DNA of 62,563 nucleotides from an uncultured virus (IMG/VR IMGVR_UViG_3300030333_002313) (IMGVR_UViG_3300030333_002313); one strand, 5' to 3'; shown: positions 1 to 62,563, counted from the stretch's first letter. Made by a program: numbers and translations. Notes: a model not told the origin generated them from the letters alone.

Positions 1-320
1 CTAGCACTGAAGGTTGAAGATGTAGTCTGAGCAGTATCAATTCCATTCTTTAGCGAGGTTGAGTTCGCACGAATAACTTTTAATGTACCGCCGTACAATA
101 GGAACTGAGCAGCGTTGTACCAGTACTCGTAGTTGTAATCGTTAGGTCTGCCAAATACAGATAGCAACTCCTTCTCAGAAGTAATATCTACTATCTTATT
201 GACTGGACCCTTTTCAAAGGAACCTACTACCACCGCAACATTATCAAGAGTAGCATTAGCTACCGTAGTGAGATCCTTTTCAAGTACAACAACCCCTGGC
301 GAAAGTTGGGTGGATGCCAT
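1..320 (-). CDS. g18: Tail sheath protein gp18, N-terminal part (runs off left edge)
   Basis: Manual translation from ATG at 320: MASTQLSPGVVVLEKDLT...VGSFEKGPVN...SEKELLSVFGRP...YWYNAAQFLLYGGTLKVIRA, a typical T4-like sheath N-terminus. Follows g17, with an AGGAG RBS upstream. Confidence 0.95.
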   Translation of the reverse strand, partial: MASTQLSPGVVVLEKDLTTVANATLDNVAVVVGSFEKGPVNKIVDITSEKELLSVFGRPNDYNYEYWYNAAQFLLYGGTLKVIRANSTSLKNGIDTAQTTSSTFSA

Positions 321-362
321 TGTTTAAATCTCCTTGAAAAATCTATCAATTAGTCTTGAAAT

Positions 363-369
363 TATTTAT
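363..369 (-). promoter_or_regulatory. T4-type late promoter (ATAAATA) for g18
   Basis: ATAAATA on the minus strand in the g17-g18 intergenic gap, about 43 nt upstream of the ATG. Confidence 0.75.
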
Positions 370-382
370 GATTCCCTCTGTT

Positions 383-2035
383 TCAACGGTACTCCCACAT
401 AAATGCTCGGTCTCCATATTCATCTACGTGCCAGCGATCTCCGTCTCCATCTACAAATGATTCATCATCCATACCGTCATTAATGAAACCAAATGGAGCC
501 ATATCAGCATCTATTGCTTCTCTCTGTTCTTCATACATTCTCTTACGAACATCATTGTCGTGAAGTTCTTTAAAATAATCCTGTACAGATAACCACGCAA
601 ATAAAACCAGACACATTGCAATGTCATCGTGGCATCCTTCTTCTGCTTGCCAAGACTGACCCTTTTGAATGAATGTGGTTAGTTCAGCGATAGTATCATA
701 ATCATTAATAAGTATCTTATCGTCTTCTATCAATCCTTTAAGGTTAGAACATCCTACCTTCTTTACAGTAGAACTCATCTTAACACCAAGTTGTACCTTA
801 CCACCTGAGAACCCTTGACCAACTACCTGACCAGCACGTCCCCTCATAGCACACATCAATAAGTTTTCATATTCCAAATCATACTGAACTATGTCTGCTA
901 CCTGTGCACCAACGTCATTAACTTCAATTAATATGTACGCTTCATTATATCCCTTAGCAACTTCAACAATAATATCTGGGAAGATAAGGGGTTTAATTGT
1001 ATTGTTCCTATACTTAGCAACTAATTTATAAGGAATCGTAGTAGTATCAAATACAGTGAAAGCACTATAGTCTCCATCGATACCTCTCGCCACATCAACT
1101 GTGATTGTATAATTATGTTCAGGGATAGGGTCTTCATAAACGTCAAGTCCTTTGTTACTGGTTATAGGATCATCATAGGCTAATGCTCTTAGTTTAGATG
1201 CTGATATTAATGTGTCAACAGATCCTAGGAATTCACATTCGAACTCAACTCTGAATTGTTGCTCTGATGTATTACGTATAGTTTGTTCTTTCCATTCAGC
1301 ATCTCTGCCTGGAACCTGAGACCAATGTACCTCAGTATGTGTGTATTCATTCGTACCACGCTCTGCATCGTGCCAGAGCTTGTAGAACATATTCATCCCG
1401 TGAGGGGTAGAAATGATAATAACTTTAGTTGACTTACCAGAAGATATAGTAGGATACACAGAACTAAAAAACTGCTCTGCAATATTATTCGGAACGAATG
1501 CGAATTCGTCCAAAAATATAACGTTAAAGGACATACCCCTAACAGCACTAGCACTAGTACTTGCAGCCAAGAGACGGCTTCCGTTCTCCAATTCCACTGA
1601 CCCTTTGTTCCAGCCAATAATACCTTGCTGCATCCATTTAGGAAGATTCTCATAAGAAAGTTGTAGGCGACCCAACATTTCTCTTGCAGTGGCTGCTTTG
1701 TTTGCGAGGATTGCGACGTTGACATTAGGATTAAAAATTACATACCAAAGTAGATACGATGTTACAACTGTTGATTTACCAGACTGTCTTGGAAGCTTAG
1801 CAATATTGAATCGTTTGTTATGGAAACGATTCACCATATCCTCTTGGAAATCATAGAGGTTAAATGGGATAACACCCTCATCCAAAGAAACGATCTTGAT
1901 ATACTTCTTAATAAAGTAGATTGGATCTTTGCTGCACTTAATAAACTCCTTCACCTGTTTAGGTGTGAAGTTTGTGGCAACGTTTGCTTTCTTTAGATTC
2001 GGGTTACCAAGATATATCTGGTTCTCTGCTGCCAT
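383..2035 (-). CDS. g17: Terminase large subunit gp17
   Basis: YLGNPNLKKAN N-terminus, Walker A PRQSGKST, Walker B IFLDEFAF, IIISTPHG coupling motif, RNase H-like nuclease motifs DVARG and HDD. Confidence 0.98.
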   Translation of the reverse strand: MAAENQIYLGNPNLKKANVATNFTPKQVKEFIKCSKDPIYFIKKYIKIVSLDEGVIPFNLYDFQEDMVNRFHNKRFNIAKLPRQSGKSTVVTSYLLWYVIFNPNVNVAILANKAATAREMLGRLQLSYENLPKWMQQGIIGWNKGSVELENGSRLLAASTSASAVRGMSFNVIFLDEFAFVPNNIAEQFFSSVYPTISSGKSTKVIIISTPHGMNMFYKLWHDAERGTNEYTHTEVHWSQVPGRDAEWKEQTIRNTSEQQFRVEFECEFLGSVDTLISASKLRALAYDDPITSNKGLDVYEDPIPEHNYTITVDVARGIDGDYSAFTVFDTTTIPYKLVAKYRNNTIKPLIFPDIIVEVAKGYNEAYILIEVNDVGAQVADIVQYDLEYENLLMCAMRGRAGQVVGQGFSGGKVQLGVKMSSTVKKVGCSNLKGLIEDDKILINDYDTIAELTTFIQKGQSWQAEEGCHDDIAMCLVLFAWLSVQDYFKELHDNDVRKRMYEEQREAIDADMAPFGFINDGMDDESFVDGDGDRWHVDEYGDRAFMWEYR

Positions 2036-2361
2036 TACTTAACGTGTATAACTCCTCTCATTCCAGCACCTGCGTGAGGTGCACAAAAGAAATTATAATC
2101 GCCTGGATCAGCGAAAGTAATTTCCTGTGATTCACCTGGACTAAACATTAAAGATTCTCTTGATAGATCTTCTCTACCATCAACTATGATGTTGTGAGGA
2201 GGTAGTTCTCCATTTACAAACTTAACTGTATCACCTGCATCTATAGTTACTTCATCAGGTGCGAAGATTAAATTACCACCTGATCCCATAGTGATCTCTA
2301 CTGCATTAACTTGTGACACTGCTAAGAAGATAGCAGCAAGGAAAGCGATTAATGATTTCAT
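2035..2361 (-). CDS. petE: Plastocyanin (auxiliary metabolic gene)
   Basis: Signal peptide, MGSGGNLIFAP, type-1 Cu ligands PPHN and FCAPHAGAGM (C-x2-H-x4-M). Confidence 0.95.
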   Translation of the reverse strand: MKSLIAFLAAIFLAVSQVNAVEITMGSGGNLIFAPDEVTIDAGDTVKFVNGELPPHNIIVDGREDLSRESLMFSPGESQEITFADPGDYNFFCAPHAGAGMRGVIHVK

Positions 2362-2907
2362 TTAGAATGGTCCTGCAATGTTAGATGTACCTGTTCCACC
2401 CACGAAGCCATCACCAACTTCAGGAAGTGGATCACCTTCTGTCGGTTCTTCAACGAGTGTACCTAACTTTCTACGTATTACTTTTAATTCTTCGAAGTTC
2501 TTATTCTTTGAACCACCATCATATTCCCAAGCATATCCTTCTTCGATCATCTGTTCATTTAGGGATACATCATCATCGCCAATATATAACCAACCCAGAA
2601 GTCTACCGTACTTACCCATACCACCGACTAGTTCGGTTCTAATGGTAAGTTCATCGTCTCCTTTAATTGTATCTTCTAAAGTTCCTTTGAGCCAGTTTGT
2701 TGCATCTATTCCCAGTGCCTTCTCTTCAAGGTCTCTTGTTCTCTTCTCTGGCGTATCAATTCCTGCAACTCTAACTCTTTCTTTCTTGTATAAGTCAAAC
2801 CCAAGATCAATGGTGACATCAATAGTATCGCCGTCAACAACACGGTTAATCTCCGTTACTCTAAAGTTATAGCAGCTCTTTCTGCTTGGTGGTGTCATCT
2901 TGCCCAT
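2362..2907 (-). CDS. SNase/thermonuclease-like endonuclease
   Basis: RVVDGDTIDV, RVRVAGIDTPE, KYGRLLG and LNEQMIEEGYAWEY motifs of the staphylococcal nuclease fold. Confidence 0.9.
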   Translation of the reverse strand: MGKMTPPSRKSCYNFRVTEINRVVDGDTIDVTIDLGFDLYKKERVRVAGIDTPEKRTRDLEEKALGIDATNWLKGTLEDTIKGDDELTIRTELVGGMGKYGRLLGWLYIGDDDVSLNEQMIEEGYAWEYDGGSKNKNFEELKVIRRKLGTLVEEPTEGDPLPEVGDGFVGGTGTSNIAGPF

Positions 2908-3007
2908 AATTAGGATACCAATTATCGTACTGAAATATGTATACGATTACTACACCTACTGCAATAAGTAGGATAGCAATCATCCAAATAACTGACCAAA
3001 CAATCAT
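2867..3007 (-). CDS. Small single-pass membrane protein (46 aa; not in ORF track)
   Basis: Manual translation MIVWSVIWMIAILLIAVGVVIVYIFQYDNWYPNYGQDDTTKQKELL. ATG directly abuts the upstream TAA, and the 3' end overlaps the nuclease start. Confidence 0.65.
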   Translation of the reverse strand: MIVWSVIWMIAILLIAVGVVIVYIFQYDNWYPNYGQDDTTKQKELL

Positions 3008-3088
3008 TTATAGATATGCGAAGGTTGAAAGATTGACTAATGCTATGAAGATAGCCGTCCATACGTATAGACGGATTAACCATACCAT
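3008..3088 (-). CDS. Putative 26-aa hydrophobic peptide (not in ORF track)
   Basis: MVWLIRLYVWTAIFIALVNLSTFAYL, just downstream of an ATAAATA motif. Its stop abuts the next ATG. Confidence 0.45.
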   Translation of the reverse strand: MVWLIRLYVWTAIFIALVNLSTFAYL

Positions 3089-3110
3089 ACGAACCTATGC
3101 AATTTGTAGG

Positions 3111-3117
3111 TATTTAT
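3111..3117 (-). promoter_or_regulatory. Late promoter (ATAAATA) for small membrane ORFs, nuclease, petE and g17
   Basis: ATAAATA on the minus strand at the head of a tightly coupled run of ORFs. Confidence 0.6.
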
Positions 3118-3142
3118 TCGTAGGCATAAATTTTTATTAAAT

Positions 3143-3158
3143 TGTATCAGTAAATACA
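3143..3158. promoter_or_regulatory. Putative NtcA-type palindromic box TGTA-N8-TACA
   Basis: TGTATCAGTAAATACA in the divergent intergenic region. Confidence 0.5.
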
Positions 3159-3170
3159 GACACTTTTTGT

Positions 3171-3177
3171 CTAAATA
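3171..3177 (+). promoter_or_regulatory. Late-promoter-like CTAAATA for the plus-strand peptide
   Basis: CTAAATA about 70 nt upstream of ATG 3248. Confidence 0.5.
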
Positions 3178-3202
3178 ATGGTAGACTTGGAGAGAACAAG
3201 AT

Positions 3203-3216
3203 GTAACCAAAGTTAC
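3203..3216. promoter_or_regulatory. Second GTA-N8-TAC box
   Basis: GTAACCAAAGTTAC with GTAAC/GTTAC arms, in the leader of the plus-strand ORF. Confidence 0.35.
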
Positions 3217-3247
3217 TTTGTTATGTTGTCCAGTTTAGGAGAAATCT

Positions 3248-3406
3248 ATGTCGAATACTATCCTCAGTTTTAATCAGATGGCAGAATGGAATCAGCACGC
3301 AGATACCTCAACCCAGAGGAATATAGACGATTACTTTGACTGTCTGATCGAATGCGAGGATGAACACGCTAGTTGTAAACGTATCTGCAGGGAAGTCCTT
3401 GCATAG
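3248..3406 (+). CDS. 52-aa four-cysteine small protein (not in ORF track)
   Basis: MSNTILSFNQMAEWNQHADTSTQRNIDDYFDCLIECEDEHASCKRICREVLA, with C-x3-C-x6-C-x3-C. AGGAG RBS upstream and a terminator downstream. Confidence 0.85.
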   Translation: MSNTILSFNQMAEWNQHADTSTQRNIDDYFDCLIECEDEHASCKRICREVLA

Positions 3407-3430
3407 ATCTAATCTAGTCTAAAATTTACC

Positions 3431-3462
3431 AAAAAAAAGAGACCCTATTTAGGGTCTTTTTT
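3431..3462. terminator. Bidirectional intrinsic terminator
   Basis: A-tract, hairpin AGACCCT-ATTT-AGGGTCT (3440-3457), then T-tract, between convergent genes. Confidence 0.85.
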
Positions 3463-3666
3463 ATTGTCTTGTGAATGTATTGGTGGACCTAAAGTCTTGT
3501 ACTCGAGCTGTTGACGCAAAAAAACAACTTCTGCTTTGAGTACGTCTTTCTCTTGTTCAAGTCTTACGATCTCTTCTTGGTAGATTTGAATCATATCTTG
3601 GAGTTTGTAGTTCTCTTCAGTAAGTTCATATAAGCTTTTGATCTCCTCGAACGCCATAATAGGCAC
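3445..3666 (-). CDS. Small coiled-coil hypothetical protein
   Basis: 73-aa ORF with a heptad-like E/K/L pattern. ATG at 3657 may be the true start. Confidence 0.7.
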   Translation of the reverse strand: MPIMAFEEIKSLYELTEENYKLQDMIQIYQEEIVRLEQEKDVLKAEVVFLRQQLEYKTLGPPIHSQDNKKDPK

Positions 3667-3697
3667 CCATATAGTTATTTAAACATTTAATGTTCTC

Positions 3698-3916
3698 TTA
3701 ATAGAATCTAGGAACAGGTGATCTAAGTTCTAGTTCGATAGAATCGAACAATCTATTAAGTGAATTAGCATAAGATCTGTACCCAGATCCTACGTATAGT
3801 TGACCTGCAACTACTGAGACTGTAGCTATACCCCAAAAGATATAGTAAAATTTACTCTTAACTTGGTTGCGTCTCTTCTCCCAAGCAGGTGGTGGTGATT
3901 GATAAGTCATAATCAA
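3698..3916 (-). CDS. Small membrane protein, picocyanobacteria/cyanophage-type hypothetical
   Basis: One TM segment (FYYIFWGIATVSVVAGQLYVG). Start overlaps the upstream stop. Confidence 0.8.
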   Translation of the reverse strand: MIMTYQSPPPAWEKRRNQVKSKFYYIFWGIATVSVVAGQLYVGSGYRSYANSLNRLFDSIELELRSPVPRFY

Positions 3917-4227
3917 ATTTTAGGAATGTAACCTTTAGCTTGTTGAACTAATGGTAAAACGTCTTGTTCAACTTTCTCTATTATATCATCAATCACGTTA
4001 ACATCCAAATCCATAAAGGGTGGAATGATACCAAGGATCCTTAATAGACCATCAATGAATAGTGCCAGACAAGTAAAACCGAGAATCATACTAATAATAG
4101 TAGCTTCTCGGTTATGTTTAGCCATAATAGCTTCATCCATTTCGTGTGCTTCAGCAACAGCAGCGTGGATAAGCATATCGACTTGTTCTTTTGTGTAGAA
4201 CTTTTCTGGATTTTTGTCTGGACTCAT
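3913..4227 (-). CDS. Membrane protein, picocyanobacteria/cyanophage-type hypothetical
   Basis: HNREATIISMILGFTCLALFIDGLLRILGIIPPF hydrophobic segment, preceded by CTAAATA. Confidence 0.8.
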   Translation of the reverse strand: MSPDKNPEKFYTKEQVDMLIHAAVAEAHEMDEAIMAKHNREATIISMILGFTCLALFIDGLLRILGIIPPFMDLDVNVIDDIIEKVEQDVLPLVQQAKGYIPKI

Positions 4228-4234
4228 AATAAAG

Positions 4235-4241
4235 TATTTAG
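4235..4241 (-). promoter_or_regulatory. Late-promoter-like CTAAATA
   Basis: Motif in a short intergenic gap, 7 nt upstream of ATG 4227. Confidence 0.5.
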
Positions 4242-4250
4242 TTCAGAGTG

Positions 4251-4400
4251 CTACAAAAGGATAGCACCAATGATGAAACCCTTACCAAAGGCAAGGCATA
4301 ACATCTGATAATCAGTTAAGTTAAATTTAGTTTGAATCTTTTTAGCAAGTGCTTTGTCCCACTCCTTAATCTTAACAGCAATTTCTTTTACTTTGTTCAT
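4251..4400 (-). CDS. 49-aa protein with C-terminal hydrophobic anchor (not in ORF track)
   Basis: MNKVKEIAVKIKEWDKALAKKIQTKFNLTDYQMLCLAFGKGFIIGAILL, with a TAATG stop/start overlap with the upstream ORF. Confidence 0.8.
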   Translation of the reverse strand: MNKVKEIAVKIKEWDKALAKKIQTKFNLTDYQMLCLAFGKGFIIGAILL

Positions 4401-4543
4401 TACTCTGTTCCTATAGGTCCGTTTCTTTTGTTATTGTTTGGGTTACGAGCACAATTCATCTCGTGCCTATGCAACCACTTCTCTGGATTAGGTTTTGTAC
4501 TAGGAACAATAAGTCCACAGTATTTACATTTTAGTAACTCCAT
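4400..4543 (-). CDS. 47-aa C2HC zinc-finger-like protein (not in ORF track)
   Basis: MELLKCKYCGLIVPSTKPNPEKWLHRHEMNCARNPNNNKRNGPIGTE, with CxxC...H-x3-C. Coupled to both neighbours. Confidence 0.75.
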   Translation of the reverse strand: MELLKCKYCGLIVPSTKPNPEKWLHRHEMNCARNPNNNKRNGPIGTE

Positions 4544-4751
4544 CGTTCCACTCCTTAAAAGATGATTGGCAATCAGGTGGTTCAGGGTCTTTATAACCCT
4601 TCATTTTTTTCCACTTGTTATATATGGCACCCATATGCCAAGACTGTGCAAGACTTTTAGGTCCATCAATCAACAATTTTAACTCAGGTCCACTAGCGTA
4701 GGCTTGCATTTCCTCTCGCCAGTTGGAGTCATCGTAATCTTTAGTTGTCAT
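4524..4751 (-). CDS. Hypothetical cyanophage protein (75 aa)
   Basis: Likely start MTTKDYDDSNWREE at 4751. The ORF-track extension to 4880 overlaps the upstream gene. Confidence 0.75.
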   Translation of the reverse strand: MTTKDYDDSNWREEMQAYASGPELKLLIDGPKSLAQSWHMGAIYNKWKKMKGYKDPEPPDCQSSFKEWNDGVTKM

Positions 4752-5247
4752 AGTGTAGTTTTTGGTCTTTGACCTTTTTGGGTAGTTTACCAGATCGCAC
4801 GTTGGTAGAAGATGTTTCACCATATCCACCTGGATGCTTACCAGCTTTTGTCTTACCGATAGACTCGGATTTCTTACCACTCTTATCAGTATAATGTAAT
4901 TTGGCTGATTTGTCTTTATCCTTTGTAATCACAGACTCTTGTCCGTGTTTTCTACCGAGTCGCCTGGTTAGTTTTCCGAAACGTCTCTTAGACATTTTAT
5001 CAGGTTTTGTGGTATGGTATGACACCTCTGTGCCAGTTTTTCCATCGTCATACTTGTACTGTCCCACACCCTTCTTATATCCGATACCCTTCTTCTTGAG
5101 ATCCTTCTCTAATCCTTTACGCTTCTCACGGTTCTTTCCTTCGTCAGAACCCCTATCAGCACTGATATGTCCAGTAACTTTTGTCTTAGATTTACTGATA
5201 GCACGGGCTAAACCACCCTCAGCAATGAATTCTTTAAAGGATAACAT
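4741..5247 (-). CDS. Basic hypothetical protein with MLSFKEFIAE leader (possible head-internal protein)
   Basis: K/R-rich. The N-terminal M-x-SF-x-EF-x-x-E resembles capsid-targeting/prohead-protease-cleaved leaders of T4-like internal proteins. Confidence 0.75.
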   Translation of the reverse strand: MLSFKEFIAEGGLARAISKSKTKVTGHISADRGSDEGKNREKRKGLEKDLKKKGIGYKKGVGQYKYDDGKTGTEVSYHTTKPDKMSKRRFGKLTRRLGRKHGQESVITKDKDKSAKLHYTDKSGKKSESIGKTKAGKHPGGYGETSSTNVRSGKLPKKVKDQKLHYDN

Positions 5248-5248
5248 C

Positions 5249-5788
5249 TTACCCACCTACAATTTGTACTTGCTCCACCACAACGTCAGCAGATCCTGCA
5301 GTGAGTTTGACAGTTTTCTGAAGTTGAGGAACTGTGTTAGCTGCTAGGTCATCGGCACTTAATGCGTATGCTGAACCAGCACTTGAAGCATTGATATCTG
5401 TTGTTATTGTAGTGTTAGTAACAGCAGTAACTTTCTTACCACCAGAAGCAGCAGATTCAAATGCAGCAACAAACCCATCGGTGTCACCACCATCTACAGT
5501 TTGAATATAATCATCAACTGCAAACGTGTGACGCTTACCAGCACCTACACCACCTACAGTTAATACTGAACCATTTGCATTGGTAGCAGCAGTGATAGAT
5601 ACATTCTTAGACTTCCCAACTGAGAGAAGAAGTGCTTCACCAGCAGCAAGTGTGATTGCAGGACCAGCATCAAACTGTATTGAGGAAGCTGAAGCAGCGT
5701 ATGCACGAACGATGCCAGACTTTACCACAATGTATGCGGTTCCTGAACCACTCACTGTCTGAGTATCTAATACATTTAAGACTGACAT
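5249..5788 (-). CDS. Hypothetical (probably virion structural) protein
   Basis: 179-aa A/G/S/T/V-rich beta protein directly after g16, with its own late promoter and AAGGA RBS. Confidence 0.8.
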   Translation of the reverse strand: MSVLNVLDTQTVSGSGTAYIVVKSGIVRAYAASASSIQFDAGPAITLAAGEALLLSVGKSKNVSITAATNANGSVLTVGGVGAGKRHTFAVDDYIQTVDGGDTDGFVAAFESAASGGKKVTAVTNTTITTDINASSAGSAYALSADDLAANTVPQLQKTVKLTAGSADVVVEQVQIVGG

Positions 5789-5812
5789 TGTGACTTGATT
5801 CCTTTTACTAGA

Positions 5813-6214
5813 CTATTTATCCTGTTGCGACTTCAGGAATTTTGCAAGATCTGCAGTAGAACCAACAAACATAGTATTGTTTGTAACGTTCTTCTGAGGG
5901 TTCGCTGGACCTTCTTCGACCTCTTGAAGTTTCTTTTGCAGATCCATTAACTTGTCAGTAGTATCTGCAATATTTTTAATCATATTACCTGCAACTTCGT
6001 ATGCTCTAGGTGAGTCAGACTCTTGTGCAAGTTCTAATATACCGTCAACAGCCTCCTGTCCCTTTTCAATAAGTGAATATAAATTTCCACGAGTATACTC
6101 ATAGTCCTTAGTAATCTGCTCAACCATAGCAGGTTTAACGACTTCAGTTTTCTCTTTGGGTACAATGGATGTGTTAACATCGAGGGCATCCTCAATGCCT
6201 TCATACATCGACAT
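5813..6214 (-). CDS. g16: Terminase small subunit gp16
   Basis: DYEYTRGNLYSLIEKGQEA, SPRAYEVAG and FVGSTADL motifs. True start is MSMYEG at 6214 (or 6208), overlapping the g15 stop. Confidence 0.93.
   Translation of the reverse strand: MSMYEGIEDALDVNTSIVPKEKTEVVKPAMVEQITKDYEYTRGNLYSLIEKGQEAVDGILELAQESDSPRAYEVAGNMIKNIADTTDKLMDLQKKLQEVEEGPANPQKNVTNNTMFVGSTADLAKFLKSQQDK
5814..5820 (-). promoter_or_regulatory. Late promoter (ATAAATA) overlapping g16 stop
   Basis: GATAAATAG on the minus strand, about 25 nt upstream of ATG 5788. Confidence 0.65.
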
Positions 6215-7001
6215 CGTTTCCTGTGACGGGATCTCTGGCTTTTGCATCTGTGAACTCACTGTAAATTTCATTAAATCCGAAGTTATCATCAGCCTCAGCA
6301 GTAATAGGATCTGGTGTGACTGTGTATCTAACTTCACGAGCAGCTGTTGTATCAACCTTAAGATGGGTGTCAACAATAGACTTCTTAATTAACTTATCAG
6401 TCGTGTCAGTAACAGGACCATATAGATAAGTCTTAGCGGTGAATGACAACGTATAGATTAATGTTCTACGTGTTGTGTAATCACCTTCATAATCATCCTC
6501 ATAATTAACTGAGTTAAGAGAGATGGGGAAGTCCTTCTTCTCACCAATAGCATCAACTAAGTTAATAGTGACGTTAAACATTGGTTGGAATACAGGAAGG
6601 ATCTGCTCAAGGATCTGGAGTCCATCATCCTGATTCTTTGATAATATAGCTAACTCAAAATCAACATTGTATGGTACTGGCATAAATGCCTTACGAGTTT
6701 TATCGTCTGTACCTACGTGTCTAATGACTTGAGTTGGTGATACCTTCCTTGAACTATCGTATGAGAATCCTGAGATCTCAAATGATATACGAGGTAAAGT
6801 AATTTGAACTTGCTTGTTATCAGCAGTACCAGACTGTGCTAAACGAGCTAGGAATTTATCCTTTGGACCATATGCCAAAGGCACTTTCATTACTTCTGTC
6901 TTAGAACCAGCAGTACGTTTCAATTCAATATTATTGAAGATAGTACCGAAGGCTATAACAGTCTTCCTGAAAATTTCATTGTATGTGTAAGTTCCTAACA
7001 T
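6201..7001 (-). CDS. g15: Tail sheath stabilizer/completion protein gp15
   Basis: FGTIFNNI, KVPLAYGPK, LPRISFE, PVPYN and QILEQILP motifs, plus synteny. Confidence 0.95.
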   Translation of the reverse strand: MLGTYTYNEIFRKTVIAFGTIFNNIELKRTAGSKTEVMKVPLAYGPKDKFLARLAQSGTADNKQVQITLPRISFEISGFSYDSSRKVSPTQVIRHVGTDDKTRKAFMPVPYNVDFELAILSKNQDDGLQILEQILPVFQPMFNVTINLVDAIGEKKDFPISLNSVNYEDDYEGDYTTRRTLIYTLSFTAKTYLYGPVTDTTDKLIKKSIVDTHLKVDTTAAREVRYTVTPDPITAEADDNFGFNEIYSEFTDAKARDPVTGNDVDV

Positions 7002-7867
7002 TAGTCTGCCTGTCCAATTTCACCGAATGGATTTCCTTGACTAAAGTCAAGTATGCCATCAGCCTGAGTCTCAAAGAAATCATTCTGATCGAACTCAGAG
7101 TTAGTATTATTTAGGGTATTATAGCTAGCAGTAGTCCAGGCAGCACCAGATGTCTGTCCAGTACAGGTTTCTGGAATTGTAAAGATACCTGTTCTGTTAT
7201 ATATTTGAAGTTGTCTATTTGTTGAATCCCAAGACTTAACTTCAGCAGTTACGTTAGATGTACCACCTGCAATTGTTTCACCAACAGTGAAGTCTCCTGT
7301 GCCACCTGTAGCAAAATTAATTGTGACAGTAGTAGCAAAGTTCCTCTCCACTTTATCGATAGCATCGACACCTGTATCGAAGTCCTCATCACTGTACTCA
7401 TATAGTTCACACTTCAGACCCCAAGTATGGATTTTACCCAACTGGAAGAAAGGTGTTTCATACTCTACGTATTGTATTTGAAATAACTTTTGTGCTAGAG
7501 GGAAGTAAACCAAGTCTCCTTCATTAGGTCTACCCTCTACAATTAGTGTTGTATTATCATCAACCAGTTCTGTGAACCTTTCTCGTGAGATAATAAAATT
7601 AACTTGATCAGATATCCTTACACCAAACTTACTGTATAGATCTCCATCTCCACCAAATCCTTGAACGTTCTCTAAGTATGCTTCTATCAAATAAGCATCA
7701 TCAAACTTAGATAATGAGTCCTCACCAAATGCAGGATCTTCATCCACGATGACACGTGGGATGTAATAAACATCCTGACCGAACATCTTGATTTGTTCTT
7801 TTACAAGTTCACCAACTAGGTTCTGTTCCCCAGAGGTTCCGTGTGTGAAGTAAGAATTAGTAGGCAT
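7001..7867 (-). CDS. g14: Neck protein gp14
   Basis: GQDVYYIPR, SKFG, RPNEGDLVYFP, PFFQLGK and C-terminal NPFGE motifs. Confidence 0.95.
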   Translation of the reverse strand: MPTNSYFTHGTSGEQNLVGELVKEQIKMFGQDVYYIPRVIVDEDPAFGEDSLSKFDDAYLIEAYLENVQGFGGDGDLYSKFGVRISDQVNFIISRERFTELVDDNTTLIVEGRPNEGDLVYFPLAQKLFQIQYVEYETPFFQLGKIHTWGLKCELYEYSDEDFDTGVDAIDKVERNFATTVTINFATGGTGDFTVGETIAGGTSNVTAEVKSWDSTNRQLQIYNRTGIFTIPETCTGQTSGAAWTTASYNTLNNTNSEFDQNDFFETQADGILDFSQGNPFGEIGQAD

Positions 7868-8700
7868 TATCCTATCATATCCATAGGTGGTTCTTCATAA
7901 GTAAGTCTCAACTGTTCTTCTAGTTTTTCAATCTCTTCAATAGCATCAGAATAAATCTTCTCACCATTAAGAGTGACTCCACCAGGAAGTTGAACGTTCT
8001 GGAACTTAGACATATTCTGTCCCCACTGCTTTTTNNNNNNNNNNTTTTTAATCAAAGAAGTTGCATAGTCTTTTACCCACATAACATTATAAATTTTTGT
8101 CCAATTAGCAGCATCTATAGCACTAACACATTCCATAACAACGTACTCACCTTCTCTGACATCAGTTAATGTATCAAAGTCAATCCAAAGTTTTCCATTA
8201 GAGGCATTAAACCTAGTTGGTTTCATACCCTCTAGTAAAAAATTGATTGTTTGTAAGTGTGTCTGAATCATATAGTAATGATGAAACTGTGTTGATGTAA
8301 AATCAAACAGATCATTCAAACGTAACTGATACCTAATATCAAACATATTAGCAGTACCTTTATCTTGGAAGGTAAAGATACCATTAACAGCTCTGATATG
8401 ATCTGGCATTGGTATATAATTCTTCTGCATTTTAAATACAGTACCAGTATCACCAGCTTGTAATGTATCAGTACCAGTCTCTTCACTATCTGCTTGGAAC
8501 CTTGTTAGATCCTCAGCAGTGAACTGGTGCTTCATAAAAACCTTTTCAGATCCACCGTAATGGTATTCCTGAAATTTCTCAAGAGTATAATCCAATGCAT
8601 CATCAACCTGATCATCTGATACGTTGATTTCCAATACAGGTTTGCCGAGTCTGCGTAGAGCGTACTCTTTGAGTGTTGCTTTTGAATTAGGTTGTGCCAT
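7867..8700 (-). CDS. g13: Neck protein gp13 (contains 10-N gap)
   Basis: LRRLGKPVLEINV, KQWGQNMSKF and LPGGVTLNG motifs. Confidence 0.95.
   Translation of the reverse strand: MAQPNSKATLKEYALRRLGKPVLEINVSDDQVDDALDYTLEKFQEYHYGGSEKVFMKHQFTAEDLTRFQADSEETGTDTLQAGDTGTVFKMQKNYIPMPDHIRAVNGIFTFQDKGTANMFDIRYQLRLNDLFDFTSTQFHHYYMIQTHLQTINFLLEGMKPTRFNASNGKLWIDFDTLTDVREGEYVVMECVSAIDAANWTKIYNVMWVKDYATSLIKXXXXKKQWGQNMSKFQNVQLPGGVTLNGEKIYSDAIEEIEKLEEQLRLTYEEPPMDMIG
8035..8044. other. Assembly gap (10 N)
   Basis: Run of N flanked by T5 on both sides. Confidence 0.99.
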
Positions 8701-8701
8701 T

Positions 8702-11700
8702 TTATCTTGCGAGAGCGGCTAGTGCAGCCTTAAGTTGTGCGACGGTTGTGATACTTGCGTCATTACCAATAGCATTCAATTCTGAGTAGATTGAATCAAT
8801 GTCAGTGTCATTAGTATCTGCCTGTGTACCTTGTGCAGCAGTTGCATATGCAGTGCTTGCAGTGGTAGCAGCAGATCCAAGTCCAAGAGTTGTTCTTGCA
8901 GCAGATGCTGATGCGTCATCAATCAGAGTACCACCAAATGTACTTACAGAAGACGCAGGAAGTGCGTTGGTAGCAAGTGTACCTTGAGCAGCAGTAGCGA
9001 AGTCACCTGTAGCAGCTGCAGCAGCAGTTCCTAGAGTAGGTTTGTTAGTTAAATCATCATAATCTCCACTTGTCGCAACAGTTGCTAGTGTAGGAGCAGT
9101 GTATGAAATAACACCAGTTGAGTTGTTATAACTAATGCTTCCTGTTGCACTGATAGCAGCACGTGCTCTAGCAGTTGTATGATAAAGATTGCTTGATCCT
9201 TCAGATAGATCATCAGTATCAGCAGCAGCAATTCTTGCGTCTGCTCTTGCATCTGTATAGTAAAGGTTAGATCCTTCAGCAAGATCATCAGTATCGTGAT
9301 TAGATAGAGATGCAATAGTTGTAGGAGTGGTGTAAGAAATAACACCAGTGGAAGAATTATATCCTAGTGATCCACTAACTGAAATGTGTCCACGAGTTCT
9401 TGCAGCAGTGGTGAAGAGGTTGGTTGATCCTTCTGTGACATTATCTGTGTCAATGTCTGACTGAGTAACAGAAAGAGTACCAGAAGTGTGTGTAATGCCT
9501 GTTCCATATGTGAAATGAGATCTGGTTCTTGCAGCAGTAGTAAACAGATTAGTTGAACCTTCAGTTACATTATCTGTATCAATATCTGCTTGAGTAACAG
9601 ATAGTTGTCCACCACCCGACAACTCTATACCCGTTCCGTAGGTAAAGTGAGTTCTCGTTCTAGCTGCAGTGGTGAACAGATTTGATGATCCTTCAGTTAC
9701 ATCATCTGTGTCATATTCACTGAAGTCAAGAGCAAGGGTATATGAATTAGCAGCATCATCATATGTCTTTGTAAGACCTGCACCAGCAACGAATAGATTA
9801 TTAACTCTGTCATCAACTCTTTCATCTGTATAGTATAGATTTGTAGATCCTTCTGTTAAAGCATCAGTATCGTGGTTAGCAATACTACCAACCTGTGACT
9901 GACCGTATGTAATATTACCAGTAATATTCAAGTTACCTTGAACTTCAAAGTTTGTAGTAGATAGGAAGTTACTTACAGATAAAGTGTTAGAGAATGGGTT
10001 GTAGGTAAGGTTAGCAGAGTCAGTAAATACACCAGCATTACCAGTGTTCGCACTCATAAATGCAGGGTAGAACAGAGTGTTATTGTTAGTATTAGTAACT
10101 GCTACCTGAGTTGCAGTATCAGCATTACCTGTTAAGTCACCAGTTACATCACCTGTGATTTGACCTGTGACTCCAAGAGTTCCACCGAAGGTTACAGCAT
10201 CATCAACGTTAAGTGTTCCTTTGATATCTGTGTTACCAGATGCAGCAGTAATAGATGCTTTAATACCAGCAGCACCACCAACAGATAAGTCACCACCAAC
10301 GTATGCTTTCTTAGCAACTGATAGACCACCATCTGTAGATACAGATGCAGAAGCATCATTGTATCCAGTAGAATCAGTTACGTTATCTGCTTGTACAAGA
10401 CCAGCAAATGTAGCATTACCAGATGTGACATCTATACCAGAGTTAAAGTCAGCATTACCATCTACGTTAAGAGTAGAATCGAAGTCAACTGCGTTAGTTA
10501 CCCCAAGAGTACCTGCAGCAGTAACGTTACCTGTTGCAGCAGCAACATTGAACTTAGTACTATTAATGTTCAATGAACCAGTTAAGTTCAAAGTTGATTG
10601 AAGTGCAGCAACACCAGATGCTGTAATAGCAGCAAAGTTAGATGCTTGAGTTACATCAAGGGTACCAGAGATTGCTGTGTTACCTGTAGGACCATCAACT
10701 GTAAATGTTCCACCACCTACATCAAGGTCATCTCCAATCCAAGTTTTCTTAGTTACTGCTAAACCACCAGCAGTGTATAGAGATGCAGTATTGTCTGAAG
10801 CACTTACAGAATCTTCAGTACTATTTGCACGAACAACTTCAACAAAGTTAGTTACACCTTCTACATCAAGAGTTCCATCTAATTGTGAGTTACCATAAAC
10901 TCTAAGTATTCCACCAACAGCAGCGTTCTTAGTAATAGAAGCACCACCAGATAGTCTTAAAGCACCGTCGTTAGCAAAGGTTCCTGTGACTCCTGCCTGT
11001 GTAGTGCTTGTGTTAGTAATATTTCCAGTAACACCAAATGTATTTGTTACATTAGTTGCACCATTTACATCCAGAGTTCCATCAACTACTGTATTACCAG
11101 AGGCAGCAGCAACTGTGAACTTAGTGGAGTTAATATCAAAATCTCCAAGGATGGTACCAGTACCACTAACTGTTAAATTAGATCCAGCTCCAGTTATATT
11201 GACTGAAGAAGATAGTGTTGAAATACCAGAGACACCTAAAGTACCTGCTACTGAAGTGTTACCTGTTGCACTTGCAACTGTAAATTTATTATTATTAACT
11301 GCAAAATCGTTTGTTACATCTAAAGTACCTGTGATATCTACGTTACCACCGAATGAACCTGCATCGGTTACTACTAGATCATCACCCACATAAAGATCAA
11401 GACCAACAGAAGCACCACCCCCGACAATGAGAGCACCACTTGAAGCATTAGTTGCAGGAGTTGTATCGAATAATTTAATACTACCTGCATCAATACCTGA
11501 ACGAGTACCAGAGAATACTTCAGAACTATTAGTAGCATTGTCATAAACAGCGAACCTAGATGCTGAATCATCCCATCCAAAGAATCCAATTTTAGCAGAA
11601 CCACTATAGTATCTAAATTCTATACCACGGTCTTTATTATCATCAGTAGTAGGAGCAGTATCTCCACCCAGTGTCATCACAGGGTCATCTAACTGAGTAA

Positions 11701-14700
11701 CAGTTGTATTAAATGTTGTTGTAGTACCATTAACTGTAAGGTCTCCTTCAACAGTTGCGTTACCACCTACATTCAAATCTTGTCCAGCAGCAAGAGTTAC
11801 TGGGGAATTAAATTGAGATGTTGCTTCAACGGTTAAAGCATCGCCTGTAGCGTCACCAATAGTGGTTTGAGATCCAGTGATATTAACTTCACGATTAAAT
11901 GTTGCATCACCGTGAACGGTTAATGTACCAGCAGCATTAGTACCAGCACCATTACGTCCAATCTCAGTGTTACCTACGTTGTTAACACGGAACTCAATGT
12001 TATCTGTGGTTGCTTTCTTACCAACGTATAAGTTGTCACCAATATGAAGATCAGTAGCAATACCTGCACCACCAAATGATCTGAAGTTAGAATCATTATC
12101 CTGTGCGAATGATGGTGTCTTAGCTGATGTAACACCAGTTCTGAATTTATATCTTACTCTTAAGTAGTTCTGTGTGTTGAATGTTTCAGTAGCACCTAAG
12201 TCTCTCTCATTAATAGTACCGTTAACATATAAGTCAGAGTTAAACAGAACATCACCTTCAACATAACCACCACCATCTACTCGTAAAGCACCATAGTCAT
12301 TTGAACCAATTACATAGTTGTTACTACCATCAGTGGTAACTGTAGGTGTATCTGATGATTCAAAGTGAATAAGACTTGCTACATTTAGAGTACCTTCAAT
12401 ATCTGTGTTACCAGATGTACTTTGTACAACAAATCTATCAGCAGATCCATTGTTTAACTTAAGTGTCTTACCAGTTGTATCAATGATAATATCATTATGT
12501 GATGTTGTGACACCATCTATTTCAACGTCTGCGTTAAGGTCTGTCTTACCATCAACATTGAGTGTCGTGTCAAAATCAACGCCTTGCTTAACGTTAAGCG
12601 TCCCCTCAGTAACTGTATTGCCATTGTCGGAATCGACAACAAACTGAGTGTTCCCAGAAGCGTTCTTAACTGCAAATTCTTTAGCATCGGCTTGTACGAA
12701 TAAATTATCAGTAACAGTTGTCTCTAATTGAATATCAGCAGTACCTTCAATAACTGTATTACCGTTATCAGTATCAACTGTAAACTTATCAACACCTGCA
12801 TTATTTTGTATATTAAATGACTTGTTATCTGCTTTGATTATTACATTATTATTAATTTCTGATTGCCCAGCAACAGTGACTGTACCACCTACATTTACAT
12901 TTTGAGAGATACCAACACCACCTGTAACTACCAGAGTCCCAGTAGTCGTGGACGTTGAACCTGTGTTTGTTGTGAGGCTGAGGTTGCCAGCAATGAGAGC
13001 AGCGTCAGTACCAGTGAAAACTTCAGAGGTGTTAGTGGCATTGTAGAGGAACCTAAACCCACCAGTGCCAGACCATATGTTAGCGTTTGCGTAATCCTCG
13101 TCCCATCCGAAGAATCCGACTCGTGCTTGTGTATCATAATAGGAAAATTCTATACCACGATCCTTACTATCATCACTTACTGGAGCTGTGTCTCCACCAA
13201 GTACAAATATAGGATCGTCAATTGTTACAATAGTTGAATTGACAGTAGTTGTAGTACCGTCTACTTGCAAGTTACCACGAACTTGAAGTGTACCAGATGC
13301 AGTATCATCGTCACCTGGATCCAAGATCATAGTAGCAGCAGTACTACTTAAAGTATCATCTTGGAATTGGAATCCTTCGATATTAACTCTATTAGCTACA
13401 TTAGTAGAAGAGATTGTAATATCTTCATCTGCTGTAATGTTGATACTAGCAGTACCTGCACCTGAGTTCTCTGAAATAATATCCAGAGTTCTATCAGTAG
13501 CAGAGTTTACATTGTGATGGATCTTAAGTGAACCAGCAGTCCTTTCAATAGTCTGTAAAGGAGTATTGCCAGGTCTATCTAATTTGATATTCGCACCACT
13601 AATATTAGTGTCAACATTAATATCAACTCCACCAGCACCAGTATTATCGGTGTTATTAGCACTAAAGAGAAGACCACCAGAGGAGTCATTAATATGAATA
13701 TGATTTAGATAGTCAAGACCATTGTGTGCAGTAGCAGCAGTATGCTCATTATCTAATTCAAAAGTTTGTACTGAATTACGATCAGTAAACTTAATTTGAT
13801 TATTCTGTAATTGAGTGTTATCAACACCCATTGCAGCAATGGTTACGTGACCATTTGCATCAACGTCAAAATCTTCTTGTGCGAATGATGCAAGACCTTT
13901 CTGCTCTACAGAAGTATTATTGCAGAATCTCCATCCACCTACAGTACCAGATGTATGTGATGGTTCTCCACCACCAGCAGCAACTTCTTGGATTGATTGA
14001 TATACCTTAGAGTTTGCTTCTAAGATAGAATATCTAGGATATGTTGTAGCAGCATCATAACTAGCATACTTAGATCCTTCTGTTGCAGTAGCAATAGGAA
14101 GGTTTTCTAACGTTGTTATACGACCGTATCTATCAACATCAATTCTAGTAGCATTAACAGTTGCAGTACTGTATGGTTCACCATTACTACCAGGACCAGC
14201 AATAGAAGTTAATGAAGGTACGTTATATGAACCAACAACAACCTGAGTATCAGCAAGGTCAATGAATGGGTTCTGTGTACTACCATCAGGTACTGTAAAT
14301 ATAATTCTTCCTGCACCACCAGTTAACTGTCTAGTCTGTACATTACCAACAGAGGTACGTGTAAGAAGACCTAGAGTTGTTAAGCCAGCAATTGCGGATA
14401 ATTCATCGTCAAGGGGCTGAGCGTCAGTAATACCATAATTTGCCAAAGTAGATGCAAGCTCAGCACCAATAACCCTACCTTGAGAGTTAACTCGGACTCT
14501 AGTATAGAGTGCATCAGCATTTGGATTATTGGGATCATAATGTGGAAGAGTTGTGATTAGAGATAGATCAGTAGTAAGTTCTAAGTTCTGAGAACCATCA
14601 AAAGATCCTGATCCAGTTACTTGTCCAGAGAGTTGGATCTGACGTGCGTTGGCAAGACGTGTAGAGGTAGAGGCATTACCGATTAGTGTTGCAGTGACAG

Positions 14701-14929
14701 CACCTGCTTGGAAGTTACCATCAGCGTCTCTTTTAACAAGTGTATTAGCAGCGTTCGATTCAGTTTCTAGCGGTCTCTCATATCTTAATGAGTTCCAAGG
14801 GGTTACTCCATCACCAATTTTGATACGTGACGTATCGATCTCAATACCAAGTTCACCCTGTGCGAGAATTGGGTTGATGTTTGCCCACTGTTGGGCACCA
14901 TCACGTCGTAATTGTATTCTATTTGCCAT
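8702..14929 (-). CDS. Long tail fibre-like protein (2075 aa) with Mtd_N/hyaluronidase-type N-terminus
   Basis: N-terminal RIQLRRD...W...NPILAQGELGIE.D...KIGDG.T.WNSL, G/T/V-rich beta repeats (FTVxxxxGNTxxxGTLxV) and C-terminal TDxxxEGSxNL repeats. Confidence 0.85.
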   Translation of the reverse strand: MANRIQLRRDGAQQWANINPILAQGELGIEIDTSRIKIGDGVTPWNSLRYERPLETESNAANTLVKRDADGNFQAGAVTATLIGNASTSTRLANARQIQLSGQVTGSGSFDGSQNLELTTDLSLITTLPHYDPNNPNADALYTRVRVNSQGRVIGAELASTLANYGITDAQPLDDELSAIAGLTTLGLLTRTSVGNVQTRQLTGGAGRIIFTVPDGSTQNPFIDLADTQVVVGSYNVPSLTSIAGPGSNGEPYSTATVNATRIDVDRYGRITTLENLPIATATEGSKYASYDAATTYPRYSILEANSKVYQSIQEVAAGGGEPSHTSGTVGGWRFCNNTSVEQKGLASFAQEDFDVDANGHVTIAAMGVDNTQLQNNQIKFTDRNSVQTFELDNEHTAATAHNGLDYLNHIHINDSSGGLLFSANNTDNTGAGGVDINVDTNISGANIKLDRPGNTPLQTIERTAGSLKIHHNVNSATDRTLDIISENSGAGTASINITADEDITISSTNVANRVNIEGFQFQDDTLSSTAATMILDPGDDDTASGTLQVRGNLQVDGTTTTVNSTIVTIDDPIFVLGGDTAPVSDDSKDRGIEFSYYDTQARVGFFGWDEDYANANIWSGTGGFRFLYNATNTSEVFTGTDAALIAGNLSLTTNTGSTSTTTGTLVVTGGVGISQNVNVGGTVTVAGQSEINNNVIIKADNKSFNIQNNAGVDKFTVDTDNGNTVIEGTADIQLETTVTDNLFVQADAKEFAVKNASGNTQFVVDSDNGNTVTEGTLNVKQGVDFDTTLNVDGKTDLNADVEIDGVTTSHNDIIIDTTGKTLKLNNGSADRFVVQSTSGNTDIEGTLNVASLIHFESSDTPTVTTDGSNNYVIGSNDYGALRVDGGGYVEGDVLFNSDLYVNGTINERDLGATETFNTQNYLRVRYKFRTGVTSAKTPSFAQDNDSNFRSFGGAGIATDLHIGDNLYVGKKATTDNIEFRVNNVGNTEIGRNGAGTNAAGTLTVHGDATFNREVNITGSQTTIGDATGDALTVEATSQFNSPVTLAAGQDLNVGGNATVEGDLTVNGTTTTFNTTVTQLDDPVMTLGGDTAPTTDDNKDRGIEFRYYSGSAKIGFFGWDDSASRFAVYDNATNSSEVFSGTRSGIDAGSIKLFDTTPATNASSGALIVGGGASVGLDLYVGDDLVVTDAGSFGGNVDITGTLDVTNDFAVNNNKFTVASATGNTSVAGTLGVSGISTLSSSVNITGAGSNLTVSGTGTILGDFDINSTKFTVAAASGNTVVDGTLDVNGATNVTNTFGVTGNITNTSTTQAGVTGTFANDGALRLSGGASITKNAAVGGILRVYGNSQLDGTLDVEGVTNFVEVVRANSTEDSVSASDNTASLYTAGGLAVTKKTWIGDDLDVGGGTFTVDGPTGNTAISGTLDVTQASNFAAITASGVAALQSTLNLTGSLNINSTKFNVAAATGNVTAAGTLGVTNAVDFDSTLNVDGNADFNSGIDVTSGNATFAGLVQADNVTDSTGYNDASASVSTDGGLSVAKKAYVGGDLSVGGAAGIKASITAASGNTDIKGTLNVDDAVTFGGTLGVTGQITGDVTGDLTGNADTATQVAVTNTNNNTLFYPAFMSANTGNAGVFTDSANLTYNPFSNTLSVSNFLSTTNFEVQGNLNITGNITYGQSQVGSIANHDTDALTEGSTNLYYTDERVDDRVNNLFVAGAGLTKTYDDAANSYTLALDFSEYDTDDVTEGSSNLFTTAARTRTHFTYGTGIELSGGGQLSVTQADIDTDNVTEGSTNLFTTAARTRSHFTYGTGITHTSGTLSVTQSDIDTDNVTEGSTNLFTTAARTRGHISVSGSLGYNSSTGVISYTTPTTIASLSNHDTDDLAEGSNLYYTDARADARIAAADTDDLSEGSSNLYHTTARARAAISATGSISYNNSTGVISYTAPTLATVATSGDYDDLTNKPTLGTAAAAATGDFATAAQGTLATNALPASSVSTFGGTLIDDASASAARTTLGLGSAATTASTAYATAAQGTQADTNDTDIDSIYSELNAIGNDASITTVAQLKAALAALAR
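9165..9875 (-). repeat. Six DTDxxxEGS(x)NLxxTxxR coding repeats in the fibre C-terminal region
   Basis: DTDALTEGSTNLYYT, DTDDVTEGSSNLFTT, DTDNVTEGSTNLFTT (x2), DTDDLAEGSNLYYT, DTDDLSEGSSNLYHT. Bounds approximate. Confidence 0.85.
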
Positions 14930-14971
14930 TGGTTAGGTCTCTAATCTGCACGGACAATAAGCCTCTCAAGA

Positions 14972-14979
14972 TATTTATA
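14972..14979 (-). promoter_or_regulatory. Late promoter TATAAATA for the fibre gene
   Basis: Perfect T4 late consensus just past a terminator, about 42 nt upstream of ATG 14929. Confidence 0.85.
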
Positions 14980-14983
14980 ACCC

Positions 14984-15010
14984 AAATAAAAAGAGACCTT
15001 GCGGTCTCTT
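14984..15010 (-). terminator. Intrinsic terminator with GCAA tetraloop
   Basis: Minus strand AAGAGACC-GCAA-GGTCTCTT followed by TTTATTT. Confidence 0.9.
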
Positions 15011-15016
15011 AGAATA

Positions 15017-15226
15017 TTATTCAGCTGAAACCTCGTCTACTGTTTCATTTGGTTTGAGTATATACTCTAGAGTTTCAATTGCTCCTTGCAGTTTTAATGC
15101 TTGTTGTTCGTTTTTTCTGATCTGTTGAGCCATCTGTTGGTTCTCTTCGACCATTTTTTGTAAGCGATCCTTAAAGTCTTGCAGGAGTTTCTCCTGATCG
15201 ACAGTTTCAGGTACATCGGCAGTCAT
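15017..15226 (-). CDS. Small coiled-coil protein
   Basis: 69 aa, Q/E-rich heptads ending LQGAIETLE, coupled to the upstream ORF. Confidence 0.8.
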   Translation of the reverse strand: MTADVPETVDQEKLLQDFKDRLQKMVEENQQMAQQIRKNEQQALKLQGAIETLEYILKPNETVDEVSAE

Positions 15227-15447
15227 AATTTGTTCTCCAAGTTAATAAGTAAGGATTTAATCTCTGATATCTCAGATTTTAGCACATCAAGTTCACTTTT
15301 CATAGTGTCTAATGTTGCATCCCTTTTCCTACGTGCTTTAGCAGCAGTGCCAGGGGGTGTCTCCTTTGTATTTAGTACCGCACCAGAATGGGTATCCCGT
15401 ACAAGTTCTGGTTTACCCTTTACTTGTAGGTATCTATTAGAGGTCAC
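15223..15447 (-). CDS. Small hypothetical protein following VrlC-like gene
   Basis: VKGKPELVRDTHSGAVLN plus C-terminal coiled coil LKSEISEIKSLL. Confidence 0.85.
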   Translation of the reverse strand: MTSNRYLQVKGKPELVRDTHSGAVLNTKETPPGTAAKARRKRDATLDTMKSELDVLKSEISEIKSLLINLENKL

Positions 15448-18400
15448 TTAATGCCATTACTCGAAGGTTTTTAATTTCAGGAACATAAGCTTGGTTTGTA
15501 GAGGTCATAATAACTTTAACTTGTGCTACGTTAAACTCAGCACCGCTATAAGTGTATTCTAGATCTCTTAGTAAGAATCCTTCAGTCTTTTGAACTGACT
15601 TATCTTCCAATCCGTTTCCGTTAAAATATGTATAACCAATCTCATCGAATGCGAGAGAGGTACCTATTGGTTGGATACGGTACATAACGTGAATCTCTGT
15701 ATCAGGATGTCTCCAAGCTTCAAACATTACCTTCAATGTATTAGCAGGTTGTAGAAGATTGACGACCTTAGTAATATAAACAGCATCATTTAGATCACCT
15801 GAATTCTTCTCTGCACCAGAATCTGCAGCAGGAATATGGTTAATTCTATTAGATGTTGTAATAAGTGAACAACGATCAGTATCAACAATAGGACTGATGT
15901 TCTTATTCGCTGTTGATAACAAGAGTCTCATAGTAAGTGATTTAGAACCACTTAACTTAGCATCTTCATTAACCTTAGAACAAACAAGTTTAGGGAAGGT
16001 TAGATAGTTATCTTCATTAGCGATACAGTCAAGATATACACCATCATTAATGAATGATGCTTCATCAATATTGTTACCATCCTTAATGGATGTAGCAGAA
16101 ACAGCATTCAAACGAGGAATGACATCTGTCTCTGGGAAGATATTCATCTGTAACTGAGGATAGAACTGTTCGAATTGAACGTTCTGAGTTGCAGTAACAT
16201 TACTTCCACCGTTAGTAATACCATTAGTAGATACAGATGTAACTGCGACTTTATAAGAATCTAATGTAGGTGAACCAATTCCAGTATGTAACTTGTTAAT
16301 TTCTACAAGAGGAATACCGTCAAGGTTATAACACTCAATGATACTTAGAGAACTATGTACCAGAGCAGCAGTACCTGCCTTACCACGAGATCCAGAAGGT
16401 AGTGTAATGATCTTACCATCAGCAGATATTGCACTATATTCAATAATCTCAAAATGTCTTTGACCAACTTCAGGGTCACGAATTATCAGATAACCTGGAT
16501 TACTTGTTCCTACAATAGCACCATTAATAGTTGTATGGAATGCTGAAGCATCATTAACGTGTAACTGGAATGTACCTGATACACCATCAGATGCAGTAAT
16601 ACCATTTGTATGATATGCAGAGTCAATAATTGTAGGAGCAACTTCTGACTCTACTCCTTCAATCTTAACGTTGTTAGCTGAATCGTGCATACCGTGGTTA
16701 GCGTGCATCACTGTAATCTCAGTTGCTTGGTTATAGTATGAGATAGGAGCAGCAGGATAATCGTTAATATCATCACCACTTATTGCGACACCACCAGATG
16801 CGATGGTACCAGAACCAGTTGTAGATCCATCAGTATCCTGAGTAATAGCATCACCAACAGCAAAGGTTCCTGTGACTGATTTAATCGAAACAACACCAGT
16901 ACCTGAGTTCCAAGCGGTAACCATACCAGTTGCACCAGTACCATTCGTTAGAGTATCATCAGCATTAAATGTTCCTGTAACACCAGTTAGTGTAAGGTCA
17001 GCAAGTGATCTAGAAGATACTAATCTGTAAATCCAATTTTGACCTGACTGTACACCTTCTCTGAATGTTCCATTAACATCATCAACAATAATATATGCGT
17101 TAGATGATCCTTGTACACCTTGTACAACTTCTCTAATAATTGCAGAAGGAACAGGTGAAGTATCAGTCTGTGTAATCTCAGCACCAATAGTAAAGTTTGC
17201 TTGGTGATCGGAAAGAATGATTTTAATTTGGGGTTTTAAAGTCACTATTGGATTGCTTCTTAGTTCAGCAATACCACCATTACCTATTGCTAGTTCTGTA
17301 TTATTAAAGACAGCAGTACCACTTGTATTCTCAGCAAACTCTGCTTTAAATAGATTGAACTTAAGATCTTCATACTGGTCAGCAGTCCAAGTAGATGCGT
17401 TCTGTGATTTGAATAGAACACCTGCATATGGCTGTTCAGAGATTGTTCTATCGTTAGTAACATCATCCTCACCCATTCTGGATATCCAGAGTTTATATTC
17501 ATTAGAGTCAGAAAGAACAACTAAACAATATTCTCTGTTTTCTCTAACATAAATTGGTGATGGGAATGTAAACTTAGTAAGAACAGTACCATTCTCAGAT
17601 AGATTAATCTGTGAAGGTAGAAGAGTAACATCAGAGAAAGCAAGAACCTTAGTAGTTGGATATCCATTTGCCATCTCCCTGATCTGTATCGATACAGGAA
17701 TTCTGTTATCTTTTGTGTTAAAGAATAGATCAGCACTTGTTAAGAATGCACCACCCTTAGATTCAACTAAGAAGGACTGTGCAAGAGGGTCATACCAACC
17801 TGTGTCTCTGGTTGCTGTAGAGTTATCATTAACAATTCTGTCAGATACAACTGTATCTCTAACAACGTCAGCGTTTCTAACAGCAAGAATTGTCTGTTGC
17901 TTGGTTTCAATAACACCAGATGCAACGTAAGTATTTGATGCAGAAGAATCAACCTGTCCAGGAATCCTAGAGTCAGTTGGAGATGTTGTTAAACGTACAA
18001 CACGTGTACCAGTTGCAAATCTTGGGTTGGTAGATACAGCAGGATTAGGTATCCATATAATACCTTCCATATCACCGTTAGTATTTGCAATCAAACGCTT
18101 AGTCTTAACAACTGCACGAGCACCAGAGGTTTGTCCTACAAGGATCTCAGTCTCTAATGGGTTACCAAAATATTCACCAGCAACTGTCTCAGACATTGTT
18201 TGAGTATCAATGTTGAGCAGTGGTGTGGTAGATGCATATGATGTAGGTAATTCTGAACCATCATAAGGTGATAGTCCATCATCAAATCCTGTCTCAGGAC
18301 TTACAAGTAATAATCTACATCCAGATGTCTGACCAATAACCTTTTCACCAGTAACAAATGGTGTATTGTTAGTACGGTTATCATCGACTGGGTTCTTAAT

Positions 18401-21400
18401 AACCTCAATCAATCTTGGTGTAGTGTAGAAGTTTACATCTAAATTATCAATGAAAGAATAGAATCTTGTATTAGGCTTAAGACGCTGAATCTTAAATGCA
18501 ATATTTCTAGAACGAATGAATGGAACTACTGTTCTTTCAATCGTCTTATCTCCTAATGACTGACGATCAATACGTGGAGTGATAATAGTTCTAATACCAG
18601 AACGTGTCTGTGATCTAGTAGTATTTGTTGTAGTTGTAGTAATCCTTCTAATATAAGGCCAATGACCTCTTCTCATAGTCCGAGTATCAGTTCTACTAGA
18701 ACTAGAAGTCCAGTTAGTTCTCCAAGAGTTCCATTGAGTTGGAACCAAACCTGTGTTTGTATCTCCACCAAATCTTTGAACTTGTGCAGTAAAGTCACCT
18801 TCTAGATTTACAACTTTATCAGGTGCACGACGTGTATCAACCCAGTCATCAGAAGAAGGATATAGATCCAATCTACCAATGTAAGCAAACACGTTGAATG
18901 GGTTTACATTCTCAACACGTGAACAATATGGTTGAACAATAAATGTTACTTCATCATATGGAAGAGTTAGAGTACCAACCTCGTGATATTTAACTCCACT
19001 AGATCCACTCTCAGTATATTGTAGTGCTACGTTAGTAGTATAGTGAGAAGCACGTAACTTACCTTCTGCAAAGTCAACAGCACAAGCAAAGTCTTCGTGC
19101 TTTGTTGCTGCTGAATCGAAAGAAGTAAAGTCATCTACAAGGAAACCATTCTTAAACTTATCAAATCCATCACTATCTTTAACAGATAGAGATGCAGTTT
19201 CCATTTCAAGTAAGTTTAATGCAGTATAATATTCTAAATTATCAACACGTCTTTCAATTAGACCGATGTCACGCATAGTGAATCGTCTGTTATTCTCTCT
19301 TACAATGTGTACTCCCTCTGGACCATAACCATAAGGTTCGTGATATAGAGTTGCAAGTAACATTGCATTATCAATATTTGCAGGAATATCATCTCCCTCA
19401 CCAGGAATACCTTTAATTATTTTAAATCCTTGCTGATCAGTTAAGAATAGTTTATCAATTCTACCGACATAATAATCATAGTCGCAACGGAAGTCAGACT
19501 CTGGCTTAGGAATGTCAATAACAGTAGCGTTATTTGCAACACCACCAGATGAGAATCCTCTATCTTTAAAGTCTAAACTTGCACAGTTAACATAGTATGG
19601 TGATCCAACAGTACCTGAACCTGATAATACTGGGGTTACAGCAGGTCTGAAATCAAGAACATCTCTTAGTTCTCTAGTTTCACCATTAAATTCAATACTT
19701 GGAATAGCAGCATAATCAATACCAACATAAGATTGTGAAGCAAAATAATCACCTGTTGCTTCGTGAGTGAACCTGTTGAATACAATCTTTAATTTACGAA
19801 GAGGTGCACTAGCCTGACTATATCTGATTAGTTTACCAATGTCATAATAGTGACCTAATTGATTAGGATCAAGGAAGAAGTTTTCAGTAATATTACGAGA
19901 ACCATTGTTGATTGAACCATCAGCATCATTAACAAGACCACTGATTACATTACCATTAGAATCAAAACCACTAACAGTCTCACCAAGTGTGAACCTATTA
20001 TTATTCTCATAAACAAAATGACAGACATATGAGACAGAGTTAAATTCTACAACACGTGCCTTTGCCTTAGATGTTTGTCCCTCAATGATAGTACCATTTT
20101 GGAAGATGGTAGCATCTTGCATCGTTAAATGAGGAATAACAGCAGCATTATCATCATTAGATTCATATACTGCGTGAATATGATATACGTCTGTAGATCC
20201 TAGTGAGATCTCTTCGTCTTCAATACGTGTACCATATAATGAACCATAAGTTAAACCATACCTGATATTGTCAGAAGAGTTGGCAGTACGCTCAACCTTC
20301 ATCACTTCCATCTCAGTAGCATTCTTTAATTTCTTCTCTGCTTGGTTTTTAGATACTGAAGTAATCAATCTAGCAGTTGTTACACCAGTCAAACCTGTAA
20401 CTGTTAAAGAAGTTCTAGGTGTACCTGTACTGTTAAATGAATGGGTTGATTCCATATCAATAACTGTACCTGCAGTTGGAGCAAGAGACACTAATTGATA
20501 ATGATCTTTATCATATGAAAGGAACTGTTCGTCTGCTGGTAATGAAATTGTAAAGTCATTAGCACCAGTAACAGTTATATCATCAAATGTACGTGCAACT
20601 ATTGCTGATTCATCAGCGATTGATTTAATAGATGCTTTAGGCATCTCAATCATAAGGTCAGCAAGTTCTGGATTATAAAGTTGAGGTCTACGTCTAACTA
20701 TAAATCCATAGTCACCATTAGCAATAGGACCAGCATTACCACCATAATTAGCACTAGTAGCACTTGTTATTTGGTTGTCAATGTTTGTTGATACTGTACT
20801 AATAGGTGTAATTTGAAGTTCATCAACACCGTTAACAGTAAGAATATCACCTGGTCTTAGATCTAACGTAAAGTTAGATTGTGTACCTGTTAAAGTACCA
20901 CCAGGATTACCATTAACATTAAAGTTAGTACCAGCAATAACTGTTTCCTGATCTAACAGTAAGTCCATCGCAAAAATGATGGCATTAGTATCAGGATCTT
21001 TACCAGTTATACCTTTAGCATCAGTAATCTCATACTTATAAAAATCAGTAAGAGTACCAATTTCTACACCATCTCTCTCGATAACTTCACCATCACGGAA
21101 GGTACCATAGACTTGGTATACCTTAATTAGATCAACACCAGTATAATCTGCTTCTACAAATGCTTTTGCTTTAGAACTACGTCCTCTAATAACGTGTCCT
21201 TGTGCAAGAGTTACATTACTACTCATCTTCATAAGAGTTAGTGGTTGTAAGTCAAACACATACGCCTTAAATACAGTATTTTGTGCATTAACTGTTGTAC
21301 CATTATGATACTCAAATGCTGCAACACGACCATATCCAACGATATTACCAGATGCAGTTAAGTTATAGTTAGGAGCATCATCTCTAAACTCAATAACCTG

Positions 21401-22651
21401 ATAGTTTTCAGTAATACTATTACCGTTAATAATAGGTGAACCCTTAACGTTATTACCTAGAAAGAAGTTACCAAGTTCAAATGGGATAATAGAGTTCTGT
21501 AATGCAACAGTGCTCCTTGATTTTTCTAGATCAACATAGGTAGGAACAAGAGTCTCAGACTCATATCCTCTAACGTATGCTTTACCTGGACCAACTTCAG
21601 TTACAAAATGTGCTTCAGATGATACTACACCACCAGGAGATTGTCTACCAGGCAGATATACACCACCATTGATACCATCATTTCTATGCTCTCTTACACG
21701 AACATCAAAATCTCTTACAGTATAATCACCAGACTCGTCAAATGTTCTTCTAGCAAGTTCCCTTGCCATCTCGTTATATGCAGTTCTCTCAACAAATGTT
21801 TCAATCTGTGATTGATTAATTCTTAATAGTTCAATAAAGTTTTTATCTGTATCATCGTCAATAACTTTCTTAACTAGACTGGTTCTGATTCTAAATCTGT
21901 GACCACCAGGAGCAGAGTAGTTAGAAGTACCAGTTGCATTGTCATTTAGACCAGGGTCATCTTCTGGAGTCACAATAGACTCAAAGATTTCTAGACCAAC
22001 CCTATAAGATGGGTAATTTGTATACTGATCAAGGATGATAGTTTGTTCAACAACGTCAACAAAATATCCACGAATAAAATATACACCTGCAGTAATTGAT
22101 GCAGTAGAACCTACAGCAGTAGAATTAGTAGGTAACAACTGTGCAAATGGAGTTCCGATCTCAATCAAAGAACTACCATAAGTGATTTCAGACTCACAAA
22201 TCAACTGTTCATTATCAACAAAGGTTGATTCTGTAGAATCTGTACCACCAGAAGTAAGATATTTAACGTATAGAGTAATATAACCACGCTCAGATTCACT
22301 AGCAGGTATAGAGAATAAAATCTTTGCCTTAACACCAGTAGTCAAACCACTGACAATCGTACCATCTAATTGAGTTCTATATTCTTCAACGTCTGCACCT
22401 AAGAATGAACCTTGAAGTATAACTGCTTTAGCGTCTAGGTCATAACCAATTTGACCTGGGATGACCATAGAGCCATCTTTAAACATATGCGAACCAAACG
22501 ATTCAACCTGATTCTGCATCAGGGATTGCATAGTAGTAAGTTCTCTCGCTTGGATAGGATATCCAGGACGGAACAGTACTCTATAAAAGTTATTCGCCTT
22601 ATCGAAATCGTCGAAATATGGCGATATATTCAGATTGGTATTCTGTGGCAT
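15437..22651 (-). CDS. VrlC-like / DUF4815 large virion structural protein (2404 aa)
   Basis: MPQNTNLNISPYFDDFD...FYRVLFRPGYPIQARELT, LARRTFDESGDY, FKNGFLVDDF, DPLAQSF and GVLFKSQNASTW motifs. Follows g8. Confidence 0.88.
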   Translation of the reverse strand: MPQNTNLNISPYFDDFDKANNFYRVLFRPGYPIQARELTTMQSLMQNQVESFGSHMFKDGSMVIPGQIGYDLDAKAVILQGSFLGADVEEYRTQLDGTIVSGLTTGVKAKILFSIPASESERGYITLYVKYLTSGGTDSTESTFVDNEQLICESEITYGSSLIEIGTPFAQLLPTNSTAVGSTASITAGVYFIRGYFVDVVEQTIILDQYTNYPSYRVGLEIFESIVTPEDDPGLNDNATGTSNYSAPGGHRFRIRTSLVKKVIDDDTDKNFIELLRINQSQIETFVERTAYNEMARELARRTFDESGDYTVRDFDVRVREHRNDGINGGVYLPGRQSPGGVVSSEAHFVTEVGPGKAYVRGYESETLVPTYVDLEKSRSTVALQNSIIPFELGNFFLGNNVKGSPIINGNSITENYQVIEFRDDAPNYNLTASGNIVGYGRVAAFEYHNGTTVNAQNTVFKAYVFDLQPLTLMKMSSNVTLAQGHVIRGRSSKAKAFVEADYTGVDLIKVYQVYGTFRDGEVIERDGVEIGTLTDFYKYEITDAKGITGKDPDTNAIIFAMDLLLDQETVIAGTNFNVNGNPGGTLTGTQSNFTLDLRPGDILTVNGVDELQITPISTVSTNIDNQITSATSANYGGNAGPIANGDYGFIVRRRPQLYNPELADLMIEMPKASIKSIADESAIVARTFDDITVTGANDFTISLPADEQFLSYDKDHYQLVSLAPTAGTVIDMESTHSFNSTGTPRTSLTVTGLTGVTTARLITSVSKNQAEKKLKNATEMEVMKVERTANSSDNIRYGLTYGSLYGTRIEDEEISLGSTDVYHIHAVYESNDDNAAVIPHLTMQDATIFQNGTIIEGQTSKAKARVVEFNSVSYVCHFVYENNNRFTLGETVSGFDSNGNVISGLVNDADGSINNGSRNITENFFLDPNQLGHYYDIGKLIRYSQASAPLRKLKIVFNRFTHEATGDYFASQSYVGIDYAAIPSIEFNGETRELRDVLDFRPAVTPVLSGSGTVGSPYYVNCASLDFKDRGFSSGGVANNATVIDIPKPESDFRCDYDYYVGRIDKLFLTDQQGFKIIKGIPGEGDDIPANIDNAMLLATLYHEPYGYGPEGVHIVRENNRRFTMRDIGLIERRVDNLEYYTALNLLEMETASLSVKDSDGFDKFKNGFLVDDFTSFDSAATKHEDFACAVDFAEGKLRASHYTTNVALQYTESGSSGVKYHEVGTLTLPYDEVTFIVQPYCSRVENVNPFNVFAYIGRLDLYPSSDDWVDTRRAPDKVVNLEGDFTAQVQRFGGDTNTGLVPTQWNSWRTNWTSSSSRTDTRTMRRGHWPYIRRITTTTTNTTRSQTRSGIRTIITPRIDRQSLGDKTIERTVVPFIRSRNIAFKIQRLKPNTRFYSFIDNLDVNFYTTPRLIEVIKNPVDDNRTNNTPFVTGEKVIGQTSGCRLLLVSPETGFDDGLSPYDGSELPTSYASTTPLLNIDTQTMSETVAGEYFGNPLETEILVGQTSGARAVVKTKRLIANTNGDMEGIIWIPNPAVSTNPRFATGTRVVRLTTSPTDSRIPGQVDSSASNTYVASGVIETKQQTILAVRNADVVRDTVVSDRIVNDNSTATRDTGWYDPLAQSFLVESKGGAFLTSADLFFNTKDNRIPVSIQIREMANGYPTTKVLAFSDVTLLPSQINLSENGTVLTKFTFPSPIYVRENREYCLVVLSDSNEYKLWISRMGEDDVTNDRTISEQPYAGVLFKSQNASTWTADQYEDLKFNLFKAEFAENTSGTAVFNNTELAIGNGGIAELRSNPIVTLKPQIKIILSDHQANFTIGAEITQTDTSPVPSAIIREVVQGVQGSSNAYIIVDDVNGTFREGVQSGQNWIYRLVSSRSLADLTLTGVTGTFNADDTLTNGTGATGMVTAWNSGTGVVSIKSVTGTFAVGDAITQDTDGSTTGSGTIASGGVAISGDDINDYPAAPISYYNQATEITVMHANHGMHDSANNVKIEGVESEVAPTIIDSAYHTNGITASDGVSGTFQLHVNDASAFHTTINGAIVGTSNPGYLIIRDPEVGQRHFEIIEYSAISADGKIITLPSGSRGKAGTAALVHSSLSIIECYNLDGIPLVEINKLHTGIGSPTLDSYKVAVTSVSTNGITNGGSNVTATQNVQFEQFYPQLQMNIFPETDVIPRLNAVSATSIKDGNNIDEASFINDGVYLDCIANEDNYLTFPKLVCSKVNEDAKLSGSKSLTMRLLLSTANKNISPIVDTDRCSLITTSNRINHIPAADSGAEKNSGDLNDAVYITKVVNLLQPANTLKVMFEAWRHPDTEIHVMYRIQPIGTSLAFDEIGYTYFNGNGLEDKSVQKTEGFLLRDLEYTYSGAEFNVAQVKVIMTSTNQAYVPEIKNLRVMALSDL

Positions 22652-22655
22652 TGTT

Positions 22656-24191
22656 TTAGAACTCTACTACGATCTTAATGTCTTCAATTTGGTCGCCAGC
22701 ACGGGAGATTGCTCTCCTATTGTCTATGTAGATGACTTTTCCAGAGTCCTTTTTCACTTCTGGCTTGGCGTAACCAGATGTAAATGACATACCAAGATCA
22801 TATTCAGTGTTGTTGATAACACGAGTCGCTTCACCAGGAACGATTGGGAAGTTAATGTCTGGGTCGGCAGAAGTACCAGATCCAGATCCAACAACAGTAT
22901 TACCTCCATCAAACACGGTTTTATTACCAGAAATTTCTGGGAAGATACCATCCACTCTGTTCTGGAAATATTTCAGAACCTTAGTTGTGCTATTCCAAGA
23001 AACAACACGTCCTCTAGCAGTCACCTGTTGACCACCAATAGTACGTGTTTGTGTAATAATTTCATCAGTATTAAATGAACCTGTGAAATCTGGAGAAAAA
23101 ATCACAGCATTAGCAGCAGATAAAGTAATAGCATCTGCTAATTCTTCAGTACCATACTTACTTGGATTCAATACTAATCCAATACGACGGTAATCATTAT
23201 CAGTAGGGAAGTCACCTGAACCTTCATCGTAGGTAAACTTCGTGTTAATCATCACTCGGAATCCACCTAACTCAATAGCTGGATTAGATCCGTGACCACC
23301 TTTAGGAGGGATGATAACGTCAATAGCACCACCAGATCCAGTACCTGCACCGATACCGTTGATCTCATCAATAATAACTTTACCAAAGGAGTAATTAGAT
23401 CCTCCAGAGGTTACAGTAGCACTAACAATGCGACCACCGTCCACCACGACACTAATCCTACCGCCCGTGCCATCTCCCTTGATCGGGATATTTTCGTACG
23501 TTCCATTGTTATATCCAGAACCAGATGATTGTATAACCACTGTATCTATCTCACCACCAACAGCGTCAGATTGTACAGCAGTATCTTGTAACACAGGCAT
23601 ATAATCGCCTGAGAAGAATTTCAAGACCTGTCCGACGGGGATAGTAAACATATACTTCCAACGATAACCGTCGGCGGTAGTAATAATAGAAGTACTAGTT
23701 CCAGTAGGTTCAACCGTTGAAGGTTTTCCGTTAGGGTCAGAGGGTGAAGTTCCATTGTATATACATTTGTAAGCTTGATACGATGAGTTGACAACATAGA
23801 AGTCAGCATCATATAGCTTAGTAGCACCAGAAGATGCAGTCTTACTGGATGAATAATCGTGACGATACATATCGTACACATAACCCAAACCACCAGTAGT
23901 TTGTTCTGGAGGTATCCAGTCGATACGACGTATGACCTGAACAGAGTCGTTTGCTAAGACTCTCTTCATAGAGATCATATCATCGTAACTATCTGAGAAT
24001 TCTTGGAAAGAATCGACAGGAGTTGGAGGGTTATTCTCATTATCCCATTCTTGTGGTCTTCCAATAAAAACATACAGACGATCACGATTTGCACCAGCAG
24101 CTATATCGCTCTGGTTCTTATCGGGACCTTCTAGCGATTTGATGAATTTTTCTGCGGTAAAAATCCTAAATTGATCGGTTAGTAATGCCAT
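22656..24191 (-). CDS. g8: Baseplate wedge subunit gp8
   Basis: LYVFIGRPQEW, YDMYRHDYS, YKCIYNG, DGYRWKYMFTI and C-terminal IYIDNRRAISRAGDQIEDIKIVVEF. Confidence 0.93.
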   Translation of the reverse strand: MALLTDQFRIFTAEKFIKSLEGPDKNQSDIAAGANRDRLYVFIGRPQEWDNENNPPTPVDSFQEFSDSYDDMISMKRVLANDSVQVIRRIDWIPPEQTTGGLGYVYDMYRHDYSSSKTASSGATKLYDADFYVVNSSYQAYKCIYNGTSPSDPNGKPSTVEPTGTSTSIITTADGYRWKYMFTIPVGQVLKFFSGDYMPVLQDTAVQSDAVGGEIDTVVIQSSGSGYNNGTYENIPIKGDGTGGRISVVVDGGRIVSATVTSGGSNYSFGKVIIDEINGIGAGTGSGGAIDVIIPPKGGHGSNPAIELGGFRVMINTKFTYDEGSGDFPTDNDYRRIGLVLNPSKYGTEELADAITLSAANAVIFSPDFTGSFNTDEIITQTRTIGGQQVTARGRVVSWNSTTKVLKYFQNRVDGIFPEISGNKTVFDGGNTVVGSGSGTSADPDINFPIVPGEATRVINNTEYDLGMSFTSGYAKPEVKKDSGKVIYIDNRRAISRAGDQIEDIKIVVEF

Positions 24192-24212
24192 TGGCTGCTT
24201 GTGCCTTCCTTT

Positions 24213-24220
24213 TATTTATA
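24213..24220 (-). promoter_or_regulatory. Late promoter TATAAATA for g8
   Basis: Perfect consensus followed by AAGGA RBS. Confidence 0.85.
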
Positions 24221-24226
24221 CTGGGT

Positions 24227-26110
24227 TTAATCAGGCTCGTTTCGAACTGCTGTAGGATACTCAATTCTTAGAGTAGTTCCTATTGCACCAGTACCAGAAC
24301 CAGTGATTAATTCATTTGAATTCCATAGGGAATTACCATTATTTTCAACTACAGAACCAACAGTAAGTTTCTTGGTCTGACTATCCCAAGCAGTTACTGT
24401 TGCTGTAATTCCTGTAATAGATCCTGTTACAGTTTCACCTACAGAATAGTATTGAGCAGCACTTTGATCAAGACTACGGAACGTAAATTCAACTGTAGCA
24501 ACGTGAGCATCACCATCACCTAATTCACCAGCAACTGATACTGTAGGAGATAGTGGAGGAACAGAACCATCAGTCATTTGGTCACCAACTGCAAACAAAG
24601 TTGTGTTAGTACCACCAAGAGTCTCTTCTATACCATAAAGTGATACTGCTATACCACCATCTAGATTTATTTCACCTTCAAAATCTGTACCTGTATTAAT
24701 TAGGTCAGGGATACCATCACCTGCACCATCTAATTCAGCGATATCTTCAAATGCTTTATCAGGTATCTCATTAAATGGATCTGTCAAAGTAACAATGTCG
24801 TTTCCAGCTGAATCGACAATGTTATGTGGAGCAACACCAGTTTGAGATGCAGCTGCAACACCACCAGTAAAGTCAATTACCTGTGATTTAACTTGTGAGC
24901 TACCACCATCAATGAATGCTAATTCATCAACTTCGAATACAAGATACAATGAACGAGTTGCTGGAATCCAATCATATACACGAGCAACTTTGTTACTTGA
25001 ACTTTCATTAGTTCTTACAACTCTATCACCAACGTTGAAGTTATATCCTGACGTACCATCACTAAGGTTTGCAAGACTATCTAAGACAACTTTCTGATCA
25101 TATCTAAAATTAAGTGCACGGTCACAACCAGTAAAGGATGTTAGTGTCTTACCTGTATAACGAATAACTTCCCTACCAAGTAGGATCTTACCTGAGCCTG
25201 GATAGGGAGTAGTTGTCTGTACATATACAGTCTGATCATCTTCACTAACATCTTTAAGAAGACCTGTTATGTCATATATTGTCGAGTTGAATGACTGTCT
25301 ATTTCTAGACTCTTTTGTGAGATCAGTGTTTCTAGTGAATAGAACTTGAGGATCACTGGAATAACCACCACCAGGATTGGTAACAGAAATATCAGTAATA
25401 GCACCCAGATCAACTGTTGCTACTGCTTTACCTCCAGATCCACCACCACCATTTAATAGAATGATAGGTGGAGTTTCATAAAACTCACCTTGATTTGATA
25501 TGTTAATAGATTTAACAATACCAAATTCATCAACCTCAGTAACACCAGTAGCACCTTGTCCACCGCCACCAGAAATAATAAGGTTAACATCACCTATTTC
25601 ATAACTGGCACCAGCCTGTTCTAATGACAAACCAGTTACCAAACCTGTTACAGGACGTAGTTCAGCACCTGATCCACCACCACCCTTTATCTCAGCAGTA
25701 GTAACATCAGAGAAGTAATCGTCTCCGTTAGATAAAACTTGAATATATTGTAACGAACCAGCTGGAGCAGTTAAATTACCATTAATATCATATTGATCTT
25801 CTTCCCATAATATTGCTTTTGCCTTAGCACCGTGTCCAGCACCTTCAGTTTCTATAATAATTCTAAATGGATCGTACCCTTCACCAGGATCCAAAACCTT
25901 AACAGCAGCGATCTGTCCTCCAGTAGAAATAACAGGCTCAAGAATAGCCTCCCTAATGGGAGTACCACATCCTGCAATCTTTAGTTGAGGTGGATCAGAG
26001 CTGTTATACCCAGTACCACCATCCACCACATAAACATCTCGAACGCCAAAAATAGAGTTAAAGAGTGGTTCAATTTTTGCTCCTGATCCTGGTACAGTTC
26101 TTGTTGCCAT
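24227..26110 (-). CDS. Baseplate-associated structural protein (627 aa)
   Basis: GxGY...GGGGSGA repeats and an EVIRYTGKT...FTGCDR module resembling segments of gp7. Located in the baseplate cluster. Confidence 0.8.
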   Translation of the reverse strand: MATRTVPGSGAKIEPLFNSIFGVRDVYVVDGGTGYNSSDPPQLKIAGCGTPIREAILEPVISTGGQIAAVKVLDPGEGYDPFRIIIETEGAGHGAKAKAILWEEDQYDINGNLTAPAGSLQYIQVLSNGDDYFSDVTTAEIKGGGGSGAELRPVTGLVTGLSLEQAGASYEIGDVNLIISGGGGQGATGVTEVDEFGIVKSINISNQGEFYETPPIILLNGGGGSGGKAVATVDLGAITDISVTNPGGGYSSDPQVLFTRNTDLTKESRNRQSFNSTIYDITGLLKDVSEDDQTVYVQTTTPYPGSGKILLGREVIRYTGKTLTSFTGCDRALNFRYDQKVVLDSLANLSDGTSGYNFNVGDRVVRTNESSSNKVARVYDWIPATRSLYLVFEVDELAFIDGGSSQVKSQVIDFTGGVAAASQTGVAPHNIVDSAGNDIVTLTDPFNEIPDKAFEDIAELDGAGDGIPDLINTGTDFEGEINLDGGIAVSLYGIEETLGGTNTTLFAVGDQMTDGSVPPLSPTVSVAGELGDGDAHVATVEFTFRSLDQSAAQYYSVGETVTGSITGITATVTAWDSQTKKLTVGSVVENNGNSLWNSNELITGSGTGAIGTTLRIEYPTAVRNEPD

Positions 26111-26113
26111 TTA

Positions 26114-27775
26114 TCATTTTACGGTAATTGTTCCGTTCATATCAGAGTGTGATGTGCACTGATAATATAAGGTATTTGGTGCATCAAATGGAACGGTAAA
26201 GGTTTGCATACCTGTGTTGGATCCACTAATACCAGTTGTATACTCTGTACCAGATAGTCCAGAAGTAGACTGAATTCTTAATGGATGTGATCCACCTGCT
26301 TGGTTGTGCAAGTCATAAGTGAATCCTCTATGGAATACTAATCCAGCATTAGATACGTTAGATCCTAATCCAGGACCATTAACTGTATATGCACTCATCC
26401 CAGATGCAGTAAACCTATAAAGTAATGTTGGAGATGGCTTGTAGATAGTTGCATTATCGTGACCCTTAATGATAGATGCACCAGCAGGAGCATTACCTAT
26501 CTGAGTCTGGAATCCACCACCAACTTCAGTGAAGTTAGTACCATCATTTGCAACATCTAAAGTACCATTAGTACCAATCTTCATTCTCTTAGTACCAATC
26601 TTGATCTCACCATCAGCAGGGAGTTCAAGGTTTCCATCAGAATCAATCTTAAGTTTTCTGGTAGAAGCACCAAATCTAATTTCTCCATCAGGAACTGTTA
26701 GGTTACCAGAGGAGTCCATTGCCAATTTGTGAGTAGTACCAAATTGAATTTCAGTATCCTGATCAAGAACTAAGTTATCATTACCATCAAATTCTATAAG
26801 TTTCTTAGAACCAGAAGCACCGAAACGTAGTTTTGATCCAGTAAGTTCTAAGACACCTGAGTCATCAAAGAACAATTTATTACCACCACCAAAGTCTAAA
26901 TCCTGAGCACCAATATCAACTTTACCAGACTCATCTTCACTTAGAAGACGGTTGACTGAAGTGATATGAACAGGATTTGAAACAGATAATTCTTGAGATT
27001 GGTTAGCACCAACAGCAGCTACTTGGATGTAACCACGTGCTGCACCTGCTTCAGCAGTGAATGAAGTAAACTCAACCTCTGCTTTAGCACCAGTTGAATC
27101 TTCAATTTCTAATTTTGTTCCAGCCTTCATAGCATTGAAACGTAATCTAAACTTCTCTTCTTGTGTAGAATCTTCTGAAGATAATTTAGAAGCAATGGTA
27201 CGAGTAGCACCAGTGTCGATACTATTAACTGTATGTGGTTGTTTCTTCTTACGTTGCATCTCCTGAGTAGTAGGCTCAGTAGATAATGCAGTATCACCCA
27301 ACCAAAGTGAAGAGTTAACTAAGTAAGCATCTCTGAAACGCAATGTAGAAGAACCCAAGTCGAATGCGTTATCAGTGTTAGGTAGAAGGTGAGTATCTAT
27401 AACAACATTACCTGATCCATTATTGGATAGATTGTTGATAGTTGAACCACCGCCACCACCACCTTGTAGATCGTCGCCTGGCTGCCAGCGAGCATTAGCA
27501 GTATTCCACTTAAGAACCTGTCCGTTAGTAACCCCGCTAACGTCCACGTCAGTAAGATTTGATGCTGCTAATTGTCCCTCCGTAAACGTACTACCATTCC
27601 ATTTAAGGACTTGGTTCGTTGAGGGTGATGCGATTGTTATTTGCAGGTTAGTATTATCTCCAAGAGCAGAGTATAACTCATCTATAACGTTATTGAGTTT
27701 AATAGCACCGTCTCGTAAGGTATCACCTGTTCCATCATTGGCACTTACGCCGATATTAAGGTTCTGTTTAGCCAT
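26114..27775 (-). CDS. gp9/gp10-like baseplate-fibre connector with C-terminal cupredoxin-like domain
   Basis: N-terminal IGVSANDGTGDTLRDGAIKLN...ELY (gp9/10 signature), LPNTDNAFDLGS fibre motif, ~21-aa DxxGNL repeats and C-terminal LYYQCTSHSDM. Confidence 0.82.
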   Translation of the reverse strand: MAKQNLNIGVSANDGTGDTLRDGAIKLNNVIDELYSALGDNTNLQITIASPSTNQVLKWNGSTFTEGQLAASNLTDVDVSGVTNGQVLKWNTANARWQPGDDLQGGGGGGSTINNLSNNGSGNVVIDTHLLPNTDNAFDLGSSTLRFRDAYLVNSSLWLGDTALSTEPTTQEMQRKKKQPHTVNSIDTGATRTIASKLSSEDSTQEEKFRLRFNAMKAGTKLEIEDSTGAKAEVEFTSFTAEAGAARGYIQVAAVGANQSQELSVSNPVHITSVNRLLSEDESGKVDIGAQDLDFGGGNKLFFDDSGVLELTGSKLRFGASGSKKLIEFDGNDNLVLDQDTEIQFGTTHKLAMDSSGNLTVPDGEIRFGASTRKLKIDSDGNLELPADGEIKIGTKRMKIGTNGTLDVANDGTNFTEVGGGFQTQIGNAPAGASIIKGHDNATIYKPSPTLLYRFTASGMSAYTVNGPGLGSNVSNAGLVFHRGFTYDLHNQAGGSHPLRIQSTSGLSGTEYTTGISGSNTGMQTFTVPFDAPNTLYYQCTSHSDMNGTITVK

Positions 27776-27799
27776 AGTAGTGGGGTTTTTCTACAGTTT

Positions 27800-27806
27800 T
27801 ATTTAT
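27800..27806 (-). promoter_or_regulatory. Late promoter (ATAAATA) for the gp9-like gene
   Basis: Overlaps the upstream stop codon, about 25 nt before ATG 27775. Confidence 0.65.
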
Positions 27807-29551
27807 GTAAGGTCAAATTCATAATTAGTTAGGTCAAAACGTACATCATTTCTAGTAAAGTCTGGATTGTTATTGTCTCTATCAAATGGAATAGATGTCA
27901 TATCGAATTTACCAACAATACTGTCCCATTTCAGTACTGCTGAAGTGTCTTCGCCACTGGTACCACCAGTGACTGTAAGGATAACAAGGTTAGATGCAAG
28001 AGGTGAGTTAGATGCCTGTTGTGCTTCACCTAAAGGTCCAGTAACAATACATCTAAATCGATATCCAGTCATATATGCTTGTGCTAAAACTGAATAAGTT
28101 GAGCTATTAGCACCAGTTATATTAGCCCAAGCAAATCCACCATCAGTAGATACTTGCCATTGATACCCTTTAGTACCATCTTCAGGTTCTATAACAGCAA
28201 GTAAACTAAACTGTTGAGTACCACCACTAGCAATAGTTGCATTAGTAGGTTGATTAGTAATGATAATACTAGGAGTAGTTGGTGCACCTCCACCTTCTCC
28301 TCCTTCTTCACCACCTGATGATTCCTGTCCAATACCCTGATTTGCTGGTATATTTAGAGTTTCTTTAGAAGAAAGACCAAATATATAAGGGAATTTTGGT
28401 GTCATATAACGATTAGGTACTACCGTAATAGCACCTCCACCACTAGACATTCCCGAATGATTGAGGCAATAATAATATAAATTAGGTGCATCAGAAGGTA
28501 CAGTGATCTCTGTATATGCACCAGACTCACCTGCAGTACCAACAGATGTCACACCACTTGTATATTCAACTCCACCACTGTGTATACCATTCTCTGTTGT
28601 TGAGAATTTAATAGGGTGTGATAAATTAGTTGGATCTGATTGTATAAACCTATAAGTACTTCCTTGAATAAATGTTAAATTTGGATACAAGACTCCATCA
28701 AGACGATACTTATTACCATCATTCTCACTTGTAACTGTTACGACATATTCTTTGCTTTCTGTTTCGTCTCCCCAGAGGGTGATGAAGTAAGCAAAAGTGC
28801 CATTGGGATACTCAGGAGTATAACAAAAACGACCATTATAAACATCTAAATGCCTCCCTACTTTATCTACATTATATTCATAATCCTCCATTAATGCACC
28901 TTTAGGAGGATTTGCTGTTGTAGTACCATATGCAGGTCTATTAACAGCAATAGATTCTTTCATCTGATATCCAGTCTCCATTAAAACTACTGGAGAAGTA
29001 TTATCCTGTGGTAAATTATATCCATAAGGACCGTAAACAGGATAACCATCAAATGCAATACCTAAAATCTTAGAGTGTCCGTCAGGGTGACGCATATTGT
29101 CACCAACATACTGACTTAATCCATAGTAATCATTATAAGCACCCATCACCTGATTGGTTTTCCAAGCACCTATAAACTCACCGTCAATATAATGATATTG
29201 ATCATTAGCATTAGGACGACCACCAGCAGCATCATCACCAGGATTGTACATACCAAAAGCATCAGTAGCCACCCAATTAAATCCAGTTGGAGGACTACCA
29301 AGAGTACCTGCAGATGGATTATTTAAAACAACTCCATTAGCACTTATTCCAACAACACCTAGTGGTAAACTACCACCTGCTTGAGTGTTAGTACCACCTC
29401 TATATGTAAAAGCGTGACTAAAAGTATAAGACTCAACATCATTAGAATTGTTTGCATTAGGGAACGTACCCTTAGCAACGGGATTGGGTAAACCATCTCC
29501 CGTTACTGTGAGTACATCATTGCTTGGATTGTAACTACCGTTTGCTGCCAT
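27803..29551 (-). CDS. YHYH-domain structural protein with inserted cupredoxin-like and C-terminal Ig-like domains
   Basis: LGVVGISANGV, YHY, HSKILGIAFDGYPVYGPYG, LDVYNGRFCYTPEYPNG, LYYYCLNHSGM and ITNQP...YQWQ...YRFRC. Confidence 0.85.
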   Translation of the reverse strand: MAANGSYNPSNDVLTVTGDGLPNPVAKGTFPNANNSNDVESYTFSHAFTYRGGTNTQAGGSLPLGVVGISANGVVLNNPSAGTLGSPPTGFNWVATDAFGMYNPGDDAAGGRPNANDQYHYIDGEFIGAWKTNQVMGAYNDYYGLSQYVGDNMRHPDGHSKILGIAFDGYPVYGPYGYNLPQDNTSPVVLMETGYQMKESIAVNRPAYGTTTANPPKGALMEDYEYNVDKVGRHLDVYNGRFCYTPEYPNGTFAYFITLWGDETESKEYVVTVTSENDGNKYRLDGVLYPNLTFIQGSTYRFIQSDPTNLSHPIKFSTTENGIHSGGVEYTSGVTSVGTAGESGAYTEITVPSDAPNLYYYCLNHSGMSSGGGAITVVPNRYMTPKFPYIFGLSSKETLNIPANQGIGQESSGGEEGGEGGGAPTTPSIIITNQPTNATIASGGTQQFSLLAVIEPEDGTKGYQWQVSTDGGFAWANITGANSSTYSVLAQAYMTGYRFRCIVTGPLGEAQQASNSPLASNLVILTVTGGTSGEDTSAVLKWDSIVGKFDMTSIPFDRDNNNPDFTRNDVRFDLTNYEFDLT

Positions 29552-32500
29552 TAGTTGTCATCAAATATTTGATCTGGGGTGAAGTTATCAACTGTGGTAG
29601 AACCTATGTTGATTGTCAGTATGGAAGATTGAGATAGGGTTGGTGTAGCACCAAGTGATGTTAATCCGACTCTAAATTCATCTCCTCCGTCACCCTGAGT
29701 TGTAGCAGGTGTAGTATATGTTGGTGATGTAGCTCCGTTAATATTTATCCATTCATTAGTACCGTAATCCTTCTTCTGCCACTGATAGTTAATAACTCCA
29801 CCAGCAGGAGTTGTGGATGCGATTACAGTAAAGGAAGCAGTCTGACCTTGGTTAACTGTTGTGTTAACTGGTTGTGATTCAATAGTGATATATGATTCAC
29901 CTTGTGCTTCAGATTCACCTTGAGGAATGTAGTTAGGATCATAAATGTCAATACCACCATTAACACCAGCACCTGTAGGTCCTAAGAATGTTTCATCAAC
30001 TGTCGTATGAACATCTACTGAAGGTAGTACATAACCTTGACCAGCATTCTTAACATCAATACGTGCGAGACCAACTAATGCCTTGATCTTACCACCGAAA
30101 CCAGAGGAGGAAATCACATCAACTTGAGGACGTGATGTATAACCATCACCTGAATTTGTTAGAATTGCTTCAGTAATACGACCTCTCTCAATATTTGCAA
30201 GTGCTTGTGCGTTACGTCCACGTACAGATCCTGTATACTCGAAAGTAATTAGTGAGTTAGAAGACTCAATAAGAGCAACTTCTCTTTCAAATTCTTCACC
30301 CTCGATTGCTAGTTTGTCACCAGTTTCAATTGGAGGTACAACTGTTGCTGCGATAACGTCAACATCAGAACCAATGTAGGAGAATGCAACGAATGTAGAA
30401 CCCGCACGAGGAACTTCAGAGAAGATAATACGTGAACCAACAAGTTCAAAACCGATACCTGGTTCCTGTACAACACCATTTAACTGACAGATGATGTTGT
30501 TCTCAGGTCTGATAGTGTTAGACTGTACACCTTCAGTCAATGTTAGTGAGTAGAATACTCCACCTAACTTCAAGTTGAAGGAGTTACGTAATGAATCAAA
30601 GTCGAATGAGATATCATCTAATTGTCTCAACTTACCTACGTAAACACCGTGGAATGTTGAGTTAATTGCAGGTGCTTCAGTGAACTGAATGTTATCTGAG
30701 AATGCAGTGAATGCATTATTACCACCTGGAGGTTGTAGGATTCCATTCACGAAGATCATCATATGACCTGCAGGATCTGGGAAGTATGCAGTACCATTTT
30801 CAGTGGTCAACTTGAAGTCCTTAGTTTCTCCATCGAATCCTCTGAAGTACCTTCTAACACGTCCACGTAAAGTCTTAGCAACTGAACAAGCACCTCTGAA
30901 TCCATAATCACCAATAATCTGTGAGTTCTTCAAGAAGGTTCCAGCAGTATCACCAAGATGAATGATTGCACGTAGACCAATTTGCTCAATTCTCTCAATA
31001 CGTCCATATGCAGTTGTTGCAGTAATTACAACAGAAGAGATAGCGGATGTGTATACACTTGGGAAGTTAGATCCAGAAGGAATCTTAGCAAGTTGATAAG
31101 CAACATCACCAGCAATAACTGTTAAATCATCACCGATAGCAGAGAATCTACCTTCTTCATTTGCAAGGTAAACGTACTTGTTATCAGCATCGTGTTCAGT
31201 AACAACGAATGTGTGACCAACTGACTGACCTGCATTTTGAAGTTGTAGTACATCACCAACCTTAAATGTATCATCTACACCAAAGTCAGTAATTAATGAT
31301 GCATATTCAAATCTAGTAATCTCGGTAGAATGGATGTACTCACCAAATCCAGGCATAATATTAAATGCCTCAACTTCAATAATTTGATCAGTAACAGAAC
31401 CGTAGATAACATCTCCAACACCATAGTTACCAGTAACAGTCTCAATATCAAATGTTACACGACCTGACTGGTTATCAAGTAGAGCACCATCATTATTACG
31501 TACGATAAGTGCATTTGCTCTACCAGAATCTTGCTTACTGAATAATAGATCAGTTGCAATAAATTCACCCATTCTAAAGTTAACTAATATACGCTTATGG
31601 GTAGCATCACTAACAGTACCTTGAGCACCAGATGTTAATCCTTCAATATTATCTCCTTGTACAATGTTACCACCAGTAAGAACTAACTTAATGTAAGTAG
31701 CATTATCTGTTGCAAGGATGGTTCCTTTATTTCCTGTAGCACCAGTCTTAACAACTTCCTCACCATTAACAAATACTTCAGGATCGCTAGTAACTGTAAG
31801 TGGTAAGTAAATGACATTATAAAGAACCTTAGCCCAGTTATCTTGTATTCTAATAACTTCAGCATATGCACCAGTAGTATCACCGAAGAATATATCTGCA
31901 GGTTGTATACCACCAGCGATAGGTGTTGGTACATTACGCTCACCAAATGTTGATGGAGTACGATGTATACCAGTCTCATCAACTACAGATAATGTATGAA
32001 CTTGACCTGCTGTTCCTGGAGATAGTAATTCAATCTTATCACCATCAATATATTCTGAAATCCATATTAGATTTTCAGTAGTATCTGGGTGAATGAAATA
32101 TACTTGCCTGTCTAGTTCAGCAATAGCAGAACCTAGAACTGTATAAGTAACACGATCATATGCTTGGAATAAATGTCCATTAGGAGCATCAATAGAACCA
32201 TCAGTATTAACCATAGTTCCAACATTAAATTGGAACTTAAGATAAGCTGTAGGTAGAGTTGATCTCTCAAGTGCAACTTCAATTAAGTGGAATAACTGCC
32301 AAACCTTATGTTGTGCTGTTTCAGTAGGACGTAGTTCTCGATTCTCATATGGTACCTCTTGGTTATAAGGACCAGGATTATCTGCTTTTTGCTGAAGAAC
32401 TTTAAGTACCATATCTTTAACAGCAGCAGTATGATACAACAGATATGTTCTGAAGATATTAGGGAACGCTATGAAGTTACCCTCGGCATCAAACCAACTG

Positions 32501-35500
32501 TTAACTAATTCGAGAGTTTTGATATTACCATCAGTAATTAAGTCATATATCAATGCTTTACGGATATTAGTTGCGAATGATTCGTCTCCTGTATATCCAC
32601 CATAATTTTGCATAGTCTTGTAATATGATTCACGATCAATATACTGATCATTGAACCATATCAATCTTGCTGCCTGACGATACATTTCAGGTGCACGACC
32701 AAGTGTCATATTAATCATATCTGCTAATGTATTAGAAGCAGATACTACGTTATAACAAATACCACCACCAGATTGTAATGTATTAGTTTGAAGTGGAGCC
32801 TGTCTAAAGACAGATTGATTAGTAAACCAATTACCATTACCTTGAGCAGCAGTGTCAATAACATTAATTGGATAATTAAACAACTGTATTATTTGAGATC
32901 CAACAGCAGCACACTCACCATTACCAGCTTGATCATAAGTTATTGTTAAATCACGAATTGCAGCACGTTCACCTGTTAGTGGCCATTCACCTGGTAGAGT
33001 TCTAGTAATACCATTGATGTATGCTTCAGGATTACTTACACCAGAACCAAACAGATTGATAGGAATATTCATCAATGTAGTAATAGCAGATGCTTCATTG
33101 CTACAACGTGCAGCACCACCACCTGTATAAGAGGTAACAGCATTACTCTGAGAACTAATGAAGGTATGAGCATAAGCACCACCAGTGTGTACTGCTGCTC
33201 TTCTAATTCCGTGAGGAGTAGCACTCACAAATGTATGAGTTGTAGTGTTAGTAGAAGGAGCAGATGCTAGAACCTGTACAGTAAATGTGTCAGTTGTGAC
33301 GTTAGAAATCGTCATAACTCTATTACTGAATGGATCAGTTGGACGTGGATATGGGTGCTCAGTATTGTTACTATCTTCTAAGCAAGTAAAGACTAATGAA
33401 TAATCATCAAGGATAATTCCATCACCATTACTCCATCCGTGATCAGGAACTGTAACTGTCATAATACCTGTAGCAGGTAAGTATGAAGCATTAGTTACTG
33501 TCTTCTTAGTTGGTCCTTCAAATACGTGTGTATAAAGTCCACCACTACGTACTGCCATTCCCTTAGAACTTACATACTTGTGCTCATAAACTCCACCACC
33601 AAGTACTTGAGGTTTGGTGATTGAATTAGCAGCAGCAGACTGGAATACGTGAGTTGTAGTGTTTGTAGAAGGAGTTACATCTAATACCTTCACATCAAAT
33701 GTGTTAGTAGTTACGTTAGAAATGCGAAGCATTCTTCCAGATGCAGGGTCAGTACTACGTGGATAAGCGTGGTCAGATGCTTGACCATCTTGATCACAAC
33801 GGAAAGTTACTGCATTATCAGCAAGATAAATGTACTCACCTTCATAGAACTTATGATTATTAACAGTTAACGTAATAACACCTGTTGTTGGGTTGTATGC
33901 AGCACTGCTAGGTGTCCAAGTTGTCTGTTGATTGACGAAGTTATGAGTTGTAGTGTTAGAAGAAATACCAACGTTGATTGTAATTGTTCCATCAAGATGA
34001 TGAACACCATTAGAAGTAGCAGATACAAACTGATGAACTGTCTTATCAAGGTTAGCGTGTCCTACATATACATCAAAATCGTTTGTACCTACATTAGAAA
34101 TTGGTAGATACTCATCATATGAAGGATCATTTTGTCTTGGATATGAGTGAAGTGTTTCATTATCATCTCTAGCACAAGTAAATGTGATGGAATTTTCAGC
34201 CATCTTAATACTATCTCTTGCAACTTCAAGTCCACCAGTAGTTGCAGATACAAATGTATGAGCAGTCTGGTTAGAAATTGGACCTCTACCGAAGAAATTA
34301 CCAACGTTAACTTCAAATGTATTGGTACTTGCGTTAGTAACAACTAAGAAACGTTGAGATGCAGGATCACTTGGTCTTGGATAAGAATGGTTTGTAGCAT
34401 TACCATCTTGAGCACAAGTGAATGTAATAGAATTATCAGCAATTCTTACTCTGTCACCATTCTTCATTCCGTGAGCAGCACTTGTTATCCTTAACATACT
34501 GGTTGTTACATCGTAAGTAGCACCAGTTACTGTCTTTTGGAGAGAGGTAGTAAACCCGTGATTCGGTATGGTGAGATTCATCACACCAGTATTGGGGTTA
34601 TACTTAGCATTGGTTACAGTATGAGTAGTGTATCCAACTTGATCAATGTTAATTCCACGCTGATAGAATGGATCCTTCTTATGGATCATACCTCCAGAAG
34701 CAATTCCAGTATTGGTATGTGTGTAAATACCACCACCTCTGATTGCAGATCTTGTTATGCAATTAGCAGTACAAGACTTAAAGATATGTGTTGAAGTATT
34801 TGTAGAAGGTGCAGTCTCAAGAACCTTAACATTGAAGGTATCCTGAGTAACATTATCAATTACCATCCACTTATCCCAGAATGGATCTGTTCTTCTTGGA
34901 TAAACGTGATCACTAGCGTGACTATCTTTATCACAAGTGAATGTGAGTGAGTTCTCAGCAATCTTGATCATATCACCATCGTTATAACCGTGATTAGCAA
35001 TAGTCACAGTCATAATACCTGTAGTAGGATTGTAATTAATATCAGTTGGTGTCTTACCTACTTGCTGTATAAACTGGTGAGTTGTAGTGTTTGTAGAAGG
35101 TTGTGAAGCAAGAACCTGTACAGAAATTGTAGTAGGTGTTGTTGCAATAATAGGAACAGATGTCTGATAAGTAGGATCTCCTAAACGTGGATAGGTATGA
35201 TCTGTTTGATAGTTATCCTGAGCACATCTGAAGGTTAATGAATTAGCAGCAATACGAATCTTATGATCAGTAGTAAATTCGTGCTCACCAATCTCCATCT
35301 CCATAACACCCGAAGTTGGGTTGTAACTTACAGAGATAGGTTCAAATCCTGTGGTTGGTGTTTTACCAACTTGAACTTTAAATGTATTTGCTTGTACATC
35401 CTCTACTGGTAACCACTTACCGTAAGTAGGATCAGTAGCACGTGGATATGTGTGGCTTGAACCATTGTTATCCATTGTGCAAGTAAATGTAAATGCATTT

Positions 35501-38500
35501 AACTCAAACTTAACGAAGTCTCCATTAGAGTATCCGTGGTTGTTCAATGTTAGAAGCATATATCCAGTTTCAGGATCATATGATGCTGCTGTTGGTTGAG
35601 TTACTACAGTATTTGCTCTTGGATAAGTATGATTTGTTTGGTTGCTATCTAATCCACAAGTAAATGTTAATGAATCAGGTGAAATTCTAATATTGTCGTG
35701 CTTGTTAAAGTAATGGTTACCTATACCAAGTACCATTGTACCTGTAATTGGGTTGAAGTTAGCAGTAGAAACTGTATGTCCAGTTGAAGGAGTAGCACCA
35801 ACGTTAACAGTAACCCATCCAGTCTGTTCTTTTAATCCACCAGCAGTAGCACCAACAAATGTATGGGCAAAGTTACCACCACCAGCAATACCAACATTAC
35901 AGGTGAATGTATTAGCATCAGGTGTTGATAGAACTTCTAACCAATGTCCTGCTTCTGGATCATCTGCTCTTGGATATGTGTGGTTAGTAGCATTGCTATC
36001 CTTAGTACAATTGAATGTAATTGAATTAAGATCAAACTTAACTAAAGTAGGAGCAACGTGAATACTATTACCATTAGCTGCTTCGAATACGTGAATACTC
36101 TGATCAGAGATAGCACCACCTAAAGCATTTGATCCAACATTAACTGTGAATCTATTTCTAGATGCTTTCTTAACTATTAAGTAAGTTCCTGATGCAGGGT
36201 CAGTTGATCTTGGATATGGGTGAGTTGAACTGTATTGGTCTTTAGAACATCTGAATGTAATAGCACCATCATCGATCATTACACTATCACCAACAGCAAG
36301 TCTGTTGTCTGCAGAATAAACTTCCAAATCACCTGTTGCTGGATCGAACTTAGCAAAGGTTGGAGATATTGTACGCTTAGACTGGAATCCGTGATTATTA
36401 ATAGTTGCAGTTAATACACCACTTGTAGGAGTATAAGTTGCACCAGTAATAGTATGAGAGTTAGAACTTGACTCTTTTATTGTTAAAGCAGTGTTTCTAG
36501 CAGGGTCAGTTAGACGTGGATAAACGTGCTCAGTAGCGTGACTATCCATATCACAGGTGAATGTTAATGCTTCATCTGCAATCTTAATAGTAGTACCATC
36601 GATTAACTTATGAGCACCAACCTTAATCATCATATCGCCAGTTTCGCCATCATAATTAGCATCACCAACGCTATAGAATACAGCAGGTGTTGTACCAACG
36701 TTAACAGTAACAGAACCAGATTCTAGTTCTACACCATCCTTCTCAGCAGAAATAAACTTATGACTGTAATTACCACCAGTAGTTACACAATTATTTGTGG
36801 CAGATATAAATGTATGCTGAGTTACGTTAGTAGATGGAACAACTGGTAAAACGTTTAGAGTAATAGAAGTAGCAGTTGTACCTGTAATTTCTAAAGAGTT
36901 ACCATATACAGGGTCTTTAGACTTAATAATACAATTAGTTTCAGCACGAACGAATGTGTGAGTGTAGTTACCACCTGTTGTTATACAAGCAGGTACTGCT
37001 TCCTTAAAGATATGAGCAGTTGTATTAGAAGAGATACCAACATTAACTGTAATAGTATCATCCTTTTTAATAATTCCGTTAGATAGACCAGAAACAAATG
37101 TGTGAGTTGTAGTATTTGAAGATGGAATAGCATCTAATACTTGTACACTAAATGTAGTTGCATTTGGAACAGTAATAACTCTAATCCACTTATCACTAAT
37201 TGGATCAGTTGCTCTTGGATAAGGATGGTTAGAAGAATTACTATCTTCTAAGCAAGTAAAGGTTACTGCACCATCTCTAAACTTAACATAATCTCCAACA
37301 ACTAATCCGTGATTAGCAGATGTTGTTACCTCAAGAATACCTGTAGTTCCACTGTAAGTAGTACCACTAGCAGCAGTCATTGGAGTACCTTCGTACTTAA
37401 TGTTAACTGATGAATCGTATGTTTGGTCTTTCTTAGCAGTTAGAGAACCAGCAGTTGAAGAAACATAAGCGTGTGTGTAAATACCACCAGCTCTTACAAC
37501 ACATCTCTCAATACTATTAGCAACAGCACTTACAAAGTTGTGAGTTGTAGTATTGGTTGAAGGTACATTCTCTAGAACTTGAATACTAAAGGTATTAGCA
37601 TCAATGTATGTGATAGGAATAAACTTATTAGATACAGGATCTTTTGGTCTTGGATATGAGTGATTAGTTTGATCACTATCTTGACCACAAGTAAAGGTTA
37701 CAAAGTTATCATCAACTTTAATATGATCTCCATCTACCATACCGTGTCCAGTAACAGTAAGAGACATAACACCTGTTGATGGGTTATATGATGCTCCAGT
37801 TGGAGTTAACTTAGTAGGAGCCTGCCAAGTATGAGCAGTTGTGTTAGTAGATGGTTGTGAACTTAGAACTTGAACTGTAATTGTGTCTGCTGTAATAGCA
37901 GTGATTGGACAAGCAGTATCATAGAATGGGTCATTCTGAGTAGCACCACCTTGACCTGAAGCACGAGGATATGAGTGATCAGTAGCATAGTTATCAAAGG
38001 CACATTTGAATGTAAGTGAATTCTGAGAGAACCTTACAGATTGACCAACAGATAAATTATGTCCCTGTCCAATGGTCAATGTCATTAAACCTGTTGTTGG
38101 ATTGTAATCAACCATTGTTGGAGCAAATCCAACAGTAGGAGTCTTACCAACATTAACAGTAAATGTTGTAGCACCAGTTACATCAATCTCCAACCACTTA
38201 CCAGATGCAGGGTCAGTTGGTCTTGGATAAGAATGATTAGAACCATTACCGTCCATAGAACAGGTAAAGGTAATAGCATTATCAGCAAACTTAACTTTGT
38301 CACCATCCTGAAGACCGTGACTAGAAGCAGTTGTAACAGTCATTATTCCTGTTTCAGGATCATAAGAACCGTTATTGATATTTGCTACTGTATAAGTTGT
38401 ATTTCTAGGATAAGGGTGAAGAGTTTGATGACTATCTTGTGCACAAGTAAATGTAAGACCACCTTCAGCAATCTTAAGTGCAGTTCCTGCAGTAAGACTG

Positions 38501-41500
38501 TGATTACCAATGGTCATCTTCATATCACCAGTAGTAGGGGTGTAATCCACTGCTGTTGGTGTGAAACTTACTTTAGGTGATTCACCAACTTTAAAGGTAA
38601 ATGTATTTGTAGATACTGCTTCAATTCTCATCCAAGAATTGTTTGCAGGATCATCTTGTCTTGGATATGGATGCTCAGAAGCATTTCCGTCCATATCACA
38701 AGTCATCACAATTCCGTTCTTCTCAACGTGAACCATTTCACCAACTTTGAATCCGTGGTTAGCAACAGTAACAGTTAAGTGACCATTAACAGGATTGTAA
38801 GAAGCATCAGTTGGAGTAACAGTAGTTGTTTCAGCTCTTGGATATGTGTGGAAGGTAGCATCATCATCTTCCTTACAAGTAAATGTTAAGGAGTTAGGTG
38901 CTAACTTAATATGAGTACCAGTTGTTAAACCGTGTACACCAAGTACAAGTTCTAAACCACCTGTTTCAGGATCATAGTTTGCTTGAGATGGTGTGAAGTA
39001 TTTGATAGGAGTCTTACCAATACTCATCTCAAAAGTATTCTTAGTTACGTTTGAGATTGGTAGGAAACGTCCACTAGCAGGATCAGACAGTCTTGGATAT
39101 GTTTTCTTGCTGTAATGCTCATCCATATCACAAGTGAATGTCATAGAATCGTTAGCAAGTCTAATCTTGTCACCATTCTTAAATCCGTGATTAGGAACGG
39201 TAACATTCAACATACCAGTAACAGGGTTGAAGTCTGCCCAAGTTGCTGTATGGTGAGTTGTTCCAACTGAAACGATATCTAATGCTTTATCAACTGCTGG
39301 ATCAGTAGCACGAGGATACTTATGAATAGATCTATAATTATCCTGAGAACAACGATAATTTAATTCATCCTGAAGAATCTTAAGTGTTTGACCTTCTCTT
39401 AAACTATGAGATCCAATATCAAGAGTTAATAGACCTGTTTCAGGATCATAAGTAGAATCTTTAGCATCAAAATTAACTCTCTCTGTTATACCAACATTGA
39501 CTGTAATATCGTTACCACTTACGTTCGTGACGGGTAGTAAAGCAACAGCTGCTGGGTCGGAAATTCTTGGATAAGTATGTTGAGTCTGATGATCATCTTG
39601 ATCACAAGTGAATACAAGTGAATTTGTATTAATTCTAATTGTATCGTTAGTAGTTACATTGTGTGATGCACCTAAAGTTAAAACTAAATCACCAGTTGCA
39701 GGATCATAAGTTGCTGCTGTTGGAGTATGTTGACCAGATGCAGTTTGTTGATCGATAGTAATGTCATCATCATATACTGGATCACCTTCTGTATAACCAT
39801 TAGTAGCAACTAACTGTTGTCTCATTACTTGAATAGCAATATCTCTTGCTTGTTCAAATATATACTTAACTTCATTTGGTTGACCATTGATATGCTGAAC
39901 TGCATTAGAATCAGTAACATAGAACTCAGTGGCATACCACATCTTGTTATTACCACCGTGTGCTAAGTTGAATATCAATGCTTCTAAGATATCAACACAG
40001 TCATCAACACAGGACTGATAACCATATCCACCAAATCCTAATGATGGGTACTGAGAAACACCACGACCAACAGCAGTAGAAGCAATAAATCTTAAGTTAT
40101 TTCTAATTTCATCAGCAGCGTTATATGCCTTATTACCAGACTCATTATTATCATAATCACCACGTGCTGCACCACCTCCACCTTGGTTACCACCTTGACC
40201 ACCGCCACCGCCACCGAAGCCGCCACCGCCACCTTGACCGCCACCAGCTCCACCACCTGTAGAATAATCAGGGTAGGGATTAAACCCTAACTTGTTCTGG
40301 ATCGCCAAAGCAGACATATCCCTAGCCATCTTCATAGCAAAGGCAGTTTCTTCAGTCTCATCAGTAACGTGCTTCAGTCCATTCTCAGTATTCAGATATA
40401 ACATCGCTGCATCATAAGTTGCAGAGTTAGAATTGAATCTAAGGTCGTGAATGATAGCTTCGATAACGTCAACAATATCATCTTCACAATGATTCTTACC
40501 ACCTTTAACACTGAAGTGATAATGTTTAAATGCAGAACACTTAAGCATAAGATCAACTGCTTCACCTGCAATAGCACGCTTGTTAGTTTCAAGCATATCA
40601 GCAGCATCTAATGCTCTCTGAGAACCTGCATAGATTTGAGGATCGTGTAAGAAGGTAGGTTCAGTTGCCTGATCCTTACGGAATGCAGGGAAATCTGTAT
40701 ATTGGAATTGGAAGAAGTCGTCAATAGTTTGAGCAGTTGTACCAGCAAGATTTGCAAGGTTTTCACTACGTCCAACTAAAGCATTCTGTAGTGCCTTCTC
40801 CATCAACATCTTAGAGTAACCAATTGCATCAAGCATTGGAAGTAATTCTTCTTCAACTTGAATGATCTTACCTGTAGAATCTAAGTATTGATCAATAATA
40901 CCTTGAACGTTAGCATTACCACCAGTTAATAAGTCACCAGCAATAGCAGGTATAATATGATCTCTAAGGTCACGAACACACTTATCACGACCTGGAGTAC
41001 CACCAGGAATGTCAAACTTATCTTCCTGAATGAAGTTAATAGTTACGTTATACTGTTCTTCTAACCAGAAAGCAACTTCATCAGCGATACACTTACGGTT
41101 GAAGTATAGTAAATCAGCACCATCTCTAAATCTGTTACCTGTAGGACCAAGAACTAATAGTAAACTATCTACTAGATCAGTAATAAAGGTCTGTATACTA
41201 GCAGATGCAGGAGATGAGAAGTAGTTAGGAATACGAATACGTGTTGTATGCTCACCAGTTAGGTCATCAGCATTAGCAGTAATAACAGTATTGCAAAGTT
41301 TACCAACTTCTCTCCAAGCATAGATGGATTGAAGCAATTCTCCGTTAACGTGTGCTAATTGTCCTTCTTGGTTAGCAAGATAACCTCTTGCAGCAACGAT
41401 ACTATTAAAGTTACCACCATACCTTAGATCATTAACGATAGCAGGTATAATGTATTCATAAGTATCTCTTAAGCAAGTTTGTGTACCTTGATCTGAAGTA

Positions 41501-44500
41501 CCAGTATCACCAGGTATCACAAAGTCAGGATACATAGCCTTCATTCTACCGACTGCTTCTTCAGCAATCCAATACTTGTTCTTGTCAATAATATCTGCAC
41601 AATCAACATAATCATCACGAGAAAGATCAACTCCCTCAGTCATAATCTCATCACGCCATAGTTCTACACCCTCAGCAGTAGCAGTAGAAGTTATAGTTTG
41701 TTGGAATGTAGCATAAATTTCACCCTTAATAATAGGAATAGGTGCTTCACCATTAAATCCAAACTTAAGATTTATATCTGTATCATCATAAGTTCCACTA
41801 GGAGTAAAGTCGCTAGTATAATCAACAGCAGTAGAACCTAACTTAATCATTAGGTTCTCCATATTACCTGTAAATGCCTGAGCATTAGCAGCATTAGCAC
41901 CAATCTTAACTGGCATATTGCCATAATTGGTGTTATCAGTATAAGTTGTGGTTTGCTTAGTACCACCAACGTACATATTTGTAGCACCACTATTTCTTAC
42001 GATAGCGATATGAGTCCAAGTATTTGCTGCTAGATTTGCACTTGATGTTATTCTGTCAACATTACCAGTGTTCCAACGAACAGTGTTATTGACCATAATC
42101 AAGTAAGCAGAACTTGTATCACCAGTTGAAGTACGGAAATCTAATAATGTTTGGTTACCACTAACACCTGTTGCTTTAACCCATAATTCTATAGTGAAGT
42201 TACCATCAGGAATAGATCCATCACCAAATGCAACTTTCTCAGTAGATGGATGTGTTAGATATGCACTACCATTAAATTCAAGAGATCCAGCACCAGCAGC
42301 ATAATCTAAATTATCTACAGTTACGTTAGTATTAACTAAAAGACTATTAGTAATGTATTCTCCATCAGAGAATGGACCAGTTGGATTCTTAGTATAGATC
42401 CACTTATTACCTGCATTAGAACCGATTATTTCAGCAGTATTTCCAGATGTTATACCTTTAACAATTTCACCGAAGACAAAGAATCCACCAGAAGACTTAT
42501 CTTTATAAGCGTGCTTAATAGACTTAAGTGTCTCAGAATCACTGAATGAATATGGAGGTGCAACTCTAGTTACATTTGAAATAGACCAAGGATAAGTTCC
42601 AGGTGCAGCACCAGTTGGATCCTGTATTGAATCAGTGATAATTGCAAAGTAATTAGTAATAGCAGATGTTACGTTTACACAAGCAGTTGTAGAAGGATTT
42701 GCCATCAAAGCAGTAGATGGTTCAGTCTTCGTTGTTCCAGCTTGGAATGCTGCTCTAGTTCCAGGTGATGCAGTAGTACCTAGGGCATTAATCAGAATAT
42801 TCGCTAGGGTGGTTATTGTTGCAGCAGGTGCCTGACAAGCAGGAGATGCACCATCAGCAGTAATACCACTATCAGTAAATTGTGTCCAACCGTGTGAAGT
42901 ATCTTGCTTGGCATATACAACGTTCCTCTGAACATCAATTGCTATATCTCTTGCCTTAGTAAAGGCATCTACCATAGTATCGATATCACCAGTTACAGTA
43001 CCATAATGAAGAATACGATCTGTTGCTTCCCAAACAAAGTCATTACCACCAACAGCAGTGTTATATGCAATTGCTTCAACAACATCAACTATATCTGACA
43101 AGCAATGTGAGTCACCACCAGATACTGTATAACCAGGATTCTGTTGTTTAGCATAGTACAATGCTTCGTGAGCGATATACCACTTGTTAGCAAGTAATAG
43201 TGCTCTAGCATCAGCGTGACTATTATCAGTTACACTATACTCACCAGTAACAGTTAAGTCTCTCCACTGCTGTAATGTAGTAAATGAAGTATCAATATCC
43301 TCCATTCTTATGCACTGGAGTGCTAAGTCTCGTGCTTTATTCATTGCCCAAACTGTTTGAGCTTCAGCACCATCAACGTGATATACAGTGTTACCTTGAA
43401 CGTAAGTATTAGCAATATCCCAAACTTCAGAGTTACCATCAAACTCTAACTGCCAAGCCATCATATTGATAGCATCTACAATATCATCTTCACAATCTGC
43501 GTTTCTACCAGTATTGATTTGGAAGGAGGGGTAGAAATCTAACATTGCTCCCACGGCTTCTTCAGCGATAAATCTCGCATTACGCTGCAAAGCGTTAGAA
43601 GCATCATTAAGACGTACATCGTGAGTCCTTCTTAGAGATGAATTACCAAAGTAAATCTTCTTAAGACGAATGTCAGAACCAGCAGCAAAGTCGGTACCAG
43701 TTAAATTGTCATAACGTATCTCTTGGTTACGAACTCTCTCAAAGTCTAGGAAGTCTTGGTTATTAGCTGTCTCAGGATCATATAGTTCAACAGGGTTAAT
43801 AACTGTTTCTGATATGTTATCGAGTATCTTATTAGGGAAGGTAATAGAAGGTACCCTCTGGAATACTAATCCAAAGAAGGAAGAACTAGGTGATAGGTCT
43901 ACCTGATCAATAATTTGGTTAGATATATCATCCTGATAAGGTGCAATACTTGTAATAGTTGCTGCAATCTTAGAACGTGCAGAATAAATGATATCATTGA
44001 ACTTGATATTAAATTCACCAGTCTCATACTTAGCAGTACCAGAAGTACGTGAAAGAACTAGTTCATTAGTAATAACACCATCTTGTAAGTTATTCTCTTC
44101 AACAATAGCAAAATTACCAGCCAAATTAGTGATTCTCTCACCTTGTTCGAAGATAGTCTTAGAAGTTATAGGAGAAACATCACTTAAAGTAGAATTGAAT
44201 CCAGTCTGTGAACCCATTATACTTTCATTAAGTTGGAAGGTTCCTTGTATGTCAATAACGTCAATATAGTCAACACCTGAATCTATGCAAGTTGCAGTTG
44301 CTTCTGATACCAAACCACGAACAGTATTACCTAAAAGTGGGAAAATACCACCAATAGAACTGAATGTCATTCTAGTGATTACTTTCTGAGCATAAACTGC
44401 TTCACGGAACTTAATTCTAGAAGGTGCTTTAGGTGCTTCAGTAAAGACAACAGAAGGTCCAGCTGTTGAGAATGCAGTACCTGGTGACTGTGCAACACCA

Positions 44501-47500
44501 TTAATCAAGATAAACATCTGATTATCTGCTGCAGTTATGGAACTACCTTCTACATTAAGAGGGAATTGGGTTTTAATTCCATCAAAGTCATCAGAGATGT
44601 TATCAATCTTCTTAACGATAGAGGTTAAGATTTCCTCTGAGTTAGTTAATCTCTTCTGTCTGAACAGTACCTCAGTATTATTAAACTGAGTATAAATGGG
44701 TTGTGCGTTAGCAAATGATGTAATTTGATTAATATTAGTGAAACTATTGATATTAACTTCTTTAATAAGGTCAGATACAACCTTTCTTCCAGAAATATCC
44801 TTACCACCAGTGATTGCTAGTTCACCGAAGAGGTTGAAACCAACAGGGTGGTTTGTTTCTAATACAGGCTTTCTCCACTGGTTAATAGGTGTTTGAGACT
44901 TAATAACGTATGAGAAGTTCTGATAGAAGTAAGAATCTTGTATTTTTTGAACAATTTCAGATGGTTTACCAACGTCATCAATAAATTGACCAGGAGTATT
45001 GGTTAGAGAAGCAATATTCAGTGTACCAGTAGCGATTGATAGGTTATCAATCAAACCAGAAGCACGAGAAACTTCACCAGTTACCCTTTCACCAGCCTTC
45101 CAAACACCATCATAGTTCTCAAGTTTAAGGATTCTAGGTCCAATCTGCCAACCTTCGTTAGTAGAAACATAACCAGTAGCAGATGCAAGTTCAAGAGATG
45201 AACCTTGATAAACAAGTTCACCTGCAAGGAATCTAGAAGTTTCAACGATAGCAGTTGCTTTACCACCAAATACCTCGGTGAGTAGTACCTGTCTACCTTC
45301 ACCTTGAGTCAAGAATGTGATATAAGAACCAGATTCAGCATCTAACTTGGTTAGAGAGATACGTAATTGGTCTGATTCAAGTGAATTTGCTTCACCAGCA
45401 ATAGCATAGTATGTCTGATTTGAGTTCAAGCTAACCAAACCTGCAGAACTAGGTTTTGGAAGAATACCTACGGTTGATCCTAGGTCTTCTGCTCTTAACT
45501 GAACTTCAGCACCAGTTGTGATACCGTGTGGGAAGTTGAACTGTAAATAACCTAAATCAACGTTAACAACGTAGTTAAATTCTGATTTAAGTGTAACTGA
45601 AGGTTCAGAACTGTATCCTGAGCCAGGATCCTTAATAATAACCTCAGAAAGACGATTATTCTTAACAATTGCTTCTGCCTTAGCACCTGATCCACCACCA
45701 CCTTCAATTACAACAGCAGGAACTGAAGTATATCCAGCACCTGGGTCAGTTATCTTGATCTGTGCTAGTAAAGCGGTATTAAACAGCTGAAGGTTCACAG
45801 GGAAAGTTATTTCAGGTCTTAACGTATAATCGTGAGAATAACCGAAACCAAACTCATTATTCTTAAGTTTCTTGATCTTACCAATAGATTTACCTTGTAA
45901 GAACACAGAAGCACCCGATCCTTCATCAGGAATCACAACATCTAATATTGCACCAGAACCTGCAAGTAGAGGTCCTAGGATACCTGGTATAGCATCTACA
46001 TCAATAGAAGCAGTCTTATAACCTTTACCTGCTGAAGTTAGAGTAACATCAGTGATAACACCTTCAAAGTCTCCGTCATCTTGAACAGTGATGTTACAAG
46101 TAGCACCTTCACCATCTCCATCAATAGGAACGTTATAGTAAACACCATTTACGTACTCAGTACCACCATTTGTGATTCTAACCTTCTCAATTTCTCTGTT
46201 AGAAGCAATATCAGTAACAATTGGTAGTCTCTGATAGAATCCACCTGCATTTACAAGTTTGATATCAGATATTGGACCAATTGCCTTAACTGAGGTTGTT
46301 GAGTAAGAAGAACGAGCATTGCCAAATTCATTATTACCAACAGGAGCATTTGTCTTTTCAGGTTCATTTAATAGTCTAAAGGCGAATTTTTTACCAGCAT
46401 CGGTTACAGAAGTAACTCTGAATGTGCCATCATAAGGAGATTTAATAACGTCAATGAAGGATCCTTCTCCAACTGGTGAATCTGCACCTGTTCTAGATGG
46501 GTCAAAGTAATATGAAATATTAGTAACATCCTCATTAATGACGAATTTAACCAACGGAGTTGGTGAATCATCATCAGTAAATCCAGGTGTACCCTCTCTA
46601 ATAATGTTAATGAATGGATATTCCAGTTTATACTGGTTATCTCTAGAGAATGATAGGAAGTATCCAAGGTTAGATTCATCATCAAGGTCAAATATGTACT
46701 GATGACCTCTAACAAAGAGGAATTTAGGATGTTTTGCGTAGATATTAACGTTAGATACTGAATTTCCACTACCAGCAAAGGTTGGATCCTGTACAGCAGT
46801 ACCTCTCATACGGAATGAGAAGTCTCTTGAGTTAAAGACCTCTTCTACGAAGAACGAACCATTATAGTCATTTGTAGCAAAGTTCTCTGTAAATATGATC
46901 TCATTTTCTACAAAATTGTGTCTACTAGAAGCAGAACAGTAAACAAGGTCAGTATTTACTAATGCACCACTAGGAATTACGTCCTTATTAAGTTGTGCAA
47001 CCAAGGATATCTTCTTAACACCAGTCAAACCAGTGAATGTTGCTATCTTACCAGTTTCATCAACAGTAAACTGAAGGTTGACAGCATCAGCGTCAATAGT
47101 ATCTCCTTTAATAAATGATGAATCTTGATATATCTCTTCAATCTTAATAGTATAATCTTCTGGAGAGAATGGCTTCCAAGATGCAAAAGCACTCATTGTA
47201 GAACCATTATATGAAGTATCTGCAAGATCTATCTCATATATGCCAGATGCAGAAAGATATGCCCAAGAAACAGCACCATCAGATACAATACCAGTTGTAT
47301 GTGTAGGTGGAATAGTACCAGATGTACCAGGAGAGGTACACTGATATAGCTTCTTATCGTTATAAACTATGTCTTCTGTAGCATATACAAAGTTAGTTGC
47401 CCAAATTGGATCGGTTTTTTGCTCTGTAAAGTTCCATTCAAGGTCATTTACATCATTAGCAGTTGATTTTAATAGTTTTGAAGTGTCAAAATTACCTGCA

Positions 47501-50500
47501 ATCTTACCAATCTTGCAAGAATTGGTTCCAGATTCAACAATTGTTCCATATGCAGATACAACATCGTTACCACCAATTACAGAATACTGTTGTAATATTG
47601 CTCCTTTAGTGAAAGTAGCGTCCTGATTGAAGTTAATTGTCTTAACAAGGTCAATTAGAGCATATTTTGCATCTCTAAAGTAGAATTTTGGTACAACAGT
47701 CGTTGTAAGAAGCAGTTTCTTACCACCAGGAGTCGGAATAGTAGCAGTTCTATTACCAAAATTCTGATCTGTTGATGTTACCGTGAATATACCAGGTTGA
47801 TGTGTAGAAACAACATCACCATAATCAAGAATTTGAATACCTGCAGGACCAAGAACCCAAGGATTCATTGCTACGTTCTGGGTATTAAACGTATAATTGC
47901 TCTCAGAGGCGATATTGAGAGTATGTCCTGTCTCAACATCATTAAGATTAAAGGATCCTAATGCTGTCTTGTCTTTATCAACCTTATAAATGAATCCTTG
48001 TGCAATACTATTAGTACCAGTAACTAAAGCAGAAGTAAATGTATCATCATACTTAGCAGTAGGTGAGACAACTAGGTTATCAATCCATCCAATCCAATTA
48101 TTTGTTGCGTTAGGAGTTGAATTAGATCCAAGTGTTACATCTTTAAGGTTAATATCAACTGTTGTACTTGTAAGTACCTGTGTTTCAATACCATTAACAT
48201 ATACACGATACTTGTAATCACCAACACCTACACGATCTTTAACTAAAGCAACGTGAATAAACTCCTCGTTATTAAAGATTGCTAGGTAGTTTGCAGCAGT
48301 GGAGAATGTTGTAGTACCAGTTATATCAATCCAAGTCTTACCATAGTTGGGACTTGTCTGATCTGCATCAAGACCAGCTTTAACTGTATTACCTATAGCA
48401 TCAGTTACAGTGAAGAATTCTGGTTTTGTGTTAGCAGCAGTATACTGAGCAGTTGAAAGTGCCCAAAATGCTTCTACAGTATAGCTTGTAGCAACATCTG
48501 ATCCATAGAGCATCGTCATAGCATTAGATGCATCTAGTTTTACTGAAGAAGCACCATCATACTTCTTAGTATCATCAATTACAGCATTACCAGTTGCATA
48601 CCACTGTTTGTTAGTTCCAGTAGCAAGAGTGTCATTATATGTGTCATCAGCAAGGTTATCAGCAGTATTCCAGTTAAATATCGCTAACTGATCTGCTTCT
48701 ACCTTATTACCAACAACAATTGTGTCACCAGAACTGTCGTTAGATACAGCAATTGCTTTAAATCCAATACCATCAGTCTCACTTGCAGTTGAAGCAGTAA
48801 TTACTGTACCTGTATTCCAACCAATTTTAAGAGTAGTGGATTCAACTTGATTAAATGCTCTTTCTACAGAACAAGATACATCAACATTACCAAAGATATC
48901 AAACTCTACACCACCATTATGAACAGCATTATAGGTTCCAGTAGGAACAAATATTCTACTTTGCTCAGCTTCTGTAAAGTCACCATCATCAAACTTGGTG
49001 TATAAAACACCATAATCCTTACCATTAGTATCTTCTGCTGTAGCAGTTACATATACAGCACCATATTCATCAATGGTGAATGTTGGGTTCTTAAACTTAT
49101 AACTGGCATTAGTGATCTTTTTAGACCATACAACCTCAATAGTTGCAGTATCATAATAAGTTTCACCAATTATGATGTCAGATGTATTATCAGGTTCAGA
49201 TACACCACAGAATAGGAAGGTATCCTTAGATTTCCACTTAATTTGATGTAAATGCTCACTAACTTCTGCAGAAGCAATCTTACGCTTCTCCATCATAGAT
49301 CCATCAAGATCTAATAATGCAACCCACATATCATCTGGTTGCAATGAGTTAGCATCGGTATAACCACCGATCATACATCTACCGTCTTGATCTAATGAAA
49401 TGGTAGTTGCATAATCTCTTCTTGTAGCACCAGAGATACCAGCAATATCACGTTGCCACTGAAGAATACCATCAGGGTTATTATTACCATCAAATCCTGA
49501 AGTATACTTAGCAACAATAATATCTGGGTTATGAGTAATATTTGTGATGTTAGTAACTGTCTCACCAATTACGTAGATATTGTGAGGATTACTATTCTCA
49601 ACATATAAAGACTTCCATCTTAGTGATTTTGCACCAGCAGGTACTGTAGGTACTAGAGTTCTCTGCCAAAGTAAGCGACCATCACTATTAAACTTAGCAA
49701 GAATACCACAAGTATCACCATCAGTAAGATTTCTTTCAGCTGCAACGTAGATAGTACGATCTTCAGCAACTTTAACGTCATTTATAGAAACAGTACCAGT
49801 TGCTTCTTTCAAGAATGATAAGAAGTAATTTGCCTTCTTATATCTCTGTGGATGTGATACACGAATCTTAGGTGGGTTATCTACGTCATATCCAGAACCA
49901 GAGTTGATTATATTTGCTTTTTTAACGGCACCTGCTTCGGTTCTTTCTAAAGTTAACTTGAAATCTTGTCCAATAGAAGAAATAAGTTCATATGTTGGAG
50001 GAAGTTCAGAAGAATAACCAACACCTTCCTGAGTAATGTTTAATTGCTCAACACCAGCAATAACCTTAACTTTAAGAGTTTTATTAGTGTCATCAAGAAC
50101 AGGTGTACTCTTAACGATAATTTCATCATTAACACGTAATTCGTGTTCTTCAGCAGTTGTAATCTGTCCGTAAGGTACGTCATTAGTCATATAAGACGAA
50201 TAACCTGCTATATCAAGACCTTTAACTGAATTGACCTTAGCAGATGCACCAAATCCTTGTGTGTCTGTATTATCAAAATATAGTTTGTCACCAACCTTAT
50301 AAGAAACACCTGGGTTCTCAACAACAAATCCATCAACCTGAGCATCCTCAAACTTGGTAGTAGTCTCAATATCAATATCCACCTCAGATCTTGTAGAGAC
50401 TCTAGGGTAGTAATCAAATAATTGTAATACGGGTTCTTCAGCGATATTGATTGGTGTAGTATCTTCAAGGTTATTGATTACACCGTCTCTATTAGTATCT

Positions 50501-53500
50501 TCAATTTCAAAGATAAGTTCCTCACCAAGTTCAGTTACAAGGATATCAGTGTCTTGGTTTGGTTGACGTTCAATATCAATATCAACATCTTCGTAAGGAT
50601 CACGGAAACGAACAACATCATCAGGAATATTTGTCTGTACAGCATCCTGACTGTAGTTCCACTCATCTGCCTTAGAATATAACTGAGGACCAGCAATATA
50701 TGGGAATACTGGATTACCTGCATCAGATGCGTCAATTGAGATGAAGTATGCGTATACACCTTCAGGGAATTGAGGTGTCTTACAGAAACGACCATTATAC
50801 TGGTCTAGATCACCATATTGGAAAGTATACTCAAAATCTTCGATAAATGAACCTGCAGGATAGTCACTTAGTAAAGGACCATCTGAACGAACTGGATTAG
50901 GGTTGGTTGCAGCGTCATATATGAGTACTGGCTTGATACGGTAAGAAGATCTAATACGACGTATACCAGAAGACTGGTCAGTAGCATCTATGTAACCATA
51001 AGGACCATAAATGGGGTTACCATCAAATGCCCATCCGAGGATTGGTGAGTGTTGCCATCCTGTAGATAATTCTTGTAATTGTTGTGTTGCTTGGTTCTTA
51101 AAGACATTATCACCCAAAACATAACGCAACTGCTTAGGATCTGATAAGTGTGCGTATTCACCACCATATTGAGTGTTATATCCTGCAAATACGTAACCAC
51201 GTGCTGTATCGAAAGATTGACCTAACTCATCTTGTAGGTTTCTTGTCCACTCAAATACATTAGCGGTAAACTCTGCCATTTCACCAACTGCTTCTAACCT
51301 TACAGTTGTTAGACCAGTAGTGTATCCAATACCTCTGTTAATAACAGAAACACCAATAACCTTACCTCTATCCTCACCAACAGTACCAATAGTTGCTTTT
51401 GCAACAGCACCATAACCATCACCATTGATTACAATCTCAGGAGCAGTGGTATATCCCTTACCTGCAGCAATGATAGCAATAGAAACGATACGACCGTTAA
51501 TAATAATTGGTTGTGCAACAGCACCTTCACCAGAATTCAGTTTAACATTAGGTGAAGAGGTATAAGCAGATCCTGAAGTATCTACACTTACAGATTGAAT
51601 TGGACCTCTTACAGCAGCAGTTGCAACAGCACCACTACCATTTCCACCTGAAATAGACACATCAGGTTGTGAGGTGTATCCTTGACCTGGGTTTTCAACC
51701 AGAACCTTAGAAACTACACCGTTAGTAATAACAGCGGTAGCAGTAGCACCGAATCCACCACCACCCACGATAGAAACAAGAGGACTAGAAGTATAACCAC
51801 TACCTCCCGCAGATACATCAATTTCACTTAATTGTCCGTTAACAACAACACTTGCGGTAGCACCTGTACCGCCACCACCTGTAATTTCAATAAGAGGAGG
51901 GTTAGCAGCGTCATATCCTTTTCCAACATTAGTAATATTAATTCCAGTTACACCACCATACTTAATTTTACTCTGTGACTTATAAGACCAAGCAGATACA
52001 CCATTAACCCACGCACCAATAGGACCAAAGTTGGTATCTTCCCGTTTAGAGATCGTATTGATAACTCTAGGAATACGGATCAGTTTACGCTGGTTACCTG
52101 GAAGTAGTGCAGATCCTACAAAAGGACCAACTTCATAGTTTGGTATACCAGATGATGCAATGTATGAATACTGGTTATTAAAGAACGTATTCTGTACGTT
52201 TGTAGTAAAATCTCTAATTGCAATGCTAATTCCTTCTTCTGGAGACTTACCTTTGTTCAAGTCAACAGATAAGAGAATATTACCTTGAGGTGAAGCATCT
52301 GCGGGTGCAGGAATGTTATACTCAAAGATAAAATCACTAATACGTGATGTTACTAGGAACGTACCGTTGAACACAGTTGGGTTTGCACCGTAGATAGTAA
52401 CAGTGTCACCAACAAGAAGACCGTGCTTATTAGAGCAAGTTACGGTTGCAGTCTGATTATTAAGACCACCAGGTACAACACCATCAACATTAATCAGTTT
52501 CTTGACGTTATATAACCAAGAAGTGATACGTTGATCCACAGAAGTAGATCCAAGAGATGCAACGTTTAATTTGTCACCAGGTAGGTAGTATGAACCAGTA
52601 TCTGTCAATACGGTGGATTTTGCGTCTGCAATACCCAAAACACGCATTTTGATCTCAGTAGGAAGACCACGATTAACATATACAAATATTTGTGAATGAA
52701 TTACAGTACCTGCATCCCAATCTTCTACAACACCATTCTCAGAACGTGTACATTCGATGAACTGGTTAAGAGTCTTCTCCTTATACTGAACCTCCTCATC
52801 GTCATTAATAAGGATTGTACCGTTTCTTTCAGGCCAACCAATAGTAGAGTCAACAGTAATAATGGATTCTGTAGTACTAAGTTCCTCAACCAATGTGGTT
52901 TTATAAGGAATTGTGAATGAACCTTGTAGAGTTTCCTCAGATATAGCAAGTTCATATACAGTTCCTACACCAGTATTGATAGCAATAACGTTCTCAATCA
53001 GTGCAGATGCGTCCTTAACGTTGATATCTACCTGATCTGCGTACTGAACTAGCTGTGCATCTAGTAAATTTGTAGGATCTCCACTTATAAGTTCCGCACG
53101 GAGAACTGTATCTACGTTCCAAGATGCAGCAGATGGCTTAATAACCTCATCTTTTGGATAAGATACGTCCACATTCTCTGAGAACAGCATCTTAAAGAGG
53201 TACTGTGTAGAGATCTTTGTACCTTTAGATGCGTAGAAATCACTAATAGTTTTGATAATCTGCGGAGCATTTACCTTTTCATAGTCAATTTCCGCATTAG
53301 GAAGGTACTGGTTTACGTATCTTCTGTATAATTCCTTAGCAAAGAGTGTATCTAGGTTAGAAATAGTAGATCCAACCTCGTGAGAAGATTGAACTGTATC
53401 CGCTTCTTTAGAGTAAACTTGATTACCTTTCTGATCAAATGAACTTACAGATGAAACACCACGCTTACAATTAACAAAAGCAGATGGTTGATATCCAGAT

Positions 53501-55341
53501 CCACCATTATGGATGGTAAATCCAGTAATTTCACCAAAACCAACGTCACAAGATGCTTCTGGAGCAGGAGGAGCAGCAATAAAGACTTTAGGAGGTTCTA
53601 CATCAGAGTATCCACTTCCAAAACTTGTTATGTTGATATCAGTGATCTCACCATTGAAAATGGTTGCAACAGCAGTAGCACCAGTTCCACCAATAGGTTG
53701 ATCAGCAATATCCTTCCTATTATCAACAATATACACAGATGGAGCATCAGTATAACCTGCACCACCAGTTAATAGTTCAATATTAGTTACTCTACCACCA
53801 GTTACACTTACATCGAGGATTTGAGCACCTACAGGATCGATAATCTTTGCCCTAGGTGTTGTTTCATATCCTTGTCCACCTGATACAACAGTAATTCCAT
53901 CAACCTTACCATCAGCGTTAATAGTAGCAACAACATTAGCTGTAATAGCATTCTCACCAGTTGGAGGATCCAAATAGACTAATGGAGGTGTAGTGTAACC
54001 AGAACCAGAAGAAATAACACTTATAGACCCTTCTTGGATAGATCCTGTGTGAAGTGTTGGTTGACTAATGGTTGCACCACCAGGATTAACAAAACTGATA
54101 GATGGAATCTTATCGTAACCACTTCCAGAACTGTCTACAATGAGTTCTGAGACCCCTTCGATAGAATCACTAACAATTGCCCTAATTTGAGCAGTCTTGC
54201 CTTCAGGATCCACTGGAGGGTCAACTACAACGATTGGAGGGTTATTTGCAGAGTAACCTTGTCCTGAAAATAGTAATCTAGTGTCTTTAATACCATTTAC
54301 TAATGCTTCAGCAGTAGCATTAGCTCCTGGACCTTTAGTAGACGCAATAGTAATCTTTGGAGCAAAACTTAAACGATATCCACTACCACCAGTCTTAACA
54401 ATGACCTTATCTACAACACCTTGCTCAATATCCGCAATAGCACTAGCACCAGCACCAAATTCAGGTGCTATCATCTCAATAGATCTAATATTGATCTGAG
54501 ATCCTTGTGCAACGTCATTCTTAAAGATTAACTTATCTTCAAAGATAGTAAAATCTTCATAAGGACGCTTTTCTACTCTGTTTACAACAACTACTGATGA
54601 AACAGTTGATAATGGGGTATATGGAACGTTATTGTTAGTTAAACTAAACTCTTTAGCATCTGCAGTAACACTAATAGGGTCTATAGAACGTACTGGAATG
54701 CTTGTGTAACCAATAAGGTACCGAATAGTATTAATTGCACCTGTAAGTTCTCCTGTAGGGGGAGCAGGGGGTGTCTGCAGACGTATCTTATCACCTTCGA
54801 TAAAATAGTCGATATTTGGGAATAAAAACTCGTTATTTACAACAACTAAGAGATGATCAGCAGTTTGGGGTGAAACTGGCTTACCTAAGAGTCTAAGATC
54901 AAATAAAGTCTGACTATTATCAAATTGTGAAGATATTGGTTCAAATTCTTGTATTTTACGATCAAATTCTGCCTTATTAACACCAGGAGTGAATACAATG
55001 TCAGGAGAATGAGTAACAGTCTCGTAATAGATTACCTCATCATCAATTTGTATTGTACCGTCTTTCTCTAGGAAATAATTAACATTCTCAGCAATAATAT
55101 CCTTTTGAGTAGGATCAACCTTCTCCAACACAGCAGATTGTGAAGATAGGAAATTAGGATCAAACTCTCCAGAACCAATATCAGTATATCTTAAGATATT
55201 ATTCAGTATGTCATACGGACGACCTGATTTCTCTTGAGATCTGTAGTATTCTGAAAGAAGATTGACAAATTGTTCGTTATCTTCTCTGATGAATGCAGGT
55301 ATCTGATCCTGCACCCTATTTGAGACGGTAATAGCCTTCAT
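29551..55341 (-). CDS. g7: Giant gp7-like baseplate wedge initiator / virion structural protein (8596 aa)
   Basis: Directly after g6. N-terminal QIPAFIRED..QFV.LL.EYY, FYASKGT...YLFKMLF and IQDSYFYQNFSYVIK...HPVGFNLFG motifs of cyanomyovirus gp7. Uninterrupted 25.8-kb ORF with YHYH, propeller-like, LamG-like, helical and nested repeats, and an Ig-like end. Confidence 0.85.
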   Translation of the reverse strand: MKAITVSNRVQDQIPAFIREDNEQFVNLLSEYYRSQEKSGRPYDILNNILRYTDIGSGEFDPNFLSSQSAVLEKVDPTQKDIIAENVNYFLEKDGTIQIDDEVIYYETVTHSPDIVFTPGVNKAEFDRKIQEFEPISSQFDNSQTLFDLRLLGKPVSPQTADHLLVVVNNEFLFPNIDYFIEGDKIRLQTPPAPPTGELTGAINTIRYLIGYTSIPVRSIDPISVTADAKEFSLTNNNVPYTPLSTVSSVVVVNRVEKRPYEDFTIFEDKLIFKNDVAQGSQINIRSIEMIAPEFGAGASAIADIEQGVVDKVIVKTGGSGYRLSFAPKITIASTKGPGANATAEALVNGIKDTRLLFSGQGYSANNPPIVVVDPPVDPEGKTAQIRAIVSDSIEGVSELIVDSSGSGYDKIPSISFVNPGGATISQPTLHTGSIQEGSISVISSGSGYTTPPLVYLDPPTGENAITANVVATINADGKVDGITVVSGGQGYETTPRAKIIDPVGAQILDVSVTGGRVTNIELLTGGAGYTDAPSVYIVDNRKDIADQPIGGTGATAVATIFNGEITDINITSFGSGYSDVEPPKVFIAAPPAPEASCDVGFGEITGFTIHNGGSGYQPSAFVNCKRGVSSVSSFDQKGNQVYSKEADTVQSSHEVGSTISNLDTLFAKELYRRYVNQYLPNAEIDYEKVNAPQIIKTISDFYASKGTKISTQYLFKMLFSENVDVSYPKDEVIKPSAASWNVDTVLRAELISGDPTNLLDAQLVQYADQVDINVKDASALIENVIAINTGVGTVYELAISEETLQGSFTIPYKTTLVEELSTTESIITVDSTIGWPERNGTILINDDEEVQYKEKTLNQFIECTRSENGVVEDWDAGTVIHSQIFVYVNRGLPTEIKMRVLGIADAKSTVLTDTGSYYLPGDKLNVASLGSTSVDQRITSWLYNVKKLINVDGVVPGGLNNQTATVTCSNKHGLLVGDTVTIYGANPTVFNGTFLVTSRISDFIFEYNIPAPADASPQGNILLSVDLNKGKSPEEGISIAIRDFTTNVQNTFFNNQYSYIASSGIPNYEVGPFVGSALLPGNQRKLIRIPRVINTISKREDTNFGPIGAWVNGVSAWSYKSQSKIKYGGVTGINITNVGKGYDAANPPLIEITGGGGTGATASVVVNGQLSEIDVSAGGSGYTSSPLVSIVGGGGFGATATAVITNGVVSKVLVENPGQGYTSQPDVSISGGNGSGAVATAAVRGPIQSVSVDTSGSAYTSSPNVKLNSGEGAVAQPIIINGRIVSIAIIAAGKGYTTAPEIVINGDGYGAVAKATIGTVGEDRGKVIGVSVINRGIGYTTGLTTVRLEAVGEMAEFTANVFEWTRNLQDELGQSFDTARGYVFAGYNTQYGGEYAHLSDPKQLRYVLGDNVFKNQATQQLQELSTGWQHSPILGWAFDGNPIYGPYGYIDATDQSSGIRRIRSSYRIKPVLIYDAATNPNPVRSDGPLLSDYPAGSFIEDFEYTFQYGDLDQYNGRFCKTPQFPEGVYAYFISIDASDAGNPVFPYIAGPQLYSKADEWNYSQDAVQTNIPDDVVRFRDPYEDVDIDIERQPNQDTDILVTELGEELIFEIEDTNRDGVINNLEDTTPINIAEEPVLQLFDYYPRVSTRSEVDIDIETTTKFEDAQVDGFVVENPGVSYKVGDKLYFDNTDTQGFGASAKVNSVKGLDIAGYSSYMTNDVPYGQITTAEEHELRVNDEIIVKSTPVLDDTNKTLKVKVIAGVEQLNITQEGVGYSSELPPTYELISSIGQDFKLTLERTEAGAVKKANIINSGSGYDVDNPPKIRVSHPQRYKKANYFLSFLKEATGTVSINDVKVAEDRTIYVAAERNLTDGDTCGILAKFNSDGRLLWQRTLVPTVPAGAKSLRWKSLYVENSNPHNIYVIGETVTNITNITHNPDIIVAKYTSGFDGNNNPDGILQWQRDIAGISGATRRDYATTISLDQDGRCMIGGYTDANSLQPDDMWVALLDLDGSMMEKRKIASAEVSEHLHQIKWKSKDTFLFCGVSEPDNTSDIIIGETYYDTATIEVVWSKKITNASYKFKNPTFTIDEYGAVYVTATAEDTNGKDYGVLYTKFDDGDFTEAEQSRIFVPTGTYNAVHNGGVEFDIFGNVDVSCSVERAFNQVESTTLKIGWNTGTVITASTASETDGIGFKAIAVSNDSSGDTIVVGNKVEADQLAIFNWNTADNLADDTYNDTLATGTNKQWYATGNAVIDDTKKYDGASSVKLDASNAMTMLYGSDVATSYTVEAFWALSTAQYTAANTKPEFFTVTDAIGNTVKAGLDADQTSPNYGKTWIDITGTTTFSTAANYLAIFNNEEFIHVALVKDRVGVGDYKYRVYVNGIETQVLTSTTVDINLKDVTLGSNSTPNATNNWIGWIDNLVVSPTAKYDDTFTSALVTGTNSIAQGFIYKVDKDKTALGSFNLNDVETGHTLNIASESNYTFNTQNVAMNPWVLGPAGIQILDYGDVVSTHQPGIFTVTSTDQNFGNRTATIPTPGGKKLLLTTTVVPKFYFRDAKYALIDLVKTINFNQDATFTKGAILQQYSVIGGNDVVSAYGTIVESGTNSCKIGKIAGNFDTSKLLKSTANDVNDLEWNFTEQKTDPIWATNFVYATEDIVYNDKKLYQCTSPGTSGTIPPTHTTGIVSDGAVSWAYLSASGIYEIDLADTSYNGSTMSAFASWKPFSPEDYTIKIEEIYQDSSFIKGDTIDADAVNLQFTVDETGKIATFTGLTGVKKISLVAQLNKDVIPSGALVNTDLVYCSASSRHNFVENEIIFTENFATNDYNGSFFVEEVFNSRDFSFRMRGTAVQDPTFAGSGNSVSNVNIYAKHPKFLFVRGHQYIFDLDDESNLGYFLSFSRDNQYKLEYPFINIIREGTPGFTDDDSPTPLVKFVINEDVTNISYYFDPSRTGADSPVGEGSFIDVIKSPYDGTFRVTSVTDAGKKFAFRLLNEPEKTNAPVGNNEFGNARSSYSTTSVKAIGPISDIKLVNAGGFYQRLPIVTDIASNREIEKVRITNGGTEYVNGVYYNVPIDGDGEGATCNITVQDDGDFEGVITDVTLTSAGKGYKTASIDVDAIPGILGPLLAGSGAILDVVIPDEGSGASVFLQGKSIGKIKKLKNNEFGFGYSHDYTLRPEITFPVNLQLFNTALLAQIKITDPGAGYTSVPAVVIEGGGGSGAKAEAIVKNNRLSEVIIKDPGSGYSSEPSVTLKSEFNYVVNVDLGYLQFNFPHGITTGAEVQLRAEDLGSTVGILPKPSSAGLVSLNSNQTYYAIAGEANSLESDQLRISLTKLDAESGSYITFLTQGEGRQVLLTEVFGGKATAIVETSRFLAGELVYQGSSLELASATGYVSTNEGWQIGPRILKLENYDGVWKAGERVTGEVSRASGLIDNLSIATGTLNIASLTNTPGQFIDDVGKPSEIVQKIQDSYFYQNFSYVIKSQTPINQWRKPVLETNHPVGFNLFGELAITGGKDISGRKVVSDLIKEVNINSFTNINQITSFANAQPIYTQFNNTEVLFRQKRLTNSEEILTSIVKKIDNISDDFDGIKTQFPLNVEGSSITAADNQMFILINGVAQSPGTAFSTAGPSVVFTEAPKAPSRIKFREAVYAQKVITRMTFSSIGGIFPLLGNTVRGLVSEATATCIDSGVDYIDVIDIQGTFQLNESIMGSQTGFNSTLSDVSPITSKTIFEQGERITNLAGNFAIVEENNLQDGVITNELVLSRTSGTAKYETGEFNIKFNDIIYSARSKIAATITSIAPYQDDISNQIIDQVDLSPSSSFFGLVFQRVPSITFPNKILDNISETVINPVELYDPETANNQDFLDFERVRNQEIRYDNLTGTDFAAGSDIRLKKIYFGNSSLRRTHDVRLNDASNALQRNARFIAEEAVGAMLDFYPSFQINTGRNADCEDDIVDAINMMAWQLEFDGNSEVWDIANTYVQGNTVYHVDGAEAQTVWAMNKARDLALQCIRMEDIDTSFTTLQQWRDLTVTGEYSVTDNSHADARALLLANKWYIAHEALYYAKQQNPGYTVSGGDSHCLSDIVDVVEAIAYNTAVGGNDFVWEATDRILHYGTVTGDIDTMVDAFTKARDIAIDVQRNVVYAKQDTSHGWTQFTDSGITADGASPACQAPAATITTLANILINALGTTASPGTRAAFQAGTTKTEPSTALMANPSTTACVNVTSAITNYFAIITDSIQDPTGAAPGTYPWSISNVTRVAPPYSFSDSETLKSIKHAYKDKSSGGFFVFGEIVKGITSGNTAEIIGSNAGNKWIYTKNPTGPFSDGEYITNSLLVNTNVTVDNLDYAAGAGSLEFNGSAYLTHPSTEKVAFGDGSIPDGNFTIELWVKATGVSGNQTLLDFRTSTGDTSSAYLIMVNNTVRWNTGNVDRITSSANLAANTWTHIAIVRNSGATNMYVGGTKQTTTYTDNTNYGNMPVKIGANAANAQAFTGNMENLMIKLGSTAVDYTSDFTPSGTYDDTDINLKFGFNGEAPIPIIKGEIYATFQQTITSTATAEGVELWRDEIMTEGVDLSRDDYVDCADIIDKNKYWIAEEAVGRMKAMYPDFVIPGDTGTSDQGTQTCLRDTYEYIIPAIVNDLRYGGNFNSIVAARGYLANQEGQLAHVNGELLQSIYAWREVGKLCNTVITANADDLTGEHTTRIRIPNYFSSPASASIQTFITDLVDSLLLVLGPTGNRFRDGADLLYFNRKCIADEVAFWLEEQYNVTINFIQEDKFDIPGGTPGRDKCVRDLRDHIIPAIAGDLLTGGNANVQGIIDQYLDSTGKIIQVEEELLPMLDAIGYSKMLMEKALQNALVGRSENLANLAGTTAQTIDDFFQFQYTDFPAFRKDQATEPTFLHDPQIYAGSQRALDAADMLETNKRAIAGEAVDLMLKCSAFKHYHFSVKGGKNHCEDDIVDVIEAIIHDLRFNSNSATYDAAMLYLNTENGLKHVTDETEETAFAMKMARDMSALAIQNKLGFNPYPDYSTGGGAGGGQGGGGGFGGGGGGQGGNQGGGGAARGDYDNNESGNKAYNAADEIRNNLRFIASTAVGRGVSQYPSLGFGGYGYQSCVDDCVDILEALIFNLAHGGNNKMWYATEFYVTDSNAVQHINGQPNEVKYIFEQARDIAIQVMRQQLVATNGYTEGDPVYDDDITIDQQTASGQHTPTAATYDPATGDLVLTLGASHNVTTNDTIRINTNSLVFTCDQDDHQTQHTYPRISDPAAVALLPVTNVSGNDITVNVGITERVNFDAKDSTYDPETGLLTLDIGSHSLREGQTLKILQDELNYRCSQDNYRSIHKYPRATDPAVDKALDIVSVGTTHHTATWADFNPVTGMLNVTVPNHGFKNGDKIRLANDSMTFTCDMDEHYSKKTYPRLSDPASGRFLPISNVTKNTFEMSIGKTPIKYFTPSQANYDPETGGLELVLGVHGLTTGTHIKLAPNSLTFTCKEDDDATFHTYPRAETTTVTPTDASYNPVNGHLTVTVANHGFKVGEMVHVEKNGIVMTCDMDGNASEHPYPRQDDPANNSWMRIEAVSTNTFTFKVGESPKVSFTPTAVDYTPTTGDMKMTIGNHSLTAGTALKIAEGGLTFTCAQDSHQTLHPYPRNTTYTVANINNGSYDPETGIMTVTTASSHGLQDGDKVKFADNAITFTCSMDGNGSNHSYPRPTDPASGKWLEIDVTGATTFTVNVGKTPTVGFAPTMVDYNPTTGLMTLTIGQGHNLSVGQSVRFSQNSLTFKCAFDNYATDHSYPRASGQGGATQNDPFYDTACPITAITADTITVQVLSSQPSTNTTAHTWQAPTKLTPTGASYNPSTGVMSLTVTGHGMVDGDHIKVDDNFVTFTCGQDSDQTNHSYPRPKDPVSNKFIPITYIDANTFSIQVLENVPSTNTTTHNFVSAVANSIERCVVRAGGIYTHAYVSSTAGSLTAKKDQTYDSSVNIKYEGTPMTAASGTTYSGTTGILEVTTSANHGLVVGDYVKFRDGAVTFTCLEDSNSSNHPYPRATDPISDKWIRVITVPNATTFSVQVLDAIPSSNTTTHTFVSGLSNGIIKKDDTITVNVGISSNTTAHIFKEAVPACITTGGNYTHTFVRAETNCIIKSKDPVYGNSLEITGTTATSITLNVLPVVPSTNVTQHTFISATNNCVTTGGNYSHKFISAEKDGVELESGSVTVNVGTTPAVFYSVGDANYDGETGDMMIKVGAHKLIDGTTIKIADEALTFTCDMDSHATEHVYPRLTDPARNTALTIKESSSNSHTITGATYTPTSGVLTATINNHGFQSKRTISPTFAKFDPATGDLEVYSADNRLAVGDSVMIDDGAITFRCSKDQYSSTHPYPRSTDPASGTYLIVKKASRNRFTVNVGSNALGGAISDQSIHVFEAANGNSIHVAPTLVKFDLNSITFNCTKDSNATNHTYPRADDPEAGHWLEVLSTPDANTFTCNVGIAGGGNFAHTFVGATAGGLKEQTGWVTVNVGATPSTGHTVSTANFNPITGTMVLGIGNHYFNKHDNIRISPDSLTFTCGLDSNQTNHTYPRANTVVTQPTAASYDPETGYMLLTLNNHGYSNGDFVKFELNAFTFTCTMDNNGSSHTYPRATDPTYGKWLPVEDVQANTFKVQVGKTPTTGFEPISVSYNPTSGVMEMEIGEHEFTTDHKIRIAANSLTFRCAQDNYQTDHTYPRLGDPTYQTSVPIIATTPTTISVQVLASQPSTNTTTHQFIQQVGKTPTDINYNPTTGIMTVTIANHGYNDGDMIKIAENSLTFTCDKDSHASDHVYPRRTDPFWDKWMVIDNVTQDTFNVKVLETAPSTNTSTHIFKSCTANCITRSAIRGGGIYTHTNTGIASGGMIHKKDPFYQRGINIDQVGYTTHTVTNAKYNPNTGVMNLTIPNHGFTTSLQKTVTGATYDVTTSMLRITSAAHGMKNGDRVRIADNSITFTCAQDGNATNHSYPRPSDPASQRFLVVTNASTNTFEVNVGNFFGRGPISNQTAHTFVSATTGGLEVARDSIKMAENSITFTCARDDNETLHSYPRQNDPSYDEYLPISNVGTNDFDVYVGHANLDKTVHQFVSATSNGVHHLDGTITINVGISSNTTTHNFVNQQTTWTPSSAAYNPTTGVITLTVNNHKFYEGEYIYLADNAVTFRCDQDGQASDHAYPRSTDPASGRMLRISNVTTNTFDVKVLDVTPSTNTTTHVFQSAAANSITKPQVLGGGVYEHKYVSSKGMAVRSGGLYTHVFEGPTKKTVTNASYLPATGIMTVTVPDHGWSNGDGIILDDYSLVFTCLEDSNNTEHPYPRPTDPFSNRVMTISNVTTDTFTVQVLASAPSTNTTTHTFVSATPHGIRRAAVHTGGAYAHTFISSQSNAVTSYTGGGAARCSNEASAITTLMNIPINLFGSGVSNPEAYINGITRTLPGEWPLTGERAAIRDLTITYDQAGNGECAAVGSQIIQLFNYPINVIDTAAQGNGNWFTNQSVFRQAPLQTNTLQSGGGICYNVVSASNTLADMINMTLGRAPEMYRQAARLIWFNDQYIDRESYYKTMQNYGGYTGDESFATNIRKALIYDLITDGNIKTLELVNSWFDAEGNFIAFPNIFRTYLLYHTAAVKDMVLKVLQQKADNPGPYNQEVPYENRELRPTETAQHKVWQLFHLIEVALERSTLPTAYLKFQFNVGTMVNTDGSIDAPNGHLFQAYDRVTYTVLGSAIAELDRQVYFIHPDTTENLIWISEYIDGDKIELLSPGTAGQVHTLSVVDETGIHRTPSTFGERNVPTPIAGGIQPADIFFGDTTGAYAEVIRIQDNWAKVLYNVIYLPLTVTSDPEVFVNGEEVVKTGATGNKGTILATDNATYIKLVLTGGNIVQGDNIEGLTSGAQGTVSDATHKRILVNFRMGEFIATDLLFSKQDSGRANALIVRNNDGALLDNQSGRVTFDIETVTGNYGVGDVIYGSVTDQIIEVEAFNIMPGFGEYIHSTEITRFEYASLITDFGVDDTFKVGDVLQLQNAGQSVGHTFVVTEHDADNKYVYLANEEGRFSAIGDDLTVIAGDVAYQLAKIPSGSNFPSVYTSAISSVVITATTAYGRIERIEQIGLRAIIHLGDTAGTFLKNSQIIGDYGFRGACSVAKTLRGRVRRYFRGFDGETKDFKLTTENGTAYFPDPAGHMMIFVNGILQPPGGNNAFTAFSDNIQFTEAPAINSTFHGVYVGKLRQLDDISFDFDSLRNSFNLKLGGVFYSLTLTEGVQSNTIRPENNIICQLNGVVQEPGIGFELVGSRIIFSEVPRAGSTFVAFSYIGSDVDVIAATVVPPIETGDKLAIEGEEFEREVALIESSNSLITFEYTGSVRGRNAQALANIERGRITEAILTNSGDGYTSRPQVDVISSSGFGGKIKALVGLARIDVKNAGQGYVLPSVDVHTTVDETFLGPTGAGVNGGIDIYDPNYIPQGESEAQGESYITIESQPVNTTVNQGQTASFTVIASTTPAGGVINYQWQKKDYGTNEWININGATSPTYTTPATTQGDGGDEFRVGLTSLGATPTLSQSSILTINIGSTTVDNFTPDQIFDDN
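33126..39735 (-). repeat. 21 nested copies of a ~105-aa domain (YxPxTG...H...CxxD...HxYPR..DP...VNVG...HxF)
   Basis: 21 CxxD, 21 YPR and 21 closing His-strand motifs counted by hand in the translation. Bounds approximate. Confidence 0.9.
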
Positions 55342-55368
55342 CTGCTGTTATTCTGCTATTTTATTGTC

Positions 55369-57453
55369 TTAGAAACAAGAATTAAATTCTGGAATCTCAA
55401 AGACTGTAGTTGGGTAATCAATAATATTTATTGAGGTTCCATCGAAGTTAATAGCGTTGAAATCGAACGGATCGAAGGTTGGAACGTTAGTTCCATCAAT
55501 TGTGTAGTCGATGGTTTGTACAGTTGGGTTAAAGATCGTAGGATCTAGACCTGTACCAATGTTTATATTGCCAGAAGCAGGGATAACTGTAACAGGAACC
55601 CTGTTAGTACCATCAGGGGTACTTGCAATGTCAACAGGTCCAACACAGACCTGTCCACTCTTATAATCAACGGTTCCTACATTCTTTTTAAGAGTAACTT
55701 CAGTCTCATCGACTTTAGTTACCATAATTAGATTTCCGTAACCGTCATCTCTTATATTTACAGGCAATAGTGCTGAAGTATCATTCGTAAGTAAACTTGT
55801 TGATGATATTTGATTAGCATTAGCACCACCCTGTATACTTAAAAGTCCCTCCGTATATCCTGTGGAATAGAAGGTACCTGTTTTCACTGAGGAATATTTT
55901 GGTACACAAGTCCCATCTCCAGCACCAGAGGAGTCTTTTGCTCCACCTGAAAGGTCATTGGGATTTGCGATTTCATTATTAAAGTCAATACACTGTGTAA
56001 ATGTTTGACCAAAATTGAAGTTCTCAATGTTCATACCCAAAGACATATGGGTAATGTTGCCACTGATCGAAGGATCAGAGGAATCTATCATCGATTGATA
56101 AGCACTGAGGTCAATGCGACCATTGAATCTAGTAGATTCTGCTTGAGAATTGTATTGATCGACAGCTCCCAGAACTTTAGACGCAACCTCATTATTTGAG
56201 AGTGTAGTTTTATTACCGTCAAAGAACGCCCAAGTTTTTGGTCTAATGTATAAGGTAATTGGATCGACAATAACAGGTTCGATTGCTGCAATCGAGTATT
56301 TAAGCAGATTATTCTTGATTCTTTTTTTGGTTGTTGTATTAAGTAGGGCACCTGATTTAGTTCTAATGGATATGTAGACTTTTCCGTAAATTGGTGGTGA
56401 TAAACGTTCTCCACCGTAAGCAGTAACGGATTTTGCCTGTGGGTATACCTTTTTGGTAATAAATTCGTAATCAGATTCAGTTACTGCTCTGTTCTGACTG
56501 TTAAACGCCCTAGGAGCGTTGAATTTAATACTTAGGGTAGATTCTACGTCTTCACCATCTTGAGCACCGTCTATGGTCACAAGAGAGATGTTAGACGAAG
56601 ATACGTGACGACCTTCTGAGTCTATCACACGACCGATGAAACTAAATTGCTTACATCCGTTAGCAGCAGTTCCTTCAGTACGTACATACTTTAATTTAAT
56701 GACTTCACCTGCAATTAATTGACGACAGATAACTCCATCACCAAAAACTACGTTATAACGTTGATCATCAGTCTCCTCAAGGAAATATCCACGAGTAGTA
56801 CCATCAACATCAACAATATTCTGAACCAAATTATATGTATCAATCTCTTCAGACTGTGCGTTGGGTGAAATAGAGACAGATAAAAGATCTGTATCCACCT
56901 GATCAGAAGGAATTAAGTAATCTCGCTTCTTAACATCATCAACAGTGTACTGATACGTTAAAGTATTACCTTGATTGATAACTACCTTGCTAAAAGTAGC
57001 AATTCCAGTACTTTGATCAACTGTTGCTTGTAAAGCCGATGGTAAAGTAAATGTATATCCTTGTCCACTTACAGCAGATACAAAAACATCACCAGCTTGT
57101 AAAGTTACTGTACCAGGATAGGTTGTACCAGATCCAACAGTTTCTGTTTGTACAGCAAATCGCACACAAGCTTTTGGTGCTTTAACTGATCTAGGTGTGT
57201 AATTTAATTGCTTTGCAATCTTTACAACATTATCTCTAATAGTTGCAGACTCAAGAAACGCCTCATTCATTGCCATATTAGCGTTGAATGCAGCGTAGTA
57301 TGTGTTATATGATAAAACGTCAAGCAAATATGATGCAGCAGACCCGTCAAAATCATAATCTGTGAACTCATCTCTAGTTCTCAGGTATGATCTAATAGAT
57401 TCACGTATCTCTGAAAAGTCTAAAGACGTTAAATTTGATGGTATTGCTGCCAT
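55369..57453 (-). CDS. g6: Baseplate wedge subunit gp6
   Basis: LDFSEI...FTDYDFDGS...LLDVLSYNTYY...NEAFLESA, VFGDGV and QNRAVTESDY motifs. Confidence 0.96.
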   Translation of the reverse strand: MAAIPSNLTSLDFSEIRESIRSYLRTRDEFTDYDFDGSAASYLLDVLSYNTYYAAFNANMAMNEAFLESATIRDNVVKIAKQLNYTPRSVKAPKACVRFAVQTETVGSGTTYPGTVTLQAGDVFVSAVSGQGYTFTLPSALQATVDQSTGIATFSKVVINQGNTLTYQYTVDDVKKRDYLIPSDQVDTDLLSVSISPNAQSEEIDTYNLVQNIVDVDGTTRGYFLEETDDQRYNVVFGDGVICRQLIAGEVIKLKYVRTEGTAANGCKQFSFIGRVIDSEGRHVSSSNISLVTIDGAQDGEDVESTLSIKFNAPRAFNSQNRAVTESDYEFITKKVYPQAKSVTAYGGERLSPPIYGKVYISIRTKSGALLNTTTKKRIKNNLLKYSIAAIEPVIVDPITLYIRPKTWAFFDGNKTTLSNNEVASKVLGAVDQYNSQAESTRFNGRIDLSAYQSMIDSSDPSISGNITHMSLGMNIENFNFGQTFTQCIDFNNEIANPNDLSGGAKDSSGAGDGTCVPKYSSVKTGTFYSTGYTEGLLSIQGGANANQISSTSLLTNDTSALLPVNIRDDGYGNLIMVTKVDETEVTLKKNVGTVDYKSGQVCVGPVDIASTPDGTNRVPVTVIPASGNINIGTGLDPTIFNPTVQTIDYTIDGTNVPTFDPFDFNAINFDGTSINIIDYPTTVFEIPEFNSCF

Positions 57454-57860
57454 TATGTTCTCTCCAACAAGAAGTCTACAGTTTGGGTAAGAGTTTCACC
57501 GATAATAGTGTAATCAACCTCAACTTCAAGATTATTGGTATCATCTACCTCTAACCTAACTTCATTAACAACAACACGTGGTTCAAATCGTGCTACTACG
57601 TTTAAGATCTCTTCTTTCAATTCCTCAGACATAAAGACATCGAAATTCTCGAAAAGCATCTGACGTAACCTTGATCCCTTAGTTGGTTGGAAAGGTCTCT
57701 CTCCAAACCCAGTCAGGACAAGGTTTTTGATGGACTGCTTAATGGCGTTCTCATTCTTAACCACAGAAAAATCCTCAGTATTGGGGTTGTTTTTCATCCC
57801 TATACTGAGGTCACGGAACTGTCTTGAAAGGTTCCTTTCTGCTTTAAACCGATACGCCAT
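57453..57860 (-). CDS. g25: Baseplate wedge subunit gp25
   Basis: AIKQSIKNLVLT..GERPFQP..GS.L...LFE and FEPRV motifs. Confidence 0.95.
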   Translation of the reverse strand: MAYRFKAERNLSRQFRDLSIGMKNNPNTEDFSVVKNENAIKQSIKNLVLTGFGERPFQPTKGSRLRQMLFENFDVFMSEELKEEILNVVARFEPRVVVNEVRLEVDDTNNLEVEVDYTIIGETLTQTVDFLLERT

Positions 57861-57887
57861 TTGGCGGTATTATTGTCTTAATAAGTC

Positions 57888-57894
57888 TATTTAG
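57888..57894 (-). promoter_or_regulatory. Late-promoter-like CTAAATA for g25-g6-g7
   Basis: Motif in the 34-nt gap upstream of g25. Confidence 0.6.
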
Positions 57895-58047
57895 TCACTT
57901 TCCTTGTCCTCGGTACTTCTTCTTCGCTTTATTGCGTGAAGATGCACTGTATTTTGTGTTCATACTAGACCCTTGACGAGTCTTTTTGGGTCTTGCTTCG
58001 ACAAGGTTCGTAGAACCCCAAGCACCTGTTTTGGTTTTAACTGCCAT
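57895..58047 (-). CDS. 50-aa highly basic protein (not in ORF track)
   Basis: MAVKTKTGAWGSTNLVEARPKKTRQGSSMNTKYSASSRNKAKKKYRGQGK fills the gap between the PAAR-like gene and g25. Confidence 0.85.
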   Translation of the reverse strand: MAVKTKTGAWGSTNLVEARPKKTRQGSSMNTKYSASSRNKAKKKYRGQGK

Positions 58048-58063
58048 AATACGTTTGCTGTTT

Positions 58064-58597
58064 CTATGATGCTAACACATTTGGACTGCCAAATGCAACC
58101 ACTGATGAACAAGGCCAACTTTTACCTGGTTTTCCATAACCAAGAGGATCCATAATACGTCCTATTGGGATCTTGAATGCTAGAACTTGCTTTGTAGTAG
58201 CATAAAGGAGTCTCCAGTGTCCTTTACCCATCATATCCTCAGTTGTAATAAGACTGCAAACAGTTGGTGTAGGAACAATACAAGTTGCTTTACCACAGGG
58301 ACAAAGATAATTGATAATATTGGTTGTTGGCGATAAATGTGGTATAAATTGATCACCAAAGATCATAATTGGTAAACCATTTACTAGAACCGTTGCCCTC
58401 TGAGGGTTTAGAGCAGTAAGTGGGGTAAGTGGCATAGGAGGCCACATACAAGTCTTCTCCTTAACAACTATAGGCAGTTGAATCGGTGGAGTACCGCAAG
58501 ACTGTGTACTATGTATTGTTGAAGGAATAGGCACACCGTGCCCTGAACAGGGTAACCCATTATGGTGTGCAACTGGTCGTAAGAGTCCTAATGCCAT
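58064..58597 (-). CDS. PAAR-like baseplate spike tip protein (gp5.4-like), extended
   Basis: CSGHG, TVLVNGLP, GD...H, GH, IGRIMDP and C.S.VAFGSPNVLA motifs. Upstream of g25. Confidence 0.8.
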   Translation of the reverse strand: MALGLLRPVAHHNGLPCSGHGVPIPSTIHSTQSCGTPPIQLPIVVKEKTCMWPPMPLTPLTALNPQRATVLVNGLPIMIFGDQFIPHLSPTTNIINYLCPCGKATCIVPTPTVCSLITTEDMMGKGHWRLLYATTKQVLAFKIPIGRIMDPLGYGKPGKSWPCSSVVAFGSPNVLAS

Positions 58598-61500
58598 TAT
58601 TGATCTTGATTAGTTAAGTCACATTCATCAAAATAGGGGTTACCCCATCTCTTAATAGAATCTTCTAATAAGTTTGTCGCTCCAGGCAAATAGTTTGCCC
58701 AGTGCATTTTGCCATTCCACGGTCCTAATTCTATGTATGGATTATCTTCTGAAGTTTTACCTGTATCAAATGCTACTGTAGAGTGCACAATGTTCTGTAG
58801 TGCAGCACATTGACCATATTCATTAAGGTTGCTGCTCTGTACCCACGTGGAGGGGTCAGAGAAAGGTTGTCCTGTACATATATCATCTGATGCCAATCCA
58901 TTACCATTCTCATCATATCCACTATATACGTCCAAAACACCATCAGCAACAAAGTTATGCCAACAAAGATCTGGGAATTTGTTGTTAGTACAGCTATCTA
59001 ACTGGATAGTATTGTATGTGTGAGTATATGTTTGACCGTTCATTGTGTCATATATGCTCACTGTACCACTTCCATACGCCGTATAGTTGTCAGGACCAAC
59101 CCAAGTAGCGAGTTTCTCGAGCTCTGTCCCATAGAAATCGAATGTAGTTTCATCACCAGCACTAGGAACGAACGTATAATTACCACCACCTGAACTAAAA
59201 CAACGTCCTTTTACCGTAGAACCACGTGTACAAGAGTGAGATTTATCATTTGGACCAGCAGGGCGTGGTCTAGTGTAAGAAGGTTTGGGTAAAGACTCCA
59301 ACCAATCTAAGAATCTCTGGTTAATTACCTCACCTTTTTGAGAAACATCACCTTCACACCACATTGATACACGTACTTGAGCGAATTCTTCCTTACTTCC
59401 GCAATATTTGTAAGGTAGATAACCATAAGTCTTCTCATCACCGTACTGATCATACGCAACATATGGACAAGGTATGTCAAAGAAACGCCTAACTTGATAA
59501 AAATTGGTCTGAAATGTCTCTAAACACTCTCCTCCAAACATTCCAGGCATTCCAGCAGCCATTTTACTCTCAACATACGCTGAATCTTCTATAGAATGTG
59601 ATACAGCATCAGAAATAAACGCATCATTTTGTCCCCAAGTAGCATCAGCATTCAAAATTTGACTTGAATATTCTTTAGGATCCATATATGTGCTTAAATT
59701 TGTCCAATCTTTACCTACACCTGGGTTTAAACACTTCACAGGTACTTGATCACAGAATTTTACCTTCTCATCAGCATTATAATCAGTCGCTTTAATGTAT
59801 CCAGACACATAATCTGTCTGAATAGGTGTGTTAAATTGTTTAAATGACTCTTTAGCGTACCCTAATCCTTCACCCCAAGCGTCATTTGCTTCTTTATTTG
59901 GTATATTTTCACCTTCAGTATCAGATTCTAGTGATCTAGAGAGCTGATCTTCAATACCTTTAGCACCTTCACCCACATATGTGTCTGAACGAGTCTTTCT
60001 ATCACGTTGTGCTACAGATATTTGTACTTCTTCGCCAGGTTGATAACCAGCACCTGGGTCAAGAATGGTTACTGTCTTGACACAACCTAATGCATCAATG
60101 GTAACTGTTGCTTCTGCTTGCTTAATAGTACCAGTATAACCTGCTTCAGTGATGTATTTTTGGTTTTTTACGTTACCTGCAACGTTTGCAGCGTCATAAC
60201 CTGCCATTTCAAAGTCATCATTAGTCTCATAACTGATTGCAATCTCTCCAGATACGTTATCTTCAAAGGTTTCTGGTATATGAGACGCAGTATCTGAGTA
60301 TCCTTCTTGTCTTGCAAGGTCAGGAATAGAAATAACCACCTGTGGATCGGTATAATCTCTACCACCATTGATAATTTCAATAGATCCTATCTGTCCTGCT
60401 TCATTAACTGTTGCTTCTAATATAGCCTCATCAAAGTCTCTTTTAGGTATCTTTGCTTCATTGTCAATTTCTACCTTATAATATGACAATTTCTTTGGAA
60501 ATTCATATACTCCAAAGAATGCTGCTTTGTCTTTTATGCCATATCCAGCTAAAATTGAAGCAACTGCACCATTTGCAGAGTTAAATGTCTGTTGATATTG
60601 GAAAGTATTGCCATTTTGACCTGCTATAGGTTGTAATCTCATATAACCACATCTTAATTCATCACCAAAATACCTTACATTTTGAATCAACCACCCATTT
60701 ATAGTCTCACCAATGGTATAGAACCCCTCTTCGTTCGTATATCGGAAGAATATCATCAAATCATCGGTTCCTACAGCCCAAAATGACTCTTGAAGACCAC
60801 TTCCAGCTGGTGCATCGACTGAAATATGTGTTTTTTGGGTTACCCACGCATCTTGACGCATCTCATAGTAATAAGAGTGGTAAGTTGTATGCGGGTCGTG
60901 AGGACAGTCAGCAGTAGACGGATTACAAGGTGCATCAGTAGTGATCAAATTGATGCCATATATGGGTCCAGAGAAGGGAAATACGGTATCATACAAATAA
61001 TACACGAATTGACCCTCAAAAGCGTCGTGAAAACCCAAAAATCGGGGTAAAGCTGCCTTTACAGCACCATTTTTGCCATAATACCACTCAAAATTGCCTT
61101 TTTCATCGATTAATTCGGCATTATCGGGGTTTCCCCAACCTAAAGTGCTTGCAGGGGGTGATTGTTCGTTATAATCTTGCTCTCCATAGCCTCCAGCTTC
61201 ATCCCATTCGTACCAAGTTGACCTATTTACCTCTCCAGTATTGATAGGTTTGCCTGATTCAACAACCTGCTTTTTCTTACGTGGTGCATTTCTAGAGAAC
61301 ACATACCCTAATATGCCTTGATACTTGTAATCCTGATCTAGTGGTAACTTACAGTTAGGGACACCAGGAATGTCCATTTCTAGGTTGTACTCATTCGCTG
61401 GGTCTGTGGTATAGAAGTCATCAGGGTTATCTAACCTCTTATAATGATACAGAGGTATTAGTGACTCATTAGGATGTGTTACACCTGCAGAAACAGCAGC

Positions 61501-62358
61501 GGCTGATGAAGTCCAAATGTATCCTAGACTAGCAACTGAGTTACCTGGGTCATTAAGAATACTTGTAGTAAGAGAAGCATTACAATCACTACCACTTCCA
61601 TCTTTAAAACAGATCTTAGTATTACCATCTTGTAAGGTAAACCCTGCAGCATTACCATTAGTAATAGTACAGTTGTATGTCTGACCACCTGTAATCGTAG
61701 CAGTCTGCGGAACTGCAGTACCAGTCCTTCCACTTTGGGTAAATGATATATCCAGACTAGGAATTGCATATGTTCCTAATGCAGTACCAGCAGTATTAGG
61801 ATTATCGTTCCAACTAAAGTTAAATGTAATTGTAGCAGTACCTGTTCCTGTACAGACTAGATTACCACTTGCATCAAATGTTGCTGCTACTGTACTAGCA
61901 CCACTAACTGTGGAGAAGTAACTATTAAAATTTACAGGGTCATATAATAAGAATAACTCCGAATTGCCACTATGACTTGACTCTGAAAGATAAAAAACCT
62001 CCCTCTTATTCCTAGGTTCTGCATTATAACGTCTAGGATTAAAAGGAACGCTATCAGGTAGTTCTTTTAAGTAATGCCAAGTATGATCTACTCTCCTACA
62101 AGAGAACCATCTCCATATAGGTCTTCTTTCCGCATCGCAGTTAGCAACGCAAGTCTCAACCTGTGTTCCGATATAATAAACTTCATCCTTTCCAAACTCA
62201 TAAGATCCAGGACCACTTCCTTCCACCTTAATCTGATACCCACCAGGACCGAACTGGGCAAATGCTTGATGGTCTTCAGTTGTATATGAACGGGAGTATT
62301 CGTGTGAATCTACGGGATTCTGATAACTACGTCCTGTCTCTATCAGGTAAGCTGGCAT
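58597..62358 (-). CDS. Large Cys-rich virion structural protein (1253 aa)
   Basis: N-terminal three-fold LYHY...DFYTT...Y.G.LGY repeats (DUF5648-like), GxGY modules and a Cys-rich C-terminus. Lies in the late structural operon. Confidence 0.75.
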   Translation of the reverse strand: MPAYLIETGRSYQNPVDSHEYSRSYTTEDHQAFAQFGPGGYQIKVEGSGPGSYEFGKDEVYYIGTQVETCVANCDAERRPIWRWFSCRRVDHTWHYLKELPDSVPFNPRRYNAEPRNKREVFYLSESSHSGNSELFLLYDPVNFNSYFSTVSGASTVAATFDASGNLVCTGTGTATITFNFSWNDNPNTAGTALGTYAIPSLDISFTQSGRTGTAVPQTATITGGQTYNCTITNGNAAGFTLQDGNTKICFKDGSGSDCNASLTTSILNDPGNSVASLGYIWTSSAAAVSAGVTHPNESLIPLYHYKRLDNPDDFYTTDPANEYNLEMDIPGVPNCKLPLDQDYKYQGILGYVFSRNAPRKKKQVVESGKPINTGEVNRSTWYEWDEAGGYGEQDYNEQSPPASTLGWGNPDNAELIDEKGNFEWYYGKNGAVKAALPRFLGFHDAFEGQFVYYLYDTVFPFSGPIYGINLITTDAPCNPSTADCPHDPHTTYHSYYYEMRQDAWVTQKTHISVDAPAGSGLQESFWAVGTDDLMIFFRYTNEEGFYTIGETINGWLIQNVRYFGDELRCGYMRLQPIAGQNGNTFQYQQTFNSANGAVASILAGYGIKDKAAFFGVYEFPKKLSYYKVEIDNEAKIPKRDFDEAILEATVNEAGQIGSIEIINGGRDYTDPQVVISIPDLARQEGYSDTASHIPETFEDNVSGEIAISYETNDDFEMAGYDAANVAGNVKNQKYITEAGYTGTIKQAEATVTIDALGCVKTVTILDPGAGYQPGEEVQISVAQRDRKTRSDTYVGEGAKGIEDQLSRSLESDTEGENIPNKEANDAWGEGLGYAKESFKQFNTPIQTDYVSGYIKATDYNADEKVKFCDQVPVKCLNPGVGKDWTNLSTYMDPKEYSSQILNADATWGQNDAFISDAVSHSIEDSAYVESKMAAGMPGMFGGECLETFQTNFYQVRRFFDIPCPYVAYDQYGDEKTYGYLPYKYCGSKEEFAQVRVSMWCEGDVSQKGEVINQRFLDWLESLPKPSYTRPRPAGPNDKSHSCTRGSTVKGRCFSSGGGNYTFVPSAGDETTFDFYGTELEKLATWVGPDNYTAYGSGTVSIYDTMNGQTYTHTYNTIQLDSCTNNKFPDLCWHNFVADGVLDVYSGYDENGNGLASDDICTGQPFSDPSTWVQSSNLNEYGQCAALQNIVHSTVAFDTGKTSEDNPYIELGPWNGKMHWANYLPGATNLLEDSIKRWGNPYFDECDLTNQDQ

Positions 62359-62563
62359 TTAGGTAATGTACCTCCAACTTATTTAGTCGGTCATATAGAT
62401 CGTCAAATACCTCTTTTAGGTTAGAATACTTGTCCTGACCAGGTATCTTATACTGTATCATCTCTGCTCCACGCTTTAAAAACGCTTCGTGAGATTGAGA
62501 CTTACTGGCAAGAGTCTTGATGGATTCGGCAATCCTCTCAAACCTCCATTCCAACTCGGCTTC
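62327..62563 (-). CDS. Hypothetical protein, probably 5'-truncated by window edge
   Basis: Frame is open to the edge (EAELEWRFERIAES...). Contains MIQYKIPG...LKEVFDDLYDRLNKLE and overlaps the start of the next gene. Confidence 0.7.
   Translation of the reverse strand, partial: EAELEWRFERIAESIKTLASKSQSHEAFLKRGAEMIQYKIPGQDKYSNLKEVFDDLYDRLNKLEVHYLNASLPDRDRT

Follow-up and report, generated by a model that had tools for sequence, protein, structure and literature searches.

A predicted nested array of small beta-barrel domains in a giant protein at the gp7 position of an uncultured virus

The giant reading frame and its repeat unit

We have analysed a repeat array in a stretch of 62,563 nucleotides (the window) from an uncultured virus, IMGVR_UViG_3300030333_002313. 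The array is part of a giant open reading frame of 8596 amino acids (29551..55341, minus strand), which occupies the slot of gp7, the baseplate wedge gene, of a T4-like cyanophage. A gp6-like gene (55369-57453) lies upstream and genes resembling gp8 (27803-29551), gp9 (26114-27775), gp10 (24227-26110) and gp11 (22656-24191) lie downstream, which is the gp7 position of a T4-type baseplate gene cluster. The giant protein matched PHROG families of virion structural and baseplate wedge proteins, strongly in its N-terminal third (phrog_2885, 'baseplate wedge subunit', 1024.5 bits; phrog_708, 220.3 bits); the Pfam Baseplate_wedge profile gave 16.4 bits, under its cut-off of 27. Its relatives are annotated as 'virion structural protein', gp7 or 'baseplate wedge initiator'. 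On the basis of this synteny and annotation we assume that the product is a virion baseplate protein. T4 gp7 shares the slot between the gp6-like and gp8- to gp11-like genes, but with about 1000 amino acids it is far shorter than the 8596 found here and has no counterpart to the array or to most of the other modules.

The array lies at 33130..39735 on the minus strand (residues 5203-7404). A preliminary description had placed it within gp7 at 33126-39735, which maps to residues 5203-7406 of this single frame, and had counted 21 domains, each made of ordered parts A to E. Both the number and the parts were recovered: there are 21 'xYPR' cores, and the 21 units, with the split ones rejoined, can be aligned, the conserved positions being G, H, F-x-C, D, H-x-YPR and DP. 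The alignment adds an optional sixth part, F, with the motif GGxYxHxF. The units are 85-127 amino acids long and are short (A-D), medium (A-E) or long (A-F); the array contains 21 D, 14 E and 7 F elements, every one of which could be assigned. A search of Pfam and NCBIfam with the unit gave no convincing family match. Judging from the models described below, each unit would form a small beta-barrel with seven core strands (A-D) and an optional eighth (E) and ninth (F).

Complementary pieces and the order of their return

The 2202 residues from 5203 to 7404 tile exactly into 31 pieces, with zero residues left unassigned. Fourteen of the 21 units are contiguous and seven (2, 4, 6, 11, 12, 14 and 18) are split by ten breaks, all filled by whole copies at inter-strand loops, so that ten pieces (31 minus the 21 openers) are returning ones. 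Five units (1, 2, 11, 14 and 21) form the main chain and the other 16 are branches. All pieces are on the minus strand and are described here in the order of the protein. Unit 1 (39472..39735), short and contiguous, stands at the top level. Unit 2 opens with parts A-C (39259..39471; profile positions 6-73), hosts units 3 and 4, and is back 846 residues later with its D strand, SVTVNVG (36682..36720). Unit 3 (39007..39258) is short and contiguous. Unit 4 runs through A-B as far as HTYPRAE (38830..39006; positions 3-58), stops at residue 5504 and restarts at residue 6140, 635 residues on, with KSKDPVYGNSLEI, the beginning of its C-F piece (36721..36924; positions 56-125). It hosts the short, contiguous unit 5 (38575..38829) and unit 6, which is itself in three pieces: A-B (38395..38574; positions 2-59), the C strand KKDQTYDSSVNIKYEG (37387..37437) and D-F (36925..37065; positions 82-126). 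The first of its gaps holds three contiguous units at depth four, the short unit 7 (38134..38394), the medium unit 8 (37816..38133) and the long unit 9 (37438..37815), and the second, between C and D, the medium, contiguous unit 10 (37066..37386).

Unit 11 begins with A-C (36469..36681), assigned from the parse and an AF2 model, and ends with the D strand WVTVNVG (35788..35829), which is a strand in that model. Its guest, unit 12, is interrupted after part A, at NHGF (36376..36468; positions 3-29), by the contiguous, medium unit 13 (36058..36375) at depth three, and is completed by B-E (35830..36057; positions 32-103). Unit 14 is in four pieces, namely A-B (35611..35787; positions 2-58), the C strand KKDPFYQRGINIDQVG (34633..34680), D-E (33928..33996; positions 83-96 in one search and 75-101 in another) and F, GGLYTHVF (33511..33549). 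It hosts three contiguous units, the short unit 15 (35350..35610; best partner unit 7, 57% identity), the medium unit 16 (35062..35349; best partner unit 8, 54% identity) and the long unit 17 (34681..35061), then unit 18 and, between E and F, the long, contiguous unit 20 (33550..33927). Unit 18 is divided into A, ending NHGFT (34549..34632; positions 2-27, and the AF2 model), and B-E (33997..34224; positions 30-104) around the medium, contiguous unit 19 (34225..34548), which lies at depth three and is the domain with the FCCH and endosialidase barrel match discussed below. Unit 21 (33130..33510), long and contiguous, is again at the top level.

The profile was built from four contiguous long units of the array and finds 26 stretches in it. 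Guest units match the profile from a start at position 2-6 as far as position 80 or beyond, and the pieces of a host cover complementary parts of it (3-58 with 56-125, 3-29 with 32-103, 2-27 with 30-104), which bears out the claim that units break off and resume. The preliminary description proposed excising the guests and rejoining their hosts; with profiles and a parser which both derive from the giant protein, all seven split units regained one continuous match across the joints at 59.9-109.1 bits, and the ten contiguous units left out of profile building scored 72.8-119.7 bits. Rejoined unit 4 matched positions 3-125 (109.1 bits), unit 6 positions 2-125 (87.9 bits), unit 12 positions 3-101 and unit 18 positions 2-103 (104.3 bits). 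An automatic stack parse gave 1,2[3,4[5,6[7,8,9,10]]],11[12[13]],14[15,16,17,18[19],20],21, with 0 violations and 0 unclosed units. Host pieces close last-in-first-out, and the return of the missing halves in reverse order therefore stands. When all 31 pieces were reordered a consistent parse arose in 1 of 20,000 permutations, and when only the 17 pieces of the split units were shuffled it arose in 0 of 20,000. This grammar is a direct observation on the sequence. The guests in one loop are a whole unit or a short tandem run of units, and the breaks fall after HGF (two), after YPR (three), after the C strand (four) and after E (one). At the fifth site described before, 'after VNVG', the short units simply end, so there are four.

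How deep does the nesting go? According to the preliminary description all 21 units are opened and later closed, in a specific tree of depth nine with every opener matched. The parse gives depth four, through 2>4>6>7-10, and depth three through 11>12>13 and 14>18>19. The depth is four and not nine because the short units which had been read as open are complete and are followed by tandem neighbours. Units 1, 3, 5, 7 and 15 (A-D) and 8 and 16 (A-E) have no later pieces. Likewise, among the stacked closers at the end of the array GGLYTHVF does return to unit 14, but GGVYEHKY and GGAYAHTF lie in the contiguous units 20 and 21. A short unit that ends VxVG and abuts a new unit does resemble, taken alone, an interruption after D, and profile positions 83-87 are the site of a few breaks in relatives. 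Full recursion is nevertheless contradicted by the piece count, ten returning pieces against 21 units, and each of the 14 E and 7 F elements either adjoins its own D or E or is required for unit 2, 4, 6, 11, 12, 14 or 18. After unit 9 only the three hosts 6, 4 and 2 close, no unit-like sequence was found after unit 21, and unit 11, which has A-D only, is modelled confidently without E or F. We find a tree in which every unit is opened and closed scarcely credible.

Relatives, predicted structure and fold

The tree was identical in all eight relatives which hold the full array (L001, L002, L004, L008-L011 and P0002). Identity to the array is 95-99% for L001, L002 and L004 and about 80% for L008-L011, so the comparison of orthologues suggested earlier gives the same topology at about 80% identity and above; the alignment with L009, over 2202 residues, has 3 gap positions. 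Insertion polymorphism was also observed. P0045 and P0054 are 83% identical, and the former carries a whole unit of 99 amino acids in the FxC...YPR loop of a host unit which is contiguous in the latter. Between L020 and L044 (67% identity, 229 aligned positions) the lone gap, of 106 amino acids, is one whole unit directly after 'ANHGF'. A profile parse of 137 related giant proteins and loci yielded 2027 units, 604 of them split, counts which are rough because among the 2027 the parser built on gp7 produced 216 violations and did not close 75 units. Breaks in these relatives cluster at profile positions 27-33, 45-46, 58-60, 71-76, 83-87 and about 101-106; the trees vary widely and reach depth five, cleanly so in P0079.

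Could the partial units be decayed, truncated repeats left by messy recombination, serving as linkers without coming together as domains? Recombination is frequent in the repeat arrays of phage fibre genes, the trees of relatives differ widely as just described, and reassembly in three dimensions is here a prediction. However, the pieces are exactly complementary, follow last-in-first-out order and keep the invariant residues, and in orthologues split units are conserved equally with whole ones (identity to L009 of 83.1%, n=7, and 80.2%, n=14). Sites that are filled in one relative and empty in another leave the host whole and contiguous, and in the models no outer piece has a pLDDT under 84. 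We consider decay very unlikely.

The prediction of subtrees, also proposed in the preliminary description, gave confident AF2 models for two nests (pLDDT about 90), the alignment rows being sequences picked for parsing with the same topology. The model of 18[19] (212 amino acids, 33 rows) has a pLDDT of 90.4 and a pTM of 0.83, and the strands of the outer unit mirror those of the inner one for one. In the model of 11[12[13]] (298 amino acids, 38 rows; pLDDT 90.5, pTM 0.82) the returning D piece of unit 11 is a strand (pLDDT 95/81), and two equal strands of 11 residues, 66-76 and 283-293, lie on either side of the insert. All break sites lie between predicted strands. Over its whole length the two-domain model agrees with independent BFVD models of proteins from cyanophages (TMq 0.82, 0.79 with TMt 0.85, and 0.83). 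From the pLDDT, pTM and strand patterns we infer that the outer halves would contact each other and not the guest. The halves might instead be completed by the guest, by another unit or by another molecule of the protein within the six-fold baseplate, giving an interlocked mesh and not a tree. Since all A-B halves are homologous to one another, the sequence family does not fix the choice of partner, and a test with separate halves supported pairing within the same unit weakly. Yet each neighbouring unit is complete and lacks a free edge that it could donate, the single-chain pTM of 0.82-0.83 indicates a confident intrachain arrangement, and the strands flanking the inserts are equal in length. 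Such swapping seems to us improbable.

In a fold search with the 18[19] model all 50 matches listed align to the contiguous inner unit 19. They include the FCCH domain of E1 (4p22_B, Z 8.1, rmsd 2.8, 78 aligned; 2v31, Z 6.6) and the barrel of the phi92 endosialidase (4hiz_A, Z 7.7, rmsd 2.3, 83 aligned, 19% identity); a Z of about 8 is middling, usual, by the fold tool's own guidance, for the best matches of models without a clear relative. Foldseek against the PDB found nothing at E<=0.001 (for FCCH, best E 0.046, probability up to 0.99). Over a 4297-aa piece the Pfam profile PF16190 (E1_FCCH) reached a summed 34.4 bits (cut-off 29.5), with no single stretch passing the cut-off and the best spanning profile positions 3-25 of 70. 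At E<=1 it matched 2 of 14 single units (best 1.2e-4), and PF12195 (End_beta_barrel) 1 of 14 (E 0.0038). These weak Pfam matches and the ESM Atlas agree with the fold search, and at Z of about 8 the modelled unit appears to resemble the FCCH and endosialidase beta-barrels.

Comparison with known systems, origin and role

The preliminary description knew of no such architecture in a phage protein, and our literature search found no description of recursive same-fold insertion in phage proteins either. Outside phages the novelty does not hold: recursive same-fold insertion is already known from the solved structure of Si3 in RNA polymerase, and the gp7 array is shallower than first claimed. According to the crystal structure report, four of the eight motifs of the sandwich-barrel hybrid type (SBHMs) in Si3 of the cyanobacterial beta' subunit are assembled from sections lying far apart in the chain (PMC10895346), and an ECOD survey describes Prochlorococcus rpoC2 as eight domains with six-level recursive insertion and hosts with several inserts (PMC13114784). 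Si3 and the gp7 array have in common that copies of a small beta-rich domain are recursively inserted in one another; as in Si3, the array has complete guests of the same family, complementary host pieces that close last-in-first-out, and guests which are also hosts. However, Si3 has 8 units and belongs to a transcription enzyme, whereas the array has 21 in a phage virion protein, and the gp7 family uses 4-6 distinct insertion loops. Unlike Si3, it also has trees that vary between relatives and sites that are filled in one and empty in another. The domain may differ as well, FCCH and endosialidase barrels being the best fold matches of the gp7 unit as opposed to the SBHM of Si3, and no RNA polymerase beta' chain is among the 50 fold matches listed for the 18[19] model.

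Another nested protein is the pneumococcal pilus adhesin RrgA, in which D3 lies within D2 and D2/D3 within D1, and halves of the split D2 made separately still associate (PMC5333627). RrgA shares with the array a nested insertion of three levels and is a surface adhesin, but its domains are of different families, it stops at three levels, is unbranched and is bacterial, not viral. The E1 FCCH (PF16190) and endosialidase (PF12195) barrels appear to be a similar six-to-eight-stranded fold (Z 8.1 and 7.7). Each of them is itself inserted in a larger domain, and sialic acid is a ligand of the endosialidase barrel. Unlike the gp7 units, they are single guests in unrelated hosts and form no self-nested arrays.

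We think it likely that the array consists of 21 paralogous small beta-barrels, copies of which are recursively inserted in loops of other copies to a depth of four. The halves of a host unit would come back together around the guest, this reassembly of distal halves being a prediction of the models, and the result would be a branched rather than a linear chain, as the preliminary description had proposed and as the rejoining, the order, the orthologue tree, the filled and empty sites and the AF2 models all support. Such an array may have arisen as whole units were repeatedly inserted at, or precisely lost from, a small number of permissive loops, and also by duplication of blocks already nested, as unit 6 with 7-9 would correspond to unit 14 with 15-17. 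What could a baseplate protein gain from this? Pure scaffolding or spacing is one alternative. Tentatively, we suggest that a rigid, branched cluster of barrels may decorate the periphery of the baseplate and could provide multivalent adhesion to the cyanobacterial surface.

The array of nested barrel units

The preliminary description of the gp7-like protein had presented window 33126-39735 as 21 copies of one domain of about 105 aa, inserted in each other so that interrupted units are completed further along the chain. We built a profile of the unit, a small predicted beta-barrel domain with four ordered core parts (A-D) and two optional ones (E and F), from its four longest contiguous copies (units 9, 17, 20 and 21; 124-127 aa). 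A search of the whole protein gave 26 matching stretches, every one within residues 5205-7403. Many of these matches are partial, and the partial ones pair by complementary profile coordinates. Unit 4 consists of residues 5449-5504 (profile 3-58) and 6140-6204 (profile 56-125), unit 12 of 6296-6322 (3-29) and 6434-6504 (32-103), and unit 18 of 6906-6931 (2-27) and 7043-7115 (30-104). The small elements missing from the matches sit in the short gaps between them, such as the C strands 'DQTYDSSVNI' and 'DPFYQRGINI', the D strands 'SVTVNVG' and 'WVTVNVG' and the F element 'GGLYTH'. Residues 5203-7404 (window 33130-39735, minus strand) resolve in this way into 31 pieces, which make up 21 units with no residue left over. 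The earlier proposal that hosts should regain a continuous match once their guests are excised was borne out: joined in silico, all seven split units give a single profile match across the joints (59.9-109.1 bits), for example profile 3-125 for unit 4 (109.1 bits), 2-125 for unit 6 (87.9 bits) and 2-103 for unit 18 (104.3 bits). The ten contiguous units outside the training set score 72.8-119.7 bits. Could the fragments instead belong to circularly permuted tandem repeats? We rejected this explanation, since complete units lie on both sides of every fragment. Alignment of the 21 units revealed conserved Y-x-P-x-TG, H, F-x-C-x-x-D, H-x-YPR, DP and V-x-V positions. The Cys of FxC, the Asp three residues after it, and the His residues of HxYPR, of HGF and of the E strand vary little or not at all among the window units, with a 'C-T-H-G' pattern at the Asp position in some relatives; these Cys, Asp and His residues may form a metal site.

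To parse the pieces, we used a stack rule by which a unit stays open only if a later piece continues that unit. Writing guests in brackets after their host, the result is 1,2[3,4[5,6[7,8,9,10]]],11[12[13]],14[15,16,17,18[19],20],21, with seven split units, 10 breaks, a depth of 4, no violations and no unclosed units. When all 31 pieces were placed in random order, a consistent parse arose in 1 of 20,000 permutations, and there was none in 20,000 when only the 17 split-unit pieces were shuffled among their own slots. The nested array is a real and statistically solid observation, and the idea that copies of one domain sit inside each other is supported in kind, but the tree proposed earlier, with a depth of 9, was wrong in detail. 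That depth stems from counting as unfinished those units whose last part is D ('VxVG') or E. It is untenable because the array has no D, E or F element left over (21, 14 and 7 in all, respectively), no more than 10 returning pieces exist, and the only hosts to close after unit 9 are 6, 4 and 2. There are thus seven units in each of three length classes: short (A-D; 1, 2, 3, 5, 7, 11 and 15), medium (A-E; 8, 10, 12, 13, 16, 18 and 19) and long (A-F; 4, 6, 9, 14, 17, 20 and 21). An 'x-TP-x-x-x-F/Y' linker after the short units joins them in tandem to the following unit. Instead of the five insertion sites reported before, four loops are used in the window: after HGF (units 12 and 18), after YPR (4, 6 and 14), after the C strand (2, 6, 11 and 14) and after E (14).

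Predicted structure and fold

The AF2 model of 18[19] (residues 6904-7115, with the pieces of unit 18 at 6904-6931 and 7040-7115) was calculated from an alignment of 33 naturally occurring nested pairs sharing its topology (A / whole unit / B-E), taken from the window, the related loci and the stored proteins. It has a mean pLDDT of 90.4 and a pTM of 0.83, and its N-terminal outer piece has a pLDDT of 89-95. The strands of the outer unit match those of the inner unit one for one, and short strands (31-33 and 135-137) flank the guest. The alignment for the three-level nest 11[12[13]] (residues 6221-6518, with the pieces of unit 11 at 6221-6291 and 6505-6518) had 38 rows, 11 of them three-level. 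Of 17 rows aligned beforehand, 6 were of other topology and were left out of this run; one of them gave the empty-site case of locus L044. In this model (pLDDT 90.5, pTM 0.82), the D piece that returns (14 residues) forms a strand (pLDDT 95/81) and the insert is bracketed by two 11-residue strands, 66-76 and 283-293, which we interpret as a ribbon of two strands that bears the guest. Every break site is placed between strands predicted in the AF2 models. Independent BFVD models of cyanophage proteins could be superposed on the two-domain model as a whole, namely M4SQ89_5 (TMq 0.82), the 197-aa A0A8S0HX46 (TMq 0.79, TMt 0.85) and the S-SSM7 'baseplate wedge initiator' (TMq 0.83). The pLDDT, pTM and strand patterns of the AF2 models suggest that the distant halves of a host would be in contact with each other. 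In a complex prediction with separate chains and their own alignments, the halves of unit 4 (residues 5446-5504 and 6140-6207) scored 0.36 (median of three runs; best of three controls 0.00), which the tool rates as weak support and which we count neither for nor against reassembly. In the calibration of this score, 116 of 157 solved complexes reached the mark, as did 2 of 215 mismatched pairs, and the range of 0.60 or under, in which the unit 4 halves fall, held only 18 of the 157 complexes and both passing mismatches. The runs agreed in at least 87% of contacts, with a partner pLDDT of at least 52.

A VIA fold search covered 48,161 chains, and its 50 listed matches all fell on the contiguous inner unit of the two-domain model. 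First among them was E1 FCCH (4p22_B; Z 8.1, where about 8 is middling by the calibration of the tool; rmsd 2.8, 78 aligned), followed by the barrel of the phi92 endosialidase (4hiz_A; Z 7.7, rmsd 2.3, 83 aligned, 19% identity); the others include further six-stranded barrels. This accords with the sole Pfam matches, E1_FCCH and End_beta_barrel, both weak; the nearest named cluster of the ESM Atlas points the same way. Foldseek gave no PDB matches at E<=0.001, NCBIfam returned no family for the single unit, the nested pair or the whole region, and no Pfam or NCBIfam model was a convincing match to the unit. Among PDB sequences the unit profile picked out just two, both of which we took as chance: an iota-carbonic anhydrase (23.8 bits, E 3e-4, no single stretch passing) and a chloroplast NDH subunit (E 0.27).

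Relatives and insertion events

By tblastn, the region matched 361 phage records, named Synechococcus (281), Cyanophage (49), Prochlorococcus (22) or Marine virus (9) and nothing else, and the matched genes are annotated as gp7, structural protein, tail fiber or YapH. Relatives with the array in gp7 include the cultured S-SSM7, P-SSM4 and S-RIM8 lineages. Megablast against phage records gave two 88-base matches only. The family of the barrel unit is small: of 1.84 billion representative proteins, 735 are matches at E<=0.001 and 539 at E<=1e-10. The comparison of orthologues suggested earlier showed that the window tree is kept in all eight relatives with a complete array, which are the loci L001, L002 and L004 (95-99% identity), the loci L008-L011 (about 80%) and the stored protein P0002; contig ends truncate the remaining four close loci. 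The 2202-residue array aligns to that of L009 with three gap positions. Conservation in this pair is no lower for split units than for contiguous ones (83.1% and 80.2%); the split units are not decaying remnants. Reciprocal best partners among the window units (7/15, 57%; 8/16, 54%; 6/14, 46%; 2/11, 43%) point to the duplication within the protein of a block that was already nested.

Two pairs of relatives carry the same site filled and empty. P0045 has a whole 99-aa unit in an FxC...YPR loop, and in P0054, which is 83% identical overall, the host unit is contiguous. In L020 a whole 106-aa unit follows directly after 'ANHGF', where L044 reads 'ANHGFSNGDYIQ' uninterrupted (67% identity over 229 aligned positions, one gap). 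Across 137 related giant proteins and loci we parsed 2027 units, 604 of them split, with breaks clustering at six profile positions and a maximum depth of 1 in 1 relative, 2 in 40, 3 in 51, 4 in 34 and 5 in 11; these totals are approximate because the parser left 216 violations and 75 unclosed units. A clean depth of 5 was found in P0079 (residues 1324-2161; complementary profile coordinates 74|74, 75|74, 55|53 and 29|27 at successive levels), and P0015 (residues 2650-3239) was also noted as nesting deeper than the window. An additional hot spot in relatives (for example P0045 residues 3188-3412), unused in the window, lies inside the FxC...YPR loop (profile 45-46, about 65 breaks) and often hosts a short A-D unit. 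In one lineage (P0007, P0014, P0016, P0017, P0029-P0032, P0036-P0038, P0072, P0075 and P0078) the units form a perfectly regular super-repeat in groups of four, in which the fourth always sits inside the third (1,2,3[4],5,6,7[8],...), 4 to 7 times over; this is a tandem duplication of a nested block.

Gene context, precedents and proposed role

A single reading frame on the minus strand (29551..55341, 8596 aa) contains window 33126-39735, which corresponds to residues 5203-7406 of its product. The gene lies at the gp7 position of a T4-type baseplate cluster. Upstream of it are genes for a gp6-like wedge protein and a PAAR-like protein, downstream come gp8-, gp9-, gp10- and gp11-like genes, and the neck genes and the large terminase follow further on. 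The PAAR-motif protein (177 aa, phrog_281; window 58064-58597) adjoins a 1253-aa protein upstream of the gp6-like gene. Strong PHROG profile matches of the 8596-aa protein are to 'virion structural protein' and 'baseplate wedge subunit'. The barrel unit is absent from the other two giant reading frames of the window, both on the same strand (8702-14929, 2075 aa, phrog_697, structural protein; 15437-22651, 2404 aa, phrog_358, unknown function), and in the nearest genome record it is present only in the 8598-aa reading frame. The array protein also carries a YHYH domain (PF14240; residues 1390-1537, window 50731-51174, E 5e-29) and a concanavalin-like Laminin_G_3 domain (residues 4367-4499, window 41845-42243, E 2e-18). 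N-terminal to the array are several helical modules with motifs such as 'FIAEEAV ... C-x-DD ... GGN' (residues ~3880-5190; window 41452-41610 and the surrounding ~40300-43700), in which self-BLAST found no repeats; their Pfam match to Phycobilisome (PF00502) is weak (E 0.001, below the cut-off), and many homologues carry a precomputed match to this family as well. A low-complexity glycine-rich run, GGGAGGGQGGGGG...GGGGGGQGGNQGGGG (residues 5029-5057, window 40171-40257), lies between these modules and the array. The C-terminal ~100 residues (~8480-8577, window 29611-29904) resemble an Ig-like decoration domain ('YQWQ...') and give a match to phrog_613, 'head protein' (E 9e-10).

Domain insertion is common. 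It is nested in the pneumococcal pilus adhesin RrgA, where D3 sits in D2 and D2 in D1 (PMC5333627). In Si3, the insertion of the cyanobacterial RNA polymerase beta' subunit, one fold is recursively inserted in itself in a solved structure, with eight sandwich-barrel hybrid motifs, four of them from distant parts of the chain (PMC10895346), and a 2026 ECOD survey lists the region as a six-level recursive architecture (PMC13114784). The earlier statement that no such architecture was known in a phage protein agrees with our searches of the open-access literature, which gave no prior description in phage proteins (the repeat is not mentioned in the available portion of Sullivan et al. 2010, PMC3037559), but nesting itself is known from Si3 and RrgA. 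Si3 and the gp7 array share the recursive insertion of a domain in others of its own family, whereas the gp7 domain is probably a different one and sits in a putative virion protein. The gp7 array is also larger (21 units here and about 2000 in relatives, roughly 30% of these split), it branches via several loops, and which sites are filled differs among relatives. If true, this would be the second natural case of deep same-fold nesting after Si3, and a much larger one.

How might such a chain work? The main chain would thread only five barrels (1, 2, 11, 14 and 21), with eight units branching from unit 2, two from unit 11 and six from unit 14. The subtree of unit 2 spans residues 5291-6220 (930 aa) and that of unit 14 residues 6519-7277 (759 aa). 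All ten inserted runs in the window end in a unit with E or E-F strands and none in a short unit. Among 120 related proteins, 386 of 444 run-final units carry E/F, compared with 99 of 169 units earlier in a run (odds ratio 4.7, its significance inflated because the proteins are related). This is a tendency and no rule; short units are also guests in the FxC...YPR loop of relatives. The extra strands would bring the chain back beside the entry point of the run, as an insert requires, and the product would be a rigid branched cluster of barrels on the wedge protein. The phage domain which the barrel resembles is carbohydrate-binding. This likeness, together with lectin-like modules (Laminin_G_3) in the same protein, suggests that the array might adhere to the cell surface.

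Perhaps the self-insertion of one barrel serves marine T4-like cyanophages as a generative grammar, which rewires a baseplate arbor and so diversifies the shape and valency of host recognition. We offer this reading tentatively and as a whole, with rather more doubt than conviction. Under it, a few permissive loops would let any copy host any other, the short unit would mean 'continue' and E/F 'return to host loop', and ongoing gain and loss of whole units would rewire a rigid, branched arbor with dozens of barrels per baseplate. Naive repeat finders will miscount the unit because a third of the copies are discontinuous. The natural filled and empty sites make rules of domain insertion readable from sequence, including which loops tolerate guests and where termini need to lie. 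A large share of the 5,000-8,600-residue 'gp7' proteins of marine cyanophages is likely to be a branched barrel cluster and not a fibre, which would change the reading of baseplate densities and of where receptor-binding surfaces may lie. If the grammar is true, the shape and valency of a host-recognition organelle would be diversified with the length of the load-bearing main chain unchanged, a distinct mode undescribed for viruses.
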